A DNA stretch of 64,000 nucleotides. Origin: Methanolinea sp. UBA277 (GTDB lineage Archaea > Halobacteriota > Methanomicrobia > Methanomicrobiales > Methanospirillaceae). Below the pieces are notes generated by a model that made no database searches, was not told the origin of the DNA, and saw only the letters and a program-made list of their open reading frames with translations. The position numbers and the translations under genes were made by a program. How positions within the stretch are numbered: position 1 is the first letter of the stretch; each line of letters begins with the position of its first letter. This document shows positions 1 to 64,000 of the stretch, one piece after another. Location: assembly GCA_002499905.1 (NCBI GenBank), contig DANP01000020.1:186054-250053 (forward strand). The letters run 5' to 3'.

Positions 1-2
1 AG

Positions 3-959
3 ATCATCGGGCAGCTCAGGGATGCCCTTGCCCTGGCAAAGGAGGCGGACACCGCCAGCCCGGTCCTCGAGCTCTGCATCAACAAGGCAGTGCATGTCGG
101 GGTCGAGGTGCGCCGGCAGACCCAGATCAACCGTGGGGCGGTCTCCATCGGTTCCGCGGCCGTCCTGCTCGCCGAGGAACAGCTCGGCAGCCTTGAGGGA
201 AAGCACATCCTCGTGGTCGGGTCCGGGGAGATGGGGATGCTCGTTGCCCAGGCCCTGGCCGCCAAGAAACTGACTGCAATGTACGTGGCCAACCGGACCT
301 ACCAGCGTGCGGAAGTGCTGGCAAAGAAGATCGGGGGAAAGGCGGTGAAGCTGACAGAGCTCCCGCGCTATATGATCCTCTCAGATGTGGTCATCTCCTG
401 CACCTCTGCACCCCACCCGGTCATCTACCGGGAGCACCTGCGGGAGATCATGCGGAACCGGTGCTGGCCCCTTGACGGGCACCCGCGGCCCCTGGTCCTG
501 ATCGACATCGCCCAGCCGCGCGATGTCGAGGACGGCGCAGAGGAGATCGACGGCATCCACCTCTTTACCATCGACAGCCTCCGGCGCATCAATGAGCTCA
601 CCATGAGCTCCCGGAAAGAGGCGGCAGAGAAAGCCAGCTCCTTTGTCGAGGGGGAACTGTACCAATTCATCCGGCTCCTGAACGGGAAGGCTGCTGACGA
701 GACCCTGTCGCTCCTCCACACCTGGGCGGAATCGATCCGGCTGCGGGAGCGGGACCGTGCCCTCTCCCGGCTCGGAACCGGAGACCCGAGGGCAGGAGAG
801 GTTGTCGACGACTTCTCCCGGGCCCTGGTGAGCAAGATCCTCTCTGATGTGACCGTCTCCATACGGCTCTGTGCAGAGGACGGCAACCTTGAGTACGCCC
901 GGTCGCTGGTCGATGCAATTACCAAAGGTGAGAAGATATGTTTCCGCAACGAAGAATGA
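3..959 (+). CDS. hemA: glutamyl-tRNA reductase, C-terminal part (5' end outside window)
   Basis: The frame is open from base 3 with no start in the window. The translation '..INKAVHVGVEVRRQTQINRGAVSIGSAAV..LVVGSGEMG..' matches the GluTR catalytic and NADPH-binding domains. It heads a hem operon, and its stop overlaps the hemB start by 22 nt. Confidence 0.9.
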   Translation: MIGQLRDALALAKEADTASPVLELCINKAVHVGVEVRRQTQINRGAVSIGSAAVLLAEEQLGSLEGKHILVVGSGEMGMLVAQALAAKKLTAMYVANRTYQRAEVLAKKIGGKAVKLTELPRYMILSDVVISCTSAPHPVIYREHLREIMRNRCWPLDGHPRPLVLIDIAQPRDVEDGAEEIDGIHLFTIDSLRRINELTMSSRKEAAEKASSFVEGELYQFIRLLNGKAADETLSLLHTWAESIRLRERDRALSRLGTGDPRAGEVVDDFSRALVSKILSDVTVSIRLCAEDGNLEYARSLVDAITKGEKICFRNEE

Positions 960-1921
960 GGAGGCTGCGGGGGAGACTGATCCAGCCTCTCGTGAGGGAG
1001 CACGTGCTCTCGAAGACTGACCTCGTGGCCCCCCTGTTCGTGGATGAGACCGCCATAAGGCCGGCCCCCATCGCCTCCATGCCGGGACAGGTCCGCCACC
1101 CCGCAGGCGGTATCGTCCGGGCGGCAGAAGATCTTCGGGAAAAGGGTATTCTGGCCGTTCTGCTCTTTGGCATCCCGGCACGGAAGGATGCCGGAGCATC
1201 GGAGGCTTTCAATCCGGAGGGGATCGTCCAGCAGGCGGTCCGATCGATCAAGGCAGCCCTCCCGGAGATGGTGGTGATCACCGATGTCTGTGCCTGCGAA
1301 TATACCGACCATGGCCACTGCGGGATCATCGGGGAAGGCCCCTGTGGTCCGGACCTCGACAACGACCGGTCCCTTGAGCTCATGGCACGAATTGCTGTCA
1401 GCCATGCCCGGGCAGGGGCGGATATCGTTGCCCCCTCCTGTATGCTTGACGGCATGGTTACTATTATCCGGCGGGCGCTGGATGACGCCGGATTCACGGA
1501 TACGGCTATCATGTCCTACTCCACCAAGTTTGACAGCGCCCTTTACGGACCGTTCCGGGAGGCGGCCGAGTCCGGGTTTTTCTTCGGAGACCGGAGCACC
1601 TACCAGATCAGCCCGGCGAACGGGCGGGAGGCGGTCAGGGAGTCCGAGCTCGATGCCATGGAAGGGGCTGATATCCTGATGGTGAAGCCGGCCGGGTTCT
1701 ATCTCGACCTTGTCGCCGAAATCCGGACGCTCGGTCTGCCTGTGGCAGCGTACCAGGTAAGCGGAGAGTACGCGATGATCAGGGCCGCAGCGGCCCAGGG
1801 ATGGATCGATGAGAAGAAGGTGGTGATGGAGAGCCTCCTCTGCATGAAGCGGGCGGGAGCGGACCTGATCATCACCTATTTTGCCGGAAATGCGGCGGGG
1901 TGGATGGATGAAGAGCAGTGA
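938..1921 (+). CDS. hemB: porphobilinogen synthase (delta-aminolevulinate dehydratase)
   Basis: 327 aa. Hallmarks present: Cys-rich metal site '[14 protein letters not shown]', lysine contexts '[13 protein letters not shown]' and 'MVKPA', and 'YQVSGEYAM'. Confidence 0.95.
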
Positions 1922-3149
1922 TCTCTACCAAAAGGCACTGGGACTGATGCCCGGCGGCGTGAGCAGCCCGGTACGGGCGATAAAACCGTACCCGTTCTAT
2001 ACCAGGGCCGGTGACGGCTCGCAGATCACCACGGTTGACGGGGAAGTCCTGATCGACTGCTGCATGGCCTACGGCCCCCTGATCCTCGGCCATACCCATC
2101 CCATCATCCACCAGGCAATCATCTGGCAGCTCTCGAAAGGCTGGCTCTACGGGACACCCGCCCCCATCGAACCGGAGTTTGCAGAGATGATTGCCCGCGA
2201 TCACCCCGGGATGGACATGATCCGGTTCGTCTCGAGCGGGTCGGAGGCCACCATGGCCGCAATCCGCCTGGCACGGGGGTTTTCCGGGAAGCAGGATATC
2301 GTCAAGGTGGAGGGGGGCTTCCATGGCGCCCACGACGGCGTGCTGGTGAAGGCCGGTTCAGGGGCCACCACCCACGGCGTGCCCGATTCCGCCGGGGTCC
2401 TCCCTGATGTGGTTTCCCATACCCGGCAGGTCCCCTATAATGATCCGGTGGCACTGGAAAGCCTCCTCTCCCGGGAGAACGACATCGCTGCCTTCATCCT
2501 TGAGCCGGTGATGGGAAACATCGGGCCTGTCCTCCCTGAAGAATCCTACCTCAGGGAGGCGAGGGAGATCACCCGGGCTCATGATGTGCTCCTCATCTTT
2601 GATGAAGTCATCACCGGCTACCGGCTGGGTATCGGCGGCGCCCAGGTGATGTACGGGGTGAAGCCTGACCTCACCACGCTCGGAAAGATCATCGGGGGCG
2701 GCCTTCCCATCGGTGCGTTCGGGGGCAGAAGGGAGATCATGGAACTCATCTCCCCGTCAGGACCGGTGTACCAGGCAGGAACCTTCTCCGGAAATCCCCT
2801 CTCCCTCTCCGCAGGCATGGCCACCGTCCGGTGGCTCCACGCCCACCGGGGTATCTACCGGGTCATGGATGCTGCGGGAGCGAGGATCGGTGATGCGGTG
2901 GCCGACAGGTCAGGGGGATCCTTTGTCAGGCTCGGGTCGATGTTCAAGTACTTCTTCAGGAATGATCCCCCCCGCAACTACCAGGAGGCAAAGGAATGCG
3001 AAACCTTGAGATTTGCGGCATTCTGGGCAGCGATGCGGAAAGAGGGCATTTTCCTCCCCCCGTCCCAGTTTGAGACCAACTTCCTCTCGGCTGTCCACGA
3101 AGACGAAGACATCGGGCGGATTGCGGCGGCATACCGGGCATGCATCTGA
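1908..3149 (+). CDS. hemL: glutamate-1-semialdehyde 2,1-aminomutase
   Basis: The ATG at 1908 gives '[24 protein letters not shown]'; the track ORF starts at 1881 inside hemB. The PLP-lysine context '[14 protein letters not shown]' is present. Confidence 0.95.
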
Positions 3150-4030
3150 GGATCGGGACACGGGGGAGCCGGCTTGCCCTGGTGCAGGCTGGGCAGGTGG
3201 CGGCGCTGCTCGGTGACCGGGGATACAAAACAGAACTCTCCATCATCACCACCAAAGGGGATACGGTTGACGGGGTTCCGCTCCACGAGATCGGCGGGCA
3301 GGGGGTCTTTGTACGTGCCCTGGACGACGCCATCCTCGCCGGCAGGGTTGATTGCGCCGTTCACAGCATGAAGGACATCCCTGCGCTCCGGCCGACCGGG
3401 GTCTCCACGGCCGCCATCCTGGAACGGGACTCTCCTGCCGATTTCCTGGCCCATACACTCCCGCTCGATACCGTGACGATCATCGGGACATCGAGCACCA
3501 GGAGACGGGCCCAGATCCTCCGCAACCTGCCGGGAAAATTCGTGGAGCACCTGCGGGGGAATGTGGACACCCGGCTCCGGAAACTCACCGACGGGCAGTA
3601 CGATGCCATTGTGCTTGCCGAAGCGGGGATCGAGCGGATGTCCCTCTCGGTTCCGGGGACCAGGCTGGCTCCGGAGCTGTTCGTCCCGTCACCAAACCAG
3701 GGAACCATTGCCGTGGTGTGCCGGGACGACCCGGCAGTGACCGCGATCCTGTCGGAGATAGATCATCCGGCGACCCGCTTCGATACCGGGGTTGAACGGG
3801 CGGTGATGCAGGAGGTGGGTGGCGGGTGCTTCACCCCCCAGGGGATCTACTGCACCAACGGTCACCTCATCGGAGAAATCCTCTCCCTTGACGGCGACCG
3901 GCAGGTACGGATCGAAGAGGATGTCGCCTCGCTGGGCGAGGCACGGATCTTCGGGAGAACCCTCCGCAGAGAGGGGAGAGATCTGATCAGGGAAGCGTAC
4001 GAGAGACTGGGGATTGATGATGAACGGTAA
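3140..4030 (+). CDS. hemC: hydroxymethylbilane synthase (porphobilinogen deaminase)
   Basis: N-terminus '[15 protein letters not shown]', 'HSMKDIP', and cofactor-cysteine context 'GGGCFTPQG'. The start overlaps the hemL stop. Confidence 0.95.
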
Positions 4031-4802
4031 GGTGTATCTGGTAGGTGCAGGGCCGGGCGGGGAACTACTTCTCACTCTCAGGGCCCGTGCGGTGATCGAT
4101 TCGGCAGATGTGATCCTCTACGACCAGCTGCCCGGCGAAGAGATCCTCGCCGGCCTGCCGGAACGGGCAGAGAAGATCGATTGCGGGAAGTACGGATCAC
4201 AGCATATCCTCGAGCAGGAAGAGATCGAGGATCTGATGGTTGCAAAGGCCAGGGAGGGAAAACAGGTGGTCCGGCTGAAGGGAGGCGATCCCTTCATGTT
4301 CGGCAGAGGAGGCGAGGAGCTCGAAGTGCTCCGCGCTCATGGGATCCCGGTGGAGCTCGTCCCGGGGATAACGAGCGCACTTGCCGTTCCCGGCGCCGTG
4401 GGCATACCGCTGACCCACCGGAAGTTTGCTTCGCAGGTCACCGTGATCACCGGCCACGAGGACCCCACCAAGCCGGAACCCGCCCTTGACTGGGAACTCC
4501 TGGCCCGGCAGCGGGGAACCATCGTGATCCTGATGGGAGTCAGGAATCTCCCGAAGATCGCCTCCTCCCTGATCGCGAATGGAAAGGATCCTGCCACCCC
4601 CGTTGCGATCATCGAGGAGGGGCTCCGCAGGACCCAGCGGGTGACCACCGGGACCCTCCGGGACATCGGCAGGATTGCCGGGGAGAAGGGTGTGGAGCCC
4701 CCGGCGGTTATCGTCATCGGAGGTGTGGTCTCCCTCTATCGTGAAGGGGAGACCCTCATTCCCCCCCTGACCCCGGGATCGCCGCTGACAGAAAAGTCTT
4801 AA
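4017..4802 (+). CDS. cobA: uroporphyrinogen-III C-methyltransferase (SUMT)
   Basis: Tetrapyrrole-methylase motifs 'VYLVGAGPGGELLLTLRA', 'RLKGGDPFMFGRGGEE' and 'VPGITSA'. The track start at 4014 is TTG; the ATGs at 4017/4020 are more likely. Confidence 0.9.
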   Translation: MMNGKVYLVGAGPGGELLLTLRARAVIDSADVILYDQLPGEEILAGLPERAEKIDCGKYGSQHILEQEEIEDLMVAKAREGKQVVRLKGGDPFMFGRGGEELEVLRAHGIPVELVPGITSALAVPGAVGIPLTHRKFASQVTVITGHEDPTKPEPALDWELLARQRGTIVILMGVRNLPKIASSLIANGKDPATPVAIIEEGLRRTQRVTTGTLRDIGRIAGEKGVEPPAVIVIGGVVSLYREGETLIPPLTPGSPLTEKS

Positions 4803-5359
4803 TGTTGCACCACGACCCAGCTGTAGGAGAGATGACCCTTCCAGGCGGCCCCACCAAGGACGAGATCATGGCCATCTCGCTCCAGAAACTCGGACTGCAG
4901 AGCGGAGACGTTTTTGTGGATATCGGCTGCGGGACCGGGAAGGTTGCGGTGCATGCCGCACCGTTCGTGCAGAAGGTGTACGCGGTGGATATCCGCGAAG
5001 AGGCGGTCCGGTGCACCCGCGACGAGGCCGCCCGCTGCGGGCTCTCCACCATCGAGATCTCCTGCGAGCACGGTGCCGACCTCCTGATGCGCCTGCCGCA
5101 CGTCGATTGTGCGTTCATCGGAGGATCTCGGGATCTCTCCCGCGTGCTGGCCCTGATCGCCGAAAAGCGGGTCCGGTCGGTGGTGGTGAACGCGGTGCTC
5201 CTCTCAACCCTCCATGAAGCGGTCTCCACCATGGAGCGGCTCGGGATCTTCAGGGAGGTGGTCCACGTGATGGTCTCGCGTTCCAGCCCGCTCGGCGGAG
5301 GGCTGATGTTCAGGCCGCTTGACCCGGTGTATATCATTGTGGGAGGCACCCCATGCTGA
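4802..5359 (+). CDS. cbiT: cobalt-precorrin-6B C15-methyltransferase (decarboxylating)
   Basis: 185 aa with 'GGPTKDEIMAISL' and the SAM-binding loop 'FVDIGCGTGKVAV'. TAATG overlap with the cobA stop. Confidence 0.85.
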   Translation: MLHHDPAVGEMTLPGGPTKDEIMAISLQKLGLQSGDVFVDIGCGTGKVAVHAAPFVQKVYAVDIREEAVRCTRDEAARCGLSTIEISCEHGADLLMRLPHVDCAFIGGSRDLSRVLALIAEKRVRSVVVNAVLLSTLHEAVSTMERLGIFREVVHVMVSRSSPLGGGLMFRPLDPVYIIVGGTPC

Positions 5360-5961
5360 TCGGCCTTGGGCTCGGGCCCGGGGAACCCGAGTACCTCACC
5401 CTCCGGGCAGTCCGGCTCCTGAAGGAAGCTGATGCCGTTTTTGTGCCGGGACGGATCGCCTACGATCTGGTGGCACCGTACCGGAAGGCGGAGATCCTCG
5501 AATTTCCCATGACCGACAATGAAACGGTGATCGCCGCCTGCATGGAACGGAACGCCGACAGGATCGCCCCGGTGGCAGCGACCGGCACGGCAGTGCTCGG
5601 GCTCATCGGCGACCCGAACTTCTTCTCGACCTACTCCCGGCTCTGCGAGGCGATCCAGGTGCGCCACCCCGGCATCGGGTGCCGGACGGAACCGGCCATC
5701 AGCTCCATTACCGCATTCGCTTCGGTAGCAGGGGTCTCGCTCTCTGAAGGCTTCATGGTCACGGACGGCCCGGATGAGGTCCCCTGCCGTATTCAGCTGA
5801 AAGTCAAACGCCCCCGGGAAGCCGCCGCACGCCTCCGCGAACAGGGGTACCGTTCGTTTATCCTGGTGGAACGGATGTACATGGGAGACACCCGGGTCTA
5901 CCGGGACCACGAGCTTCCGGAGCAGAGCGACTACATGAGCATCCTGTATGCGAGGCGGTGA
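5353..5961 (+). CDS. cbiL: cobalt-factor II (precorrin-2) C20-methyltransferase
   Basis: 202 aa tetrapyrrole methylase ('LIGLGLGPGEPEYLTLRAV..ADAVFVPG'). Its position between cbiT and cbiF fits cbiL. The ATG overlaps the cbiT stop. Confidence 0.8.
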   Translation: MLIGLGLGPGEPEYLTLRAVRLLKEADAVFVPGRIAYDLVAPYRKAEILEFPMTDNETVIAACMERNADRIAPVAATGTAVLGLIGDPNFFSTYSRLCEAIQVRHPGIGCRTEPAISSITAFASVAGVSLSEGFMVTDGPDEVPCRIQLKVKRPREAAARLREQGYRSFILVERMYMGDTRVYRDHELPEQSDYMSILYARR

Positions 5962-5962
5962 G

Positions 5963-6679
5963 ATGGGAAAAGTGTGGTTCGTGGGCGCCGGGCCCGGTGC
6001 GCCGGACCTGATCACGGTCCGGGGCATGGATCTCATCACCCGTGCTGATGTCCTGGTGTACACCGGTTCCCTGGTGAATCCCGCGCTCGTGGAGCGGTCC
6101 GGTGCACCGGTAAAGATCGATTCATGGGGAAAGACGCTCGAGGAGATCGTTCCCCTGATGGTGCAGCATGCCCAGGAGGGGGCCCTCGTGGTTCGGCTCC
6201 ATTCCGGAGACCCCGCCATCTTCGGAGCTATCGTAGAACAGATGCGGCTGCTCGATGAGGCGGGGATCGGGTACGAGGTGGTGCCCGGAGTCTCCTCGCT
6301 CTTTGCCGCCGCAGCTGCACTCCGGACCCAGTTTACCCTCGGTGGGGTTGCCGATACCCTGATCGTGACCCGGCCGGCCGGGAAAACCCTTGAGCGGGAC
6401 GAGATCCCGGAGCTCTCCATCCACACCGCCACCCTGGTCTTCTTCCTCGGTACAGACAGGATCGATGAGATCATCGGCAAACTCAGGCGTCCCCCCTCGA
6501 CTCCGGCAGCGGTAGTCTACCATGCCAGCTGGCCGGATGAGAAGGTGATCCGGGGGACCATCGGAGATATCGCAGAAAAGGCTCGTGCCGCGGGAATTAC
6601 CCGTTCCGCCCTCCTGATCGTGGGCGGGGTGATCGATCCTGCCGACTCGGGCCACCGGAGGTCGGTGCTCTACTCATGA
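5963..6679 (+). CDS. cbiF: cobalt-precorrin-4 C11-methyltransferase
   Basis: Motifs 'KVWFVGAGPGAPDLITVRG', 'VVRLHSGDPAIFGA' and 'VVPGVSS'. I prefer the ATG at 5963 to the track start at 5948. Confidence 0.9.
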   Translation: MGKVWFVGAGPGAPDLITVRGMDLITRADVLVYTGSLVNPALVERSGAPVKIDSWGKTLEEIVPLMVQHAQEGALVVRLHSGDPAIFGAIVEQMRLLDEAGIGYEVVPGVSSLFAAAAALRTQFTLGGVADTLIVTRPAGKTLERDEIPELSIHTATLVFFLGTDRIDEIIGKLRRPPSTPAAVVYHASWPDEKVIRGTIGDIAEKARAAGITRSALLIVGGVIDPADSGHRRSVLYS

Positions 6680-7545
6680 CGAGAGCGGTCATTTACCTCC
6701 CGCGGTTTTACGATGCGGCCCGGCAGATTGCAGAATGCCTCTCTGCTGACCTGATCGAGTATTCCCCTGCAGCGTTCCGGGAGGCGTCCGGGCAGTATTC
6801 CCAGATTGCCGCCGTTATGTCGACCGGTATTGCCGTGAGGGGTATCTCGCCGCTGCTCTCGGACAAGTGGACCGATCCTGCGGTGGTGGTCGTGACTCCC
6901 GATCTCAGGCTTGCCATCCCCCTGATCGGCGGGCACCACGGCGGGAATGCTCTTGCCAGGGAGCTTGCACCCCTCGGGACGGTCCCGGTCATCACCACAG
7001 CGACCGAACGGGCCGGGGTTCCATCCGCTGAAGGTATCGCTGCGGCTGGAGGATACGATCTGGTCAACCGGGAGTCATCAAAACCGGTGAACGCTGCCTT
7101 TCTCGATGGATCGGCGGGGGTGTACTCGGTTTCAGGCCCCGCCCTGGTGATCGGGGGGCCGGATGTCGCCTTCCTGGTCGCTGACGGAGAGTATGGCGTG
7201 GGGGTCGGGTGCCGGAAAGGAGTATCGGCCGGAGCTGTCGAGGAGGCGGTCCGCGCCGGACTCGATATCGCCGGTGTGAAGCCCGATGAGGTGCTCGTAT
7301 ACGCCACGACGGTCAGGAAATCCCACGAACAGGGGATTCATGACGCAGTCCGGGCCCTTGGCCGACCGTTGATCTTCCTCGATGACCGGACCATCAACCG
7401 CCATCCGGGGATCTCCCCGTCCGGAGCCTCCCGTCTCGGCTTGGCCGGGGTCGCCGAACCCTGTGCACTCGCGGTATCGAAGCGGAAGGAACTGGTGCTG
7501 CCAAAGATGCTGAAAGGAGGGGTGACCGTTGCCATTGCAAGGTAG
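6676..7545 (+). CDS. cbiG: cobalt-precorrin-5A hydrolase
   Basis: 289 aa non-methylase protein sitting between cbiF and cbiH, as in anaerobic cob operons. ATGA overlap with the cbiF stop. The assignment rests on context and size. Confidence 0.8.
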   Translation: MTRAVIYLPRFYDAARQIAECLSADLIEYSPAAFREASGQYSQIAAVMSTGIAVRGISPLLSDKWTDPAVVVVTPDLRLAIPLIGGHHGGNALARELAPLGTVPVITTATERAGVPSAEGIAAAGGYDLVNRESSKPVNAAFLDGSAGVYSVSGPALVIGGPDVAFLVADGEYGVGVGCRKGVSAGAVEEAVRAGLDIAGVKPDEVLVYATTVRKSHEQGIHDAVRALGRPLIFLDDRTINRHPGISPSGASRLGLAGVAEPCALAVSKRKELVLPKMLKGGVTVAIAR

Positions 7546-8299
7546 GCTTGCCATCGTGGGTATTGGACCAGGGAATCCCGCCCATCTCACCGGGCGGGCC
7601 CGGGAGGTGCTGGAGCAGGCCGAGTACATCATCGGCAATGACACCTACCTGGCCCAGCTCGGCCCGCTCACTGCAGGGAAGAAGGTTATCACGAGCTCGA
7701 TGGGAAAGGAGGTGGAACGGGCGAGACGATCGATCGAGCTTGCCCGTGAGGCGGCGGTGGCCATGGTGAGCGGGGGCGATGCCGGTATCTACGGCATGGC
7801 AGGAATTGTGCTCGAGATCCTCGAGCACGAGGGATTCGATATCCCCTGGGAGGTCATCCCGGGCATCACCGCATCACAAGCCGCAGCATCGATCCTCGGC
7901 TCACCCCTCTCAGGGGATTTTGCCACCATCAGCCTCTCGGATCTCCTGACCCCGCTCGAAGTGATTGAACGGCGGCTCCATGCCGCGTTTTCCATGGGAG
8001 TGCCGGTGGTCCTCTATAACCCGAAGAGCAGGGGGCGGCCCCACAACTTTGCCATGGCCATGGAGATCGCCGGGGCACACCGTTCGCCGTCGACCCCGGT
8101 CGGCATCGTGCGGAATGCCTACCGGGACGGTGAGGAAGCGGTGATCACCACCCTTGGGGAGGTTGCCGCAGTGGAAGAGCGCGTGGACATGCATACCACG
8201 GTCATTGTGGGTGGAGAAGAGACAAGGATCTGGAGGAAGGGAGAGGATGTCAAAGGGATCATCACCCCGCGCGGATACCACCGGAAGTACGTATACTGA
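7529..8299 (+). CDS. cbiH: cobalt-factor III / precorrin-3B C17-methyltransferase
   Basis: Motifs 'RLAIVGIGPGNPAHLT', 'MVSGGDAGIYGMAG' and 'VIPGITA'. TTG start, overlapping the cbiG 3' end. Confidence 0.9.
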   Translation: MPLQGRLAIVGIGPGNPAHLTGRAREVLEQAEYIIGNDTYLAQLGPLTAGKKVITSSMGKEVERARRSIELAREAAVAMVSGGDAGIYGMAGIVLEILEHEGFDIPWEVIPGITASQAAASILGSPLSGDFATISLSDLLTPLEVIERRLHAAFSMGVPVVLYNPKSRGRPHNFAMAMEIAGAHRSPSTPVGIVRNAYRDGEEAVITTLGEVAAVEERVDMHTTVIVGGEETRIWRKGEDVKGIITPRGYHRKYVY

Positions 8300-8921
8300 C
8301 CTCGGCGCAACGACTGCCGAGGCGTACGAGATATCGAAGACCAGCAGGACCCTTGCCCAGGAGGTTATCGGGGACCGGGACTACGAGGACCGGATCCGCC
8401 AGCGGTGCTCGGTCGCGGTCGGGGACTTTGCCATGGCCGGTCTCCTCCGGTTCTGCCATGAACCGGTCGCTGCGGGTCTCACCGCGCTTGAGAAGGGAGC
8501 CCCGGTCATCACCGATATCCGGATGGTACAGGTCGGGATCCAGAAGAAGGGGCACCGGAGCCAGGTCATCTGCGCCCTCGACTACGGCGAGGAGGAGGCG
8601 GTATCCCGGGGGATAACGCGGAGCAGGGCCGGGATCCTGGCCCTCGCCGATCGCCTTGACGGGGCGATTGTCGTTATCGGAAATGCCCCTTCAGCCCTCC
8701 TTGCGGTCTGCAATCTGGTCCGGGAAGGCTCCCGTCCGGCCCTGGTCATCGGGACCCCGGTCGGTTTCGTCAAGGCAGCAGAGTCCAAGGAGGAGCTTCG
8801 TGCCCTTCAGGTCTCCTCCATCTCCAACGAGGGGACCCGGGGGGGAACCCCGGTCGCCGTTGCCGCCATCAATGAGATCATCACCATCCATGCTGAACGC
8901 CATGCAAAACGCAATTCATGA
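8247..8921 (+). CDS. cbiC: cobalt-precorrin-8 methylmutase
   Basis: Motifs 'VVIGNAPSALL', 'IGTPVGFV' and 'RGGTPVAVAAIN'. The ATG at 8247 follows a GGAGG-rich stretch. The track ORF starts at 8154 inside cbiH. Confidence 0.9.
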   Translation: MSKGSSPRADTTGSTYTDLGATTAEAYEISKTSRTLAQEVIGDRDYEDRIRQRCSVAVGDFAMAGLLRFCHEPVAAGLTALEKGAPVITDIRMVQVGIQKKGHRSQVICALDYGEEEAVSRGITRSRAGILALADRLDGAIVVIGNAPSALLAVCNLVREGSRPALVIGTPVGFVKAAESKEELRALQVSSISNEGTRGGTPVAVAAINEIITIHAERHAKRNS

Positions 8922-9933
8922 GGACCCGCTCACCGACCCGGTCACCGGTTTTACCTACCCTGACCCCTGGGTCAGGGCTGCCGTCAGCCCGGAAGACCTC
9001 TCCCTGGTGAGGGCCGGGCATGCCGTGCTCACCTCCTCTGGCACCATCCTGAAGCGGGGGTTTACCACCGGAACCACCGCTGCCGCCTGCTGCAAGGCAG
9101 CCATCCTCTCTGTGATACAACCGGTTGATTCGGTTGAGGTGACCATTCCCTGCGGGCTTACGGTCACCATCCCGGTGAAGGGTGTTGCGGGCCGGGCAGA
9201 ATGCCGGAAATACGCCGGCGATTACCCGTCCGATGCCACCGCCGGTGTGCTCTTTTTGGCCGAGTACACCAGGAAGGCTGTCGGACTGGAGCTGATCACC
9301 GGAGACGGAATCGGCCGGTTCGTCCGCGACACCCCCCTGCACTTCACCGGTGAGCCTGCTATCAGCACGCCGGCACTGGAATGCATCTTTGCCGCCATGG
9401 TGGACGGGCTCGCGGAAACCGGGCTCGAGGGGGCACGGGTCGCCCTCTCCATCCCTGACGGAGCCCGGGTGGCTGCATCCACCCTCAACCCGAAAGTCGG
9501 GATCGAGGGAGGCATCTCCATTCTCGGGACCACCGGGCTCGTGGAGCCCTGGGACGATCACCTCACCGAATCCGTCGCAGAAAGGGTCAGGAACACCGAC
9601 CGGGTGGTCCTGACCACCGGGAGGATTGGCCTTCGCTTCTCACGGCTCCTCTTCCCTGATCACGAAGCCGTCCTTGCCGGGGCGAAACTGCGTGAGGGCC
9701 TCTCATGTGCTGACGGCGATGTGGTGCTCTGCGGGCTGCCGGGGCTTATCCTCAAATTCCTCGATCCCGGCATCCTTGACGGGACCGGGTGCATGACCGT
9801 CGAGGAGCTCTCGGGCATGCCGGAGTTTGAGCAGAGGATGGCCAAGGCCTTCCGGAACGGGAAGGAGCGCTATCCCGGACTGAGGGTCGTGGTTATCAAC
9901 CGGAGAGGAATAATCCTGGGGGATTCGGGATGA
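8890..9933 (+). CDS. cbiD: cobalt-precorrin-5B C1-methyltransferase
   Basis: Hallmarks 'LKRGFTTGTTAAACCKAA' and 'ISILGTTGLVEPW'. ATG at 8890 (or 8902); the track ORF begins at 8656 inside cbiC. Confidence 0.9.
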   Translation: MLNAMQNAIHEDPLTDPVTGFTYPDPWVRAAVSPEDLSLVRAGHAVLTSSGTILKRGFTTGTTAAACCKAAILSVIQPVDSVEVTIPCGLTVTIPVKGVAGRAECRKYAGDYPSDATAGVLFLAEYTRKAVGLELITGDGIGRFVRDTPLHFTGEPAISTPALECIFAAMVDGLAETGLEGARVALSIPDGARVAASTLNPKVGIEGGISILGTTGLVEPWDDHLTESVAERVRNTDRVVLTTGRIGLRFSRLLFPDHEAVLAGAKLREGLSCADGDVVLCGLPGLILKFLDPGILDGTGCMTVEELSGMPEFEQRMAKAFRNGKERYPGLRVVVINRRGIILGDSG

Positions 9934-10523
9934 AAGTTGTCGGCGTCGGGTGCGGACCCGGGATGCTCACCGAGGAGGCTGTCCGTGTCATCACCGGTGC
10001 GACCCTGGTCATGGGCTCAGGGAGAGCGATCGAACTGGCCTCCCGGTTTATCCCGGAGGAATGCGAGGTGCGGGTCATTGCCGACTTCTCCTCGCTCCCG
10101 GTGCCGGATCACGCCGTGGTGCTCTCCACCGGTGACCCGATGCTCGCCGGCCTCGGGTATCTGGGAGGGGAGATCATTCCGGGGATCTCCTCGCTCCAGC
10201 TGGCAGCCGCACGGCTGCATATACCACTCGAGCAGGTAACGGTCGTCCGGGCACACGGGAAGGATCACCGGCCGGCCTTAACCGGGATCGCGGAATCACT
10301 TGACCAGGGCAACATTGTCTATATCATCGCTGACCCGAAGTTCAGCATCTCCGGGCTCTGCGATGCGATCGGGGAGAGGAGAGCGTGGATATCTGTTGCC
10401 TTGTGTGAGGATCTCGGGTACCCAAAAGAGCGTATCACGGTCGGAACGGTTTCTGACCCTCCTGTCCCGCAATCCCGCCTGTTCTCGGTATTTGTGGGCA
10501 AATTTCCCGCAAACCGGGTTTAA
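9930..10523 (+). CDS. cbiE: cobalt-precorrin-7 C5-methyltransferase
   Basis: 197 aa methylase fold 'KVVGVGCGPGMLTEEA'. ATGA overlap with the cbiD stop. It is the usual partner of cbiT. Confidence 0.85.
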   Translation: MKVVGVGCGPGMLTEEAVRVITGATLVMGSGRAIELASRFIPEECEVRVIADFSSLPVPDHAVVLSTGDPMLAGLGYLGGEIIPGISSLQLAAARLHIPLEQVTVVRAHGKDHRPALTGIAESLDQGNIVYIIADPKFSISGLCDAIGERRAWISVALCEDLGYPKERITVGTVSDPPVPQSRLFSVFVGKFPANRV

Positions 10524-10592
10524 TTCTCCCTGAAGGAATATAAGGGAGCACGCCATACTCTTTTTTCAGGAGAAGTTGAAGGAGAGAACAGA

Positions 10593-10772
10593 ATGGAGAA
10601 AGCGACAAAGAAACAGCTCAGTTTAATCTGTTTCCTGGCAGGGTTCGTCCTCGTGCTGCTGCAGGACCTCAAGGGATTTGCCACCATCGACCCGGGCTTT
10701 TCCTGGCCCTGGGCGCTCATGTTCTATATCGGGCTCCTGCTCATCGTGATCGGCTACTTCCTGAGAGGGTGA
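10593..10772 (+). CDS. small two-TM membrane protein (59 aa), unknown function
   Basis: It falls below the ORF-track size cutoff. The ATG at 10593 is preceded by GGAGAG (10581-10586). The translation 'MEKATKKQLSLICFLAGFVLVLLQDLKGFATIDPGFSWPWALMFYIGLLLIVIGYFLRG' contains two hydrophobic helices. It lies directly downstream of the cbi operon. Confidence 0.45.
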   Translation: MEKATKKQLSLICFLAGFVLVLLQDLKGFATIDPGFSWPWALMFYIGLLLIVIGYFLRG

Positions 10773-10941
10773 CATCCATGGAAGGTATCCCCCGACAGGC
10801 ACCAGTTTTTTCCGGATCGCGGATAGCATGACCCCGGGCTTTTAATCCCGCCCGGTCAAACTCTGCCCCGCCCGGGATCAGACTTTTATCCGGCCTGCTG
10901 ACGTTGTTCCCAGGTTGTACCACGATCTTTACCTTTTTCAT

Positions 10942-11754
10942 TCAGGCAATTCTCACCCGGTTCCCCTCACGGGCGATGAATCCCTCATCCTCGAGCTGGC
11001 TGAGCACCGGGCCGACTGCCGATGCGGGAAGATCCAGGGTCATGCAGAGATCCTCAATCACCGTATCAGCGCCTCCGACCAGCAGCCTGATGATTTTCCC
11101 CCGGATCTGCCGGTTCGAACCCTCGAAAGGTGCCTGCCGCTGGTAGTGCCTGCTCCGCCGGTTGGGGTTCCCAATGGCTGACCCCAGGTGCCAGCCATAG
11201 TCCATCAGGGCATTGTACCACTCCCGCGGATTCTCACGGCCCAGGGTCTCTTCAATGAGAGGGAGGATCTCGCGATCTGCTACCCCTGTCCGGTCTTTAA
11301 AGAAGCAGTGGATGAAAACCCGCCGTATATTGGTCTCGATCATCACCACCGGTCTGTTGAAGGCGAAGGCGAGGATGGCAGCGGCAGTATACGGACCGAT
11401 GGCGGGCAGACTCCGGAGGCTCTTTTCATTGTCCGGAAGAACACCCCCGAACCGTTCCACGATCTCCACGGCTGCTTTTTTCAGGGCAAGCGCCCGACGG
11501 TTGTACCCGAGTCCCTGCCATTCGCTGAGCACCTCTTCGATTGTTGCCTGTGCAAGGGATCCGATATCAGGGAACCGGGCGGTAAACCAGGTGTATTTCT
11601 CTTTCACCCGGTCCACCTGCGTCTGCTGGAGCATGATCTCGGAGACCAGGATCCGGTATGGATCGGCGGTATCCCTCCAGGGGAGGTCCCGGCGGTGGGA
11701 GTGGTAGAACGAGAGGATACGGTTTTGGAACGATTCCGGGGTCGGTACAGTCAT
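10942..11754 (-). CDS. MutY-like HhH-GPD DNA glycosylase lacking the FeS-cluster loop and NUDIX domain, with a C-terminal wHTH-like domain
   Basis: The ATG at 11754 gives 'MTVPTPESF'. Present: the MutY-type catalytic Glu context 'VSEIMLQQTQV', the HhH 'LPAIGPYTAAAI', and the Asp context 'YNALMDYG'. There is no C-x6-C-x2-C-x5-C motif anywhere. The tail is 'IRGKIIRLLVGG..VLSQLEDEGFIAREGNRVRI'. Confidence 0.8.
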   Translation of the reverse strand: MTVPTPESFQNRILSFYHSHRRDLPWRDTADPYRILVSEIMLQQTQVDRVKEKYTWFTARFPDIGSLAQATIEEVLSEWQGLGYNRRALALKKAAVEIVERFGGVLPDNEKSLRSLPAIGPYTAAAILAFAFNRPVVMIETNIRRVFIHCFFKDRTGVADREILPLIEETLGRENPREWYNALMDYGWHLGSAIGNPNRRSRHYQRQAPFEGSNRQIRGKIIRLLVGGADTVIEDLCMTLDLPASAVGPVLSQLEDEGFIAREGNRVRIA

Positions 11755-12021
11755 CTCATATGATGCCGGTTTTGCCGGCTTCCCTCCTGACTTATGGTAT
11801 GTGGTTCCCGAAATAGCCTCCTTTCGGGTACCTCGGGGTGCACAGGAAAATGAACATGCATACCTGGTGGCGAGGCAGGCAGGGTTCATCCTTTCTGACG
11901 GGCAGGAATCAAAGAAGGCAGGACGTCGAATTCAGACAGATGGCGGGGAGAGCCCCCGCGGCTGATGTATCTGAACAGAGGTTTAAGATCATACAGGGTT
12001 CGGGAACGGGCGAGAGGAAAA

Positions 12022-13407
12022 TCACTCCTTCTCCCCTGATTTTTCCTTCAGTTCCTCGATCCGATCGACGTACCGGTCGGCATCGAACTTCCGCTTCAGC
12101 CCGTTGTCATTCATGTACCGGATCTTCCCGAATACCGGCCGCTCCTGCCAGGCACGGTCGTGCTTCCCGAAGCACCAGGCTACCCCGGCAAAGCCGTTCG
12201 GATCCCGGCCGTCGAGCTCGTATCGGTTGTTCAGGGCAAGGGCGATCCGGAATCCCTCCTCCGGAGATTCCGACCACTCGAGTATCTTCTTGCCCCAGTA
12301 CATCCGCATATACCCATGCATTTTTCCGGTATACCGCATCTCGTCCTGGGCGGCATTCCAGTAGGGATCATGGATTGCCGCCTCTTCGAACTCTTCAGGA
12401 GTGTATCTGTATTCCCGGATATCCCCGGCATGGTCCCCGAGGGTCTTTTTCGCCCAGTCAGGGAGACCGGCATAGGAATCGTACCAAGGATTATAGAAGA
12501 CGTAATTCATGGAGAGTTCACGACGCACGATCAGTTCTTCGAGGTATACCCCTGCGTCAGGGTGGCCGGTTGCGAGTACCCTGAGAGCGATATCCAGCGG
12601 TGATATCTGCCCGAAATGGAGGTAGGGGCTCATGCCCGAGAGGGTGTGAGCATTTGGATCGTTCCGCTCTGCCGCATAGCGGTCCAGCCGTTCCCTGATG
12701 AACCGATCCAGGATCTCATGAGCTGCCTGCTCTCCGCCCTGCCAGGGTAGCCGGCTGGAAATGCCTGGGCGCTTCTCCCCGACTCCCGACATTATCCGCT
12801 CAAGGAACGATTCTGCAGCAGGATCCGTATCATCGCCGGACTCAATGGAGAGGGATGATTTTCCCGGCTTTTTTTCCTGAAACGGGACTAAAAACCGGTC
12901 AAATTTTCCGGTGATCTTCTTCCTGAAGGTGGCTGCGGACCATTCCTCCTTTTCCGAGGCAACCTCGACCGGGACGACCACATTGGTCTCGACCTGGCAG
13001 AGCGGACACTCCAGCTGAGCGGCGACCTTTTCCCGCCACTCCCGCTGGATCCGGAGATAGCCACAATCGGTCACTGCCAGTGCAGCATCAGCGGCAAGCC
13101 CGGGGATACGGTCGGCCGGATCACCATACCTGATCACCAGCCGGACCCCATAATCACCGAGCGTCCCCCCCAGCTCCCGGAGACCTTCGGCAAGGAACCG
13201 GTAGTGGGAACCCTGTGCATCAGGAAAATCAGGGCTGATCACAAAGCAGGCCACCACAGGGAGCGAGAGTCGTTCCGCACGCTCCACGGCGTACTGCCAG
13301 GCATGGTTGCACTGCACCCGGGGTGAGGCCTGCATCCAGTACAGGACATACCTGCCCTTCCGCACAGGCTGCCTGTTGAGTCGCTGCAACCGTTCCTGCC
13401 CGACCAT
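12022..13407 (-). CDS. phr: class II CPD photolyase (deoxyribodipyrimidine photo-lyase)
   Basis: 461 aa. The stretch 'GKMHGYMRMYWGKKILEWSESPEE..NRYELDGRDPNGFAGVAWCFGKHDRAW..GKIRYM' matches class II photolyases, e.g. the Methanosarcina mazei enzyme as I recall it. Confidence 0.92.
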   Translation of the reverse strand: MVGQERLQRLNRQPVRKGRYVLYWMQASPRVQCNHAWQYAVERAERLSLPVVACFVISPDFPDAQGSHYRFLAEGLRELGGTLGDYGVRLVIRYGDPADRIPGLAADAALAVTDCGYLRIQREWREKVAAQLECPLCQVETNVVVPVEVASEKEEWSAATFRKKITGKFDRFLVPFQEKKPGKSSLSIESGDDTDPAAESFLERIMSGVGEKRPGISSRLPWQGGEQAAHEILDRFIRERLDRYAAERNDPNAHTLSGMSPYLHFGQISPLDIALRVLATGHPDAGVYLEELIVRRELSMNYVFYNPWYDSYAGLPDWAKKTLGDHAGDIREYRYTPEEFEEAAIHDPYWNAAQDEMRYTGKMHGYMRMYWGKKILEWSESPEEGFRIALALNNRYELDGRDPNGFAGVAWCFGKHDRAWQERPVFGKIRYMNDNGLKRKFDADRYVDRIEELKEKSGEKE

Positions 13408-13526
13408 GTATGAGAGGTGGTCCTTTTCCCTACAAGAGCATTGGTGAAAGACTCACGGTGCCGGGAGGGTTTATGCGGGACTGCAGTGCATGTCCGGATC
13501 TGAGGTGAAAAAAGGTGATAATCGGG

Positions 13527-13874
13527 TTACATCCCAAGGAGTCTGATCCAGCTGACAGGGAGCCCTGTTCTCTGGAATGTCCACCACAGGTTCCCGTCTG
13601 TTGATCCTACGGATCCCTGGGAGGTCCAGGTCATGCCAACAGGATTCCGGGCAATGTAGGAGGATATCCATTCTTCTTTTTCGGTTATTCCAGCAGTGAG
13701 CGTGGAACGATGAATGGATACGGTCTCGTTTACCGTCCCCTGCACGGACACGCTGGTGCCCGTGGAGAAGTAGCTTCCTGCAGTGGAGAGACTGGTTGCC
13801 GCAGCCGCCCCTGCAAGCAGGCAGAGTACAAGACACAGCATGATCAGGGTGGATAGTTTTTTTCCTGTGGTCAT
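13527..13874 (-). CDS. small secreted protein, unknown function
   Basis: 115 aa with N-terminal signal peptide 'MTTGKKLSTLIMLCLVLCLLAGAAAA'. I prefer it to the overlapping 153-aa ORF, whose translation is Cys/His/Arg-rich and does not look coding. Confidence 0.5.
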   Translation of the reverse strand: MTTGKKLSTLIMLCLVLCLLAGAAAATSLSTAGSYFSTGTSVSVQGTVNETVSIHRSTLTAGITEKEEWISSYIARNPVGMTWTSQGSVGSTDGNLWWTFQRTGLPVSWIRLLGM

Positions 13875-13969
13875 GGATTTCTCCTTTCCGGCGGGAACAG
13901 CGGATGTTCAGGTAGTAATGATCCCGGCACATTAAAAGTTTTCTGAACCTCCCGGTTCAAGAGAGCCGT

Positions 13970-15805
13970 TCAGGTCCGCTGGAAGAGCTCATCGAGCTTC
14001 TTTTTGGTAAAGAATACCATGGTCGGCCTCCCATGGGGACAGGTAAAGGGATTTTCCGCATTCCGGAGCTGCCGGATCAGCCGTTCGCACTGCTCACGGG
14101 TACAGGCCGCTCCGGCTTTCACCGCCCCCCGGCAGGCAACAATCCTCCTGAGCCGCTCTGCTGCATCAGCCTCCTTCGGGAATCCGGGGGCGATCAGTTC
14201 GGCGATGATCTCCCTCACCTCGCCAGGGTCGATGCTCCTGCCGAGAGTGACCGGAACAGTCCGGATTGCCCAGGTCTGCGGTCCGAACGGCTCAACCACG
14301 AATCCTTCCCGTTTCAGGATCGGGAGGGCGAGGGAGAACATATCAGCCTCCCGCGGGGAGAGCTGAATCATCACCGGCTCGATCAGTTCCTGGGCGCGAT
14401 CCCGGAATGCCGGCCAGGAACCGACCTGTTCATAGAGGATCCGTTCATGGGCGGCATGCTGATCGATCAGGAGGAGATCATCATCGGGAGTTTTGCAGAG
14501 GATATAGAGGTTCGAGAACTGCCCGATGATTTCGAGGTCCGGGATCAGGTCAGATCCAGGTTCTTCCTGACCGGTCTCTGTCAGCCTGAGCTGTCGCCCG
14601 GTCAGGAGCTGCCCGCGCAACAGGGGTTCCCTCACCCCGGTCGCACCGGGATCGGAAGGGAGATACCGGGTCGGGGGGAGGGCATCCCGGGGGGCCGGAC
14701 GTGCGGCAGCCTTTGTGGCATCTTTCTCGGGAATGAGGAGCCGGGACTGCAGGGCCTCCCTGATGAGTCCCGTGATTTGAGCGAGGATCGTCTCCTCGTG
14801 CGAGAGCCTGACCTCCCGTTTTGCGGGATGGACATTGACGTCGACCTCGGTCCCCGGTATCATGATATCGAGGAATGCCACCGGATAGCGGTCACCGGGG
14901 AGGAGTGTCCCGTATGCCTCCCTGACTGCGGAGACGAGCAGCCGGGATGAGACGGGACGGGAATTCACAGAGAGGAAAATCTGGTAGGGGTTCTTCCGGG
15001 AGAGATCGGGAACCGAGAGGTACCCCCGGACCCTGACCCGCTCTCCTTCAGCCGACACCTCCACGAGCTTCCCGGCAAGTTCGAGGCCGAAGAGGTGAAT
15101 GAGCGCGTCATACAGCCCTCCTCCCCCCGGAACGGACAGCTTCTCCCTTCCGTCAACCGTGAGCCTGAAGGCGATGTGGGGATGGGTGATCACCAGTCTC
15201 TCGACCATGCCGGTGATGCGTGCGATCTCTGTGGCACGGGACCGCTGGAACTTTCTCCTGGCCGGGGTGTTGTAGAAGATCTCCTCAACGGTAATACTCG
15301 TCCCTTCCGGGCATCCGGCCTCCTGCTCCCCGGATATCGTTCCGCCCTTGTTCACCAGCCGGGTGCCGGGGACAGCCACTCCTCCCTTCACCCGGGTGAC
15401 CAGGGTGACGCGGGAGACCGCGGCAATGCTGGCCAGGGCCTCCCCCCGGAACCCCAGGGTCGTGCAGGCCGGGAGATCATCAATCTCCCGGATCTTGCTC
15501 GTTGCATGGCGGGAGAAGGCAAGACGAGCCTCCTCCCGGTTCATACCGCAACCGTCATCAGTGACCGTTATTGCGGAGATCTGCCCCCGCCGGGAGGAGA
15601 TCCTGATATCGATGACCGATGCCCCGGCATCGAGAGCATTCTCACAGAGTTCCTTGACCACCGATGCCGGCCGCTCCACCACTTCGCCGGCGGCGATCCT
15701 GCTGATGGTGACCTCATCGAGCTTCCGGATCCTGCACCGGGGTTCATCCACCACGGTCCACCCCCTTCCGCCCGCCGGCTTTCCGGTGGAGTTCGTAGAG
15801 CACAT
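13970..15805 (-). CDS. mutL: DNA mismatch repair protein MutL
   Basis: GHKL ATPase motifs 'ENALDAG', 'DDGCGM' and 'GFRGEAL', plus a C-terminal dimerisation domain. The track ATG at 15805 overlaps mutS by 62 nt. The in-frame GTGs at 15754/15751 would give a short overlap and are plausible real starts. Confidence 0.93.
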   Translation of the reverse strand: MCSTNSTGKPAGGRGWTVVDEPRCRIRKLDEVTISRIAAGEVVERPASVVKELCENALDAGASVIDIRISSRRGQISAITVTDDGCGMNREEARLAFSRHATSKIREIDDLPACTTLGFRGEALASIAAVSRVTLVTRVKGGVAVPGTRLVNKGGTISGEQEAGCPEGTSITVEEIFYNTPARRKFQRSRATEIARITGMVERLVITHPHIAFRLTVDGREKLSVPGGGGLYDALIHLFGLELAGKLVEVSAEGERVRVRGYLSVPDLSRKNPYQIFLSVNSRPVSSRLLVSAVREAYGTLLPGDRYPVAFLDIMIPGTEVDVNVHPAKREVRLSHEETILAQITGLIREALQSRLLIPEKDATKAAARPAPRDALPPTRYLPSDPGATGVREPLLRGQLLTGRQLRLTETGQEEPGSDLIPDLEIIGQFSNLYILCKTPDDDLLLIDQHAAHERILYEQVGSWPAFRDRAQELIEPVMIQLSPREADMFSLALPILKREGFVVEPFGPQTWAIRTVPVTLGRSIDPGEVREIIAELIAPGFPKEADAAERLRRIVACRGAVKAGAACTREQCERLIRQLRNAENPFTCPHGRPTMVFFTKKKLDELFQRT

Positions 15806-18401
15806 CGAGGGCCTGCCGGGGCGTCATGCTGTCGGGGTCCAGATCCCGGAGATCGGTGATGACCGGATCCGGGAGTGCCTGCGGGGCATCGACCAGGAGC
15901 ATTTGGGTGTACCGCGTCACCCTTCCGCCCGGTCTCCCTTCCCCTCTCATCAGTTCATCGAGGAGGGCGGCAGCCCGATCGGTCACCAGGGGGGGAACTC
16001 CGGCAAGCGTGGCCACGTGAATGCCATAGCTCCGGTCGGTCGCCCCGGGGATGAGTGTGCGGAGGAAGACGATCTCGGAGCCGGTATCCCTGACCGCGAA
16101 GTGGTAGTTCCTGACCCTTTTGAGGTCGGATTCGGTGGTGACGATCTCATGGAAATGGGTTGCAAACAGTGTCCGGGGCCCGGCCTGCCTCTTTCCATGG
16201 AGAAACTCGAGCACCGACCGCGCTATGCAGTAGCCGTCGAGGGTACTCGTACCCCTCCCGATCTCATCGAGGACGACCAGGCTCTTTCCGGTCACGTTGT
16301 TCAGAATATTGGCAAGCTCGAGCATCTCCACCATGAAGGTGCTCTGGCCACTGGCCAGGTCGTCAAAGGCTCCCACCCGGGTGAAGACCCGGTCCACCAG
16401 CCCGATCCGGGCATGGGTTGCCGGCACAAAGGAGCCTGCCTGGGCCATGATGACGATCAGGGCGACAGCCCGCATGTAGGTGGATTTCCCGGCCATGTTG
16501 GCGCCGGTGATGATCAGGATCTGTTCACCGCTCCCCGAGAGGGTGGTATCATTGGGGACAAAGGAGACTGCTTTCGCCAGTTCCACCACCGGGTGCCTCC
16601 CCTCCCGGATCAGGATGTCGGTTGAGGTGTCCAGCACCGGGCGGGTGTAGCGGTAGCGGACCGCCGCTTCCGCAAGCGAAGAGAAGAGATCGAAGGCTGC
16701 CATGCCCCGGGAGATGGCCTGGAGCAGGGGAAGGCTCCCTGCCAGGCGGTTGAGCAGCTCAACGTACAGTTCCTGTTCAAGGGTGCACAGCCCCTCCTCG
16801 GCAGAGACGATAGCCGCCTCCTGCTCCCTGAGTTCCGGCAGGGTGAACCGTTCACCGGTTGAGGTCGTCTGTTTCCGCTCGTATTCGGTGGGGACAAGGT
16901 GCAGGTTCGGCCGGGTCACCTCGATATAGTATCCGAATACGGAGTTATAGGCAACCTTGAGCGACCGGATCCCGGTCCGTTCCCGCTCCTGCTGCTGCAG
17001 GGCAATGATCCACTCCTTTCCCCGCGATGACCGGGTCCGGAACGAATCAAGACGGGCATCGTAGCCGTCCCGGAATATCCTCCCGTTCCGGACAGAGACT
17101 GGCGGGTCTTCGGTGATCGCCCGCCAGATGAGGGAGACGACCGGATCAGGATCCCCGAGATCCCCGCACGCCGCGGCCAGGATCGGGGGGAGATTCTTCC
17201 CGGCAACGACATCGCGCAAAACCGGCACGGTTTCGAGGGATCGCGCAAGGGAGGTGAGGTCCCGCGGCGAGGCGTTCCGGCAGGCAATCCTGCCTGCGAT
17301 CCGTTCGATATCGGCGGTCCTGGAGAGAAGATCCCGGATCTTCACCCGGACCGGGGTGTCTCCGGCAAAGAACTCCACCGCATCAAGCCGATCATTCATC
17401 CGGACTGCCGAGAGGAGCGGGGCCGTGAGCCACTGGCGGAGGAGCCGGCTTCCCATCGGTGTTCCGGTCAGATCGAGGATGGAGAGGAGGGTCGGGTCAC
17501 CGGGCCTGCCCCTGATGCTCCGGGTGATCTCGAGGTTCCGCTGGGTGATGCTGTCGATCACGCAGTACTCGGATACCTGCCGGAAGGAGAGCCCCCGGAC
17601 ATGGGAGAGTTCCCTCCGTTGCGTCTCCTTTGCGTAGCGGAGCGCGATGGCGGCAGCCTTCACCGCTGCCGGGGACCCGGTGATACCATACCCTTCCAGC
17701 CCCTCAACACCGAACTGCTCTTTTAAAAGCCCTTCTGCCTCATCACGGCCGGGTGATGCTCCCGTTCCCGTGACCAAGACACCGCACTCCCGGACCGGGC
17801 CCTCCAGGTCCTGCTCCAGCTCCCGGGGAAGCAGGCATTCGGCCGGCTGGTAGCGCCGGATCTCAGAGACGAGGTCCCCGTTCCCGCCGTCCCGGCTACA
17901 GGTGGTCGCCAGGAACTCGCCGGTAGAGAGATCGAGGAACGCAAGTCCCAATCCGGGGGCACGATCTTCGGCGGCGACGGCCATCAGGTAACAGGCTGCC
18001 GGGGAGGTGAGCATCCCTTCATCGATGACCGTGCCGGGGGTGATGACCCGCACCACTTCACGCTTCACGATTCCTTTCGCACGTTTTGCGTCCTCCACCT
18101 GGTCGCAGACCGCTACCTTGTAGCCCTTTGCGATCAGCCGGGAAATGTAGCCCTCTGCAGCATGGCAGGGGACGCCTGCGAGGGGGATCTTCTTCCCCGA
18201 ACCGTCCTTTGAGCGGGAGGTGAGCGCGATATCGAGCTCCTGTGATACGGTTTCTGCATCCTCACCAAACGTCTCGTAGAAGTCGCCGATGTGGAAGAAG
18301 AGGATGGCGTCCCGGTGCTGCTCCTTGATCGACCAGTACTGGGCCATTACCGGCGTCGTTCTTGACGATGCCGGCCGGCCGCCGCGCTCAGGATCGGCCA
18401 T
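15744..18401 (-). CDS. mutS: DNA mismatch repair protein MutS
   Basis: Present: 'TPVMAQYW', the mismatch-binding 'GDFYE' (Phe-x-Glu), Walker A 'ITGANMAGKST' and 'LVVLDEIGRGTST'. I prefer the ATG at 18401 ('MADPERGG') to the track start at 18449. Confidence 0.95.
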   Translation of the reverse strand: MADPERGGRPASSRTTPVMAQYWSIKEQHRDAILFFHIGDFYETFGEDAETVSQELDIALTSRSKDGSGKKIPLAGVPCHAAEGYISRLIAKGYKVAVCDQVEDAKRAKGIVKREVVRVITPGTVIDEGMLTSPAACYLMAVAAEDRAPGLGLAFLDLSTGEFLATTCSRDGGNGDLVSEIRRYQPAECLLPRELEQDLEGPVRECGVLVTGTGASPGRDEAEGLLKEQFGVEGLEGYGITGSPAAVKAAAIALRYAKETQRRELSHVRGLSFRQVSEYCVIDSITQRNLEITRSIRGRPGDPTLLSILDLTGTPMGSRLLRQWLTAPLLSAVRMNDRLDAVEFFAGDTPVRVKIRDLLSRTADIERIAGRIACRNASPRDLTSLARSLETVPVLRDVVAGKNLPPILAAACGDLGDPDPVVSLIWRAITEDPPVSVRNGRIFRDGYDARLDSFRTRSSRGKEWIIALQQQERERTGIRSLKVAYNSVFGYYIEVTRPNLHLVPTEYERKQTTSTGERFTLPELREQEAAIVSAEEGLCTLEQELYVELLNRLAGSLPLLQAISRGMAAFDLFSSLAEAAVRYRYTRPVLDTSTDILIREGRHPVVELAKAVSFVPNDTTLSGSGEQILIITGANMAGKSTYMRAVALIVIMAQAGSFVPATHARIGLVDRVFTRVGAFDDLASGQSTFMVEMLELANILNNVTGKSLVVLDEIGRGTSTLDGYCIARSVLEFLHGKRQAGPRTLFATHFHEIVTTESDLKRVRNYHFAVRDTGSEIVFLRTLIPGATDRSYGIHVATLAGVPPLVTDRAAALLDELMRGEGRPGGRVTRYTQMLLVDAPQALPDPVITDLRDLDPDSMTPRQALDVLYELHRKAGGRKGVDRGG

Positions 18402-18496
18402 AGCACTATCAAGTCTTCCCGGGATGACAAATGTATACCGATCCAGCACTCCCCGTCCACAGAAGTTTGATACCCGGCCGGTTCAAATCCCCTTCT

Positions 18497-18766
18497 ATGG
18501 ACCTGCCAGAGCTCTGCTGCCTCTTCCTCCTGATCGCGCTCGTGGCCGGTTGCGGGGGCTGTGTCCGGGAGGCAGACCAGGAACGCGGTTCAGCCGGCGG
18601 GCTCTTCCCTGAACCACCCCCGACACCCCCGGCTGTTCCCGAACCCTGGGTACTTCCCACAGTTCCCGCCTTGTCACGGGACCAGAGCGGATTCTCAGGC
18701 AGATCCCAAACCTCTCATAGTATCACCCCCTTACGAGCTGTGATGGAGGATACAATCCATGGATGA
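18497..18766 (+). CDS. possible small lipoprotein (89 aa)
   Basis: The internal ATG of track ORF 18431-18766 gives '[22 protein letters not shown]', a lipobox-like LVAGC. A Pro-rich tail follows. Its end overlaps the next gene's start. Support is weak. Confidence 0.3.
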
Positions 18767-20864
18767 GGGGGACCCGGGGGAGAGCGGGAAACGGAAGCCG
18801 AACCGGCTCATCAACGAGGTGAGCCCCTACCTTCTCCAGCATGCCTTCAACCCGGTCGACTGGTACGCCTGGAGCGATGAAGCCTTTGCCAGGGCTGAAC
18901 GGGAGGACCGGATGGTCTTCCTTTCCATCGGGTATGCCACCTGCCACTGGTGTCACGTGATGGAGCGGGAGTCCTTTGAAGACCCTGAGGTCGCCCGGGT
19001 GCTGAACGAGCACTTCGTTGCCATTAAGGTCGACCGCGAAGAGCGGCCCGATCTTGACCATCTCTATATGACAGCGAGCCAGATCCTGACCGGAGCGGGG
19101 GGGTGGCCCCTCAACCTGATCCTGACCCCGGAGAAGCGGCCGTTCTTTGCCATGACCTACATCCCCCGGGAGCGCCGGTTTGGTTCCCGGGGCATCATCG
19201 ACGTGCTCACCGGTCTCGCACAGATGTGGCGGGAGGACCGGGAGAAACTGCTGGCATCGGCACAGGTGGTCTCCCGATCGCTCGATGCCCGCCCGGAACG
19301 GGGGCGGAGTCCCCAGCGGAATATGCTCGATGCAGGGTTCCAGGACCTCCTGCTCCGCTACGACCGGGTCAGCGGCGGGTTTGGCCCGGCCCCAAAATTC
19401 CCCCTCCCTCACAACCTGCTCTTTCTTCTCCGGTATTACCGCCTGAAGGAGGAGAGAAAAGCTCTCGAAATGGTGGAAAAGACCCTCCGGTCCATGGCCC
19501 TGGGCGGAATCTGCGATCAGGTCGGACACGGGTTTCACCGCTACTCGACCGACGCGGGCTGGCTCGTGCCCCACTTTGAGAAGATGCTGTATGATCAGGC
19601 GCTGCTGGTGCTCGCCTTCACTGAAGCGTTCCAGGTGACGGGAGACCGGTTCTACGAACGGGTTGCCCGGGAGATCCTTGCCTACGTTGACCGGGAGATG
19701 ACCTCCCCGGAAGGAGCGTTCTTCTCGGCCCAGGACGCCGATACGGCAGGAGAGGAGGGAGGCTACTACCTCTGGACGAGAGCGGAACTGGAGGAACTGC
19801 TCGATCCTGACATCTTCAGGGTCGCGGCCGATGCGTGGCACGTGACCACGGCTGGAAACTTCCTCGACCCGGTGAGCGGGGAGCGGACCGGGAAGAACAT
19901 CCTCCACCTGGCCCGGACACCGGACCAGTTTGCGGCACGGCTGAAGATGACCGGGGAGGGGCTGGAGACAGCCCTGACCACTGCCCGGGATGCCCTCGCA
20001 GAGGCCCGCCGGGAGCGCGAACCACCGATGACCGATGACAAGATCCTTACCGACTGGAACGGGCTGATGATCGCCGCCTGTGCCCGCGCTTCCCGGGCCT
20101 TTTCCGAACCGTGTTATGCTGATCGTGCCGAGGCGGCATGCGGCTTTCTTCTCGACCGCCTGCGGGCCGGTGACGGCTCGCTCCTGCACCGGTACCGGGA
20201 CGGACAGGCAGGGATCATGGGACAGGCAACCGACTATGCATTCCTGATCTCCGGCCTTTCCGAGCTCTTCATGGCCCGCTCCCGTCCCGCACACCTCGCG
20301 GCCGCTCTCGATCTCTGGCAGATCTTCCATGATCGGTTCTGGGACACCCGACATGGCGGCTATTTCACCACTGCGGCCGGACAGGACGACCTGATTGCCC
20401 GCAGGATTGACCTGTACGATGGTGCCATTCCTTCGGCAAACTCGGTCGCTTTCACCGATCTCCTGACGCTCTCCCTGCTCACCGGTGATACCGTCTATGA
20501 GAAGCGGGCTTCCGAACTCGGAAAGCTGTACTCGGGCCCGCTCTCCCGGTCCCCTGCCGCCTATACGTTCTTCCTGACCGGCCTCTCGCTCGTATACGGA
20601 CCATCCGGAGAGATCGTTATCGTCGAAGGAGATGACGGTGCAGGGCAGGAGATGGCTAAGGCAGTCCACCAGCGCTATCTCCCGTTTACCGTGGTGATCC
20701 GGAAGACCGGTGAGAACCGGGAGGAACTCCCCCGGCTCGCCCCCTTTACTGAGGTCATGGACGCCCCGGGAGGGAAGAGCACCGCGTATGTCTGTATGCG
20801 GCATGCCTGTTCACGCCCGGTGACCACGGTTGATGAGATGCTCGCAGCGATTGAAAAGAAGTAA
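18759..20864 (+). CDS. thioredoxin-domain protein, DUF255/YyaL (SSP411-like) family
   Basis: 701 aa. N-terminus '[24 protein letters not shown]' and the thioredoxin-like site '[12 protein letters not shown]', followed by a long alpha-helical barrel-type region. Confidence 0.88.
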
Positions 20865-21013
20865 CCCTCCATCCCTTTATCCTGCTGGGGTTACGCGGCA
20901 TCTCCAGTGATCACCGGCGCACCGGAAGGGGTCCCCGGTGGAGAGGTATGGGGCGGGGCTCTCCGTGACTCCGGAACATTGTTCTTTCCAATCCCGGAAC
21001 CGGAAAAAAGTAT

Positions 21014-21490
21014 TCAGAGGTTTTTCAGGGCCACCAGGTCTTTGACCCCGGTCAGCTTCCAGACCAGGGACCGCTCCTCGAGGGCGATGGCCTCGGGGGG
21101 GTCCTGGGGTGAATGCCCGAGCGCGGCAAGGATGTTGGTCGAGAGCCGGCGTTCCTTGATCAGGTTCACAAACTCCTCGCGTACGATCTTCTTCTCGATC
21201 GAGTCGGTCACTTCCTCGAGGTACCCCTGGAGGCTGACAAAGGTAAAGGACGAGAGGTCACGGGAATACTTCTCTATCTCCACGGCAACGTACGGGCTCT
21301 TCCTGAAATACTCCAGCTTCTTGCCGTATTTGGTTGAGAGGAAATAGAGGAATTTTCCATCAAAAACGTAGAGAAATGGTGCAATGTAGGGGTATTTCTC
21401 GCCCTGGAAGGCGATGCGGCAGACGTAGCCTTCCTCAATGAGCCGATCATAATCCCTCTTCTCCATCCGGGGGATTTTCACGATTTCCAT
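21014..21490 (-). CDS. pyridoxamine 5'-phosphate oxidase-like (FMN-binding split barrel) family protein
   Basis: 158 aa. The pattern 'GYVCRIAFQGEKYPYIAPFLYVFDGKFLYFLSTKYGKK' is typical of PNPOx-like proteins. Confidence 0.7.
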   Translation of the reverse strand: MEIVKIPRMEKRDYDRLIEEGYVCRIAFQGEKYPYIAPFLYVFDGKFLYFLSTKYGKKLEYFRKSPYVAVEIEKYSRDLSSFTFVSLQGYLEEVTDSIEKKIVREEFVNLIKERRLSTNILAALGHSPQDPPEAIALEERSLVWKLTGVKDLVALKNL

Positions 21491-21568
21491 GGCGGTATCA
21501 TTGTGTCCATAGCTACCAATGAAACTTAAATTTTTGGAAACGCCTGTCAGGAAAAAGAGGGATCAGAA

Positions 21569-22933
21569 TTATTTCACTACCGGAAAGCCGGCCTTCAGCC
21601 AAGCTGCCATGCCACCGAGGATATTGGCAATATCGGGATATCCGTTCCGGGCAAGGATGCTTGCCCCGAGGGATCCCTTGTACCCGGCATCGCAGTACAC
21701 GGCAATCGTCCGGTCCTTCGGTATCTCGGAGAGCCTGCCGGGGAGTTCTCCGATATAGATGTGGTGCGCTCCCGGTATCTTTCCGGCGCGGATAACGTTG
21801 CTGATGTCCCGGACATCGAGGAGGAAGAGATCCTTCTCCGTTCTTCGCCGTTCCAGCTCCTGGACGCTCCACGCACCGAATGTTCCGACAGGTCCAGCCG
21901 ATTTGAACCAGGCAGGGAACCCCCCGGCAAGGTAGCCTGCCAGGTTGTCGTACCCGAGCCGCACGAAGTGCCAGCTCACCTCCCGGAGGTTGCAGTTGAA
22001 ATCATCGATCAGGATGATGGGATTCTCAAAGGTCAGGAACCAGCCCATGAACGCCGGGAGACCCTCTTTCCAGATCGAGAGACTCCCGGGGATATGCCCG
22101 GCCGCAAACGAGGTCGGGGACCGGATGTCGAGGAGCTGGGCCCTGCCCTGGAGGTCCCTGACCTCTTTCACCCCGAATGCCTTCAGGTCAGGAAGGTGGT
22201 TGATGAGCGGCGCTCCCTCTTTGTTGTGCTTCTCCATCATTCTGAAATAGGGCGGCAGGTAGTGGTGCTCGATCACCTTCTTCCGGATGAATTCCTCTTT
22301 TGAGAGCTGCAGGAGCGGGTTTGAGCGCCTCTCGTAGCCGATGGTGGAGAACTCGTGGTCGCTGATCTCGGATCCGCAGACCGATCCGGCCCCGTGGGCA
22401 GGAAAGATGATGGTCTGATCACCGAGGGGGAGGAGTTTTCCGGCGATGCTCTCGTAGAGCATCTCCGAGACCAGGGGCCGCTTCTCTTCCCCGAAGAAGT
22501 CGGTCCTGCCCACCTCCCCGGCAAAGAGCGCATCACCGGTGAACACGGCATACGGAGCATCAGAGACTTCCCGGTCGGTCACCACGATCGAGATGCTCTC
22601 CAGAGTGTGACCAGGAGTCTCGAGCACCTTCAGTTCGACCGTGCCAAGCCGGACGACATACCCGTCTTTCACCGGTGTTCCATAGGCAAAGTCCATCTGG
22701 TGCCCGTGCAGGATCGCAGCACCGGTCCGTGCGGCAAGCTCGCTTGAGCCGATGACATAGTCCTCGTTCCGGTGCGTCTCGAAGATGTGGGTGATCTGCA
22801 CACCTGCATCCTGTGCGAGATCCAGGTACTCCTCAACGTCCCGCCTCGGATCGATGACTGCAGCCTGGCCGCCGGCGCTGATGAAGTAGGAGTTATGCGA
22901 TATCCCTTCGGATGAAATCTTTCGGAGAATCAT
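21569..22933 (-). CDS. MBL-fold hydrolase fused to two rhodanese domains
   Basis: 454 aa. N-terminal MBL fold ('ETHRNEDY', 'TPGHT', 'FTGDALF', 'PAHG'). The C-terminal rhodanese has active-site loop 'CDAGYKGS'. The first rhodanese lacks the Cys loop. Confidence 0.85.
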   Translation of the reverse strand: MILRKISSEGISHNSYFISAGGQAAVIDPRRDVEEYLDLAQDAGVQITHIFETHRNEDYVIGSSELAARTGAAILHGHQMDFAYGTPVKDGYVVRLGTVELKVLETPGHTLESISIVVTDREVSDAPYAVFTGDALFAGEVGRTDFFGEEKRPLVSEMLYESIAGKLLPLGDQTIIFPAHGAGSVCGSEISDHEFSTIGYERRSNPLLQLSKEEFIRKKVIEHHYLPPYFRMMEKHNKEGAPLINHLPDLKAFGVKEVRDLQGRAQLLDIRSPTSFAAGHIPGSLSIWKEGLPAFMGWFLTFENPIILIDDFNCNLREVSWHFVRLGYDNLAGYLAGGFPAWFKSAGPVGTFGAWSVQELERRRTEKDLFLLDVRDISNVIRAGKIPGAHHIYIGELPGRLSEIPKDRTIAVYCDAGYKGSLGASILARNGYPDIANILGGMAAWLKAGFPVVK

Positions 22934-23113
22934 ACGTTCAGCCCCTACCGGGAATGGCGTTTCTGGATCGATATACCTTTTTCCCGGGTTGCCGGGGCAA
23001 TAGAACTATGATGTTGTCAACGAGAGATTCTCCCGGATATGCCGGAAAACGGAATCTCCACCCGACTAATGAATGGTGGATTTCAAACAGCAGTATGAGG
23101 TGGTTGGCGAGGT

Positions 23114-23635
23114 ATGTCCCCCAATCGTGATAGAAAGCAGGAGTTCGTAAATGTCTCCAGTGACAGGACACGCGAGGAGATTATTTTCGCCGTTCTTTCG
23201 CTTCGGATGGCAATAGACAAACGAATTAAAAAGCTGGTCGATGCAGTAAATGATCTCCCTGATGTCTATACGTGCGGTTCATGTGGTGGGCATAAAGATC
23301 TGGAAAACAGGGAGAATCCTGTACCGGAAGGTTATTTTTATATTCAGTTTATCGTAGAACCAACAGAAAACGGGTTCTTATCGCTGGGTATAATCGACCT
23401 TGCGGCACGAAATATTGATAACGATGATTTAACCGTGAAAGTTTTGAACTGTACAGACAATCCAAAATTAGTCATGTTCAATATTTTAGGAAAAAATTGG
23501 GCAGACCCGGATGAAGTTGCGAAGGAAATAAAAGCTCTCTGCACAACGTGGGGGCTCTCTCTTCATGGAGTTCGTGCATATAAGAAAAATGTGAGGAGAA
23601 TGATTGCGTATAACAGGATTCAGCAGGATGCATAA
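23114..23635 (+). CDS. hypothetical protein in AT-rich island
   Basis: 173-aa ORF whose composition is visibly AT-rich compared with its neighbours. It contains 'VYTCGSCGGHKD'. I recognise no family. The start could instead be the ATG at 23207 ('MAIDKRIKK'). Confidence 0.55.
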   Translation: MSPNRDRKQEFVNVSSDRTREEIIFAVLSLRMAIDKRIKKLVDAVNDLPDVYTCGSCGGHKDLENRENPVPEGYFYIQFIVEPTENGFLSLGIIDLAARNIDNDDLTVKVLNCTDNPKLVMFNILGKNWADPDEVAKEIKALCTTWGLSLHGVRAYKKNVRRMIAYNRIQQDA

Positions 23636-23642
23636 CAGGGGT

Positions 23643-23662
23643 GTGGACACTACGAAATTTCA
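23643..23662. repeat. 20-nt direct repeat, copy 1 (GTGGACACTACGAAATTTCA)
   Basis: Identical at 19 of 20 positions to 24717-24736. It lies 8 nt after the stop of the 23114-23635 ORF. Confidence 0.9.
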
Positions 23663-23811
23663 ATTAGAAACACCACAATTTCAAAAACATTACAATTCAC
23701 TAATATTTTATATGGATTATACAAGCCTCCGGAAATATAACTTATAAAATGAAATTGTGCTTATTTCTTCTTTCAGGTTCAATTATTTTAAAAAAGGAAA
23801 TTTTTCAGGAG

Positions 23812-24624
23812 TTACCTGACCATGCCGGACTCGTAGTGCATGAGCTTGTCAAAGAGGGTGATCGCTCCGTCAACAGAGGTCTCCTCGGTGAACTCGATGC
23901 GCTCCATGAGAGTGGCCGGGTCGAACAGATCGCCGCGCCCCTCCTGGATCAGGACATCCATGTAGGCAGATGCGAATCCGACAGAGGGCACGTCACTGAC
24001 GAGCTCGGTGACCCGGAGGTCGTGGTTCAGCTCGACCGGGTGGTCGGCGGACGGCATGACGAACCTGCCGGTAGTGGTGGTCCGGACGTTGGCAACAGTC
24101 ATGTCGATGGTGCTGCCTGCCTGGGCCCTGTTGCAGTATGCCGGGAAGCTCTGGGCGTTAGCAGATGCGAACGGACAGATGACCTCCTCGACGGTGACTG
24201 ACTCATTGCCGGCTCCGTCTACCATGATGTTGTCGCTGGACACGACGGAGGCGCTGTCAATGCCGATAAAGGCGATCTGCTTGGTAGCCTCGACGTTCCA
24301 CTGGCCGCTGATCTGGCCGGAGGTCTCGATGTCGAGCTCCTTGTCGTAGAGCATCAGGCCCACGCCATGGGTCTGGGTGTCCTCGGTGTAGGTCGATTCG
24401 TAGATTGCACCGGGTGCATTAAGAACGGGCACTCCGGGCAGACCGTCAACATCATCAGTGATCCTCCACTGCATTTCAGTGGCTGATGCGAAGTTACCGA
24501 TCACGTTCACAGACGTGGAGGTAACGATGCCTTGGGTCTCGGGGACCGGGTCGATTCCACGGTCGGCCATGGCAAACCCGGTAATAAGAGCTAATGCGAT
24601 GATTAAAATTGCGAGTTTCTTCAT
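23812..24624 (-). CDS. secreted protein, unknown function (270 aa)
   Basis: Signal peptide 'MKKLAILIIALALITGFAMA'. The mature part is acidic and Thr/Ser/Val-rich. Codons are strongly NNC/NNG-biased despite AT-rich flanks. Oligo-T tracts follow the stop on the minus strand. Confidence 0.8.
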   Translation of the reverse strand: MKKLAILIIALALITGFAMADRGIDPVPETQGIVTSTSVNVIGNFASATEMQWRITDDVDGLPGVPVLNAPGAIYESTYTEDTQTHGVGLMLYDKELDIETSGQISGQWNVEATKQIAFIGIDSASVVSSDNIMVDGAGNESVTVEEVICPFASANAQSFPAYCNRAQAGSTIDMTVANVRTTTTGRFVMPSADHPVELNHDLRVTELVSDVPSVGFASAYMDVLIQEGRGDLFDPATLMERIEFTEETSVDGAITLFDKLMHYESGMVR

Positions 24625-24687
24625 TACATTCCTCCTGCATTACAATGCCGATACTCTCAGCATCATACTACCATCCCGAACAAGAGC

Positions 24688-24695
24688 TTTATATA
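24688..24695 (+). promoter_or_regulatory. TATA-box-like element TTTATATA
   Basis: Matches the archaeal TTTAWATA consensus. It lies in the divergent region between 24624 (minus-strand gene start) and the HAD gene. Confidence 0.4.
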
Positions 24696-24698
24696 ATT

Positions 24699-25460
24699 AT
24701 GTGTTTTCTTGAAACTGTGGATACTACGAAATTTCATTCACACAAATCAATAACTATTCAAAACCGTTATAAATCACTCATATTTGACATGGACAACACC
24801 CTCTTTGACCTTGTCGGGGCAAAGATGCGGGCCTGCAGACGGGTTGCAGCACACTGCGGGGCAGGCTCTGCAGAGGATCTCTTCTCCTATTTCCTCCGCA
24901 GGCAGGGAGGATTCGAAGACCCGGTGAATATCAGGGATTACCTCGTGCACCATGGCTGCTTCAGCGGGGAGACCTACCGGGAGTGCACGGGTATCTACCG
25001 GGAAGAGAAGCTCAGGGATCTTGCCCCCTATCCGGGAGTCGTTGCCACGCTCCGGCTGCTTGCGGACAGCGGGTTCCGGATGGCGCTGGTGACCGACGCC
25101 CGCCTTCCCGAGACCCGTGCCCGGCTGGAACGGACCGGTCTTTCCGGATTTTTCGATCCTCTCGTAACCTTCGAGGTAACCGGGTCCCATAAGCCAAGCA
25201 CGCTGCCCTTCCTCTCCGCCCTCATTCAGATGGATGCCACGGCACGGGAGACGCTGCTTGTCGGCGACAGCCCGGTGCGGGACATTGCCCCGGGGCTGGT
25301 GCTCGGGATGACCACGGTCTATGCACGGTACGGCGACAGGTTCCCCCGCACCGGATCCGACGGAGGTGCCCACTACGCAATCGATGATTTCCGGGACCTG
25401 GCCGGGATCGCAGGACTTCCCGGTTCCCGCAACACCGGTCTGGACCATTTCATCGGGTGA
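24699..25460 (+). CDS. HAD-superfamily hydrolase (phosphatase-like)
   Basis: Motif I 'LIFDMDNTLFD', 'ALVTDA' and motif IV 'LLVGDSPVRDI'. The start must lie upstream of the first Asp. Candidates are the ATG at 24699 or the GTG at 24717; the track TTG at 24609 is unlikely. Confidence 0.85.
   Translation: MCFLETVDTTKFHSHKSITIQNRYKSLIFDMDNTLFDLVGAKMRACRRVAAHCGAGSAEDLFSYFLRRQGGFEDPVNIRDYLVHHGCFSGETYRECTGIYREEKLRDLAPYPGVVATLRLLADSGFRMALVTDARLPETRARLERTGLSGFFDPLVTFEVTGSHKPSTLPFLSALIQMDATARETLLVGDSPVRDIAPGLVLGMTTVYARYGDRFPRTGSDGGAHYAIDDFRDLAGIAGLPGSRNTGLDHFIG
24717..24736. repeat. 20-nt direct repeat, copy 2 (GTGGATACTACGAAATTTCA)
   Basis: 19/20 identical to 23643-23662 and 1074 bp downstream of copy 1. 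It begins exactly at an in-frame GTG of the HAD ORF. Confidence 0.9.
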
Positions 25461-25465
25461 TACCA

Positions 25466-26152
25466 GTGTGCGGCCGCTTTACCATCACCGTGACCATCGG
25501 GCTCCCGGAGCGGTTCGGGGTGAAGACCAGGGAGGTACAGATCGAACCCCGGTACAATATCGCCCCGTCGCAGCCCGTCCCGGTCATCATCCGGCCGGAG
25601 AGCGGGGAGCGGATCTTCGTGGAGATGGTCTGGGGCCTGGTCCCGCACTGGGCGAAAGACCCTTCCGCAGTCAGGCGTTCCATCAATGCCCGGGCCGAGG
25701 GGCTTGGAGAGCGGCCTTCGTTCCGCGATCCCCTGCAGCGGTCCCGCTGCCTGGTCCCGGCAAACGGATTCTATGAGTGGAAAAAGGCAGGAAAGGTATC
25801 GGAGCCGTACTACATCCACCGGAAGGACGACCGGCTCTGTGCGTTTGCCGGCCTGTATGATACCTGGAAGACTCCGGACGGGAACCGGCTCCGGACCTTT
25901 GTGATCATCACAACGGAGCCGAACAGACTCGTCTCCTGCTACCATGACCGGATGCCGGCAATCCTCCGTGAGGAGGACGAGAAGCTGTGGCTGTCGCCAG
26001 GTCCGCTCCCGGACAGCACCGTGCGGGAGCTGCTCGCACCCTACCCTGCTGAGCTGCTCGAGGCCTACCGGGTCTCCCGGAGGGTCAATGACCCGGCAAG
26101 CGAGGGTGAAGATCTCATCAGACGGGTTCAGGACAGTACCCTCCCGGTCTGA
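25466..26152 (+). CDS. SOS-response-associated peptidase (SRAP / YedK-HMCES family)
   Basis: The GTG at 25466 is followed by TGC, giving the obligatory N-terminal 'M-CGRF'. Also present: 'INARAE', 'NGFYEWKK', 'IITTEPN' and 'YHDRMPAIL'. Confidence 0.9.
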   Translation: MCGRFTITVTIGLPERFGVKTREVQIEPRYNIAPSQPVPVIIRPESGERIFVEMVWGLVPHWAKDPSAVRRSINARAEGLGERPSFRDPLQRSRCLVPANGFYEWKKAGKVSEPYYIHRKDDRLCAFAGLYDTWKTPDGNRLRTFVIITTEPNRLVSCYHDRMPAILREEDEKLWLSPGPLPDSTVRELLAPYPAELLEAYRVSRRVNDPASEGEDLIRRVQDSTLPV

Positions 26153-26154
26153 CA

Positions 26155-26634
26155 TCAGCCGGTGCCGGTACGTTCTTTCAGCTTCTCCCGCACCTCACCC
26201 ACGTGCCGGAAGACGTTCACCCTTCTCCATACGGCGGTGATGGTTCCTTCCGGATTGACGAGAAACGTGCTCCTTTCTATGCCACCCAGGATCTTCCCTT
26301 CCTTCCACACCCCATAGACACACAGCACATCGTGACTCTCATCAGAGAGGATCCTGAACCGGAGGTTCTGCTTCTCGGCAAATTTCTTATGACTTTCGAC
26401 GGTATCAGCGCTCACGCCGATGATTTCTGCCCCCAGCGCTGCAAATTCATCCACCGCATCGGAAAATCCCCTCGCCTCGAGCGTGCAGCCCGGGGTATTG
26501 TCACGGGGGTAGAAGTAGACAACGACCCATTTCCCGGCAAAGTCCTTCAGGCAGACCCTGGTTCCATCAGCATCAGGCAGGCAGAAGGACAGAGCCGGTT
26601 TTCCCAGCAGGGGGTCGTCTGGTTGCTCTGACAT
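26155..26634 (-). CDS. bcp: thiol peroxidase / peroxiredoxin (Bcp/PrxQ type)
   Basis: 159 aa with peroxidatic-Cys context 'VVYFYPRDNTPGCTLEA'. It converges on the SRAP gene with a 2-nt gap. Confidence 0.92.
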   Translation of the reverse strand: MSEQPDDPLLGKPALSFCLPDADGTRVCLKDFAGKWVVVYFYPRDNTPGCTLEARGFSDAVDEFAALGAEIIGVSADTVESHKKFAEKQNLRFRILSDESHDVLCVYGVWKEGKILGGIERSTFLVNPEGTITAVWRRVNVFRHVGEVREKLKERTGTG

Positions 26635-26750
26635 AGTACCTTCGCAAGGTATCTTTCAGGGTGAAGAGAATTAAACAGGTCGCTTTGCACCGTATGCCCG
26701 GCCGGTGGTGACGGATGCCGTTCACCGGCCGGACGAACCCCAGGGTGTCC

Positions 26751-27222
26751 TCATCCTGCTGTGCGGAGGATGGGACAGTTCCGGGTATGCACCCAACCCG
26801 GCAAAAAAGCCCGCTCTGCGGGGCGAAAGTAAACGATGCAGAAAGGGATGACGAGGAATAAGAGGCAGGGCAGGGCCCTGACCACAGATCTCCGGGCAAG
26901 CATAGCTCCCCAGATAGTGTGCTCGTACCGCCGGGCCTTCCCGGCTCTCCTTGTGCAGAAGAATGAATACTTCAGACTGACCTGTTCCGCTCACGGACAG
27001 TCAGGGCAGCTGCACCCTTTCTCCTGGTTGATGCACATGAAACTCTTCCCGGTTGAGCAGAAGAGGAGTTCCTTTGGATTCTTTGCACATGTGGTGCAGG
27101 TCGGGCATATCCCGGGCAGATGCACATCGCCTTCATGCTCTCAACCTTCTTCATCGGCTCTTCCCTGCTCATCTCCGACATGGCTGCAAAGTCTGTTCAA
27201 ATTTGTCCATCACTTTCACCAT
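26751..27222 (-). pseudogene. decayed Cys-rich small-protein gene (DUF2769-like by recollection)
   Basis: Three frames on the minus strand join into one plausible protein: 'MVKVMDKFEQTLQP' / 'MSEMSREEPMKKVESMKAMCICPG' / 'ICPTCTTCAKNPKELLFCSTGKSFMCINQEKGCSCPDCP' - TGA (26993-26991) - 'AEQVSLKYSFFCTRRAGKARRYEHTIWG..'. This needs about two frameshifts and one in-frame stop. Confidence 0.45.
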
Positions 27223-27497
27223 CTGTGAGAACAGGATATCCTGACAAAAAATATATCGTAGGAAGATGATGGTGAAGACCGGAAGGGTGCCGCGCATCCA
27301 TATCGCCTGGAAAAACCGCGGCATTATATCAGGATTTTCACAGGGTGTGTGATCATATTTAAATATTATAATCGCAATTATAAGACCGTTTCATCCAGGC
27401 TTCACTACGGCTCGTCACATGGATAAGGACAGTTTTCACGAGATCCAGACTATGGCCGGACCGGAGCCGGGAGCAGCTTTCACAGGATGTGCCGGCC

Positions 27498-28673
27498 ATG
27501 AAGAATCCACAGTATCTTACCACACTCGACCGGCTCGAAGGGCTCATGCCAGCGGAGCGTGCATGCCTTGAGGAGGTCATCCGGAAGTTTGCCTTCAGGA
27601 CAAACGAGTATTATGCATCGCTCATCGACTGGGACGACCCGGAGGATCCCATCAGGAAGATTGTAATCCCGGACCACCGGGAGCTTGAAGACTGGGGGGC
27701 ACTTGATGCATCTTCCGAGAAGACCTACACCGTTGCCCCGGGTCTGCAGCACAAGTACCCGCAGACCGCCCTCTTCCTCGCGGTCGATGTCTGCGGCTCA
27801 TTCTGCCGGTTCTGCTTCAGGAAACGGCTCTTCATGAACGGAGCCGATGAGGTCGTCCGCGATTATTCCAGGGGTATCGATTACATCAGGAACCATCCCG
27901 AGATCACCGATGTGCTGATCACCGGAGGGGACCCCCTGATCCTGGCGACCACCCGGCTCGAATCCCTCATCAGCGGTCTCCGGTCCATTGACCACGTGGG
28001 GATCATCCGGATCGGGAGCAAGATGGTGGCGTTCAATCCCTACCGGATCATCAATGATCCCTCCCTCCCCGGGATGATCCGGAAGTATAGCACAACGGAG
28101 AAGCGGATCTATATCATGGCCCACTTCAACCACCCGAAGGAGCTGACACCGCAGGCCATCGAAGCGCTCGACCTCCTCCGTGATGCTGGGGCAATCATTG
28201 TGAACCAGACCCCGCTCCTCCGCGGGATCAACAGCGATCCGGGTGTTCTGACCGAACTTTTCCGAAAGCTTTCCTTTATCGGGGTGCCGCCCTACTATGT
28301 CTTCCAGTGCCGCCCGACGCTCGGGAACCGGCTCTTCGAGATGCCTCTGGAGAAGGCCTACGAGGTATTTGAGCGGGCCAAGGCCGGCTGCTCGGGGCTG
28401 GCAAAGCGAGCCCGGTTCGTGATGTCCCATGCCACAGGAAAGATCGAGGTAGTCGGCAGGACAGCGGATGCGGTATACTTCAAGTACCACCAGGCGGCAA
28501 ACCCCTCCGATATGGGACGGTTCATGGCCTTCCGGAGCAACCCCTCAGCCTACTGGTTCGACGATTATGAGGAGCTTATTGACGACTGCCGGATCTCCTG
28601 GGACGAGGATGAGAACCTCCGGACGTTCCCGTTCAGGGGAAGGATCCCCGACGATTCCAGCGTGACAGGCTAG
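27498..28673 (+). CDS. KamA-family radical SAM protein (aminomutase-like)
   Basis: The ATG at 27498 gives 'MKNPQYLTTL'. CxxxCxxC cluster 'CGSFCRFCFRKR', 'ITGGDPL' and 'HFNHPKE', typical of lysine-2,3-aminomutase relatives. An AT-rich promoter-like tract lies at about 27355-27390. Confidence 0.85.
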   Translation: MKNPQYLTTLDRLEGLMPAERACLEEVIRKFAFRTNEYYASLIDWDDPEDPIRKIVIPDHRELEDWGALDASSEKTYTVAPGLQHKYPQTALFLAVDVCGSFCRFCFRKRLFMNGADEVVRDYSRGIDYIRNHPEITDVLITGGDPLILATTRLESLISGLRSIDHVGIIRIGSKMVAFNPYRIINDPSLPGMIRKYSTTEKRIYIMAHFNHPKELTPQAIEALDLLRDAGAIIVNQTPLLRGINSDPGVLTELFRKLSFIGVPPYYVFQCRPTLGNRLFEMPLEKAYEVFERAKAGCSGLAKRARFVMSHATGKIEVVGRTADAVYFKYHQAANPSDMGRFMAFRSNPSAYWFDDYEELIDDCRISWDEDENLRTFPFRGRIPDDSSVTG

Positions 28674-28697
28674 AGGGGAACACGAGCCCCTCGTCTC

Positions 28698-29297
28698 TCA
28701 TTTACCTTTCCGGAAGAACCCGTACGGGTCGCGGTAACCAAAGAGGTGGAGCGACTTCTTCTGCGGAAATACCCCGTCGGCGACCGATTTGATGTCCTCA
28801 ACCGAGTAGAATGCCTTCGGGATGAAATCTTGGATCCCCCTGATCACTTCATCGAGATCCTGCCGTTTGACCACCGAGAGGATGATCTTCACTTTCCCCT
28901 TCGACCCCACCCCGTCTGCAACAGTGACACCGAAGCTCCGCTGCCGCAGGTAGGATATCAGCTGTGTGACATCATCCGGGGAGATCACCCGGACGACCAC
29001 GGTTCCCAGGCGAAGCCGCTCTTCGACCTTCATACCGATGAATGTCCCTGCGGCAAACCCGCCGCCGTATGCGACATAGGAGGCGACATTGCTGATATTG
29101 TTCATCACCTGCCCGATGGCGATGAGCCAGATGATGACCTCAAAGAAACCGATCACCGGGGCGATATACTTCAGCCCCCGGGCAATGAAGATGACCCGCA
29201 TGGTTCCGAGGCTTACATCGCAGATACGGAAAAAGAAGATCATGAGGGGGAGAACCACCCATGCGAAGATCTCTGGTGTGACCACAGGTCCGGTCAT
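28698..29297 (-). CDS. membrane protein with C-terminal DUF2179-like domain (UPF0316-like)
   Basis: The ATG at 29297 gives 'MTGPVVTPEIF'. Three N-terminal TM helices are followed by a soluble domain, 'VVVRVISPDD..FGVTVADGVGSKGKVKIILSVV'. The family name is from memory. Confidence 0.7.
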   Translation of the reverse strand: MTGPVVTPEIFAWVVLPLMIFFFRICDVSLGTMRVIFIARGLKYIAPVIGFFEVIIWLIAIGQVMNNISNVASYVAYGGGFAAGTFIGMKVEERLRLGTVVVRVISPDDVTQLISYLRQRSFGVTVADGVGSKGKVKIILSVVKRQDLDEVIRGIQDFIPKAFYSVEDIKSVADGVFPQKKSLHLFGYRDPYGFFRKGK

Positions 29298-29408
29298 GAC
29301 GGTCTCTCCCCGTTTCCAGTACTTTCTGCTGAAAGATCCCAATAAACCATTGCTTCCTGCCAGAGTGGCCGTGATGAGGACCAGGTCCGCCCGCGGGCAC
29401 GATTCCTG

Positions 29409-30656
29409 TCAGATCCACCCCCGCAGCCGCATAGCCTGCACCACCCGCTCGACAGCAATTGAGTAGGCTGCCTGGCGCATCGGGACATTGTTCCGGGAGG
29501 CGAGGTCCCCGACAGCACGGTAAGCTTCAACCATCTTCTTCTCGAGCCTGCGGAAGACCTCCTCTTCATCCCAGTGGTCAAAGTTGGCGTTCTGGACCAT
29601 TTCAAAGTAGGAGACGATCACCCCTCCGCCGTTGCAGAGAAAATCGGGAATCACGAGAATATTCTTCATGTGGAGAAGGGCATCGGCATCGGTATCCACC
29701 GGGCCATTGGCAAATTCGGCGACGATTTCCGCTTTCACCCCGTCGGCATTGGCACGCGTTACCACATTCTCGAGAGCAGCCGGGATCAGGACTTCGCATT
29801 CGATCTCCAGGAGCTCATGGTTGGTGATGTTCCGCGCTCCGGGGAAATCCGTCACCGAGCCGGTCTTCGCCTTGTGGGTGAGCAGCGCCCGGACATCCAG
29901 GCCCTTTTCAGAAAAGACACCTCCCCTGCTGTCACTGACTGCCACGATCCGGCAACCGAACTGTTCCTGGCCGATCAGGGCGGCATTTGACCCCACATTC
30001 CCGAATCCCTGGACGGCCACCCGGGCGCCCCGGGGATCCAGATTCCGGTCTGCTGCCGCCTCCCGGACTGCATACCAGCCCCCCGTTGCTGTGGCCGCGG
30101 TCCGCCCCGCTGAACCGCCAAGGCTGACCGGTTTTCCGGTGATCATCCCAAACGTCGTCTTATGGGCAATCCGCGAGTACTCATCCATCATCCAGGCCAT
30201 GGTCCGGGCATCGGTGTACATATCAGGTGCCGGGATATCCCTTTCAGGGCCGATGATATGGTAGATGCTCTGGATGTATGCCCGGGAGAGCCGCTCGAGC
30301 TCTCCTTCCGACATCTCTTTCGGGTTGCAGACAACCCCCCCTTTTGCTCCGCCGAGCGGGAGGTTATGGAGGGCGCACTTCCAGGTCATCAGCGATGCAA
30401 GTCCCCGGATGGTATCGATGGTCTCGTCCGGGTGGTACCGGATCCCTCCCTTGGTGGGCCCGAGGGCATCATTGTACTGGACGCGGAACCCCTGGAAGGC
30501 CCGGATCGCCCCGTCATCCATCCTGACCGGGATCGAGACATGCAGCTCCCGCACCGGCAGCTTCAGGATGGCCTCGACGTTGGGGGAGAGGGCGAGATCG
30601 GTAGAGCAGGAACAGAGGTGCTGTTTCACCATCTCAAAGAGGTTCTGATCATTCAT
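29409..30656 (-). CDS. gdhA: glutamate dehydrogenase (Glu/Leu/Phe/Val dehydrogenase family)
   Basis: Catalytic-Lys motif 'GPTKGGIRYHP', 'LPLGGAKGG' and dinucleotide fold 'VAVQGFGNVG'. I chose the ATG at 30656 so that it follows the upstream gene's stop at 30671. Confidence 0.92.
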   Translation of the reverse strand: MNDQNLFEMVKQHLCSCSTDLALSPNVEAILKLPVRELHVSIPVRMDDGAIRAFQGFRVQYNDALGPTKGGIRYHPDETIDTIRGLASLMTWKCALHNLPLGGAKGGVVCNPKEMSEGELERLSRAYIQSIYHIIGPERDIPAPDMYTDARTMAWMMDEYSRIAHKTTFGMITGKPVSLGGSAGRTAATATGGWYAVREAAADRNLDPRGARVAVQGFGNVGSNAALIGQEQFGCRIVAVSDSRGGVFSEKGLDVRALLTHKAKTGSVTDFPGARNITNHELLEIECEVLIPAALENVVTRANADGVKAEIVAEFANGPVDTDADALLHMKNILVIPDFLCNGGGVIVSYFEMVQNANFDHWDEEEVFRRLEKKMVEAYRAVGDLASRNNVPMRQAAYSIAVERVVQAMRLRGWI

Positions 30657-30670
30657 CTCCGCTCCCCCCT

Positions 30671-31522
30671 TCACCGCTTTGCATCGAGAATTTTCGCGAT
30701 CTGTTCTTCCCGTCCGGCAACGGACACCCTGCGGTGCGCGAACTGTTCCTCAAAGACCGGTTTCTCCTCCCGGTAGAAGAGACCGAAGGCAATCGGCGAA
30801 TCAGTGTTGTAGTCCCACTCCTCCGCCTTCCGGCATGCTGCCTCGAAATCTGCCGGGTCATGGCCGGAGAGCGTGTACCCCTGCCGGTCGTAGAGCTCAC
30901 TTACGTTGAAGTAGCTTGCACAGATCTGGAGCACGTCGATGAAGGCAAATCCCCGGTGCATCAGCCCCTGGGAGATCAGGGGTCCGAGTTCTTTCATCCT
31001 TCGCGTGGTCCCCCGGGCGATGAAGCCGGCCCCGCTGGTCAGCATCAGGGAGAGGGGGTTGAACGGTGCCTCGACGGTTCCACCCGGTGTGGAACGGCCC
31101 CTGAAGCCGAGCGGCGAGGTGGGGGTGTACTGGCCGGTGGTGAGCCCGTAGACACGGTTGTTGTGAATGATGACCGTGATATCGGAGTTCCGCTTTGCGG
31201 CAAAGATCAGGTGGTCCAGCCCCTCGGCGTATGCATCGCCATCCCCGGCGCAGCAGAGCACGGTGAGGTCCGGGTTGGCAAGCTTGATCCCGGTAGCGAC
31301 GGGAATGGTCCGGCCGTGAATAGAGTAGAAACTGTTGATGTTCAGGTAATCGGCCATCTTGGCATGGCACCCGATCCCGGTCACGAGAACAATGTTTTCG
31401 AGGGGAACTCCCTCGTCCACGAGCTTCTGGATGGCGTTCCGGAGTGCAAACTGGATGGTGAAGTTTCCGCATCCCGGACACCAGGTGTTCCGGGCATCGG
31501 TGATCAGGGTCTGTGGGGACAT
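30671..31522 (-). CDS. 2-oxoacid:ferredoxin oxidoreductase, beta (TPP-binding) subunit
   Basis: N-terminal 'WCPGCGNF' and TPP motif 'CCAGDGDAYAEG..NNRVYGLT'. TAATG overlap with the alpha-subunit stop. Confidence 0.9.
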   Translation of the reverse strand: MSPQTLITDARNTWCPGCGNFTIQFALRNAIQKLVDEGVPLENIVLVTGIGCHAKMADYLNINSFYSIHGRTIPVATGIKLANPDLTVLCCAGDGDAYAEGLDHLIFAAKRNSDITVIIHNNRVYGLTTGQYTPTSPLGFRGRSTPGGTVEAPFNPLSLMLTSGAGFIARGTTRRMKELGPLISQGLMHRGFAFIDVLQICASYFNVSELYDRQGYTLSGHDPADFEAACRKAEEWDYNTDSPIAFGLFYREEKPVFEEQFAHRRVSVAGREEQIAKILDAKR

Positions 31523-33171
31523 TATGCCACCTCCGCAAGCCGGCGCTCGAGTTCCTCAACGGCAAACGGCCGTCCGTCAAACTTCAGGACCGCTGCATCT
31601 ACGGCGATGTCGTGCCGTGCACAGAGCATCCTGAGCTGCCCGAGCGCATTCTCCTCGACGGCGATGACCCGTTCTGTCCCGGACAGTGCCGCTTTCAGCT
31701 GCTCATAAGGGAACGGGGACAGAACGACAGGCTGAACACCACGGATGCCCAGCCTGCCGGCAACCTCACGGCAGACCGGCAGGGTGGAGCCCCAGCAGAG
31801 GAGGGTGGTCGCAGCCCCGTCTCTGCCGAAGCTCACTACCGGGTCCATGACCCCGGTCTCCCGGCGGAGCGTCTCTCCTTTCCTGAGACGTTTTCCGGTC
31901 AACAGGACGGTGACGTCACCCCGCTCGGTGGTAATACCCGCTTCATCATGGATGTAGCTGTTGACCTTCACAGCCGATCCGGGGACCGGGGGGTGCAGCA
32001 TCGGAGAGATCCCGCTGTCAGTTATCGCATACCGCCGATAAGGCCCGCCTGGAGGGGCAGCCGGACACTCTCCCTCCGGCAGGTGAGGGAATGCTCCCTC
32101 CAGGAGCGGGGTAATTCCTTCGCAGAGGGTCTTGTCGACCAGGATAATCGCCGGTACCTGGCAGCTCCAGGCAAGAGAGAGTGCCCTGGCCGACCAGGTA
32201 CATGCCTGGGTGATGTCGCCGGGGGCTACCACCAGCCTGGGGAACTCCCCCTGCCCGGCATGGAGCATGAAGTGGAGATCGGACTGCCCGGTGTAGGTGG
32301 GAAGGCCGGTACTCGGGCCGGTCCGCTGCCCCATGACCACCACCACCGGAACCTCGTTGGTCCCGGCCATGGAGAAGCTCTCGGTCATCAGGCAGAACCC
32401 GCCACCCGAAGTCCCGACAGCCGTCCGTTTTCCGGCATAGGCCAGCCCGTGGGCCATCAGGATGACTGAAATCTCGTTTTCCGGGTGCACCACGGTCAGG
32501 GGATAGTCTTCTGCCACCCCGGCCAGGAAGTGAAGGAGATTCGAAGTCGGGGTCATCGGGTAGGCGACATACGCGTCGAGGCCCCCGTGCAGGAGGCCGA
32601 GGCCGATTGCCTCGTTCCCTGATAGGAGGGGGAACGGCTCCTGTCCCCTTGGCTCAACCCGGTGTACCTGCTTCACGGATGCAAATCCCTTCCTGGCGAC
32701 GGCGAGGTTCTTCCCGAGACCCCGTGGAATCTGCTTCCTGAAGACCTCCTCGACCACGGTGAATGGGATCCCGGTTGCGCCGGCAAGAGCCCCGATCATG
32801 CACGAATTCCCCATGACCGCCGGGGCCTGCTCCTCTTTCAGGATGTCCTGCACCGGGACGCCCTGCCCGTCTCCGGCCGCCTTTCCGCTGTTAAAGATCA
32901 CCACCGTCCGGTCGTGCATGAGATCACGGTGGAGATCGATGGTGTCCTGGTTCAGGGCCAGCACGACATCGACCCGTTCCCGGCAGGCCCCGATCGGGGT
33001 ATCCGCCGCTCTGGTAATAGTGAAGTTGTGCCCTCCCTTGATGAGCGACGGGTAATCGAAGTACATGTACGTGGAGTATCCCATCCGGTTGAAGAGATGA
33101 GAGACGAGCAGCCCGGCACTGTTGATACCATCTCCGGCCCTGCCCCCTGTGAGAACCGACAGGTCTGCCAT
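31522..33171 (-). CDS. 2-oxoacid:ferredoxin oxidoreductase, alpha subunit (gamma-alpha fusion)
   Basis: 549 aa. An N-terminal gamma-type domain 'TGGRAGDGINSAG' is fused to the alpha domain ('GNEAIGLG', 'AYPMTPTS', 'TSGGGF'). Confidence 0.9.
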   Translation of the reverse strand: MADLSVLTGGRAGDGINSAGLLVSHLFNRMGYSTYMYFDYPSLIKGGHNFTITRAADTPIGACRERVDVVLALNQDTIDLHRDLMHDRTVVIFNSGKAAGDGQGVPVQDILKEEQAPAVMGNSCMIGALAGATGIPFTVVEEVFRKQIPRGLGKNLAVARKGFASVKQVHRVEPRGQEPFPLLSGNEAIGLGLLHGGLDAYVAYPMTPTSNLLHFLAGVAEDYPLTVVHPENEISVILMAHGLAYAGKRTAVGTSGGGFCLMTESFSMAGTNEVPVVVVMGQRTGPSTGLPTYTGQSDLHFMLHAGQGEFPRLVVAPGDITQACTWSARALSLAWSCQVPAIILVDKTLCEGITPLLEGAFPHLPEGECPAAPPGGPYRRYAITDSGISPMLHPPVPGSAVKVNSYIHDEAGITTERGDVTVLLTGKRLRKGETLRRETGVMDPVVSFGRDGAATTLLCWGSTLPVCREVAGRLGIRGVQPVVLSPFPYEQLKAALSGTERVIAVEENALGQLRMLCARHDIAVDAAVLKFDGRPFAVEELERRLAEVA

Positions 33172-33258
33172 AACCTCCTCCTGATCCTGTGGTATCCGGG
33201 AGAGCTGATATATATTCCGGGAAATCGGGTTTTTCAGAAAAAGGACTGAAAATAAGAT

Positions 33259-33546
33259 TTATTTTTTCTTCCGGGGAGCGGTGCGCCTGATCCGTTCTGC
33301 CTCATCATGATCGTCGATCTGCATCAGGAAGGTCCCATAACAGGGTTTGGTGTAGGGGAAGGTAACCGTATCGCCATCAAGCCCGATCGAGATGGGAGGA
33401 ACACCTATCACTGCCTTCTCGAAGATGTGGAAGCCGGGCTGCACATCGTAGTATTCACTGCAGTGGGTCCGGACATATTCACGGCACTCCTTGAAACTGG
33501 CGCCCCGCAGGATGATCTCGTACTTCAGAGATTCGACACAACCCAT
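33259..33546 (-). CDS. methanogen-conserved hypothetical protein (DUF1894-like by recollection)
   Basis: 95 aa, 'MGCVESLKYEIILRGASFKECREYV..'. It overlaps the upstream gene by 22 nt and is the last gene of the fdhD operon. Confidence 0.7.
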   Translation of the reverse strand: MGCVESLKYEIILRGASFKECREYVRTHCSEYYDVQPGFHIFEKAVIGVPPISIGLDGDTVTFPYTKPCYGTFLMQIDDHDEAERIRRTAPRKKK

Positions 33547-34007
33547 GGAAGTACCTCGTCGATCTTCTTCTTCAGCGGCATCGGGTTGTGCACCGCCTTT
33601 ACCGCGATCTTCTCGCAGGGAAACTCGATCTCGGCTGCCATCTCCTTGAAATGCTCCCCGTAGATGACAGCAACGACCGTGACACCGGTGAGAGCCTGGA
33701 CGGTTGCGGCATAGCTTATCCCGGCATCGTTATGGATGAAAATAAAGTAGTAATCATACTTCCTCCGGTCTGCCGCAAGGTCCTCGATGAACCGGTCGAG
33801 GTCAATGATTTCCCCGGTATAGTGCCGGTCGGGATCAGACACTTCGGCATTCAGCCGGGCCGCCCGGTTTCCGGCAATAACCGGGATGACCCCTTTCTTC
33901 CTGAGGTGGGCCGCAAGGTAGAGGGCGATGCTCGTTTGCACCGGAACCTGCGGGCATCCGAGGACCAGCACCGCCTGCTTCCCTGCCGTCCCTTTCACTC
34001 CGCTCAT
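33525..34007 (-). CDS. methanogen-conserved hypothetical protein (DUF1890-like by recollection)
   Basis: The ATG at 34007 gives 'MSGVKGTAGKQAVLVLGCPQVPVQTS..'. The track start at 34088 lies inside fdhD. Confidence 0.7.
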   Translation of the reverse strand: MSGVKGTAGKQAVLVLGCPQVPVQTSIALYLAAHLRKKGVIPVIAGNRAARLNAEVSDPDRHYTGEIIDLDRFIEDLAADRRKYDYYFIFIHNDAGISYAATVQALTGVTVVAVIYGEHFKEMAAEIEFPCEKIAVKAVHNPMPLKKKIDEVLPWVVSNL

Positions 34008-34059
34008 GTCACTATCCCCATTGTTCCCCGGCCCTAAAGTGTTTTTCCGGCACCCGGCA

Positions 34060-34806
34060 TCAGCGAGGACGATCCTCCGGGCCGACACCCCTGACCCGCC
34101 ACGGGTGGGTGTACACGGTGAAGCGTTCCTCCCGGGAGAAGCAGATCAGGGTGATCCCGAGCTCGCCTGCGGTCGCGATCCCCCGGTCCGTCGATGCCGC
34201 CCGGGATATGACGATCGGGACGCCGGCGTTGGCATACTTGATCACCATGTCGCGGGGCTGCCGCCCGGTGCAGCCCACGATGCATTCGGAGAGATCGATA
34301 CCGTTCAGAACACCGTAGCCGATCACCTTGTCGACGGTGTTGTGCCTTCCGACATCGCTTGCCCGGAAGAGGATCTCCCCGTCCTTCGCCAGGACCGAAC
34401 AGTGGACCCCTCCGGTCTGACGCCAGAGATCGGTCACGATCTCTCTGGTGATGGCAAAGACATCGGGAATGGTGGTGATGCAGCCGGATGGCACGGGTTC
34501 GGGAGGGCGGCAGATGAAACCCACCGTGCCGGTTGTCTCGATCTCCCGCTCGCAGGATTCTTCCAGCGGTGCGGATACCCGGATCTCGTTTCCCTCGACA
34601 GATACGGCATCTACCGATCGTGAGAGACCCTGGCAGAGAACGAACCCGGCCCCGAGCTCCCGCAGGTTTTCCCTGCTTGCCACCATGTCGAGGAACCGGG
34701 TGCCGTTTAGGATGAGGGTGAAGCGCTCCTCCTGTACAATAGTGTCATCAATACCGGAGATCCGCTCACCCCTGACCTGGATCCCGGTATACCGCACCGT
34801 GCTCAT
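34060..34806 (-). CDS. fdhD: formate dehydrogenase accessory sulfurtransferase FdhD
   Basis: 248 aa with 'DVGRHNTVDKVIG' and 'TGRQPRDMVIKYANAGVPIVISRAAST', typical of the FdhD/NarQ family. Confidence 0.9.
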   Translation of the reverse strand: MSTVRYTGIQVRGERISGIDDTIVQEERFTLILNGTRFLDMVASRENLRELGAGFVLCQGLSRSVDAVSVEGNEIRVSAPLEESCEREIETTGTVGFICRPPEPVPSGCITTIPDVFAITREIVTDLWRQTGGVHCSVLAKDGEILFRASDVGRHNTVDKVIGYGVLNGIDLSECIVGCTGRQPRDMVIKYANAGVPIVISRAASTDRGIATAGELGITLICFSREERFTVYTHPWRVRGVGPEDRPR

Positions 34807-35120
34807 TGCCGGACCTCATCGCGGATCCACTGGAGGTACGGGGGGTATCCCCCGGCCACCGGCAGCAGGATCATCTCCGGGAGCTCGTACGAATGGATCT
34901 CACGGATCCGGCTCATCACCGCATCGGCCCGGTCCCGGGTGGTCTTGATGATGAGCAGCTGCTCCTGGTCCTGGCAGAACTCCCCTTCCCACCGGTAGAA
35001 TGAGGTCACCCCGGTGATGTTCACGCAGGCGGCGCGATGTTCCTCAACGAGCGCCCTCGCGATGACCGCCGACTCCGCTTCGCCGGCAGTGGTGAGGATG
35101 ATGACCGGTTCCTGCTGCAT
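34803..35120 (-). CDS. cutA: divalent-cation tolerance protein CutA
   Basis: 105 aa with 'SFYRWEGEF', 'LLIIKT' and 'HSYELPE'. ATGA-type overlap with the fdhD start. Confidence 0.9.
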   Translation of the reverse strand: MQQEPVIILTTAGEAESAVIARALVEEHRAACVNITGVTSFYRWEGEFCQDQEQLLIIKTTRDRADAVMSRIREIHSYELPEMILLPVAGGYPPYLQWIRDEVRQ

Positions 35121-35230
35121 GGCTCTTTCCCTCTGTAATCTCCATTGCAGGGCGGGGGTTTTTACTCCTTCGGTTCATCCGCTTCCGTGCAGGACACCTT
35201 AATGTGTGCCGGGAAAGAATAACTACCCGC

Positions 35231-36379
35231 ATGTACGCGGAACGGATGGGAGAGCTCCCCCCCTACCTCTTTGCGCGAATTGATGAACTCAAGGCCGCCC
35301 GGATCGCACGCGGCGTTGATGTAATCGACCTCGGTGTGGGCGATCCCGATCTCCCCACACCTCCCCATATCGTGGATGCCCTCTGCCGGGCGGCACAGGA
35401 CCCCCGGAACCACCACTACCCCTCCTATGCCGGCATGGAGCAGTACCGGTCCGCGGTCGCCCGCTGGTATGCCGCCCGCTTCGGGGTCAGCCTGGACCCG
35501 AAGAAGGAAGTCCTGGCCCTGATGGGCTCCAAGGACGGCATCGCCCATGTCCCGGAAGCCTTTGTCAATCCCGGAGACTACGTTCTTGCCCCGAGCCCGG
35601 GGTACCCGGTCTACCGGACATCGACCCTCTTTGCCGAGGGAAAGGTCTACGAGATGCCGCTCCGCCCGGAGCGGAACTTCCTCCCCGACCTCGCTGCCAT
35701 ACCCCGGGACGTGGCCCGGAAAGCCCGGCTGATGTTCCTCAACTACCCGAACAACCCCACCTCAGCCACCACCCTTCCGGGGTTCTTTGAGGAGGCGGTT
35801 GATTTTGCGGCGGACAACGACCTGATCATCGTCCATGACAACGCCTATTCCGAGATCGCCTATGACGGATACCAGGCGCCATCGTTCCTCTCAACCCGTG
35901 GCGCCATGGAAGTGTCCGTGGAGATGCACTCGCTCTCCAAGACCTACAACATGACCGGGTGGCGGATCGGGATGGCCTGCGGGAATGCCGGGATCATTGC
36001 CGGTCTTGGCAGGGTCAAGACCAATGTCGATTCCGGGGTCTTTGATGCTGTCCAGCATGCTGCAATTGCAGCGCTCTCCGGACCGCAGGACTGCATCAGG
36101 GAAGCCTGCCGGATCTACGGGGAGCGGCGGGATGTACTGGTTGCAGGGCTCCGGTCCCTCGGTTACGCAGTCGAAGCCCCGAAAGCGACCTTCTACGTCT
36201 GGATGGCGGTCGATGACTGTATGCGGTTTGCCACCCGGCTCCTCGAGGAAGCCGGCATCGTGGTCACCCCCGGCATCGGTTTCGGCGACGGCGGTGATGG
36301 ATACGTGCGGTTTGCCCTCACCCGGTCAACGGACCGGATCCGGGAGGCGGTCGACCGCCTGGGGAGGCTGGCGCAGTGA
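35231..36379 (+). CDS. dapL: LL-diaminopimelate aminotransferase
   Basis: The ATG at 35231 gives 'MYAERMGELPPYLFARIDE'. Also 'VIDLGVGDPD', 'NYPNNPT' and PLP-Lys 'HSLSKTYNMTGWRIG'. It is followed by lysA. Confidence 0.88.
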   Translation: MYAERMGELPPYLFARIDELKAARIARGVDVIDLGVGDPDLPTPPHIVDALCRAAQDPRNHHYPSYAGMEQYRSAVARWYAARFGVSLDPKKEVLALMGSKDGIAHVPEAFVNPGDYVLAPSPGYPVYRTSTLFAEGKVYEMPLRPERNFLPDLAAIPRDVARKARLMFLNYPNNPTSATTLPGFFEEAVDFAADNDLIIVHDNAYSEIAYDGYQAPSFLSTRGAMEVSVEMHSLSKTYNMTGWRIGMACGNAGIIAGLGRVKTNVDSGVFDAVQHAAIAALSGPQDCIREACRIYGERRDVLVAGLRSLGYAVEAPKATFYVWMAVDDCMRFATRLLEEAGIVVTPGIGFGDGGDGYVRFALTRSTDRIREAVDRLGRLAQ

Positions 36380-37680
36380 ACCTTCCCCCGCATCTGACAA
36401 TCCGGGACGGTCATCTCTGGATCGGGGAGCACGACACCGTCGACCTTGCCCGGACCCGGGGCACCCCGCTCTACGTGACCGACCAGGAACGGATTGCCAC
36501 CTGTTATACTGCATACCGGGAGGCACTTTCCTCCGAATATTCCCGGCTGCGGATCCTCTACGCCGCAAAAGCGAACGGCAACCTCGCCGTGCTCCGGACC
36601 CTGGCCGATCTTGGTGCCGGGGCCGATGTCTTCTCTTCAGGAGAACTTCACCTTGCTCTCTCCGCAGGAATGGAGCCGCGAAGCCTTCTCTTCAACGGGA
36701 GCTCGAAGAGCCGGTCTGACCTCGCCCTCGCTGTTCAGAAAGGAGTCCCGGTCTCGGTTGATTCGCTCGACGAACTCCGGCAGCTGGACGCTGCTGCCGC
36801 GGCAGCAGGGAAGATCGCACGGATCGCCTTCCGGGTGAATCCCGCTGTTGATGTCCCCACCCACCCGAAGATCGCCACCGGCCTTGCCACGAGCAAGTTC
36901 GGGATCGCCCACCACCTCATCCCTTCCGCGTATAAGGAAGCCCTTGCCTGTTCCCATGTCGAGCCGGTCGGGATCCACTGCCACATCGGGTCCCAGATCC
37001 TCGCCGTCGAGCCATTCGCACGGGCCTGTGAGGTGATGATGCGGATCGTCGGCGAGATCACCAGCATGGGGGTCCGGCTGGAGTTTGTCGACCTGGGCGG
37101 AGGGCTTGGCATTCCCTACCACCGCGGAGAAGGGGAGACTGCCCCGACTCCTTCAGACTATGCCCGGGCCGTCGTACCCCTGTTCAGGGACGGCATCCGC
37201 GAAGCAGGGATCAGTCCGGAACTCTGGATCGAGCCGGGCCGGTCCCTGGTGGCCGACTCCACCATCCTTCTTGCCGGTGTCAACTCCATCAAGCCGGCAT
37301 ACAGGAACTTTGTCAACGTCGATGCCGGGTTCAGCCTCCTGATCCGGCCGGCAATGTACGATTCCTGGCACGAGGTGATCGCTGCAAACAAGGCCGGTAA
37401 AACAGGATCGGTCCTGTACACTATCGCCGGGCCCATCTGCGAGACCGGGGATATCCTGGCCCACGACAGGATGCTCCCCGAACTGTCTGACGGAGATCTC
37501 ATCGCCGTGCTCGATGCAGGGGCGTATGGGTTTGCCATGTCCTCCCAATACAACAGCAGGCCCCGGTGCCCGGAAGTCCTCCTGAATGGTGCGGAGGCTG
37601 CCCTCATGCGGCGGGGTGAGGATATCCGCGACCTGACCCGCAACATGGAAATCCCTCCCTGGCAGGAGCCGGGGGACTAG
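36376..37680 (+). CDS. lysA: diaminopimelate decarboxylase
   Basis: GTG start overlapping the dapL stop. 'LYAAKANGN' (PLP Lys), 'HCHIGSQI', 'GGGLGIPY', 'EPGRSLV' and 'PICETGD'. Confidence 0.95.
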   Translation: MNLPPHLTIRDGHLWIGEHDTVDLARTRGTPLYVTDQERIATCYTAYREALSSEYSRLRILYAAKANGNLAVLRTLADLGAGADVFSSGELHLALSAGMEPRSLLFNGSSKSRSDLALAVQKGVPVSVDSLDELRQLDAAAAAAGKIARIAFRVNPAVDVPTHPKIATGLATSKFGIAHHLIPSAYKEALACSHVEPVGIHCHIGSQILAVEPFARACEVMMRIVGEITSMGVRLEFVDLGGGLGIPYHRGEGETAPTPSDYARAVVPLFRDGIREAGISPELWIEPGRSLVADSTILLAGVNSIKPAYRNFVNVDAGFSLLIRPAMYDSWHEVIAANKAGKTGSVLYTIAGPICETGDILAHDRMLPELSDGDLIAVLDAGAYGFAMSSQYNSRPRCPEVLLNGAEAALMRRGEDIRDLTRNMEIPPWQEPGD

Positions 37681-37696
37681 CGGAGGATCACCTGGC

Positions 37697-39022
37697 GTGC
37701 AGTTCCACTATGCACTCGTGGACGACCTGATCAGCAGGGAAGAGTTCGAACGGCGGGTAGAGGATAAGATGCAGGAGTGCGGCGATCTCCTCGACGATGT
37801 CACCGCAGCGATGGTCGTGGTGCACGACCTCGGCAGGGAACATGTCAAGATCCGGGACCTCGCCATTGGATCCACCCTCTCCTCGTTCTTTGGCAGGGTT
37901 GTCTCAGTCTCCCAACTGCGGGAGTTCACACGGAAGGACGGTGAGAAAGGGTGGGTGGCCCACCTCATTCTCGGGGACGAGACCGGGCAGGTGCGGGCGG
38001 TCCTCTGGGACGAAAAGGCCGCCGCGGTTGCCGAGATCGAGCCCGGCGATGTGCTGGAGATCATCGGAAAGCAGGGGGGACGACAGGGGGACATCGTGGT
38101 CCTTGCCCTCCGGAAATCACCCATCGAGATTTCGTGCGGGACAGCGGTCCAGCCGCAGTATCAACCCCCCGAACGAAAAGACGTGGAGGGAATGGTCCTC
38201 CTCATGGGTGAGCCGCGGAGTATTGCCCGCAGGGACGGATCCACATCCGGGATGATCGAGGGCTGCTTCTTTGACGGCGAGGGCATGGCACGGATCGTGG
38301 CATGGGATCCCCCCCTCCTTGCAGACGTCCGGGAAGGGGCGTGCGTGCGGATTGCCGGGGCGCTGGTGAAACAGCGCAGTACAGGGAAGGAGTACGTGGT
38401 TGACGAGCGGAGTTCGATTACTCCCGCACCCCGCGAGTGTTCCTTCCGGTTCAGCAGGCTCGATGAGGTCCGGACAGACGGGACCTTCGCGGTCGAGGGG
38501 ACAGTCTCGTCCCTGCAGCCGCCCCGGGCATTCACCTCCCGGGACGGCCGGGCAAATCATGTCCGGAACCTGGTTATCACCGATACCGCCTGCGATCTCC
38601 GGGTGGTCTTCTGGGGCGACCGGGCCCTCATCCCCCTGGTGCCCGGTGAACGGATCGCCATCTACCAGGGATCGGGCAGGACCGGCCGGGACGGCGGGCT
38701 CGAGCTGCACGTCGGCGGGAGCGGGTTTGTCAGGGTTTTGACCCCTGCAGCAGAGGAGGAGATCGAAATGGAGGGGACGATCATCGTCACCCGTGAAGGG
38801 ACCTTCCTTGATGACGGGAACGAACGGTTCCTCCTCTCCGGCGAGCACCCCCACGGGCACGAAGTCCGCATCCGTGGACTCCTCTCCGGGGACCGGATCA
38901 CCCCTGTCTCAGTTGAAGACCGGGAACTTGATCCCGCTGCCATCCGGGCCAGGATACGCACGCTCACCGCCAGTCTGGCCGCGGACAATACTTTCACGCT
39001 GCATGGCCGCCAAGATATATGA
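37697..39022 (+). CDS. replication protein A (multi-OB-fold ssDNA-binding protein)
   Basis: 441 aa, GTG start. Repeated OB units are present: '[18 protein letters not shown]', '[17 protein letters not shown]' and '[18 protein letters not shown]'. It lies immediately upstream of radA. Confidence 0.85.
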
Positions 39023-39062
39023 CAGGGAACACTACGCTCTCTATGTCAGAGGTGACTACACT

Positions 39063-40034
39063 ATGACCAAAGGACCCCTGGAACTTGAAGATCTCCCCGG
39101 AGTCGGCCCCACGACCGCAGAGAAGCTCCGCGAGGCCGGGTTCGTCACCGTGGAGAGCATTGCCACCGCCTCTCCCGCCGAACTTGCAGAGACCGCGGAG
39201 ATTGGAGAATCTGTTGCAAAGAAGATGATCAAATCCGCCCGCGAACTGGTCGATATCGGAGGGTTCAGGACCGGGAAGGATGTATTTGAGCAGCGGAAGG
39301 AGATCCGGAAGCTCAAAACCCTGGTCCCGGAGCTCGATGACCTGCTGGGCGGCGGGATGGAGACCCAGGCCATCACCGAACTGTACGGCGAGTTCGGTTC
39401 AGGGAAGAGTCAGATCGTCCACCAGATGGCGGTCAACGTCCAGCTCCCCGAAGAGGCGGGAGGGCTGAACGGGAGTGCCATCTACATCGATACCGAGAAC
39501 ACCTTCCGGCCTGAGCGTATCGAGCAGATGGTCATCGGCCTCGGGATCGATGCCGACCCGCAGGACTTCCTCGAGAACATCCATGTGGCCAGAGCCCACA
39601 CCTCCGACCACCAGATGCTGATGGTGGAGACGGCACGGGAACGGGCTGCAGAGCTCAAAACCACCGACAGACCGGTCAAGCTCTTTGTCATCGACTCGCT
39701 CACCTCGCACTTCAGGGCCGAGTATGCCGGGCGGGGGACCCTTGCCACACGCCAGCAGAAGCTGAACCGCCACCTCCACGATCTCTTCAAGCTGTGCGAT
39801 GAGAACAATGCGGTCGGGCTGGTCACCAACCAGGTGCTCTCCAACCCGGCGGTTTTCTTCGGCGACCCCACCAAGCCCATCGGGGGGAACATCGTCGGCC
39901 ATACCGCAACGTTCCGCATCTACCTGCGAAAGAGCAAAGGCGGTAAACGGATCGCACGCCTCGTGGACAGCCCGAACCTCCCTGAGGGCGAGGCACCATT
40001 CATGGTGGAGGAGGCAGGACTCAAATCGTGCTGA
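39063..40034 (+). CDS. radA: DNA repair and recombination protein RadA
   Basis: The ATG at 39063 gives '[22 protein letters not shown]' (HhH). Walker A 'GEFGSGKSQ' and Walker B 'LFVIDS'. The 270-nt upstream extension in the track ORF does not look coding. Confidence 0.96.
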
Positions 40035-40726
40035 AGGGGCTTGTCACCGATATCGATGGAACGATAACCGATCGGCACCGGAGGATCCATACCGGTGCCA
40101 TCTCTGCTCTCCGGGTGTTGTGCGACCACGGGGTTGAAGTGGTGCTTGCCAGTGGCAACACCTCCTGTTTTATGGATGCCGTCTCACGGATGATCGGCAC
40201 TCAGGGGAACTTCATTGCCGAGAACGGCGGTGTCTGGCGGGCAGGGTACACCGGGGAACTGCGCATCCTCGGTGACCAGTCCGTGGTCAGGGATGCGCTC
40301 GATGCCGTTGTCGCTTTCTACCGGGAGAATGGCGTCACCCTTGATATGTACAGCCCCACCTACCGGTTTGCCGACCGTGCCTTCGCCCGGACCGTTTCTC
40401 CCGATGAGGTCCGGGATATCGTCCGGGATCTTCCGGTGGAGGTCATCGACACCGGGTTCGCCATCCACATCCAGGCCCGCGGGATCAGCAAAGGCTTCGC
40501 TTTTCTCTCGCTGGCCGCTGAACTCGGGCTCGATCCGTCAGATTTTCTCTCGGTCGGGGATGCCGAGAACGATATGGACCTGCTGAAATTTGCGGGCGTC
40601 GGCGTGGCAGTCCGGAATGCCCCTGAGAAATTAGCCGCAGCCGCCACGTGGGTGTCGGAAAAGAAGTATGGCGAAGGGTTTATTGAAGCCCTCGAACGGT
40701 ATATGCCCTATTTCCTGGAGAGATAG
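40028..40726 (+). CDS. phosphoglycolate phosphatase-type HAD hydrolase (Cof/SPP subfamily)
   Basis: GTG start overlapping the radA stop. Motif I '[10 protein letters not shown]' and motif IV '[13 protein letters not shown]'. Confidence 0.85.
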
Positions 40727-40959
40727 CGGTCCACGATGATATAGTCCTTGATGTCCTTGACCGCCTCGAAGGGGATGAACAGGCGGTCCCCCTCAACCCG
40801 GTATCCGGTGGTATCGAACGCGGGATCGGGGTAGACGATCAGGTCCACCACCTGCCCGGTATTGAAGTCGACGACGAGGTTTTTGAGGGTCCCGATCATC
40901 TTCCCTTCATTGGTGACGATCTTCTTCTTGGAAAGGCTGCGGGCTAACACTCTGGCCAT
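40708..40959 (-). CDS. PRC-barrel domain protein
   Basis: 83 aa. 'KKIVTNEGKMIGTLKNLVVDFNTGQVVDLIV..' fits the PRC-barrel pattern. Confidence 0.8.
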   Translation of the reverse strand: MARVLARSLSKKKIVTNEGKMIGTLKNLVVDFNTGQVVDLIVYPDPAFDTTGYRVEGDRLFIPFEAVKDIKDYIIVDRYLSRK

Positions 40960-41140
40960 AAGAGAACTGTTGAGCTATTAATATTTAAATATGTTCAAAA
41001 ACGTGCGGATGGATTGCAGTTCACTGAACCGGGCCGGAATTGGTGAGAAATGGCCCCACCGCTGGACCTTCGTGCCTTCTTTTCCCTCACCCGGAACAGG
41101 CAGGTATTGCCGGGCACCTGTCCGGCACCACGGGATCGCG

Positions 41141-42019
41141 TCAGAGCGAGGGAAACTGCCTGATGATATCGGACTGGCTCAGGATTCCCACCGGCTGCTC
41201 ACCCTCCATAACCACCAGCCTCCCGATCTCCCGCTCCTTGAACCGGCGGATCACCTCAAAGAGGTGAACGGTTGAGGGGGCTTTCTCGACATCGGTGGTC
41301 ATGATGGAGGAGACCTTTTCGGTGAGGGGTTTTTCCTCACCGATGGCCTTGGCGATATCGCTCATGGTCACGATGCCGGTGAGAATCTTCCCGTTCATCA
41401 CCGGGGCTCCATGGATGTGGTGCTGATTGAAGAGACGGATAGCATCGATCAGGGTATCGGTATCCCGGAGGGTGATGAGGGGGCTGCTCATGTAGTACCT
41501 GATCTGCTTCTTGGGCAGTGAGATCATCTCGTAGGTAGAGATGAGGAGCGTCTGGGAGACCTCGTCCTTCCCGTATACCTCCCCCCGGATGAGGAGCCGG
41601 TTGACCGGTGTCGGGCCAATGGTGAGGTTGTCACCGATCTCAAAACCCCGCAGGCTCCCCATCACCCGCACGCTGGCCTGGCAGATGTCTGGATGGCAGA
41701 GTGTGGTAAAAGCAATCTCCACCACCTTTATTCCCTTGATGATCTCCCCCTCACGGGATATCGGCACATCATACTCACCTTCGGTGAGCCCGAGGTTCAG
41801 CTCCCGATAAGCCCGTGCCGTGGGATTGTACCCCCCCTTCGGGCCGGGAATGCCGTCCACCAGCCCGATGGCCTTGAGGGCCTGCATCTGGTTGCGGACT
41901 GTGCCCGGGTTCCTCCGGATGACCTCGGCAATCTCCTCCCCCTTGATGGGGTGGGAATGCTGATGGTAGAGGCTGATGAGCGTGATCAGGATATCCTTCT
42001 GGATGAGGGATAAATCCAT
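41141..42019 (-). CDS. wHTH + CBS-pair domain regulator-like protein
   Basis: N-terminal wHTH ('GEEIAEVIRRNPGTVRNQMQALKAIGLV') and a C-terminal tandem CBS pair ('MSSPLITL..', 'IMTTDVEKA..VVMEGEQPVGILSQSDI'). Confidence 0.8.
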   Translation of the reverse strand: MDLSLIQKDILITLISLYHQHSHPIKGEEIAEVIRRNPGTVRNQMQALKAIGLVDGIPGPKGGYNPTARAYRELNLGLTEGEYDVPISREGEIIKGIKVVEIAFTTLCHPDICQASVRVMGSLRGFEIGDNLTIGPTPVNRLLIRGEVYGKDEVSQTLLISTYEMISLPKKQIRYYMSSPLITLRDTDTLIDAIRLFNQHHIHGAPVMNGKILTGIVTMSDIAKAIGEEKPLTEKVSSIMTTDVEKAPSTVHLFEVIRRFKEREIGRLVVMEGEQPVGILSQSDIIRQFPSL

Positions 42020-42068
42020 AGTGGTTTATCATATGATTTTGCATATATATTGATTGGGTTGAATTCTG

Positions 42069-43025
42069 GTGGAGTTTGAAAAAATCCCCACGGTGCCGAC
42101 CGCCGATGAGATACTGGACCGGAGTTTCCGGCGTGCAGCATCGAAGATGAGGCTCAAACGGAACAAGGATCGGGCAAATGAAGAATTTGTCAGGGTGGTC
42201 AGCCAGGCTATTCATGACCGCCTCGTCCGTGTCATGCAGTCTTTTCCTGATTTTAACACTGTTCCTCCCTTCTACCGCGATATCGTAGATATCATGTGGG
42301 GGCTGGACCGGGTGAGGAAATCACTCGGCGCTGTCGGATGGGCAGCCCGGTGGGCGAGGACCCACGGGCCAGGGCTCGCCTACCAGACCAGGAGAGGCGA
42401 GGATACCGCTGTCTATCGCAAGCGGGCCGTTGCCCGCCTTTCCTCCGTTGTCCACCAGATCGATGACGACCTCCGCTTCCTCAATGAGATGCGAAACATC
42501 ATCCGGAAACTACCGCATGTCGCGGATGAATTCACCGTGGTGGTAGCCGGCTATCCCAATGTCGGGAAGTCTTCCTTCATACGCCTGGTCTCTTCGGCCG
42601 ACCCTGAAGTTGCCTCGTATCCTTTCACCACCAAGGGTATCATCGTTGGCCACCGGATGGCGGGGGATGAGCGGATGCAGTTTATCGATACCCCCGGCCT
42701 CCTTGATCGGCTCCCTGAGGAGCGGAACCCGATCGAGCGTCAGGCGCTGACCGCGATCATCAACCTCGCTGACGTCATCCTCTGCCTCCTCGACGCAAGC
42801 GAGCATTGCGGGTATCCCATCGAAGAACAGGTCAGGCTCCTCCACGAGATCGAGGGAATGGTCGATATTCCGGTGGTGGTGGTGGTAAACAAATCAGATC
42901 TCGTCTATTTTGACGGATACCTCAACATGTCGACCGAGACCGGAGAAGGAGTTACTGAAGTGATGGAGAACCTCCTCCACATCCGGGAGCGGTCACAGAA
43001 GGAAGGAGAGGCCGTACCCTGCTAG
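42069..43025 (+). CDS. NOG1-family GTP-binding protein
   Basis: GTG start. G1 'AGYPNVGKSS', G3 'DTPGLL' and G4 'NKSD'. The N-terminal helical domain is the NOG1 type. Confidence 0.88.
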   Translation: MEFEKIPTVPTADEILDRSFRRAASKMRLKRNKDRANEEFVRVVSQAIHDRLVRVMQSFPDFNTVPPFYRDIVDIMWGLDRVRKSLGAVGWAARWARTHGPGLAYQTRRGEDTAVYRKRAVARLSSVVHQIDDDLRFLNEMRNIIRKLPHVADEFTVVVAGYPNVGKSSFIRLVSSADPEVASYPFTTKGIIVGHRMAGDERMQFIDTPGLLDRLPEERNPIERQALTAIINLADVILCLLDASEHCGYPIEEQVRLLHEIEGMVDIPVVVVVNKSDLVYFDGYLNMSTETGEGVTEVMENLLHIRERSQKEGEAVPC

Positions 43026-43883
43026 GAAACCGAGGATGGCCCCGCCGTTGATTGGCGGGAGGCCGGCCTGCGGTTTCCCCTTCTGGACCACGGTCAGGAG
43101 CAGTGAGAGGCCGATAACCGACCCGATAATCGCACCGAGCGCTGGCAGGGTGATGAACCCGGCCAGCCGGGTGCTGTTCAGGAAGACGTTTGCCGATACC
43201 ACCAGGATCGAGGGCATGATCAGGTCACCCATGCCGATCACGAAGGCCGCCCGCTCACCGCTATCCAGATCCCCGATCCCCTCCCGCATGAAACTGTAGC
43301 CCCTCCGCTTGGGAACGATGAACAGGATAGGAGATTTTATATCGATCACCCCTTCGGCGAGAGTGATCATATGCCGGGTCTTGTACACCGAGATGGCGTC
43401 ATAGACCATCAGGAGGATCAGGAGGATGAGGACCGGGATGATGTTCAGGGATATTCCGAAGATGGAGGCTGCCCCGGCAGCAATGAGGATTCCCAGGGTA
43501 TCGATGATGAACCACTCGGGGTAGAGGTACAGGAGAGCGGTGGCGAGCAGGGAGAGCGCGAGGGTCGCTCCCAGCGTACCCGGGATCACGCCGAGGAAGT
43601 AGACGGTGATCCCGGCAAAGATATAGATGAAGGTGAAGAAGATGGAGACCGCGATGATGACCCCGATGAACTTCTTCCACCGGTACTTGATGAGCACGAG
43701 GAGAAACGCGGTGAAGACGAGGAGGATCGCGATGAAGATCAGGGGGTTTGCCACCGATTCCGGATCCTCGAATGCCGTGATTCCTGCGGTCTGCATGGGC
43801 AGGGAGAGGAGGAGCGCAATGACTTCCACCAGCACGAGCATGGCGGGGATAGTGATGAGAGGCAGGAGTCGTGACCAGTTCAT
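42993..43883 (-). CDS. presenilin / signal-peptide-peptidase family intramembrane aspartyl protease (PSH)
   Basis: 296 aa and polytopic. Catalytic 'VYDAISVY' (YD) and 'GMGDLIMP' (GxGD), plus 'LPALGA' (PAL). It closely resembles the M. marisnigri PSH sequence as I recall it. Confidence 0.92.
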   Translation of the reverse strand: MNWSRLLPLITIPAMLVLVEVIALLLSLPMQTAGITAFEDPESVANPLIFIAILLVFTAFLLVLIKYRWKKFIGVIIAVSIFFTFIYIFAGITVYFLGVIPGTLGATLALSLLATALLYLYPEWFIIDTLGILIAAGAASIFGISLNIIPVLILLILLMVYDAISVYKTRHMITLAEGVIDIKSPILFIVPKRRGYSFMREGIGDLDSGERAAFVIGMGDLIMPSILVVSANVFLNSTRLAGFITLPALGAIIGSVIGLSLLLTVVQKGKPQAGLPPINGGAILGFLAGYGLSFLL

Positions 43884-43940
43884 GAGAAAACCCCGGGAAT
43901 CACAGGTAACTTAATTACCCGGTCTTCATCATGTAAAAAC

Positions 43941-44255
43941 ATGGATATACGTGAGTATCTGGGGGATATAATACTCATTATCATTCTCGCGGCATCGACT
44001 TTGTGGCTCTTCTCACTGCTCATGGCAGACCAGGCCAGGACCATCGCAGCGATGCTCATCGTGCTCTCCCTCGCCGGCCTTCTCGTGATCGTCCACCACA
44101 AGATCCGTCTCATTGAGCGCAACATCACCAACCGTGAACGGATGATCCGGGTCAACCTTGAGGAGATCTCTGCCAAGATGGCGCAGCGGTATGACAGCAG
44201 CATCGCCCGTATCGAAGATGTCGTCGAAGAGGTCTCCCGAAAGGTATATCGGTAA
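43941..44255 (+). CDS. small membrane protein (2 TM + coiled-coil tail), unknown function
   Basis: 104 aa: 'LGDIILIIILAASTLWLFSLL', 'IAAMLIVLSLAGLLVIV', then a charged helical tail. Confidence 0.6.
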   Translation: MDIREYLGDIILIIILAASTLWLFSLLMADQARTIAAMLIVLSLAGLLVIVHHKIRLIERNITNRERMIRVNLEEISAKMAQRYDSSIARIEDVVEEVSRKVYR

Positions 44256-44279
44256 TCCTTCAGGGACGGTGATTTGGGA

Positions 44280-45281
44280 ATGGGTGTTGCACTGCGGGAC
44301 ATCATCGCCGAGTACAAGATACCGCTCTCCTGGGAGGCACTTGCCGGTGTTGCTGCTGTTGATGCACACAATGCACTCTACCAGTTCCTGAGCATCATCA
44401 GGCAGCCGGACGGCACCCCGCTCATGGATCGGGAGGGAAGGGTCACCTCCCACCTCTCGGGCATCCTCTTCCGGGCGGTCAATTTCATGGAGAAGGGAAT
44501 CCGGCCGGTCTGGGTCTTTGATGGCACACCACCTGAATTCAAGCAGGAGACCATTGAGCAGCGCCGCTCGGTCCGGGAACAGGCCCGGGAGCGGTGGCAG
44601 GAAGCACTTGAACGGGGAGAAGTGGAAGAGGCCGCCAAACACGCCCGGGCATCATCACGGATAGACTTTGAGGTCATTACAACCTCCAAGCGCCTGCTCA
44701 CCCTGCTCGGGCTCCCATACGTAGATGCCCCAAGCGAGGGGGAAGCCCAGGCAGCGGACATGGTCAGCAGGGGCGATGCCCGCTACGTGGCCTCACAGGA
44801 CTACGACACACTCCTCTTCGGAGCGCCGGTGCTTATGCGGAACCTCACCGTGAGCGGCCGGCGGAAGCTGCACGGAAGAACGATCTCAGTGAATCCAGAG
44901 CGGATAACCCTCGCGGAAGTCCTCTCAGGGCTTGGCATCTCCCGGGAAGACCTCATCCGGATCGGCATCCTGATCGGTACCGATTTCAATACCGGGGTGA
45001 AAGGGATCGGGGCCAAAACGGCGCTGAAAATTATCCGGAACGGCGAGTTCGACAAGGTGGCCGCGGAGAACCTCCCGGAGATCGATATTGAGGCGATCAT
45101 GCGATTCTTCCTCGATCCCCCGGTCACCGCGGACTATGCTCTTGCCTGGAGCGAGCCTGACCGGGAGGGGGTACTCTCGATGCTCTGCGACACCTATGAC
45201 TTCACACCTGACCGCGTGGAGAAGGCTCTCGATGGTCTCAAAGTGAAGGCCGGGCAGAAGACGCTCGACTCCTGGTTTTAA
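44280..45281 (+). CDS. fen: flap endonuclease 1
   Basis: The ATG at 44280 gives 'MGVALRDI'. Also 'AVDAHNALYQFL', 'VWVFDG', 'VDAPSEGEAQAA', 'SQDYDTLLFGAP' and the C-terminal PIP box 'QKTLDSWF'. Confidence 0.96.
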   Translation: MGVALRDIIAEYKIPLSWEALAGVAAVDAHNALYQFLSIIRQPDGTPLMDREGRVTSHLSGILFRAVNFMEKGIRPVWVFDGTPPEFKQETIEQRRSVREQARERWQEALERGEVEEAAKHARASSRIDFEVITTSKRLLTLLGLPYVDAPSEGEAQAADMVSRGDARYVASQDYDTLLFGAPVLMRNLTVSGRRKLHGRTISVNPERITLAEVLSGLGISREDLIRIGILIGTDFNTGVKGIGAKTALKIIRNGEFDKVAAENLPEIDIEAIMRFFLDPPVTADYALAWSEPDREGVLSMLCDTYDFTPDRVEKALDGLKVKAGQKTLDSWF

Positions 45282-45446
45282 AAAGGTTGTACGGGGCCAG
45301 ACGACCTCTGCTGCTGTCATCCCACGGGAGATGTCCCCTCTGGTGACCAGATACTCATCCCGCGGTCAGCTGCCGCCTGGGGCTCCCAATGGGAGAACGG
45401 CAATGACGAATACGCCGTATCCGAAGGTTTCTCCCGTATGGAACGA

Positions 45447-46055
45447 TCAGGCCTGCTCTTTCTTGATCTCCTTCCATACGAAGATAAAACGCTGGACCGC
45501 GGTCAAATGCCCTATAGTCCCGAAGATGACCAGGAGCCATCCGAGATACGGGAGGCCGTACACCCCCGCAGGGATCAAAATGTTCAGGATGCCCGCGATG
45601 ATCAGGAGGAAGAGCCGGTCCGCCCGTCCGAGAACCCCGCCGTAGTAGCGGCCGACCCCGATCGCCTGGGCCTGCGTGCCGAGGTAGGACACCATCAGGA
45701 CACCGGTCAGGGCGAATACGCCGATCGGCCAGGGGGCAAATCCTCCGGCAAAGATACCGGTGATGATGAAGATATCGGCATACCGGTCCACGACGTGGTC
45801 GAGAAAATCTCCTTTCCGGCTCTGGATATTCATGGCCCGTGCCACCGCCCCGTCCATCGAATCAAAGGCGGCATTGCACATGATGAAGAATGTCCCGAAC
45901 ACGACCTCCCCGTAGTAGAAGGCAATACCGGCAAAGAGCGCCACAAAGAAGGCAGCAACGGTGAATGCATCGGGAGTGAGCCCTATCCGTATGGATATAT
46001 CGACGAAGGGGCGGTAGATCCACTTGAGATGCGGGCGGAAGGTGTCAAGTGTCAT
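45447..46055 (-). CDS. CDP-alcohol phosphatidyltransferase (archaetidylinositol-phosphate/archaetidylserine synthase-like)
   Basis: Signature D-x2-DG-x2-AR-x8-G-x3-D-x3-D in 'DSMDGAVARAMNIQSRKGDFLDHVVDRYAD'. 202 aa, multi-TM. Confidence 0.88.
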   Translation of the reverse strand: MTLDTFRPHLKWIYRPFVDISIRIGLTPDAFTVAAFFVALFAGIAFYYGEVVFGTFFIMCNAAFDSMDGAVARAMNIQSRKGDFLDHVVDRYADIFIITGIFAGGFAPWPIGVFALTGVLMVSYLGTQAQAIGVGRYYGGVLGRADRLFLLIIAGILNILIPAGVYGLPYLGWLLVIFGTIGHLTAVQRFIFVWKEIKKEQA

Positions 46056-46564
46056 TCTATCATCCCGATAAACGAAGACCAGTCAAGGAAACCGGATTGT
46101 GGCGGGATCTCCCCCCGGAAAAACCGGCCCACCCGGTCACAGCACTCCTGGATAGTCTTATCTGTTGTATCCAGTTCATAAACCTGCTCAGGGGTGAAGA
46201 GCTCGAGGGTCTCGACCAGCACGACATCCAGGGCTTCGGCGAGCGCGTTCTCCCTGACCTTCTCTTCACCGTACCCGCGTCCCTCGAGCCGGGCAGCCAG
46301 GACATCGGGCCGGCACCGGAGCACCGCGACCCGGTTGCAGGGGAGGAGGTGGGCCAGGTGTCCTTCAACAATCCCGTCGAACGGGGCGAATTCGGCTGCC
46401 CACCGGTCTTCATCGATGACCGTGGTCTCCCGGAGTGGGTCCTTTTCAATCACATAGTCCCCGGTCGTTTCAGACAGGTGCAGCACCCGGAAGCCCTCCT
46501 CATGGAGCAACCGTGCGATCGAACTCTTCCCCGTACCCGGTGTGCCGGTAATGCCGAACATCAT
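46052..46564 (-). CDS. putative adenylate kinase (AK6/Fap7-like P-loop NTPase)
   Basis: The ATG at 46564 gives 'MMFGITGTPGTGKSS' (Walker A). About 170 aa. 4-nt overlaps with the hisC stop and with the downstream gene's start. Confidence 0.8.
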   Translation of the reverse strand: MMFGITGTPGTGKSSIARLLHEEGFRVLHLSETTGDYVIEKDPLRETTVIDEDRWAAEFAPFDGIVEGHLAHLLPCNRVAVLRCRPDVLAARLEGRGYGEEKVRENALAEALDVVLVETLELFTPEQVYELDTTDKTIQECCDRVGRFFRGEIPPQSGFLDWSSFIGMIE

Positions 46565-47667
46565 GCCCGGGACCTGCAGATTCCGGTGATCGCAGATAGG
46601 AACAGCTCGTTCTCCCACTCATCCCCCACGCTCACCCGGATATAGCGGTCCGGGAGTCCGGGAAAACTGGCACATGACCGGACGATCACACCCTTTTCTG
46701 CGAGGAGGCGTACCATCTCGTCCCCAGTAGCGGGTGCGGTATCAAACATCACGAAATTGGCACCCGACGGACAGGACGGCAGGGCGCATTCCTCCCTGAA
46801 ACGCTTCCTCCACTCCCGGACGTATGCCACATACCGCTCCATTCCCGCCCGGTCCTCCAGCGCTCCGGCCGCCGCACTTGCCGAGACGGTATTGAGGGTG
46901 AAGGGGGTTGCCGCCCGCTGATAGAACGGGACCAGCCAGCCGGGAACAACGGCATACCCCACCCGGGCACCGGCAAGGGCGAAGGCCTTCGACATCGTCC
47001 GGCCGATGACCAGGTTGTCAAACTCCTTCATCAGGGGCAGGTAATCAGAATCAGAGAATTCAACATAGGCGTTATCGAGGAAGAGAATCCCGCTGATCCC
47101 CGAGAGGATCTCCCTGACCTCTTCTGCCGGGGTGACCGTACCGGTGGGGTTGTTCGGGCTGCAGAGGAAGGAGACCTTCGCATCCCGCGCCTGGTCGATG
47201 AACAGGCCGGTGTTGACCGGGAAATCCGGTTCCCTCGGGATCTCCACCACCTCTGCTGCCTGGGCCAGGGCGGCGAGCCGGTAGAACGAGAAGGTTGGCA
47301 CCGAAACGGCAACCCGGTCTCCGGGACTCACCAGCGTCCGGATAACCGTTTCGATCACCCCGTCCATCCCGACACCGGTGACGAAGCAGTAGTCACCGTG
47401 GAACCGGGCGAGTGCTCCGGTGAGCGTTGCCATGCTCTCATCCGGGTAGCGGTTCGCTCCCTTCAGCGCTTCACACCCCTCCCTGACTGCCGCAGCGGAC
47501 GGGGGCCACGGGTTCTCGTTGCTCGCCAGCCGGGCAACCCGGGAGATGCCGTGCTGCCGGGCAATATCCTCTGCCTTCGCGGCAAAGACGTAGCCTCCGG
47601 AGCGGTACAGGTTCCGGGTCAGCCGGTCGTACCGGCTTCCGGCAGGATTCTTATCGTTTCCGGCCAT
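46561..47667 (-). CDS. hisC: histidinol-phosphate aminotransferase (class II aminotransferase)
   Basis: 'LASNENPW', 'RYPD' and PLP-Lys context 'RTMSKAFALAGARVGY'. A CobD-type decarboxylase cannot be excluded from the sequence alone. Confidence 0.8.
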   Translation of the reverse strand: MAGNDKNPAGSRYDRLTRNLYRSGGYVFAAKAEDIARQHGISRVARLASNENPWPPSAAAVREGCEALKGANRYPDESMATLTGALARFHGDYCFVTGVGMDGVIETVIRTLVSPGDRVAVSVPTFSFYRLAALAQAAEVVEIPREPDFPVNTGLFIDQARDAKVSFLCSPNNPTGTVTPAEEVREILSGISGILFLDNAYVEFSDSDYLPLMKEFDNLVIGRTMSKAFALAGARVGYAVVPGWLVPFYQRAATPFTLNTVSASAAAGALEDRAGMERYVAYVREWRKRFREECALPSCPSGANFVMFDTAPATGDEMVRLLAEKGVIVRSCASFPGLPDRYIRVSVGDEWENELFLSAITGICRSRA

Positions 47668-47781
47668 GTATGGCGTTCCGGAATAGTATGCTCATGGGAT
47701 CAGATAACTCCATTGCCGGAATCAGGGTATTGAGCATTTGCAGGGAGATATCTTTACACGGTTGCGCGACAACCCTGATGT

Positions 47782-48663
47782 ATGGCGGATCATAGCCCTG
47801 CATTATCGCTTTCACAGCTGATTGCCCTCATCATCTTCTCTCTCATCGTGCTGACAGGTCAGGCAGCCGGGGCTTCAGTCAGTTTCAATCAATCCCCGAT
47901 CAGTGTGATGCCGGGAGATGTAACAACAGTCGATCTCATCCTCGATACCGCGCCGGCCGGCATTTCAGGGTTTGCTATCAGAATCAGCATGGAGGATCCC
48001 TCCATCGGGGAGATCACAGCAGTGACGCTGCCCGGGTGGGCTGAACTCTCGGATATTGCCGGTGTTCCAGGACCGGAGGTCCGGATTATCGCCGTCGACC
48101 TGCAGGAGATGGTAGATAAGGGCGCGAGCGGAATTCTCCTGGCCACGCTCTCCGTGAAAGGGCTCTCTCCCGGGACAACGGAGATTCTCCTCATGGACCC
48201 TAAATTCGATGATGATGAAGATGGGAGGATTGTCCTGACTCTCTCCAATACCTCGTTCACCGTTACGACCGAGGTGTCTACCATCCCACCCACGACGAAT
48301 GCTACCGCCACAATCACGACGACCACCACCGCCACTGCAACGACCAGCAGCTCTGTTTTGACCGGCGGGTCCGGTGGCGCCGGGTCCGGTGGCGGTGGGT
48401 CCGGTGGCGGATCCTATTCCCCCGGCACCACTCCAATCCCTGGAATACCCGGCAATGAAACCAACGTCACCATCACGTCAGAACAAACCGGAATAGAGAC
48501 AGCAGAGGCCCCCGTATCAGCGACGACCCCTGCCGCTCCGTTCACCACCCTCCCTGAGACTGCGCCACCGGTAACCGGTAGTCAGGGCATTCCCTTCCTC
48601 ACGGTGCCGGGAATCCTGGTACTGATTGGTGCAATGGTTCTGCTGGGCCGCAAAAAGAGATAA
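47782..48663 (+). CDS. secreted cohesin-like domain protein with Thr-rich linker and C-terminal TM/basic sorting tail
   Basis: Signal peptide 'LIALIIFSLIVLTGQAAGA'. The beta-rich domain looks cohesin-like by pattern. It also has a poly-Thr run, a (GSGG)n stretch, NxT/S sequons, and the tail 'VPGILVLIGAMVLLGRKKR'. Confidence 0.8.
   Translation: MADHSPALSLSQLIALIIFSLIVLTGQAAGASVSFNQSPISVMPGDVTTVDLILDTAPAGISGFAIRISMEDPSIGEITAVTLPGWAELSDIAGVPGPEVRIIAVDLQEMVDKGASGILLATLSVKGLSPGTTEILLMDPKFDDDEDGRIVLTLSNTSFTVTTEVSTIPPTTNATATITTTTTATATTSSSVLTGGSGGAGSGGGGSGGGSYSPGTTPIPGIPGNETNVTITSEQTGIETAEAPVSATTPAAPFTTLPETAPPVTGSQGIPFLTVPGILVLIGAMVLLGRKKR
48367..48411 (+). repeat. 15-bp x3 tandem repeat (GGGTCCGGTGGCGnn) inside the surface-protein gene
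   Basis: Read directly: gggtccggtggcgcc / gggtccggtggcggt / gggtccggtggcgga. It encodes GSGGA-GSGGG-GSGGG. Confidence 0.9.
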
Positions 48664-48691
48664 TTCCGGGAAAACCCACATCCAGCTCTTT

Positions 48692-49831
48692 TTACCGGGA
48701 AGATTCTGAAAGGGCGCTGCCGATAACCCGTGCAGCCTGATCGATCTCTTGATCGGTGATAACCAGCGGCGGCACCATCCGCAGGTTGCCATCGGCCGCA
48801 CAGTTGACCAGCACCCCGTTCTCCGCACACTGCTTCTGGACGGCCGGACAGGAATCTCCGACTGAAATCCCGATCATGAGCCCTTTCTGCCGCGGCGTGA
48901 AGGCGATAAGGTGTTCTGCAAACCGGCGGCCTTTCCGCTCCACATCCGGGAGGACCTGCTCGATGACCCCGATGGTCGCGCTCGCCGCGGCACAGGCCAG
49001 CGGGCCGCCGGCAAACGTACTGCCATGCTCGCTCTTCCTGAACTCAAGCCCCTCGCGTGCAAGGAGGGCTCCCATGGGAAAACCGCTGGCAATCCCCTTG
49101 GCGAGGGTCACGATATCCGGCTGCACCCCGGTGTGCTGGATGGCCAGCCACGTCCCGGTCCGCCCCATGCCGGTCTGGACCTCGTCGGCGATCATGAGCG
49201 CCCCGGTGGCATTACACAGCTCGCGGATGCTCCGGATGAATTCCACCGGCGGAATGATGACCCCTGCCTCGCCCTGGATCGGCTCGACGAAGACCGCTGC
49301 AACGCTCTCATCCATGACCTTCTCAAGCCCGGCAGAATCGCCGTACTCGACGAAGGAACAGGCGGGTTCGAGGGGCTGGAAGGGTTCGCGGATCGCTGGT
49401 TTATGGGTGACCGAGAGCGACCCGAGCGTGCGGCCGTGGAACCCGTGGGTGAAGGCCACGAACCGCTTTCTCCCGGTCGCAAGGCGGGCGAGCTTGATGG
49501 CCCCGTCGTTGGCCTCTGCCCCTGAGTTTGCAAAGAATGCCTTATGCATACCGCAGATCTCTACGAGTTTCCGGGCCAGTTCGGCCTGCCCCGGTACGTA
49601 GTACAGGTTTGAGCAGTGAATCAGGCGCCCGGCCTGCTCACAGATCGCTTTCGTAACCAGGGGATGGCAGTGGCCGGTGCTGCAGACCGCAATCCCGGCG
49701 ACACAGTCTATGTACTCCTTCCCCTCTGCATCCCATACCTTCGACCCGAATCCCCGCTCGATCATGATCTCGCGGGAGAACGCAGGCATGTAGTACCGCG
49801 CCTCTAGCTCACGATAGTTCATATGATTCAT
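48692..49831 (-). CDS. argD: acetylornithine aminotransferase (class III; ArgD/LysJ type)
   Basis: 'STGHCHP', 'ADEVQTGMGRTG' and PLP-Lys 'DIVTLAKGIASGFPMG'. Confidence 0.9.
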   Translation of the reverse strand: MNHMNYRELEARYYMPAFSREIMIERGFGSKVWDAEGKEYIDCVAGIAVCSTGHCHPLVTKAICEQAGRLIHCSNLYYVPGQAELARKLVEICGMHKAFFANSGAEANDGAIKLARLATGRKRFVAFTHGFHGRTLGSLSVTHKPAIREPFQPLEPACSFVEYGDSAGLEKVMDESVAAVFVEPIQGEAGVIIPPVEFIRSIRELCNATGALMIADEVQTGMGRTGTWLAIQHTGVQPDIVTLAKGIASGFPMGALLAREGLEFRKSEHGSTFAGGPLACAAASATIGVIEQVLPDVERKGRRFAEHLIAFTPRQKGLMIGISVGDSCPAVQKQCAENGVLVNCAADGNLRMVPPLVITDQEIDQAARVIGSALSESSR

Positions 49832-49843
49832 TCTCTCCTCTGC

Positions 49844-50761
49844 TCATTCGTATTCGATCGTGGCCGGGGGCTTGGGGGTGATATCGTAGACCACCCGGGC
49901 AACGCTCGGGATCTCGGCGGTAATACGCGATGCAAGATGGGCAAGCATGTCATACGGGATCTCGAGGGGATCGGCGGTCATCCCGTCCCTTGAGTTGACC
50001 GCCCGGACGGCAACGATCCACCCGTGTATCCGGTTGTCCCCCTTCACACCGGTCCCGAGACCGAGCACCGCGGCAAAGCACTGCCAGGGGAGGTACAGGT
50101 CGACCAGCTCTTCCTCAACGATCGCGTTTGCCTCACGTACCACATCGATCTTCTCCCGGGTCACCTCCCCGATCACCCGGACGGCGAGGCCCGGACCCGG
50201 GAAGGGCATGCGGTGCTGGATCTCCGGGGGAAGGGCCAGCGCCCCGGCAACTTCCCGGACTTCGTCCTTGTACAGGTCCCGGAGAGGCTCGATCACCTTC
50301 GCAAACTGCATGTGGAGCGGCATGCCGCCCACGTTGTGGTGGCTCTTGATCCCGCCCTCGCTCTCGATACGGTCGGGGTATATAGTGCCCTGGAGCAGGT
50401 ACCGGGCCCCGGTTCTGGTGGCCTCCCGCTCGAAGACCCGGATGAACCGTTCTCCAATCACCTTCCGCTTCTGTTCGGGATCAACGATCCCGGAGAGCGC
50501 GGAGAGGAACTCCTCTTCCGCATGAACGATGTGGAGGTTCAGGTACCCGAACATCTGGGCGATACGTTCTGTCTCCCTCTTCCTCATCAGCCCGGTATCC
50601 ACGTAGATGGGGATGAGCCGGTCGCCGATGGCCCGGGCAGCAAGTGCAGCGCAGACCGAGCTGTCGACCCCGCCTGATAGGGCAATGACCACGTGGTGGG
50701 TTCCGGCCTCGCTCTGTATCTCCCCGATGGCTTCCCTGATGAACCGTTCCGTCTGTACCAT
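49844..50761 (-). CDS. guaA: GMP synthase subunit B (ATP pyrophosphatase)
   Basis: The ATG at 50761 gives '[12 protein letters not shown]'. PP-loop 'ALSGGVDSS' and C-terminus 'KPPATIEYE'. The track start at 50872 lies inside pyrG. Confidence 0.93.
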
Positions 50762-50768
50762 ATTGTAC

Positions 50769-52349
50769 TTACCTCCTGCTCCTCCGTGCCCGGCATGCTT
50801 CCACAAATCCCCTGAACGGTGGTGATGGCCGGGTGGGGCGTGACCGGAACTCGGGGTGGAACTGGGTGGCAAGGAAGAAGGGATGGTCCGGGATCTCGCA
50901 GATCTCCATCCGGTTTTTCCACATCCCTGAAAAGATCATACCGCCTTTCTCTAGCTCGGAGATATACTCCGGGTTCACCTCATACCGGTGCCGGTGCCGT
51001 TCGATAATCTCCTTCTGCCCGTAGATCTGCATGGCCAGGGTATGCTCCTTCAGGGTGACAGGATAGTTTCCGAGGCGCATGGTCCCGCCGAGGTCGGTCA
51101 CCCCCTCCTGTTCGGGGAGGATGGCGATCACATGGCGTCCCTCGCCTATCTCGGCACTGGTCGCATCCTCCCACCCGAGCACGTGGCGCGAAAACTCTAC
51201 CACTGCGAGCTGGAACCCGAGGCAGAGCCCGAGCAGGGGGATCCCGCGGGTCCGGGCGTACTGAATCGCTCCGATCTTGCCCTCGAGACCCCGCTGGCCG
51301 AACCCGCCGGGAATCAGGATCCCGTCAACATCGGCAAGGTGCGATTCATCGTAGCGCTCGGCATCGAGCCAGGTTATCTTCACTTCGGTGGAGAGCGCCC
51401 GTCCCGCATGCTTGAGGGCCTCCTTGATGCTCAGGTAGACATCCTCAACCCCGTACTTGCTGACGATCCCCACCTGCACCCTGGAGGTGTACTCCCGGGA
51501 AACCAGGCTGTACCAGCTGGTGTCCGGCTTCTTCTCCCCGAGCCGGAGGTGCCTGAAGAGGACCTCGGCGATACCCTCTTTCTCCATCTCCATCGGAACC
51601 TGGTAGATATCGGGGACCGTTGCCGCACTGATGACGCCCTGCTGGGACAGGTCGCAGAAGGCCGAGATCTTCCGCTTGGTCTGGGAGCCGATGGGCCGCT
51701 CTCCCCTCCCGACGATGATATCGGCGTGCAGGCCAAGCTCACGGAGGGCCTTGACCGAGTGCTGGGTGGGCTTGGTCTTGAGATCCCCCATGGAGTCTTC
51801 CGGAAAAAGGGTGACATGGATCAGGACCGTATCCTCTTCCGGGAGCTCCCCGCGCATCTGGCGGACGGCCTCGAGGAATGGCATGCTCTCGATATCCCCG
51901 ACGGTTCCACCCACTTCTACCAGGCAGATGTCGGCCTTCCCGTTCCCGGATGTCGCGTCATGGGCCGCTGCCCTGATGCAGGACTTGATCTCCTCGGTGA
52001 TGTGGGGAATGATCTGGACCGTCTCCCCCAGATACTCCCCTTTCCGCTCCTTGTCGATCACGCTCCGGTAGATCTTGCCGGTGGTGAGATTGTGATCGGA
52101 GGTGAGGTCGATATCGAGGAACCGCTCGTAGTTGCCAAGATCAAGATCCACTTCTCCCCCGTCAGAGAGGACAAAGACCTCGCCATGCTGGCCGGGGTTC
52201 ATGGTTCCGGCATCGATGTTCAGGTAGGGATCGATCTTTACCGCAGTCACACCGTAGTCGCGGTTCTTGAGGATTCTTCCGATCGACGCGGCGGTGATTC
52301 CCTTGCCAAGGCCGCTCATCACCCCCCCGGTTACAAAGATGTATTTCAC
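50769..52349 (-). CDS. pyrG: CTP synthase
   Basis: '[16 protein letters not shown]', GATase Cys 'GLCLGFQ' and 'HRHRYEVN'. 526 aa. Confidence 0.97.
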
Positions 52350-52443
52350 GAAGACTACCCACCCAGGCGCGAACCTGTTATCTGGTGTATCTATTCTACG
52401 CGGCTGGTGATAGTTTTTGTTCCATGCTCCCCCGAGAGGGGGG

Positions 52444-52854
52444 TCATCCTCTCGTCACGGCATAGGCGGCGGAACACCGGGCAAGGATCCTGTCCTCACC
52501 CTCACGGGTCACGTCCCCCTCGGCAAAGATGACCCTGCGCCCCCGTTTGACGACGGTTCCTGAGGCAATCAGCACTCCTCCCTGCGTCCCGGCAAGAAAG
52601 GACGTGGTCTCGGAGATGGTGGCAATACGCTCCCCGGGATCGAGCAGCGGGTAGATGGCAAGGACCATGGCTTCATCGGCGAGAGCGGTAAAGATTCCCC
52701 CCTGAAGCCATTCCTCGCCGTTCATCATGTCCTGCCGCACCGGCATCCTGATCTCGGCCGATCCTTTTCCGATGGCTCCCAGTTCAACTCCCATGAGGGT
52801 AAAGAATGGGTTTGCATCCCTCCCCTGCTCCCGTATACGCTCGATGTAGCTCAT
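52444..52854 (-). CDS. PaaI-type hotdog-fold thioesterase
   Basis: The ATG at 52854 gives '[10 protein letters not shown]'. '[19 protein letters not shown]' is typical of the PaaI/YdiI family. Confidence 0.75.
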
Positions 52855-52930
52855 GATTCCGAGATTCGGACTCTGCCGGCATAAGGGTGCCGGACATCCT
52901 TTTTTTTGTTCCGGAACCAAACATACTGGT

Positions 52931-53161
52931 ATGGATGTCGATGAGGAGAAGGAGCTGCTGAAAGACCTGATCTGGCTCAATGCCGTGATCGCCACCGAGC
53001 TCATCCAGATCACCGAGAATGTCTCTTCCATTCTCCGCCAGGGACCGCCCCCCGAATCCTGTCTTGTGGATCACAACCGGCTCAGGGAGCAGGCGCTGAC
53101 GATTGTCGAGAAGTACCGGGATGCACCAGCACTCAGGGAACACCTGCTCGGCCACCGATAA
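52931..53161 (+). CDS. small helical hypothetical protein (76 aa)
   Basis: The internal ATG of track ORF 52853-53161 gives 'MDVDEEKELLKDLIWLNAVIATELIQITENV..'. It lies 24 nt upstream of the GT2 gene. Confidence 0.45.
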   Translation: MDVDEEKELLKDLIWLNAVIATELIQITENVSSILRQGPPPESCLVDHNRLREQALTIVEKYRDAPALREHLLGHR

Positions 53162-53185
53162 CCGGAGAGGAGCCTGATTCCACAC

Positions 53186-53881
53186 GTGACACCCGCATAC
53201 AGTATCATCATCCCGGCCTACAACGAGGAGAACCGGATCCGGGGTCTCCTCGACCAGATGCCTGGCATGGCGGGCCAGTACATCGTTGTCTGTGACGGGA
53301 CTGATGCCACTCCCGGGATTGTTGTATCGTTCGCCCGGGCCCATCCCGATCTTGACCTGGTCTGCCTGACATACAACCGGAGGCTTGGGAAAGGGGGTGC
53401 GGTCAGGGAGGGGTTCGCCCATGCTGCCGGTCCCCTGGTCGGGTTCATGGATGCCGACGGGTCGACTTCCCTCTCCCAGATGGAAGATCTCATCGACAGT
53501 ATCAACGGTGCCGACGGCATCATCGGCTCGCGCTGGCTGCCGGGCTCCGTGATTCCGGTACAGCAGGGGATTGCACGGCGGCTCGAGAGCAGGGTGTTCA
53601 ACCTCCTGGTCCGTCTCCTCTTCTTGCTCTCGTTTTCAGATACGCAGTGCGGTGCAAAAGTATTTAAAAAATCAGCCATCGATGCTGTGGTAGATGATAT
53701 GGTCTCGACGGGATTCGAGTTTGACGTCGAGCTCCTGTGGCGGCTCTCCCGGAAGGGGTTCCTGGTCAGGGAGCACCCGATCACCTGGGAAAACCAGGGG
53801 GCATCACGAGTGAAAACGATGGATATCTTCCGGATGCTCGCCGCCCTCATCTCCCTTCGCCTTGGAGGGGCGGGGCGATGA
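53186..53881 (+). CDS. family-2 glycosyltransferase (dolichyl-phosphate hexose synthase-like)
   Basis: GTG start. 'SIIIPAYNEE', DxD 'FMDADGS' and 'DTQCGAKVF'. No C-terminal TM is visible apart from the hydrophobic tail 'IFRMLAALISL'. Confidence 0.88.
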   Translation: MTPAYSIIIPAYNEENRIRGLLDQMPGMAGQYIVVCDGTDATPGIVVSFARAHPDLDLVCLTYNRRLGKGGAVREGFAHAAGPLVGFMDADGSTSLSQMEDLIDSINGADGIIGSRWLPGSVIPVQQGIARRLESRVFNLLVRLLFLLSFSDTQCGAKVFKKSAIDAVVDDMVSTGFEFDVELLWRLSRKGFLVREHPITWENQGASRVKTMDIFRMLAALISLRLGGAGR

Positions 53882-55701
53882 CTGACGGGCGCTTCGAGGA
53901 GATCCGGCGCGAATCCTTCCGCCTCTACGAGGAGGGACGATATGCCGAATCGCTGGAACAGTGCCGTGCCGCCGGCACCGCCGCATCCGACCCGCAGCTG
54001 GCCATTCTTGCAGCCCGCAACCTCTTCAAGCTGGGCCGCTTCGATGAGGCGGAGGCGTATGTCCGGGATCTCATCCAGAAGATGCCGGACACCTCCTACC
54101 TCCACAGTTTCCTGGGACAGATCCTCGAGGAGCGGGGAGACGACACCGCGGTGTCCGAGCATGCACTGGCCGTTCTGCTGGACCCGACAAACCAGGAAGC
54201 CCTCCGGAGCTATGCCACGTACATGATGTCAAAGGGGGATCACCGGATGGCCGTTCCGGCCCTGAAGAAACTGGCTGCCCTGACCGGGCGGGAGGATGAC
54301 GCCCGGTGCCTGATCCGGGCGCTGACCGCGTCAGGCCAGGCCGCAGACGCGCTGTCCCTGTTTGGCAGGGACGTGAGGCGGCGGGAGGATGACCTGGACC
54401 ATATCTCCGCCCTGATGGGTGCCGGACGCTATCCGGAAGCCGCCCGTGAGGCGGCCGCGGCCTACCGGTCGTCCGGAAAGCTCCCGTTTGCCCGGATATA
54501 TCTCCGTGCCCGTGCCCTGAAGGACCCGGAAGCCGCGGCCCCGGAATACAAAGATTATTTCTCCATCCTCAAAGACCCTGGAATAGGTCTTGACTATGCA
54601 CTGCTGCTCCGGGCGCTCGGCAGACCGGGAGAGGCAATGGCCGTCTGCCGTGAGCTGCTTGATTCGGACCAGGGGGTTCCCGACTACGCCGTCCGCCTCC
54701 TGACCTGCCGGCTGAATGCCGATCTCAGTGAGAAGGAGCGGGCTTCGGGATGCTACGATCATCTCATCAGGGATGCACTGCAGAACCTCGACGATCCTGA
54801 ATTCCTCACGGACCTGCTCTCGGGATACCGGGAGTTTCTCCTCACCCACTACCCGGTACGGGATGCGGAGCGCCGGTTTCTTGAGATGGTATCCGCCAAC
54901 CCGCAGGTAGTTTGCCTGCTCGCCACGGCCCGCCTGTATGAGGATATCGGTGACCTCTCCGAAGCCCGTTCCTACTCATACCGGGCTTACCGGAGTGACT
55001 TCCTGCTGGGGGGGATGGCCTATGCCCGGTTCCTGGCCAGGCAGAACGAATTCCGGGAGAGCGAGAAGGTTCTCCTCTACGTGCTGAACAATGCAAAGCG
55101 GACCCGTGAGATTGAAACGGTTGCCGGGCTGATCCTGGATGACCAGTGGAAGCTCTACCGCAGAGCCCGTCTGCTTGAACGACTGGTCGCGATCCTCGAT
55201 CAGCGGATTTCCCTGCTGAGCTCGGACGGCCTTGAATACCTCGCTGTCGCCTGTCTCGTCTCCGCCAGCTCTGCCCGGCGGGAGAAGGACTACCTGCGGT
55301 GCAAGGAGTACTGCCTGCGGGGGCTTGATGCAGTCCCGGCGTTCTCGACCCATATCCGCCCGGGAGATTTCCTGGAGCTCATCCAGGGCTGCAAGGAGGA
55401 GGCGGTCTGTGACCCCCCGGTCATGAGGACGCGGGGTCAGGCAGAAGAGCCCGGACAGGAGTACACCCGGGCGGTCAGGGAGTTCATGGAAACCTGTGAC
55501 GATCAGGAACGCCGTATTCTCGAGTATCTGCTCGAGCACAACGAGGCGAGCGAGATCGAGCTTCGCCGCCTCCTGAACACGAGGAGGGTGGTCGGGATCA
55601 TGAACCGGATCATACAGAAGGCGGCCGCGTCAGGAATCGGAATCATTGAGAAGCGGGGAGTTGGAGAAGGAGGAGAGATCTATGCCTATATCGCAGGGTG
55701 A
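53878..55701 (+). CDS. TPR/helical-repeat protein with C-terminal wHTH-like domain (607 aa)
   Basis: The ATG at 53878 forms an ATGA overlap with the GT2 stop. The N-terminal half shows repeated 34-residue TPR-like units ('YEEGRYAESLEQCRAA', 'LGRFDEAEAYVRDLI', 'GDHRMAVPALKKLA'). The last ~70 aa, 'DDQERRILEYLLEHNEASEIELRRLLNTRRVVGIMNRIIQKAAASGIGIIEK', look like a winged helix. Confidence 0.85.
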   Translation: MTDGRFEEIRRESFRLYEEGRYAESLEQCRAAGTAASDPQLAILAARNLFKLGRFDEAEAYVRDLIQKMPDTSYLHSFLGQILEERGDDTAVSEHALAVLLDPTNQEALRSYATYMMSKGDHRMAVPALKKLAALTGREDDARCLIRALTASGQAADALSLFGRDVRRREDDLDHISALMGAGRYPEAAREAAAAYRSSGKLPFARIYLRARALKDPEAAAPEYKDYFSILKDPGIGLDYALLLRALGRPGEAMAVCRELLDSDQGVPDYAVRLLTCRLNADLSEKERASGCYDHLIRDALQNLDDPEFLTDLLSGYREFLLTHYPVRDAERRFLEMVSANPQVVCLLATARLYEDIGDLSEARSYSYRAYRSDFLLGGMAYARFLARQNEFRESEKVLLYVLNNAKRTREIETVAGLILDDQWKLYRRARLLERLVAILDQRISLLSSDGLEYLAVACLVSASSARREKDYLRCKEYCLRGLDAVPAFSTHIRPGDFLELIQGCKEEAVCDPPVMRTRGQAEEPGQEYTRAVREFMETCDDQERRILEYLLEHNEASEIELRRLLNTRRVVGIMNRIIQKAAASGIGIIEKRGVGEGGEIYAYIAG

Positions 55702-56983
55702 CGCAGCCGAGAAGAACAAGCTCGAGAGTATCAATATCATCAATGCCCTCAGGAGGGGGACCGTCCCGGCCGGGGGCCTCGAGCGGATCGCGGTCGGCAT
55801 CGGGATGGAAGAAGGGGTGATCGGTGCCCAGTTCGACTACGTCGCGAAGGGTGGCGGCGATCTCAAGTTCATCCGGGGGGATTACGGGAGCGGGAAAACA
55901 TTTCTTGTTGCCCGGGCACTCGAGATCGCCCGGGAGAAAGGATTTGTCACCGCCCACGTGGTCGTCTCCCCATCAGCACCGCTCTACCGGCAGAAGAATA
56001 TCTACCAGCAGATCTGTGCAAGCCTCCGGACCCGTGAAGAGGAGCACGCGGTCAAGGCGGTCATCGACACCTGGCTCTTCTCGATTGAGGAACGCCTGCT
56101 TCGGGTGAGCGACCAGCCTCTTGACGAGGAGAGCCTGGAGAAGGCGACCCTCAAGGAGATAGAGACGGCCCTTGCCGGTATCTCCGAGGTGAACTCTTCC
56201 CTCGCTGCGGCGCTACGGACCTACTACCGGGCCAACAATGCCGGTGACTTCCAGACCGCCCAGTCGGCCATCGGGTGGATCGGTGCAGAGCCGAACATCG
56301 GGCGGGAATTCAAGCAGAAGGCCGGGATCCGGGGGGATGTGGATGAGACCTATGCCCTCATCTTCCTCAAAGGCCTGGTCAGGATCATCGTTAATGCCGG
56401 GTATGCCGGCCTCGCGGTTGCCGTCGATGAGCTCGAGACCACCCAGGTCCTTCCGAGAAACCAGCGGGACAAGGCCTACAATACCCTCCGTCTCCTGATC
56501 GATTCGCTCGACCGCGGTGAGCTTCCGTACTGCTACTACCTCTTCACCGGAACCCCGGCATTCTTCGAAGGTCCCCGCGGGGTCCGCTCCCTCCCGTCCC
56601 TTGCCGACCGGATCGGGGTCGTCGAGACCGGGGAGTTCCGGAACCCCCGCCAGCCCCAGATCTTCCTGAACCGGTTCGATGCAAAGAAGCTCGAGCAGGT
56701 GGCCCAGAAAGTCATCCAGATCTACTCGGTGGCCTACACCGAGGTTGACCGCACCCGGATATCCCACCGGTTCATCAGGGCCATGATCGGGAAGGTGACC
56801 GGGAAGTTCGGCGGCAGGGTCGATGTCATCCCCCGGATTTTCTTAAAAGAGTTCGTGGATGTGATCGACAAGTGCGAGCTGTATGACGACTATGATCCCT
56901 GGGAGAGCTATCAGTTCGACACCCGCCACCTGAAAGGGGAACTCCGCGAGGAGGAGGAGGCGGTCATGGTGGTTGAGTTCTGA
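55682..56983 (+). CDS. P-loop ATPase, DUF2791 / BrxC-BrxD-type ATP-binding family (by recollection)
   Basis: The ATG at 55682 follows GGAGAAGGAGGAGAG and overlaps the TPR gene by 20 nt. N-terminal 'IINALRRGTVPAGGLERIAVG', Walker A 'GDYGSGKTF' and Walker B 'LAVAVDELE'. 433 aa. Confidence 0.8.
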   Translation: MPISQGDAAEKNKLESINIINALRRGTVPAGGLERIAVGIGMEEGVIGAQFDYVAKGGGDLKFIRGDYGSGKTFLVARALEIAREKGFVTAHVVVSPSAPLYRQKNIYQQICASLRTREEEHAVKAVIDTWLFSIEERLLRVSDQPLDEESLEKATLKEIETALAGISEVNSSLAAALRTYYRANNAGDFQTAQSAIGWIGAEPNIGREFKQKAGIRGDVDETYALIFLKGLVRIIVNAGYAGLAVAVDELETTQVLPRNQRDKAYNTLRLLIDSLDRGELPYCYYLFTGTPAFFEGPRGVRSLPSLADRIGVVETGEFRNPRQPQIFLNRFDAKKLEQVAQKVIQIYSVAYTEVDRTRISHRFIRAMIGKVTGKFGGRVDVIPRIFLKEFVDVIDKCELYDDYDPWESYQFDTRHLKGELREEEEAVMVVEF

Positions 56984-57012
56984 CTTGGTGCCTATCTGGA
57001 ACAGGTACGTTC

Positions 57013-57047
57013 TTTTTCCTGACCGGTTCAGAGTCCTTCTGAACTGG
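57013..57047 (+). terminator. T5 run plus 10-bp hairpin downstream of the ATPase gene
   Basis: TTTTT at 57013-57017. Hairpin CCGGTTCAGA-gtcct-TCTGAACTGG at 57023-57047 (one G-U pair). A T7 run follows at 57093-57099. Confidence 0.45.
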
Positions 57048-57117
57048 CGGAATTCCGGAGGTCCGCCGGAACGATCGGGCTACCGGTGAACATTTTTTTA
57101 CCATCATCTGGTATAAT

Positions 57118-57134
57118 CAGTTGTTATACAACTG
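57118..57134. promoter_or_regulatory. perfect 7-3-7 palindrome CAGTTGT-TAT-ACAACTG upstream of tupA
   Basis: Read directly. Related half-sites are CACTTGGTT (57140-57148) and ATCACTGGT (57169-57177). The half-site matches the CAGTTGGTT motif at 60460, 60489 and 61151. Confidence 0.55.
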
Positions 57135-57205
57135 TTTAACACTTGGTTAATGTTAAAAGGAAATATTCATCACTGGTTACAGGTAACGTGATAGTCGTGG
57201 TAGCG

Positions 57206-58153
57206 ATGAAAAAGACACATCAGGGTTTTATCCTGCTGACTATGGCGGCCATCGTGGTGATGGGCGTCTGGTTTGCCGGGTGCACCACCCCCACGACTCC
57301 TGCTCCCCCGGAGAAGGAGAAAGTACTGCTGGCAACGACCACCAGCCTGTATGACACCGGGCTGCTTGACTACCTCAAGCCGATGTTTGAGGAGCAGTAC
57401 AACGTCGATCTCCTGATCACCTCCCAGGGAACCGGGAAGGCTCTTGAGATCGCCAGCCGCGGCGATGCCGACGTCCTGGCCGTCCATTCCCCGGCCCAGG
57501 AAAAGACCTACATGGACTCGGGCAAGGGACTGAACCACCGGTGCTTTGCCTACAACTACTTCATCATCGTCGGCCCGGAGAGCGATCCGGCCGGAATCAG
57601 GGGGATGGAGCCGGTAGCGGCATTCACAAAGCTCTACGAGCTAGGCACGGCCGGTATTCCGGACGTGGTATTCATATCGCGCGGGGACAACTCGGGAACG
57701 CACTCGAAGGAGAAGTCCATCTGGGCAACGGCAGGCTACAACTACACGACTGATATCCAGAAGTCCGGTGCCTGGTATGTCGAAGCCGGAAGAGGTATGG
57801 GCGAGACCCTGCAGCTGGCAAACGAGAAGCAGGCGTATACCCTGTCTGATGAGGGTACCTACCTCGCTTACAAGGGTGACCTCGACCTTGTACCGGTCAT
57901 TGACCAGGGAGACATCCTGCTGAACGTGTACAGTGTCATTACCGTGTACAGCGACAAGTTCACTCCCGAGGAGATTGCCGCGGCCAACAACTTCGTTGAC
58001 TTTATGATCTCTCCTGAGGTGCAGGACACCATCGGCACGTTCGGTGTGGACAAGTACGGAAAGAACCTCTTTACCCCGATGAGCGGCCAGTGCAGTCAGT
58101 TCTCCTGCGACTGCACCAGTCCGGCCACGGAAACCGCACCGGCGGCTGCCTGA
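57206..58153 (+). CDS. tupA: tungstate ABC transporter substrate-binding protein TupA
   Basis: The ATG at 57206 gives 'MKKTHQGFILLTMAAIVVMGVWFAGC', a signal peptide with a lipobox-like Cys. TupA hallmarks 'LATTTSLYDTGLL', 'GTGKALEIASRGDADV' and 'ISRGDNSGTH'. Confidence 0.88.
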   Translation: MKKTHQGFILLTMAAIVVMGVWFAGCTTPTTPAPPEKEKVLLATTTSLYDTGLLDYLKPMFEEQYNVDLLITSQGTGKALEIASRGDADVLAVHSPAQEKTYMDSGKGLNHRCFAYNYFIIVGPESDPAGIRGMEPVAAFTKLYELGTAGIPDVVFISRGDNSGTHSKEKSIWATAGYNYTTDIQKSGAWYVEAGRGMGETLQLANEKQAYTLSDEGTYLAYKGDLDLVPVIDQGDILLNVYSVITVYSDKFTPEEIAAANNFVDFMISPEVQDTIGTFGVDKYGKNLFTPMSGQCSQFSCDCTSPATETAPAAA

Positions 58154-58166
58154 AATTCACAATCTC

Positions 58167-58172
58167 TTTTTT
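58167..58172 (+). terminator. T6 run 14 nt after the tupA stop
   Basis: 'ctcTTTTTTcc' read directly. Oligo-T is the usual archaeal termination signal. Confidence 0.5.
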
Positions 58173-58340
58173 CCAAACGGGGTCTCTGTATCACTCAGGA
58201 ACCGATTAGTCCCTGCCTGGGGATACGGCATTGTTCCTGCATCCCTTGGGGGCGCTGTGGTCATGGCCCGATCCCTCTAATTTACAATTTTTATTTAACT
58301 TATGCAAAAATTTAATATAATTTACAAACATATTCTGTCT

Positions 58341-58442
58341 GCCGCATGGAATGTAATGTAATGGGGGCATGCGGTCGTATCAATTCTGCATGATTCGGAG
58401 GCAGATGCCGGGGTGTTTCGGGCAACCCGTGTTCTGCCTCCG
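58341..58442. other. two stable hairpins between convergent genes
   Basis: H1: GCCGCATG..(19 nt)..CATGCGGT at 58341-58375. H2: CGGAGGCAGA..(inner 4-bp stem)..TCTGCCTCCG at 58396-58442, ending 4 nt from the stop of the MOT1-like gene. Confidence 0.6.
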
Positions 58443-58445
58443 CCT

Positions 58446-59561
58446 TTACACACCTGATCCATCCTGACCGGGTTTCTGCTTTCTCTGTTCCAGCACCCAG
58501 GCAAGCGCAAGCCCCGCAAAGAAAGCCACGGTGATGGATATTGCCAGGGAGAGGACCCCGATCATGAGGGTGACAATGAATGAATCTGTCTTGAGTCCGT
58601 GCCGTCCAAGCTCAATGGCGACAAAGACGAGCAATGCGGCGTAGAAGCCCGGGGAGATAAGGGTAAGCCATGCGGGGCTGGTGAAGAGGAGGGCAAACGA
58701 GATGAGAATGAGGCCGGCATACACGTTTGCCCCTCCGGTCCGCGCCCCGAACCGGTACTGGCCGGCCAGTCCCCCTGCGCCATGACACATCGGCATCCCG
58801 CCGAAGGGAACAGAAGTGAGGTTCATCAGCCCGATGGTTCCGGAGAGTTTTTTCGGCCGGATATCGGCTGAGAAGAGATCCGTTGCCAGGAGCGAGGTGG
58901 CGAGGATGGCATTGGTGAGGGTCAGGATAACCTGGGGAACCACCAGTACCGAGAGTGCGGTGAGCGTATCCTGTGCGGTGGGAATGCCCAGGGAAGGGAG
59001 TGATGGTGGGGCGAACGGCGGGAGGCCCTGGAGGTATATCCCGGCTGCAAAGGCGATGATGATGACCACGATCGAGGAGAGGTCCGGGAGCCGGTACCGG
59101 TATGCCAGGAGGAACCCTGCACCGATGATTGCTGCTCCCACCATAAAGGGAAGGGGGTCAGGAACGAGGTACCTCGCAGCGGTCCTGATCAGGACCAGGG
59201 CAAGACCCAGCTGCACCCCCCGTACGACCGGTATGGGAATGTACTTCTGGATGATATTGAGCCAGTCGGTGAAGGCGAGGAGGAGAAAGACGATGCCGAG
59301 GATGAGCCCTGATGCCACAATCACGCCGCCAGAGAGCGATTCGGCAACCGCGATGACTGCAATGGCTTTCATCGGCTCGATGGGGACCGGGTAGCGGTAA
59401 TAGAATCCCGTAATAACAAACCAGACCCCGAGGAAGAGGAGTATGGGGCTGATAGAGAGGGCGCCGGTTGCGGCAAGGGCAAGGGAGAGTGGGAGGATAG
59501 TCCCGAAGTCACCCACACTGCCGGCGAGTTCGCGGATGCCGAACGAGAGATCCTTCACCAT
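58446..59561 (-). CDS. MOT1/MOT2-family molybdate transporter (SulP-related)
   Basis: 371 aa and polytopic. It carries the two MOT1 signature regions 'ELAGSVGDFGTILPL' and 'FGGMPMCHGAGGLAGQYRFGARTG'. Confidence 0.85.
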   Translation of the reverse strand: MVKDLSFGIRELAGSVGDFGTILPLSLALAATGALSISPILLFLGVWFVITGFYYRYPVPIEPMKAIAVIAVAESLSGGVIVASGLILGIVFLLLAFTDWLNIIQKYIPIPVVRGVQLGLALVLIRTAARYLVPDPLPFMVGAAIIGAGFLLAYRYRLPDLSSIVVIIIAFAAGIYLQGLPPFAPPSLPSLGIPTAQDTLTALSVLVVPQVILTLTNAILATSLLATDLFSADIRPKKLSGTIGLMNLTSVPFGGMPMCHGAGGLAGQYRFGARTGGANVYAGLILISFALLFTSPAWLTLISPGFYAALLVFVAIELGRHGLKTDSFIVTLMIGVLSLAISITVAFFAGLALAWVLEQRKQKPGQDGSGV

Positions 59562-59593
59562 CTTCCGGTCCCTTCTGAAGGGGAGCGATAACC

Positions 59594-60406
59594 CTAGCGG
59601 GCCCTGATGAGGGACCCCGGTTTGCCGCCGGAAAGAACCTTCCGGATATTCCCGGGTTCATGCCCGTTCACGATCTTGACCTCGTGCACGTTCTTGGCGT
59701 ACCGGAGCATCTCGACCACCTTCGGCTCGAGGACCATATCCTCGAGATCCATCTCCAGGAGTTCTGAGGCGGTGATATCGGAAATGAGATCCGCGTCCGG
59801 GTGGGTAAAGGGATTATTGGTATAGAGGCCGTCAACGTTCTTCACCAGCACCAGGTTCTTTGCCCCGAGCACCTCTGCGGCAAGGAAGGCGCCGGTATCA
59901 GTCCGGTTGGGAGGAATGGCCCCGATCTCTGCCGGCTGTTCATAGAGGCCGTAGGGGGGTGTCCCGTGGGTCACGGGGAGGACGCCGAGGCTCATCAGCA
60001 TCGGGAGCTCGAGAAGGTCCCCGGTATGGATCCGGGTTCCGTGCCACCGTGAGAGCAGGGTGGAGACCATGATGGCATTCTGTTCGCTGACCTTGCCGGC
60101 AAGCTCGGCCAGGATTCCCGTGGGCATGCCGAGATCGAGGCCGACATCCAGGATATGCCGGACCCTGACGCCCCCGCCGGTCACCACCAGGATCTGGTTC
60201 TGGAGCGAGAGCTCCCCGATCTCTTCCAGGAGCGGGAGGAGGATGTCCCTTCCATAGTCGATGATACCGTGCCCGCCGATCTTCACCACGTTCAGGTCAG
60301 GCATCAGCCGGATCTGCGGCCTGCCTTCGTATCTCTCCAGCAACCCCCGCCTGACAAGGGACTCTCCCTGGAGTTTGTTTGCCACCTCGAACCGATCGCG
60401 TTTCAT
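59594..60406 (-). CDS. molybdenum-storage-protein (MosA/MosB)-like amino-acid-kinase-fold protein
   Basis: ATG at 60406; the track TTG is at 60418. These stretches align with my recollection of A. vinelandii MosA/B rather than UMP kinase: 'IRLMPDLNVVKIGGHGIIDYGRDILLPLLEEI', 'GGGVRVRHILDVGLDLGMPTG', 'IPPNRTDTGAFLAAEVLGA' and 'KNVDGLYTNNP'. It lies 32 nt upstream of the MOT1-like gene. Confidence 0.75.
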   Translation of the reverse strand: MKRDRFEVANKLQGESLVRRGLLERYEGRPQIRLMPDLNVVKIGGHGIIDYGRDILLPLLEEIGELSLQNQILVVTGGGVRVRHILDVGLDLGMPTGILAELAGKVSEQNAIMVSTLLSRWHGTRIHTGDLLELPMLMSLGVLPVTHGTPPYGLYEQPAEIGAIPPNRTDTGAFLAAEVLGAKNLVLVKNVDGLYTNNPFTHPDADLISDITASELLEMDLEDMVLEPKVVEMLRYAKNVHEVKIVNGHEPGNIRKVLSGGKPGSLIRAR

Positions 60407-60457
60407 GGCCTTCTTCAATACATTTATATCCCCGATAGTTAATACAGTACGCTCACA

Positions 60458-60496
60458 ACCAGTTGGTATAACAAATGAAATAGTTTACCAGTTGGT
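60458..60496. promoter_or_regulatory. two exact copies of ACCAGTTGGT spaced 29 bp apart in the divergent promoter region
   Basis: Copies at 60458-60467 and 60487-60496, read directly. A TATA-like 'TTTATAT' lies at 60423-60429. Confidence 0.6.
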
Positions 60497-60511
60497 TGAG
60501 AGGTGCATGAG

Positions 60512-60715
60512 ATGAAGATCTATGTCAGAGAGCGGTTGAAGGTTCGGGAAGGGGTCCGGCAGCCGATGTACAGGATCGTGGCTGTCACCGGCGGGCAGGT
60601 CCAGATCGAGCTGACCCATTTCCGGAAGTTCGAGATCGAGCAGATCGCAAAGGATGTCGGCGCCGAAGTCGTCTACCTTGAAGAGATTCCGGATGAGGAG
60701 AAGCAGAAGCACTAA
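60512..60715 (+). CDS. small hypothetical protein (67 aa) in the Mo/W island
   Basis: The ATG at 60512 is preceded by GAGAGGTG. Translation: 'MKIYVRERLKVREGVRQPMYRIVAVTGGQVQIELTHFRKFEIEQIAKDVGAEVVYLEEIPDEEKQKH'. A T5 run follows directly after the stop. Confidence 0.55.
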   Translation: MKIYVRERLKVREGVRQPMYRIVAVTGGQVQIELTHFRKFEIEQIAKDVGAEVVYLEEIPDEEKQKH

Positions 60716-60797
60716 TTTTTACTCTTTTATTGCGCATCAGTCCGGAATCGCATGACTTTTTCTGTCTTCGCGCCAATTGTACTGCAGTTACGATCCC

Positions 60798-61148
60798 ATG
60801 ACCTCGCTCTCCATTGACCTGATCTTTGAATCAGTGCTCCGAATCCACCTCTTTGAGGAAAAAGCGATAGCAATAACCTTTTCTGAGTCCGGAATCCGGA
60901 TCAAGCTGCCTACCACGCGGAAGCTGGCAGAATTCCTCGATGTCCCGCACTACTATGTCCTCCCCTACTTCGCCATGATGGAGCAGGAAGCGCTGGTGAC
61001 ACGCGCCGAACGGGTGGGTATCATGACAACTCCGGCAGGTACGGAACGGTACCTGGCCCTCCTGAAGGAACGGTACCCGGCTGAAGGGGTGGCAATCCTC
61101 GGGCCGACCATTTACACCGAGCTGACCGGCGGGGTGTCCCGGGAATAA
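60798..61148 (+). CDS. small wHTH-like protein (116 aa), candidate regulator
   Basis: ATG at 60798. The segment 'TTRKLAEFLDVPHYYVLPYFAMMEQEALVTRAERVGIMTTPAG' resembles a helix-turn-helix plus wing. I recognise no family. Confidence 0.55.
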   Translation: MTSLSIDLIFESVLRIHLFEEKAIAITFSESGIRIKLPTTRKLAEFLDVPHYYVLPYFAMMEQEALVTRAERVGIMTTPAGTERYLALLKERYPAEGVAILGPTIYTELTGGVSRE

Positions 61149-61150
61149 AA

Positions 61151-61173
61151 AACCAACTGATACACCAACAGGT
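61151..61173. promoter_or_regulatory. two reverse-orientation copies of the CAGTTGGTT-type motif upstream of tupB
   Basis: AACCAACTG (61151-61159) is the reverse complement of CAGTTGGTT. CACCAACAG (61163-61171) is the reverse complement of CTGTTGGTG. The GTTAAC palindrome lies adjacent. Confidence 0.5.
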
Positions 61174-61274
61174 TAACAGATATCATTAATTATTCCGTAA
61201 AATCTGATTATTACTATTGAATAGCATCAGTCATCATTCCGGGGAACCCCACCGTCTGTTAAGGGAGTTCATCC

Positions 61275-61961
61275 ATGAGTGACGTCGTCGAGGGAATAGT
61301 CCAGGCGATCCAGCTGATCGTCTCTCTTGATCAAGAAGTCCTCGAGATCACCGCGCGGTCCCTTATGATCTCACTCTCGGCAACCCTTGTCGGTTCGCTG
61401 ATTGCTATTCCCCTCGGCGGATTCATCCATTTCAAGGAGTTCGGGGGGAAACGGGGGCTCATTACCATCATCCAGACCCTCTATGCCCTCCCTACCGTGC
61501 TTGCCGGCCTCCTCGTCTTCCTCCTCCTCTCCCGTTCCGGCCCGTTCGGGTTCCTCGGCCTGATGTTCACCCCTACCGGCATGATTATCGGCCAGACGGT
61601 GCTGATCATCCCGCTGATGCTCGGGATGACCCTGATCGCCCTTTCCGGGGTGAGCCGGACGAAACAGGATACCGTGATCTCTCTCGGGGCAACCAGTCTC
61701 CAGACGGTCATCACCATTGTTAAGGAGGCCAGGTTCGCCATCCTCGGCGGGGTTATCCTCGGCTTTGGCAGGGCGATTTCGGAAGTCGGCGCTGCCATGA
61801 TCATCGGCGGCAATATCCGGGGGTATACCCGGGTCCTGACCACCGCCATTGCCCTTGAGACCTCGATGGGTAACCTCTCGCTCTCCATCGCCCTCGGCAT
61901 CATCCTCCTGGCAATCGCCATGGTTGTTACCGGATTCCTCTTCCTGGTCCAGGAGCGCTGA
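61275..61961 (+). CDS. tupB: tungstate ABC transporter permease TupB
   Basis: 228 aa with five or six TM helices. The ABC permease EAA-like loop is 'ISLGATSLQTVITIVKEA'. It is followed by the ATPase gene. Confidence 0.85.
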   Translation: MSDVVEGIVQAIQLIVSLDQEVLEITARSLMISLSATLVGSLIAIPLGGFIHFKEFGGKRGLITIIQTLYALPTVLAGLLVFLLLSRSGPFGFLGLMFTPTGMIIGQTVLIIPLMLGMTLIALSGVSRTKQDTVISLGATSLQTVITIVKEARFAILGGVILGFGRAISEVGAAMIIGGNIRGYTRVLTTAIALETSMGNLSLSIALGIILLAIAMVVTGFLFLVQER

Positions 61962-61966
61962 CAGCC

Positions 61967-63049
61967 ATGATCGAGTTTGACCACGTGGTGATGAATTTCG
62001 GCGAGAAGGAAGTCCTGAAGGAGCTGTCGTTCTCCATCCAGGATGGCGAGATCTTCACCTTCATCGGGCCGAGCGGATCCGGGAAGACCACCATCCTCCG
62101 CCTTATCGATATACTGGAACGTCCGACAGCGGGAAAAATCCTGATCGATGGAACCGATGTCACGACCCTCCGGGACCGGGAAAAGATCCAGGTACGGCGG
62201 AAGATGGGCATGGTCTTCCAGAAGCCTTCACCCCTCCGTGGATCGGTCTACAGCAATGTCGCTATCGGGCTCCATTTCCGGAAGATTGGCCATCAGGAGA
62301 TCGATGACCGGGTCCATGAAGCACTGGACCTGGTCGGGCTGAAGGGATATGAAGAGCGGAAAGCAACCACCCTCTCTGGCGGGGAGATGCAGCGGGTAGC
62401 AATCGCCCGGGCCGTTGCCACAAAACCCGATGTGCTCCTCCTCGATGAACCGACCGCCAACCTCGACCCGCTATCAACCGAGAAGATCGAGAGCCTGATC
62501 GGGGCGCTCAAGGAGCGCTTCGGGATCACCGTGGTGTTGTCCACCCATGACATGGTGCAGGGGCAGCGGCTGGCCGACCGCATCGCCGTGGTCATCGATG
62601 GCCGGATCGGCCAGATCGGCACATCAAAGGAGATCTTCTACCATCCTATGAACCGGGCTGTGGCGCATATGGTCGGTGTGGAGAATATCTTTGAAGGTAT
62701 CGTTGCCGCAAATGAAGCCGGGCTTGCAGACATTGATGTAAACGGCACGAGGATCGTTGCTGCTTCACACTCCTCACCCGGCACACCGGTCACCATCTAC
62801 ATGCGACCGGAGGATATCACCTTCTATGCAAAAGACAGCATCCGGAGCAGTGCACGGAACATGTTTTCCGGACGGATCACTAAGGTCGTTCCCATCGGGC
62901 CGATGGTGCGGATGAAGGTCGATGCCGGAGTAAAACTGACAGCGGTTATCACGCAACGTTCGTTCGAGGAGCTCGGCCTTGAGCTGGGGAAGGAGACCGA
63001 ACTCACCTTCAAGGCCAGCGCCATTTACGTGGTTGAACGAACAGAATGA
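61967..63049 (+). CDS. tupC: tungstate/molybdate ABC transporter ATP-binding protein with C-terminal TOBE domain
   Basis: Walker A 'GPSGSGKTT', signature 'LSGGEMQRV' and Walker B 'LLLDEPT'. The C-terminal ~120 aa form a TOBE-like beta domain ('FSGRITKVVPIGPMVRMKVDAG'). Confidence 0.9.
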   Translation: MIEFDHVVMNFGEKEVLKELSFSIQDGEIFTFIGPSGSGKTTILRLIDILERPTAGKILIDGTDVTTLRDREKIQVRRKMGMVFQKPSPLRGSVYSNVAIGLHFRKIGHQEIDDRVHEALDLVGLKGYEERKATTLSGGEMQRVAIARAVATKPDVLLLDEPTANLDPLSTEKIESLIGALKERFGITVVLSTHDMVQGQRLADRIAVVIDGRIGQIGTSKEIFYHPMNRAVAHMVGVENIFEGIVAANEAGLADIDVNGTRIVAASHSSPGTPVTIYMRPEDITFYAKDSIRSSARNMFSGRITKVVPIGPMVRMKVDAGVKLTAVITQRSFEELGLELGKETELTFKASAIYVVERTE

Positions 63050-63154
63050 GCCCTGGTCCATCTCATGAATGGCGGATACTCGTGCATGACACCGGATTCT
63101 CTGCCCAACGGATCAGGAATAGTAAAGTATTTTCAGTAAAATTAAACAATAATA

Positions 63155-63163
63155 TTTATTATA
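63155..63163 (+). promoter_or_regulatory. TATA-box-like TTTATTATA
   Basis: An AT-rich tract (63135-63165) sits in an otherwise GC-rich context. It lies about 25 nt upstream of the first hairpin at 63187. ATCACTGGT (63176-63184) is identical to 57169-57177 in the tupA promoter. Confidence 0.35.
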
Positions 63164-63186
63164 CGCAAGGAGTTAATCACTGGTAT

Positions 63187-63410
63187 GCACCACGGCGACC
63201 ACCCGTGGTGCGAACGTGCAAGCGTATGTGTGCCGTCCGAAGGGCGGTCAGGGTTTCCGGCAGGCCGTTTCCCTGGCCCATGGTCCAACCGGCGTCCTGC
63301 CACCCCTCCCTGCAGGGTCGGAGCTCATCCCCTGAAGGGACACCCGGAGGTTTGCCGTAGTATGGTGAACCTGACCTTTCTTCCCGGGGAATGCCCATCT
63401 CTCATTTTTT
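63187..63410 (+). ncRNA. candidate structured RNA or long structured leader (unclassified)
   Basis: No convincing ORF in any frame. Structural elements: a 9-bp perfect hairpin at 63187-63211, a CCGTCC-GAA-GGGCGG hairpin whose G-U pair works only on the plus strand, possible long-range pairing of GGTCAGG (63246-63252) with CCTGACC (63370-63376), and the palindrome CCCTGCAGGG (63308-63317). It ends in a T6 run at 63405-63410. Confidence 0.35.
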
Positions 63411-63456
63411 CCCTTCCGGCATGACTATCTCGCATGCCCGCTAATATAGCGGACAG

Positions 63457-64000
63457 ATGCAGTGCATTGCACTGGCCAGCGGAAGCAGCGGCAACTGTCT
63501 CTATGTCGAGAGCAGTGAAGAGGCCCTCCTCGTCGATGCCGGGCTCTCGAAGCGGGAGATCCTGGTCCGGCTCAGGGATGCCGGCGGACAGGAAGAGAAG
63601 ATACGGGGGATCCTGGTCACCCATGAGCACATCGATCATATCCGCGGAGCCTATGCCCTGGCCCGCCAGCTGAAGGTCCCGGTCTACGCCACCGGGGGGA
63701 CCCTCCACGAGATCATCCGGTGCCGTGGGTCAGGGACGATTGCCGTCGACCTGGTCCGGTGCCGGTGGGAGGAGCATCAGGAGATCGGGAATTTTTCTGT
63801 CGAGGCCTTCCCGGTCTCCCACGATGCTAAGGAGCCCTGCGGCTTCAGGATCACGGAGAACGGGACCTCGCTGTGCTGCTGCACCGATACCGGGGTGATC
63901 ACCACGGAGATGGAGGGGTGGCTCTCCCGTTGCGACGGGCTGGTGCTGGAGAGCAACCACTGCCCCGAGATGCTCCGGACCGGCCCCTACCCCGATATGC
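63457..64000 (+). CDS. MBL-fold metallo-hydrolase (YycJ/PhnP-like), 3' end outside window
   Basis: Absent from the ORF track because there is no stop in the window. The ATG at 63457 gives 'MQCIALASGSSGNCLYVESSEEALLVDAGLS..ILVTHEHIDHIRG', which contains the HxHxDH motif. The frame stays open to base 64000. Confidence 0.85.
   Translation, partial: MQCIALASGSSGNCLYVESSEEALLVDAGLSKREILVRLRDAGGQEEKIRGILVTHEHIDHIRGAYALARQLKVPVYATGGTLHEIIRCRGSGTIAVDLVRCRWEEHQEIGNFSVEAFPVSHDAKEPCGFRITENGTSLCCCTDTGVITTEMEGWLSRCDGLVLESNHCPEMLRTGPYPDM

What the first reader, a model, noticed from the sequence alone, without database searches (positions are those of the whole stretch)
52931..56983. Translationally coupled GT2 / TPR-wHTH / DUF2791-like P-loop ATPase operon: candidate uncharacterised split NTPase-sensor module
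Three genes are chained by overlaps. The GT2 stop and the TPR start share ATGA at 53878-53881. The ATPase ATG at 55682 lies 20 nt inside the TPR gene, behind a strong GGAGG.

The 607-aa protein is all helical/TPR repeats and ends in a winged-helix-like domain (about 55490-55698). The 433-aa partner has 'INALRRGTVP', Walker A 'GDYGSGKTF' and Walker B 'VDELE'. I recognise this as the DUF2791 family, later folded into the BrxC/BrxD BREX ATP-binding family.

I see no PglZ, methylase, helicase, nuclease or other known BREX or defence partner nearby, and no effector domain. One reading is a STAND-like NTPase switch split over two polypeptides (ATPase plus TPR sensor plus DNA-binding output). As far as I know such a pairing has no described function. 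The link to a dolichyl-phosphate-type glycosyltransferase is also unexplained.
Basis: partly seen in the sequence, partly recalled or inferred. Interest (0 to 1): 0.7.

Follow-up and report, generated by a model that had tools for sequence, protein, structure and literature searches.

The report
BREX-derived ATPase with TPR partner
A methanogen carries an ATPase borrowed from a bacterial anti-virus system (BREX), always paired with a repeat protein that ends in a DNA-binding-type domain, fixed among housekeeping genes and lacking every other BREX part, so it probably has a new, still unknown job.

Summary
GT2 (53186-53881), a 607-aa TPR protein (53878-55701) and a 433-aa ATPase (55682-56983) are chained by 4-nt and 20-nt overlaps.

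The ATPase is a full-length BrxD (PF10923, E 6e-125; NCBIfam BrxD 403 bits, cut-off 350). An alignment-based AlphaFold model (pLDDT 90) shows a TPR superhelix, a flexible linker and a three-stranded winged helix.

The TPR gene lies directly upstream of the ATPase in all 35 archaeal loci examined, from six genera of Methanomicrobiales. The overlap is conserved. The flanks are a syntenic housekeeping block (argD-guaA-pyrG-thioesterase | … | hisD). The ATPase evolves about as slowly as ArgD. No PglZ, BrxC or BrxHI is nearby.

Bacterial relatives (36-47% identity) all sit in BrxC/PglY-PglZ-BrxD-BrxHI (type-2-like) BREX loci. Type-2 PglZ ends in a winged helix, and the two bacterial loci with a clearly homologous copy have it beside brxD. 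The archaeal pair therefore looks like a stripped-down PglZ(wHTH)-BrxD junction.

I read it as a vertically inherited, probably domesticated, ATP-driven DNA-associated switch. Its function is untested. GT2 linkage holds in three of five families. It is a new variant of a known kind. Interest 0.55.

The parts
52900..52907 (+). T8 run 24-31 nt upstream of the ATG at 52931. It is a candidate TATA/BRE-like promoter element for a near-leaderless transcript. This is inference only.
   Evidence: Sequence read. The available promoter tool covers only sigma-70 promoters, so this was not tested.
52931..53161 (+). Conserved 76-aa ORF of unknown function, 24 nt upstream of GT2. It is probably the first gene of the transcript in this organism. 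Across genomes it stays with the neighbouring thioesterase rather than with the TPR-ATPase pair.
   Evidence: ORF and stop codon. It is 57% identical over 72 aa to L002 6946-7182. It is called as a gene in relatives. Homologues lie next to the 4HBT gene in Methanofollis, away from the pair. It has no Pfam, NCBIfam or PADLOC hit.
53186..53881 (+). GT2 glycosyltransferase, 231 aa, catalytic domain only. It resembles polyprenyl-phosphate sugar transferases and has no C-terminal membrane-spanning part.
   Evidence: PF00535 at E 5.9e-17. Best NCBIfam hits are AglJ and dolichyl-phosphate hexose transferase, far below their cut-offs. The nearest solved structures are ArnC and P. furiosus DPMS. It lies directly upstream of the TPR gene in Methanoregulaceae, Methanospirillum and Methanocalculus.
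53878..55701 (+). TPR-wHTH partner protein, 607 aa. The ATGA at 53878-53881 holds its start codon and the GT2 stop codon.
53887..55401 (+). All-helical TPR-type superhelix (residues 4-508, 29 helices). Conserved patches lie at residues 37-125 and 341-410.
   Evidence: AF2 model m244e94fafba5, pLDDT 90.4. Pfam TPR_19 at 2.3e-14. Foldseek returns generic TPR superhelices such as OGT, Naa15 and Ctr9. Conservation by region.
55501..55689 (+). Three-stranded winged helix-turn-helix (residues 542-604), tethered by a disordered linker (residues 509-526). It is the most conserved part of the protein. It is homologous to a wHTH found at or near PglZ in bacterial BREX loci that also carry BrxD.
   Evidence: Secondary structure. 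Fifteen invariant residues across five families. The profile hits L036 (6e-9) and L063 (2.5e-8), which sharpen to 1.8e-15 and 1.2e-19 after one jackhmmer round. Aligned at 41% and 30% identity. Type-2 PglZ ends in a three-stranded wHTH (PMC12839542).
55669..55684 (+). Shine-Dalgarno GGAGG/GGAGAG plus the ATPase ATG, embedded in the codons for the invariant G599-E600-x-Y602 of the wHTH wing. This is a site of translational coupling.
   Evidence: In 15 of 16 loci checked from six genera, the ATPase ATG lies 14-20 nt before the end of the TPR stop codon and follows GGAGAG.
55682..56983 (+). BrxD-family AAA+ ATPase, 433 aa. Walker A GDYGSGKTF is at nt 55877-55903. Walker B VAVDELE is at nt 56417-56437.
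   Evidence: G69, G71, K72, T73, D249 and E250 are invariant in alignment A4.
57013..57099 (+). Two oligo-T runs (57013-57017 and 57093-57099) after the ATPase stop codon. They are candidate archaeal terminators that would end the transcription unit before tupA.
   Evidence: Sequence read. This is inference. No Rfam element lies in 52000-58000.

Best explanation
**What is shown.** The TPR-wHTH gene and the BrxD-type ATPase gene form a fixed two-gene module found only in Methanomicrobiales. The two genes are translationally coupled, so the products probably act together. The module is inherited vertically at one syntenic chromosomal site. Its two most conserved elements, the ATPase and the C-terminal three-stranded winged helix, have their closest relatives in bacterial BREX loci of BrxC/PglY-PglZ-BrxD-BrxHI (type-2-like) layout. 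Type-2 PglZ ends in a winged helix, and in the two bacterial loci with a clearly homologous copy it lies directly before brxD (L036) or just after brxHI (L063). The module therefore looks like a stripped-down descendant of the PglZ(wHTH)-BrxD junction. A TPR superhelix replaces the PglZ enzyme, and the methyltransferase, BrxC/PglY, PglW and the BrxHI helicase are all missing.

**How it most likely works (inferred).**
- Coupled translation yields the two proteins together.
- The flexibly tethered winged helix supplies, in trans, the DNA-binding or ATPase-docking domain that stand-alone BrxD lacks. This rebuilds an Orc1/Cdc6-like 'AAA+ plus wHTH' unit.
- The TPR superhelix, through its two conserved patches, binds a conserved cellular protein or peptide.
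- ATP binding and hydrolysis by BrxD switch assembly of the complex on DNA.

**Likely role (inferred).** Without a modification enzyme or an effector it cannot carry out BREX-type self/non-self restriction. It also sits in a housekeeping block and evolves at the pace of core enzymes. I therefore think it has been domesticated as a chromosomal, ATP-driven regulatory or genome-maintenance switch, not a mobile defence system. GT2 is co-transcribed in three of five families and may be a target or a co-worker, but it is not an obligatory part.
For: **Family of the ATPase.**
- PF10923 at 6.4e-125, NCBIfam BrxD 403 bits (cut-off 350) and PADLOC BrxD at 3.8e-122.

**Pairing.**
- The TPR-wHTH gene is directly upstream in 35 of 35 archaeal loci. 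These come from Methanoregula, Methanolinea, Methanospirillum, Methanocorpusculum, Methanocalculus and Methanofollis.
- The overlapping start, with its embedded Shine-Dalgarno sequence, is conserved in 15 of 16 loci checked.

**Vertical inheritance.**
- The block argD-guaA-pyrG-4HBT | GT2-TPR-BrxD | hisD is shared by Methanoregulaceae, Methanospirillum and Methanocalculus.
- The archaeal BrxD sequences are monophyletic and branch by taxonomy in a neighbour-joining tree.
- ATPase identity is 53-79%, which tracks ArgD at 63-76%.

**BREX origin.**
- All 48 bacterial loci recovered have 36-47% identity. Open-reading-frame sizes in the eight loci inspected fit a BrxC/PglY-PglZ-BrxD-BrxHI layout, and PADLOC scans of the neighbours in L036 and L046 confirm it.
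- The nearest one, L036, lies in the sister group of the archaeal clade.
- The wHTH profile hits a segment directly before brxD in L036 and a protein just after brxHI in L063 that also has a PglZ-C-terminus-like domain.
- It also hits the PglZ C-termini of Firmicutes and Actinobacteria weakly (hmmsearch E 0.02; hhalign E 3.6e-4).
- Type-2 PglZ is reported to end in a three-stranded wHTH (PMC12839542).
- At least 19 of 42 bacterial loci show a 4-nt PglZ/BrxD overlap.

**Loss of the BREX machinery.**
- No BrxHI, PglZ or BrxC is found in the window or in any archaeal locus.

**Not mobile.**
- The TPR partner is absent from 72,556 plasmids. No homologue of the ATPase is found in 50,697 phage records, and IMG/VR holds only 23-30% relatives of it.
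- Bacterial brxD is found on 693 plasmids.

**Structure.**
- The AF2 model has pLDDT 90.4, with the wHTH on a disordered tether.
- The wHTH and two TPR patches are the conserved parts.
Against: - No experiment or expression data exist for any member.
- Physical interaction of the two proteins, DNA binding by the wHTH and ATPase activity are all inferred.
- The complex could not be modelled.
- Defence systems without an obvious effector do exist: type-1 BREX itself and Shango. Lack of an effector therefore does not exclude immunity.
- The module seems absent from Methanoculleus and Methanomicrobium-type genera. That shows it is dispensable, as defence genes are.
- The TPR part evolves much faster (30-46% identity) than the ATPase, a pattern also seen in immune sensors.
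- The link to the typical actinobacterial PglZ wHTH is weak (hhalign probability 37%). The strong links rest on two bacterial MAG loci, one of which has an in-frame stop codon.
- The tree is neighbour-joining without support values.
Confidence: 0.5

Rival explanations
1. It is a minimal anti-virus or anti-plasmid defence system that keeps the BREX role. The fast-evolving TPR array senses an invader protein. BrxD oligomerises on ATP. The wHTH clamps invader DNA and blocks its replication, with no separate effector.
For: - Every non-archaeal relative of the ATPase that was examined sits in a BREX locus, and these are often plasmid-borne.
- The next-best PADLOC match is the Shango ATPase SngB.
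- Fusions of BrxD to a NERD nuclease domain or to SAP DNA-binding domains exist.
- The TPR part diverges much faster than the ATPase.
- The module appears to be missing from some Methanomicrobiales genera.
Against: - The module sits at the same housekeeping locus in three families, and the ATPase tree follows taxonomy.
- There are no neighbouring defence or mobile genes apart from one transposase in Methanofollis.
- The ATPase is as conserved as ArgD.
- The TPR protein has no PADLOC hit.
- No copy is found on plasmids, and no close relative of the ATPase in phage or viral contigs.
- No methyltransferase or other self-marking partner is present.
- The conserved TPR patches and the near-invariant putative recognition helix argue for a constant ligand.
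Confidence: 0.25
2. It is a dedicated partner of the glycosyltransferase. The TPR-ATPase pair regulates transcription of the GT2 gene, or scaffolds or chaperones the soluble GT2 catalytic subunit, which lacks a membrane anchor. The TPR array would bind GT2 or its protein substrate.
For: - GT2 and the TPR gene overlap or abut (-4 to +8 nt) in Methanoregulaceae and Methanocalculus. GT2 also lies directly upstream in Methanospirillum, where the exact junction is unresolved.
- GT2 is only a 231-aa catalytic domain, unlike the 320-374-aa ArnC and DPMS relatives, so a partner is plausible.
- The top structural matches of the TPR array include the TPR domains of O-GlcNAc transferase and SPINDLY. These are generic TPR similarities.
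Against: - GT2 is absent from the locus in Methanocorpusculum (six loci), Methanofollis and L022, while the TPR-ATPase pair stays intact.
- Nothing in BrxD biology relates to glycosylation.
- The wHTH and the ATPase are the conserved core of the module, not any GT2-facing feature.
- The fold matches are not specific.
Confidence: 0.15
3. The genes are functionally unrelated neighbours whose overlaps are only a matter of compact packing.
For: Short overlaps are common in compact archaeal genomes. This is general knowledge.
Against: - The adjacency holds in 35 of 35 loci, across divergence down to 30% identity in the TPR protein.
- The Shine-Dalgarno sequence and ATG are conserved inside the invariant wHTH codons.
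- Type-2 BREX PglZ, encoded directly upstream of brxD, also ends in a wHTH.
Confidence: 0.03

Closest known systems
BrxD of type-2 BREX (the Pgl system), together with the C-terminal wHTH of type-2 PglZ and the BrxHI helicase
   Same: - The ATPase is a full-length BrxD by Pfam, NCBIfam and PADLOC.
- A wHTH-ending protein is encoded directly upstream and is translationally coupled, as is PglZ in BREX.
- The Walker A and Walker B motifs are intact.
   Different: - No PglZ phosphatase domain, PglX, PglY/BrxC, PglW or BrxHI is present.
- A 500-residue TPR superhelix precedes the wHTH.
- The host is archaeal, whereas type-2 BREX was reported to be absent from archaea (PMC12839542).
- The module is chromosomal, syntenic and vertically inherited rather than mobile.
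Shango defence system (SngA TerB protein, SngB ATPase, SngC helicase)
   Same: SngB is a BrxD-like ATPase, and the window protein matches it at 2.7e-44. SngC is BrxHI-like. Both systems therefore reuse the BrxD family outside BREX.
   Different: No TerB protein and no helicase is present here. The match to BrxD is far stronger than the match to SngB.
Orc1/Cdc6 initiator proteins (AAA+ domain plus a C-terminal winged helix on one chain)
   Same: BrxD is classed in the ORC/Cdc6 clade of AAA+ (PMC12839542). The module pairs such an ATPase with a winged helix.
   Different: - The wHTH is on a separate polypeptide and comes before the ATPase, not after it.
- No sequence match to Orc1/Cdc6 was obtained here. 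A PDB sequence search returned nothing.
- A role at replication origins has not been tested.
STAND-type transcription regulators (MalT, AfsR/SARP-type: NTPase plus TPR-like sensor plus HTH)
   Same: The same three functional elements are present: a P-loop ATPase, a TPR array and a DNA-binding-type HTH. A sub-threshold AAA_16 hit and weak BTAD and TPR-S hits were found.
   Different: - The elements are split over two proteins and arranged in a different order.
- The ATPase belongs to the BrxD family, not to NB-ARC, NACHT or the MalT type.
- No hit to these families passes its curated threshold.

Membership tests
BrxD ATPase family (Pfam PF10923 / NCBIfam NF033438) | Full-length profile match above the curated cut-off | tested here: met
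   PF10923 scores 417.7 bits (cut-off 22.2) over profile positions 4-412 of 414. NF033438 scores 403.2 bits (cut-off 350).
BrxD ATPase family (Pfam PF10923 / NCBIfam NF033438) | Intact Walker A (GxxGxGKT) and Walker B (hhhhDE) motifs | tested here: met
   GDYGSGKTF and VAVDELE are present. G69, G71, K72, T73, D249 and E250 are invariant in alignment A4.
BrxD ATPase family (Pfam PF10923 / NCBIfam NF033438) | ORC/Cdc6-type AAA+ fold (HEH insert, arginine finger, C-terminal helical bundle) | not tested
   These features are taken from PMC12839542.
Type-2 BREX system | PglZ phosphatase gene in the locus | tested here: not met
   tblastn with two PglZ proteins finds nothing in the window or in 35 archaeal loci, apart from an E = 0.1 hit on the wHTH itself.
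Type-2 BREX system | PglX methyltransferase, PglY/BrxC ATPase and PglW kinase genes | tested here: not met
   There is no BrxC hit. No window ORF exceeds 901 aa, and the large ORFs scanned are MutS, MutL, a photolyase, a pyruvate:ferredoxin oxidoreductase-type protein, a rhodanese/metallo-beta-lactamase protein and two with no Pfam hit. Neighbours within 10 kb are metabolic or transport genes.
Type-2 BREX system | BrxD-BrxHI helicase dyad | tested here: not met
   No BrxHI homologue is found in the window or in any archaeal locus. In the bacterial loci inspected, a BrxHI-sized gene follows BrxD directly, confirmed as BrxHI by PADLOC in L036, L046 and L063.
Type-2 BREX system | Three-stranded wHTH at the C-terminus of the protein encoded directly upstream of brxD | tested here: met
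   The AF2 topology is H-E-H-H-E-E. The domain is homologous to the BREX-locus wHTHs of L036 and L063. Here it sits on a TPR protein, not on PglZ.
Shango (SngABC) | TerB-domain SngA and SngC helicase next to the SngB ATPase | tested here: not met
   The ATPase matches SngB at 2.7e-44, which is weaker than the BrxD match. No helicase is present. The neighbours carry no TerB domain.
STAND NTPases | NB-ARC, NACHT or MalT-type NTPase domain | tested here: inconclusive
   Only AAA_16 is hit, at 30.7 bits, below its cut-off of 32.6. The literature places BrxD in the ORC/Cdc6 AAA+ clade. The fold was not classified here.
STAND NTPases | NTPase, sensor repeats and output domain on one polypeptide | tested here: not met
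   The elements are split into two overlapping genes in all 35 loci. No TPR-BrxD fusion is among the ten long (multi-domain) BrxD proteins scanned.
GT2 polyprenyl-phosphate glycosyltransferases (DPMS, AglJ, ArnC type) | GT-A catalytic domain (PF00535) | tested here: met
   E 5.9e-17 over residues 6-166.
GT2 polyprenyl-phosphate glycosyltransferases (DPMS, AglJ, ArnC type) | Equivalog-level match to a characterised enzyme | tested here: not met
   The best hit, AglJ, scores 53.6 bits against a cut-off of 325. PDB hits score only 36-40 bits.

The most novel reading that the evidence does not exclude
A component pair of a bacterial anti-phage system, the PglZ-type winged helix plus the BrxD ATPase of type-2 BREX, was captured by the ancestor of much of the Methanomicrobiales and fused to a TPR scaffold. 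It was then domesticated into a core-like cellular function, for example an Orc1/Cdc6-like ATP switch acting on chromosomal DNA or on transcription. This would be a clear archaeal case of a BREX part exapted for host physiology.
Probability: 0.35. Interest if true: 0.75.

Novelty: new variant of a known kind. Interest (0 to 1): 0.55.

Why it matters
- **A simpler system for studying BrxD.** BrxD has no known mechanism. The latest survey calls its role 'uncharacterized', specific to type-2 BREX and tied to the BrxHI helicase, and it found no type-2 BREX in archaea (PMC12839542). Here BrxD works without a helicase, methyltransferase or PglZ enzyme and keeps only a PglZ-type winged helix next to it. 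This points to the wHTH-BrxD contact as the conserved functional core. It also offers a two-protein system in which BrxD biochemistry could be studied.
- **A possible case of domestication.** If the module has a host function, it would be an example of a defence-system part recruited into archaeal cell biology.
- **An annotation caution.** Automatic annotation labels these genes 'BREX system ATP-binding protein BrxD' in genomes where no other BREX gene was found near them. That label could inflate counts of BREX in archaea.

Tried and rejected
- **Single-sequence AlphaFold2 of the TPR protein.** It gave pLDDT 62 and was discarded. The model built from a 49-sequence alignment was used instead.
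- **Pfam, NCBIfam and PADLOC on the isolated C-terminal domain, the middle region and the 76-aa ORF.** Nothing significant was found. HVO_1552_C at E 0.058 was ignored.
- **PDB sequence searches with the ATPase and with the wHTH profile.** Neither gave a usable hit.
- **Foldseek of the whole model against the PDB.** It returned only generic TPR superhelices. The wHTH could not be searched alone.
- **A 26-sequence BrxD alignment as a locus-search query.** An 8-sequence alignment worked.
- **Iterative search for the wHTH.** It converged after adding only two bacterial loci. The profile-profile link to the actinobacterial PglZ C-termini is weak (probability 37%), so I treat that link as suggestive only.
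- **Rfam scan of 52000-58000.** It returned nothing.
- **The sigma-70 promoter and terminator tool.** It was not used because the organism is an archaeon.
- **Literature searches** for DUF2791, BrxD, PF10923, Shango, and Methanomicrobiales plus TPR. None found a description of this pair.
- **Readings rejected.** The locus is not a complete or degenerate BREX locus, because no other BREX gene lies within 64 kb. It is not a provirus or plasmid cargo, because no copy of either gene turns up on plasmids and no close relative of the ATPase in viral collections.

Full report
**1. The observation**

The ORF map and the raw sequence confirm the three chained genes.
- GT2 runs from GTG 53186 to 53881.
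- The 607-aa TPR protein runs 53878-55701, and ATGA at 53878-53881 is shared with GT2.
- The 433-aa ATPase starts at ATG 55682, 20 nt inside the TPR gene and 8 nt after GGAGG (55669-55673). It ends at 56983.

Position 52931 is the ATG of a separate 76-aa ORF that stops at 53159-53161. That ORF is itself a real gene. It is 57% identical to the equivalent ORF of a relative whose TPR protein is only 45% identical, and gene callers call it in related contigs.

Oligo-T runs at 57013-57017 and 57093-57099 follow the ATPase stop. They are plausible archaeal terminators, but this is inference.

**2. The three proteins**

*The ATPase.* It is a full-length member of the BrxD family. Pfam PF10923 matches at E 6.4e-125. 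The NCBIfam BrxD equivalog scores 403 bits against a cut-off of 350. PADLOC BrxD matches at 3.8e-122, and the Shango ATPase SngB is a distant second at 2.7e-44. The Walker A and B residues are invariant across an alignment that reaches 37% identity. No solved structure is detectable by sequence.

*The TPR protein.* It has only TPR-type Pfam hits, all in its N-terminal half, and no PADLOC hit. A single-sequence model was poor. A model built on 49 homologues reached pLDDT 90.4 and pTM 0.76. It shows:
- a TPR-type superhelix over residues 4-508;
- a disordered linker at 509-526;
- a canonical three-stranded winged helix at 542-604 (H-E-H-H-E-E).

Foldseek finds only generic TPR superhelices.

*GT2.* It is a bare GT-A catalytic domain. 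It is distantly related to ArnC, to P. furiosus dolichol-phosphate mannose synthase and to AglJ, far below any equivalog cut-off.

**3. Is the pairing real?**

Homologues of the TPR protein are confined to Methanomicrobiales.

A scan of one genome per GTDB species with a BrxD alignment returned 80 loci. Together with metagenomic contigs, this gives 35 archaeal loci from Methanoregula, Methanolinea, other Methanoregulaceae, Methanospirillum, Methanocorpusculum, Methanocalculus and Methanofollis. In every one the TPR-wHTH gene lies immediately upstream of the ATPase on the same strand.

In 15 of 16 loci inspected, the ATPase ATG lies 14-20 nt before the end of the TPR stop codon. It sits behind GGAGAG, which is formed by the codons of the invariant Gly-Glu of the wHTH wing. 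Only Methanofollis has a 4-nt gap instead. The adjacency is therefore not chance, and translational coupling is itself conserved.

GT2 is directly upstream in Methanoregulaceae, Methanospirillum and Methanocalculus. It is missing from the locus in Methanocorpusculum, Methanofollis and one further lineage. The 76-aa ORF follows the neighbouring thioesterase, not the pair.

**4. Genomic setting and evolutionary tempo**

The flanking genes form a housekeeping block shared by three families: an aminotransferase, argD, guaA, pyrG and a 4HBT thioesterase on one side, and hisD on the other. The window itself has tungstate and molybdate transport genes downstream.

ATPase identity to the window protein is 67-79% within Methanoregulaceae and 52-62% in other families. 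That is similar to ArgD (63-76%) and a little below PyrG and GuaA. The TPR protein drops to 30-46%.

In a neighbour-joining tree the archaeal ATPases are monophyletic and branch by taxonomy. They are nested among bacterial BrxDs. The tree has no support values.

- The TPR partner is absent from 72,556 plasmids.
- The ATPase has no homologue in 50,697 phage records.
- IMG/VR holds only 23-30% relatives of the ATPase.
- In contrast, bacterial brxD occurs on 693 plasmids.

A search seeded with the Methanofollis TPR protein found no Methanoculleus or Methanomicrobium member. The module is therefore probably not universal in the order.

**5. The link to BREX**

All 48 bacterial loci recovered carry BrxD at 36-47% identity. 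ORF sizes in the eight loci inspected fit a BrxC/PglY-PglZ-BrxD-BrxHI order, and PADLOC scans of the neighbours in L036 and L046 confirm it; BrxHI was also confirmed in L063. None of these partner genes occurs in the window or in any archaeal locus.

The new point concerns the winged helix.
- A profile of the archaeal C-terminal domain hits a segment lying directly between PglZ and brxD in the closest bacterial locus, L036 (Caldilineales), at E 6e-9.
- It also hits the C-terminus of a protein with a PglZ-C-terminus-like domain in L063, at 2.5e-8.
- After one jackhmmer round these become 1.8e-15 and 1.2e-19.
- The aligned sequences share the motif ASE-x-ELR…TRR(V/I)xG…G-x-G-x-x-G-x-IY, at 41% and 30% identity.
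- Hits to the PglZ C-termini of Firmicutes (E 0.02) and Actinobacteria (hhalign E 3.6e-4, probability 37%) are weak.

A 2026 survey states independently that type-2 PglZ ends in a three-stranded wHTH. It also states that BrxD is an ORC/Cdc6-type AAA+ without DNA-binding domains, that BrxD forms a dyad with BrxHI, and that type-2 BREX was not found in archaea (PMC12839542).

In at least 19 of 42 bacterial loci the PglZ stop and the BrxD start overlap by 4 nt. The junction 'protein ending in this wHTH, then BrxD' is thus shared between type-2-like BREX loci and the archaeal module. What differs is everything in front of the wHTH (a TPR array instead of the PglZ enzyme) and everything else in the locus.

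**6. Most likely mechanism**

*Shown.* This is a strictly conserved, translationally coupled two-gene module. It has an intact P-loop ATPase and a tethered winged helix. Both are of BREX ancestry. The module is inherited vertically at a housekeeping locus.

*Inferred.*
- The two proteins form a complex.
- The wHTH provides the DNA-binding or docking function that stand-alone BrxD lacks, which gives an Orc1/Cdc6-like arrangement in trans.
- The TPR superhelix binds a conserved cellular partner through the conserved patches at residues 37-125 and 341-410.
- ATP turnover switches assembly on DNA.

Without a methyltransferase or PglZ the module cannot perform BREX-type discrimination. I therefore favour domestication into a regulatory or genome-maintenance role, at confidence about 0.5.

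*Rivals.*
- A minimal defence system (0.25). It is favoured by ancestry, by the fast-evolving TPR array and by the apparent absence of the module from some genera.
- A GT2-centred role (0.15). It is favoured by the conserved GT2-TPR coupling in three families and disfavoured by loss of GT2 from the locus in two.
- Chance adjacency. This is effectively excluded.

**7. Comparison with known systems and novelty**

The ATPase is a member of the BrxD family, and all tested features are met. The locus is not a type-2 BREX system and not Shango, because their defining partner genes were tested for and not found. It works somewhat like a split STAND or MalT-type regulator, but membership of that class is not supported.

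I found no description of this pair in the searched literature. I rate it a new variant of a known kind: BrxD with a new partner, a new host domain and a non-mobile context.

Interest is 0.55. It would surprise BREX specialists moderately, and it offers a simple handle on the unknown function of BrxD, but no function has been demonstrated.

Noticed in passing
window 52931-53161 (+): A conserved 76-aa ORF with no family hit. It is 57% identical to L002 6946-7182. Across genomes it stays next to the 4HBT thioesterase gene, including two copies in Methanofollis (L001 95-259 and 1414-1641).
   Followed up: partly
L036 9500-9919 (Caldilineales MAG): The PglZ ORF ends at 9715 with an in-frame stop codon, and the homologous wHTH continues in the same frame up to 9919, just before brxD. 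This could be a sequencing error, a pseudogene or a genuinely split gene.
   Followed up: partly
L063 about 13400-14717 (Vulcanimicrobiota MAG): The protein encoded after BrxHI carries two tandem winged helices. One is of the PglZ C-terminal type (PADLOC PglZ profile positions 800-908). The other is of the archaeal TPR-partner type.
   Followed up: partly
proteins P0188, P0226, P0229, P0241, P0247, P0253, P0193, P0200, P0202: BrxD occurs fused to an N-terminal NERD nuclease domain (46% identity to the window ATPase), to SAP DNA-binding domains, or to 350-600-aa C-terminal extensions with no Pfam hit. These are other ways of giving BrxD a DNA-directed partner.
   Followed up: partly
one search hit list: JGI names many archaeal BrxD homologues 'adenosylhomocysteinase', which looks like a propagated misannotation. 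NCBI names them 'BREX system ATP-binding protein BrxD', although no other BREX gene was found near them.
   Followed up: no
L002 11151-11711 and equivalents (family 9): A 170-aa protein with no Pfam hit follows the ATPase on the same strand in 15 Methanoregulaceae loci. It is missing in the window, where tupA follows instead.
   Followed up: no
window 12022-18449 (-): A photolyase gene (12022-13407) lies about 560 nt from adjacent bacterial-type MutL (13970-15805) and MutS (15744-18449) genes in this archaeal window.
   Followed up: no
window 4756-6480 (-) and 18723-20804 (-) / 18759-20864 (+): These are long ORFs (573 and 692 aa) with no Pfam hit. The second is mirrored by an equally long antisense ORF, so the coding strand is unclear.
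   Followed up: no
window 22001-24000: GC content drops to 0.51 against about 0.60 elsewhere.
   Followed up: no

Follow-up and report, generated by a model that had tools for sequence, protein, structure and literature searches.

The methanogen Methanolinea sp. [quoted passage not shown] It belongs to an archaeal clade of MoSto-like proteins that spans 45 genomes of Methanomicrobiales and Methanocellaceae, each locus having a single copy. To our knowledge, MoSto is the sole protein known to build polyoxometalate clusters with ATP; studies of it are limited to one bacterium. The stretch analyzed, hereafter called the window, comprises 64 kb of contig DANP01000020.1 (assembly GCA_002499905.1, positions 186,054-250,053 of the forward strand). 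When the open reading frames, the 371-aa length and the 32-nt spacer were re-read, the coordinates and gene layout given in the initial annotation proved to be correct. The features of the locus are as follows.

57143..58153, plus strand: substrate-binding protein resembling TupA, its gene convergent with the MOT1-like one (Pfam PBP_like_2, E 7e-38)
58395..58442, minus strand: strong RNA hairpin directly 3' of the MOT1 stop codon (inverted repeat and folding energy)
58446..59561, minus strand: 371-aa putative molybdate/tungstate permease of the MOT1 family (SulP-like, without a STAS domain)
59562..59593, minus strand: spacer between the MoSto-like and MOT1-like genes, exactly 32 nt as read from the sequence
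59594..60406, minus strand: MoSto-like gene of the amino-acid-kinase fold, 270 aa from the ATG at 60406
60407..60511, no strand: divergent control region of 105 nt, with palindromes and a TATA-like box
60512..60715, plus strand: s70, conserved 67-aa protein, divergent from the MoSto-like gene
60798..61148, plus strand: s123, 116-aa winged-helix-like protein, putative transcription regulator, same orientation as s70
61152..61173, no strand: upstream of the TupB-like gene, two palindrome copies (ACCAACTGAT and ACCAACAGGT) with one mismatch each
61275..61961, plus strand: TupB-like ABC permease (NCBIfam ABC_perm1, 243 bits, above cutoff)
61967..63049, plus strand: ABC ATPase bearing at its C-terminus a TOBE domain, which binds oxyanions (Pfam ABC_tran and TOBE)

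The MoSto-like reading frame has an alternative upstream TTG start at 60418 (59594..60418, minus strand), which would give a protein of 274 aa.

Judged from sequence comparison, the similarity of the 270-aa protein to MoSto is far above chance. In a phmmer search of all PDB chains it matched MoSto beta with 192 bits (E 1.2e-55) and MoSto alpha with 154 bits (E 7e-44), while the best UMP kinase match reached 35 bits (E 1e-7). Over nearly the full length it is 42% identical to Azotobacter vinelandii MosB and 37% identical to MosA, and it matches Pfam AA_kinase with an E-value of 4e-25. The four blocks that the initial annotation had given as shared with MosA/MosB were all located in both the window protein and MosA of PDB 2OGX_A, i.e. 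IRLMPDLNVVKIGG versus IRLLPWLQVVKIGG, GGGVRVRHILDVGLDLGMPTG versus a 21-residue counterpart, IPPNRTDTGAF versus IPPHRADTGAF, and NVDGLYTNNP versus NVDGIYTADP, respectively. The best NCBIfam match was pyrH_arch, with 60.4 bits versus a cutoff of 158, and pyrH_bact gave 35.6 bits versus a cutoff of 244. Since genuine MosA and MosB score alike on the pyrH_arch model (52.7 and 59.0 bits, respectively), the 270-aa protein is not PyrH. NCBI names its orthologs 'uridylate kinase', while the IMG label is 'molybdenum storage protein'. Two further identities were rejected, namely isopentenyl phosphate kinase (40 bits versus a cutoff of 120) and MfnE (24 bits versus a cutoff of 300).

An alignment with MosA/MosB and the PyrH proteins of P. 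furiosus, A. fulgidus and E. coli revealed an N-terminal arm of ~35 residues in the 270-aa protein that is absent from PyrH. Furthermore, a PPY...IPP insertion of 13-17 residues replaces the THPGHTTD loop of PyrH, a stretch (GGTHPGHTTD) that we take to be the UMP-binding loop. The arm motif ESL..R..L is kept across the archaeal clade, in which the nucleotide motifs KIGG, TGGG..RH, RTDTGA and VDGLY..P are also conserved; K42, the lysine of KIGG, is kept in 44 of the 45 archaeal sequences, and in RTDTG the D and G, like the P in DG.Y..P, are invariant throughout the family alignment. The family-wide patterns to which these motifs conform are TGxG..RH, (T/A)D(T/A)G and (V/E)DG(L/I)Y..P. Near-invariant motifs specific to the clade (at least 90% conserved) are KxGGHGxxDYG and GTPPYGLYExP, and its specific residues include H46, Y51, H127 and T149. 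No pyrH gene was found within the 64-kb window or in 635 kb of related loci. A single-sequence AF2 model of the 270-aa protein was unusable (pLDDT 35).

The split between the MoSto family and PyrH was recovered in 60/60 neighbor-joining (NJ) bootstraps, in trees for which rooting was attempted with three PyrH outgroups. Together with the PDB scores and the PyrH-model cutoffs, this separation upholds the initial view of a MoSto-family protein that is not a UMP kinase. The archaeal clade was likewise monophyletic in 60/60 bootstraps, while its grouping with P0123/P0126 was obtained in 30/60 and the larger grouping of archaeal, sister and beta-type sequences in 5/60. Only the whole family and its archaeal clade are supported, and we therefore assert neither an ancestral status of the single-gene form nor its descent from the beta subunit. 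The genome scan relied on patterns specific to the 270-aa protein. Neither the window nor the loci of 44-45 related genomes, taken within 10 kb, contained a second MoSto-family member, so that the presence of only one subunit gene holds locally. No other MoSto-family cluster bears a Methanomicrobiales name. Two loci from bacteria, L056 and L057, have paired MoSto-family genes. Of the single-gene clades outside the archaea, the nearest is P0412; it apparently shares an operon with genes for AcnX-like dehydratase subunits and has no Mo/W transporters beside it, a gene context which hints at another function for some single-subunit members.

In the known MoSto cage, the alpha/beta pair forms asymmetric pockets. 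Brunle et al. (PNAS, 2019) reportedly placed the catalytic molybdate/ATP site of the A. vinelandii protein on the beta subunit and proposed MosB Met149 as a gate, a position occupied by Thr in the 270-aa protein. On the alpha subunit, E129 and H156 bind Mo8 covalently and H140 binds the Mo3/W3 cluster on the threefold axis (PMC8154434). The equivalent of E129 in the archaeal clade is H (35/45) or K, that of H140 is L in 38/45 and that of H156 is G in 45/45; MosB likewise lacks these three ligands. From the sequences, the missing alpha ligands and the lack of an alpha/beta pair count against a simple equivalence with MoSto. Mo and W are both stored by the A. vinelandii protein, which requires ATP (PMC6448029) and holds much of its metal non-covalently, largely via hydrophobic residues (PMC6294228), so storage may be compatible with the loss of the three ligands.

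The claim of a MOT1-type transporter with both signature regions, 32 nt away, was substantiated by domain score, motifs and spacer length alike. The protein reaches 158.9 bits against Pfam MFS_MOT1 (PF16983, gathering cutoff 30) in two stretches, has ~11 hydrophobic segments and carries the signatures YPVPIEPMKAIAVIA and FGGMPMCHGAGGLAGQYRFGARTG, with the cores P.P.EPMK and GG.PMCHGAGG.A..YRFGARTG conserved in 24 archaeal MOT1 orthologs. The MOT1 motifs are said to have been given by Tejada-Jimenez et al. in 2007 as PxPVQPMKxIxAxA and FGxMPxCHGxGGLAxQxxFGxRxG, and two conserved motifs are described as typical of MOT1 proteins elsewhere as well (bioRxiv 10.1101/102517). A bacterial-type scan, of limited relevance for archaea, found no promoter-like or terminator-like site in the 32-nt spacer, whose predicted folding is no stronger than that of shuffled sequence (z +0.73). 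Directly after the MOT1-like gene, the hairpin at 58395..58442 has a folding energy of -29.8 kcal/mol (z -3.96; 0 of 200 shuffles fold as well) and is likely the 3' end of a two-gene transcript. Given the 32-nt gap, the lack of a terminator-like site in it and the adjacency kept in 11/37 loci, the MoSto-like and MOT1-like genes are probably transcribed together. The sequencing runs found to contain the region were all DNA metagenomes, with no RNA runs among them.

Both genes had been described as embedded in a tungstate (Tup) uptake cluster. Tup-like genes do flank the pair, with similarity at the family level, but all three score below the NCBIfam equivalog cutoffs: the binding protein matches TupA with 183 bits (E 9e-54, cutoff 400), the permease matches TupB with 152 bits (E 1.5e-44, cutoff 320), and the best match of the ABC ATPase is WtpC, with 308 bits versus a cutoff of 440. 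The TupA-like protein, for which alternative gene calls give 315 and 336 aa, has its likely start in an ATG at 57206, after which comes a lipobox-like FAGC, and contains a TTTS stretch. Mo/W transporters were found at most MoSto-like loci with enough flanking sequence. Flanking sequence of 5 kb or more on each side is available for 21 loci, of which 18 have Tup-like ABC genes and 15 have MOT1, and in 11 out of 37 loci MOT1 lies directly downstream of the MoSto-like gene on the same strand. The linkage to Tup-like genes and MOT1 is kept despite rearrangements in Methanoregulaceae, Methanoculleus, Methanocalculus, Methanospirillaceae and Methanocellaceae. Carriers that can be cultivated belong to Methanoculleus, Methanocalculus and Methanocorpusculum.

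The divergent pair s70 and s123, together with an ACCA-N2-TGGT palindrome, goes beyond what the initial annotation had described. Exact ACCAGTTGGT palindromes occur at 60458-60467 and 60487-60496 of the control region, which also has an A/T-rich TATA-like box at 60421-60430. In most orthologous loci ACCA-N2-TGGT is found ~60 nt upstream of the MoSto-like ATG, and 25 out of 40 exact matches in 635 kb of loci are located within 250 nt upstream of mos, s70 or tupA. The most constant neighbor is s70, present in 39/41 loci and both adjacent and divergent in 34/41. It belongs to a family of ~1300 proteins named 'hypothetical' that has no Pfam model; s70 gave no match in Pfam, NCBIfam or PDB sequence profiles, and its AF2 model (pLDDT 81), with a beta-beta-alpha-beta fold, had no significant PDB fold match in Foldseek. 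Homologs of s70 were also found beside two non-Methanomicrobiales single-gene MoSto-like genes and were absent at the two paired (mosAB-like) bacterial loci examined. The s123 gene, present in 30/38 loci, encodes an invariant core (PTTR.LA....PHYY.LP...ME...L..R.ER.GI.T) and shows weak, sub-threshold HTH similarity to GntR (E 0.065) and DtxR-type proteins (E 0.27).

Compared to known systems, the archaeal protein shares with A. vinelandii MoSto (MosA/MosB; PDB 2OGX, 4F6T, 6GU5) the fold family, the arm, the PPY...IPP insertion, the ATP motifs and a genomic link to Mo/W uptake. It differs in being encoded by one gene instead of the alpha/beta gene pair of an (alpha-beta)3 hexamer, in lacking E129/H140/H156 and having Thr at beta Met149, in being accompanied by a MOT1 permease, the 67-aa s70 and the winged-helix-like s123, and in its host, a strictly anaerobic archaeal methanogen. 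Archaeal PyrH (P. furiosus 2BRI, A. fulgidus 2IJ9) has the same amino-acid-kinase fold, Gly-rich loops and VDGVY..DP, and its homohexamer would likely be the model for any homo-oligomer formed by the MoSto-like protein, but it lacks the N-terminal arm, has the THPGHTTD loop instead of the insertion and occurs in other gene contexts. Eukaryotic MOT1 (Arabidopsis MOT1.1/MOT1.2 and Chlamydomonas MOT1) resembles the window permease in its two MFS_MOT1 repeats, both signatures and the lack of STAS, whereas the latter is archaeal, just 371 aa long and has Mo/W as putative substrate. MOT1.2 releases molybdate from a storage compartment (PMC10780190), a storage-linked role comparable to the one proposed here. 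Recent surveys describe MOT1 as eukaryote-only (PMC6147048, PMC13144720), although sulfate reducers are on record as having prokaryotic members of PF16983 (PMC5840216).

Intracellular buffering of Mo/W, with genes near Mo/W ABC transporters, is also a trait of molbindin/Mop/TOBE-type storage proteins (e.g. Tub of Eubacterium limosum), which however have an unrelated fold and bind mononuclear oxyanions without ATP; the only TOBE domain here is on the ABC ATPase. ModE-type regulators provide another parallel, i.e. a winged-helix gene beside Mo/W transport genes and a divergent promoter region that contains a palindromic operator, although s123 has no detectable sequence similarity to ModE and lacks Mop domains. 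The sensing part, if any, could be the separate s70.

In our proposal, the single-subunit MoSto-like protein most likely forms a homo-oligomer, hexameric by analogy with UMP kinase and (alpha-beta)3 MoSto, which would use ATP to capture tungstate/molybdate and sequester the oxyanion inside the cell. The MOT1-type secondary permease, probably co-transcribed, would move the oxyanion across the membrane, and the pair would work beside the Tup-like ABC importer. The island would probably be controlled from the shared divergent promoter region with its ACCA-N2-TGGT palindromes, the likely regulator being the adjacent s123, possibly with s70. We give this proposal as a whole an even chance of being right. 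A more specific version, in which Methanomicrobiales/Methanocellales have a minimal, single-subunit, homo-oligomeric and ATP-driven cage for W (or Mo) destined for formylmethanofuran and formate dehydrogenases, fed by a prokaryotic MOT1 and controlled by a hitherto unrecognized regulator of two proteins, with s70 as oxyanion sensor and its winged-helix partner binding ACCA-N2-TGGT, is put forward tentatively and is less likely to be right than wrong.

Storage itself is one point on which another reading departs, as the protein could instead be an ATP-dependent molybdate/tungstate-handling enzyme that makes no polynuclear clusters, with a role in e.g. oxyanion activation for cofactor synthesis (a 'molybdate kinase'), W/Mo discrimination, or buffering or detoxification of the incoming anion. 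The Mo/W transport context fits this equally well, and the ATP motifs and beta-like character have been kept while the alpha-type covalent ligands are gone, the catalytic site of A. vinelandii MoSto being reportedly on the beta subunit. We nevertheless consider such an enzyme rather unlikely, as the N-terminal arm and the family-specific insertion that forms the cage are retained, and as the ligand loss is not decisive given that much of the metal in A. vinelandii MoSto is non-covalently held (PMC6294228). The number of partners may also be questioned: s70, the most constant neighbor, could be a structural or regulatory partner in a hetero-complex, replacing the missing second subunit, in line with its occurrence beside the two other single-gene clades and its absence from the paired loci. 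That comparison comprises two paired loci only, however, and s70 is structurally similar to nothing known. Moreover, it is transcribed divergently and in the same direction as a DNA-binding-like protein, in this locus as well as in L055 (DUF134), which fits a regulatory role better, and we find the hetero-complex improbable.

Two readings dispense with metal altogether. A small-molecule kinase unrelated to Mo/W, with an incidental transporter neighborhood, could be imagined from the sister single-gene clade (P0412, L055), located beside AcnX-like subunits and a methanogenesis marker 11/TiaS-like protein, and from the weak matches to the isopentenyl phosphate kinase and MfnE models. These scores are far under the cutoffs, though, and the Tup-like/MOT1 linkage persists over several lineages despite rearrangements, which makes this reading quite improbable. 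The housekeeping UMP kinase PyrH has in its favor the NCBI name of the orthologs and the rank of pyrH_arch as best NCBIfam match; it deserves hardly any credence, considering that 60 bits versus 158 is what MosA (53) and MosB (59) obtain as well, that PDB UMP kinases match with E 1e-7 versus 1e-55 for MoSto, that the GGTHPGHTTD loop is replaced by the insertion, and that the neighbors are Mo/W genes.

The homo-oligomeric store proposed here would concern a protein that the initial annotation had called uncharacterized in archaea, and indeed no paper in the literature searched links MoSto to methanogens or describes this protein. MoSto has been stated to have no known homologs (PMC6448029), and a 2026 evolutionary study sees in MosAB a rare system that evolved late and in MOT1 one restricted to eukaryotes (PMC13144720). 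If the more specific version above is true, polyoxometalate storage would not be confined to diazotrophic bacteria, nor MOT1 transport to eukaryotes, and a re-dating of Mo/W storage would be called for, its recent post-Archean date having been based on MosAB alone. The 'uridylate kinase' annotations of the orthologs at NCBI need correcting, and s70, s123 and the palindrome make up a candidate new Mo/W-responsive regulatory module.

The first step of CO2 reduction in methanogens is W- or Mo-dependent, and the MoSto-like protein is a candidate W/Mo reserve in these organisms. The methanogen locus points to an unstudied, simpler form of archaeal metal storage, and the archaeal single-subunit clade may offer a simpler system in which to define the minimal needs of ATP-driven metal deposition.

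Open reading frames across the locus confirmed the coordinates and gene layout of the initial annotation, i.e. a 270-aa gene related to the molybdenum storage protein (MoSto), a 32-nt spacer and a 371-aa transporter gene, within the following arrangement:

53737-56983, plus strand: BrxD-like ATPase (NCBIfam BREX_BrxD), preceded by a 654-aa TPR protein
57143/57206-58153, plus strand: TupA-like substrate-binding protein, convergent with the transporter gene
58395-58442: hairpin directly 3' of the MOT1 stop codon
58446-59561, minus strand: MOT1-like transporter, 371 aa (ORF and Pfam MFS_MOT1)
59562-59593, minus strand: 32-nt spacer between the MoSto-like and MOT1-like genes
59594-60406, minus strand: MoSto-like gene, 270 aa (ATG at 60406, in-frame TTG at 60418, stop at 59594)
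60458-60467 and 60487-60496: exact palindromes ACCAGTTGGT in the 105-nt divergent intergenic region
60512-60715, plus strand: s70, small 67-aa gene, divergent from the MoSto-like gene
60798-61148, plus strand: s123, small 116-aa gene, co-oriented with s70
61152-61173: one-mismatch palindrome copies before the TupB-like gene
61275-61961, plus strand: TupB-like permease
61967-63049, plus strand: ABC ATPase with TOBE domain

Pfam assigned only a generic amino-acid-kinase domain to the 270-aa protein. Searched against every PDB chain, its top 11 distinct sequences were all Azotobacter vinelandii MoSto, with 192 bits (E 1.2e-55) for the beta subunit (MosB) and 154 bits (E 7e-44) for the alpha subunit (MosA), versus 35 bits (E 1e-7) for the first UMP kinase. 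BLASTP identity was 42% to MosB (239 residues) and 37% to MosA (266 residues), and the four sequence blocks named in the initial annotation are present in the PDB sequence of MosA. Among NCBIfam models archaeal PyrH scored best, with 60 bits (cutoff 158); as authentic MosA and MosB score alike on it (53 and 59 bits), this value reflects only a background likeness to UMP kinases that runs through the MoSto family as a whole. In an alignment with PyrH of P. furiosus, A. fulgidus and E. coli (sequences drawn from PDB alignments), the protein shares with MosA/MosB an N-terminal arm of about 35 residues that PyrH lacks and, in place of the PyrH loop GGTHPGHTTD, an insertion, here TPPYGLYEQPAEI-GAIPPNRTD. 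Scores, arm and insertion together bear out the initial reading of a MoSto relative that is not a UMP kinase, and membership in the MoSto family is near certain. The identities PyrH, isopentenyl phosphate kinase and MfnE were rejected.

A search of 5.8 billion proteins gave 1968 relatives at E<=1e-10, and all named ones among the best 120 (66-98% identity) were from Methanomicrobiales. The family is small, as exhaustive HMMER scanning of 1.84 billion cluster representatives found only 47 clusters at E<=1e-30; its other named clusters are bacterial (Methylocella MosA, Ca. Glassbacteria and Ca. Alcyoniella). Scanning species genomes with patterns specific to the 270-aa protein identified 45 loci, one per genome, in Methanolinea, Methanoregulaceae, Methanoculleus, Methanocalculus, Methanospirillaceae, Methanocorpusculaceae and Methanocellaceae. 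A family HMM run over every ORF of the related loci and the window found neither a second family member nor pyrH. The single-gene state first proposed is thus well supported locally, while two bacterial metagenomic loci (L056, L057) have adjacent pairs of family genes. One orthologue (L048 10001-10809), carried on the long-read MAG chromosome OY969100.1, looks frameshifted and may be a pseudogene or reflect an assembly indel.

The phylogeny against PyrH that the initial annotation had suggested, built as NJ trees, separated the MoSto family from PyrH in 60/60 bootstraps, and the archaeal clade was monophyletic, also in 60/60. Deeper nodes drew little support: grouping of the archaeal sequences with the single-gene clusters P0123/P0126 was recovered in 30/60, and of that group with the beta-type subunits in 5/60; by score, the protein is nearer beta than alpha. 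Orthologues are named 'molybdenum storage protein' by JGI/IMG and 'uridylate kinase' or 'UMP kinase' by NCBI (e.g. P0006, P0010, P0095 and P0111). The latter is probably a systematic misannotation, since NCBIfam has no MoSto model.

The 371-aa protein matched Pfam MFS_MOT1 in two stretches (159 bits, cutoff 30) and has about 11 hydrophobic segments. Both eukaryote-type MOT1 signature regions are indeed present, YPVPIEPMK... and FGGMPMCHGAGGLAGQYRFGARTG, and are kept across 24 archaeal orthologues. No STAS domain was detected by Pfam, nor any homologous solved structure by sequence search. MOT1 is given as absent from prokaryotes in recent surveys (PMC6147048; PMC13144720), although PF16983 members have been noted in sulfate reducers (PMC5840216). 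The surrounding tungstate (Tup) cluster holds at family level but not at equivalog level: TupA (183 vs 400), TupB (152 vs 320) and the ATPase (best model WtpC, 308 vs 440) all fall below NCBIfam cutoffs, so the assignment is not metal-specific.

When the 44 loci whose orthologue is full-length were queried by tblastn with proteins of the window, Tup-like ABC genes turned up in 18 and MOT1 in 15 of the 21 loci flanked by at least 5 kb on each side. MOT1 lies immediately 3' of the MoSto-like gene on the same strand in 11/37 loci (Methanolinea/Methanoregulaceae), and close by on the opposite strand in Methanoculleus and Methanocalculus; in M. bourgensis the MoSto-like gene is situated between two Tup-like systems, another binding protein and MOT1. 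Mainly because this transporter linkage recurs despite rearrangements, a function in Mo/W homeostasis is likely. Sequence scan and folding found no terminator-like or promoter-like site or notable structure in the spacer, and the hairpin behind MOT1 is very stable (-29.8 kcal/mol, z -3.96); co-transcription of the two genes is plausible. A search for sequencing runs containing the region returned no RNA run. Several Methanoregulaceae loci likewise have the BrxD-like gene (403 bits, above cutoff) next to the TupA-like one, and no further BREX genes were seen near it. Elsewhere, G+C falls to 0.51 at 22001-24000, against about 0.6 in the rest of the window; this patch may be foreign or RNA-coding DNA.

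The most constant neighbor is not MOT1 but s70, divergent and adjacent in 34/41 loci and followed by s123 in 30/38. Pfam has no model for the s70 family, which comprises about 1300 'hypothetical' proteins; AF2 with an alignment gave a confident beta-beta-alpha-beta fold (pLDDT 81), and neither sequence profiles nor Foldseek yielded a significant match in the PDB. Homologues adjoin two single-gene family members outside Methanomicrobiales (L054 and L055, in the latter next to a DUF134 DNA-binding protein) and were not found in the two paired bacterial loci. The s123 protein has an invariant helix-turn-helix/wing-like core, resembles GntR- and DtxR-type winged-helix domains only below threshold, and is a candidate Mo/W-responsive regulator. 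Exact ACCA-N2-TGGT matches number 40 in the related loci (635 kb), and 25 of them lie within 250 nt upstream of MoSto-like, 67-aa or TupA-like genes, in many genomes some 60 nt from the MoSto-like ATG. We read the palindrome as a putative operator of a Mo/W regulon, probably bound by s123.

The nucleotide motifs of the kinase fold (KIGG, TGGG..RH, RTDTGA and VDGLY..P) are kept in the family alignment. In A. vinelandii, Mo8 is reported to be held covalently by alpha-Glu129 and alpha-His156, and the W3/Mo3 cluster by three alpha-His140 residues (PMC8154434). None of these ligands is kept in the archaeal clade, where the positions carry His or Lys, Leu, and a strictly conserved Gly; MosB lacks them too. 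Brunle et al. (2019) reportedly found that molybdate and ATP bind beta and that the site is locked by the alpha N-terminal arm, and proposed Met-beta149 as the gate. That Met is present in the A. vinelandii sequence, whereas Thr is conserved at this position in the archaeal clade. Its own motifs, KxGGHGxxDYG and GTPPYGLYExP, are kept in at least 90% of its sequences. These residue differences argue that the Azotobacter pockets are not reproduced one to one. Ligand loss would nevertheless be compatible with storage, because much of the metal in MoSto contacts protein non-covalently (PMC6294228).

We propose that a homo-oligomeric, probably hexameric, MoSto-type protein would use ATP to trap tungstate or molybdate, imported by the Tup-like ABC system, the MOT1-type permease or both, and would keep the metal in reserve for enzymes with a pterin cofactor, with the island switched by a local regulator. 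We give about even chances to ATP-driven polynuclear storage by such a homo-oligomer. Activation or buffering of the oxyanion by an ATP-dependent enzyme, without cluster storage, seems rather unlikely, and a partner role for s70, itself compatible with storage, distinctly unlikely. A small-molecule kinase unrelated to Mo/W finds some support in the nearest non-archaeal single-gene sister clade, whose gene (L055 3-3257) apparently forms one operon with genes for both AcnX-like subunits, large and small, and for a 248-aa protein similar to methanogenesis marker 11 or TiaS, with no Mo/W transporters nearby; set beside the transporter linkage of the archaeal loci, we consider it improbable. PyrH is scarcely credible given the PDB scores.

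The paired bacterial genes (L056 5931-8825; L057 2807-7576) adjoin a CbiQ-like (ECF T-component-like) membrane protein, and P0127, a 732-aa metagenomic protein, appears to fuse a CbiQ-like membrane domain, assigned by analogy, to a MoSto-like domain; these are hints of a membrane-coupled variant.

MoSto has been described as without known homologues (PMC6448029). A search of one literature library found no paper linking it to methanogens or archaeal homologues, in agreement with the view that storage of this type is uncharacterized in archaea. Because the name is already in use in automated IMG annotation, the finding is not categorically new; what is new is a single archaeal subunit without the alpha ligands and with new partner genes. 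The archaeal single-subunit MoSto-like locus also offers a concrete, testable system.
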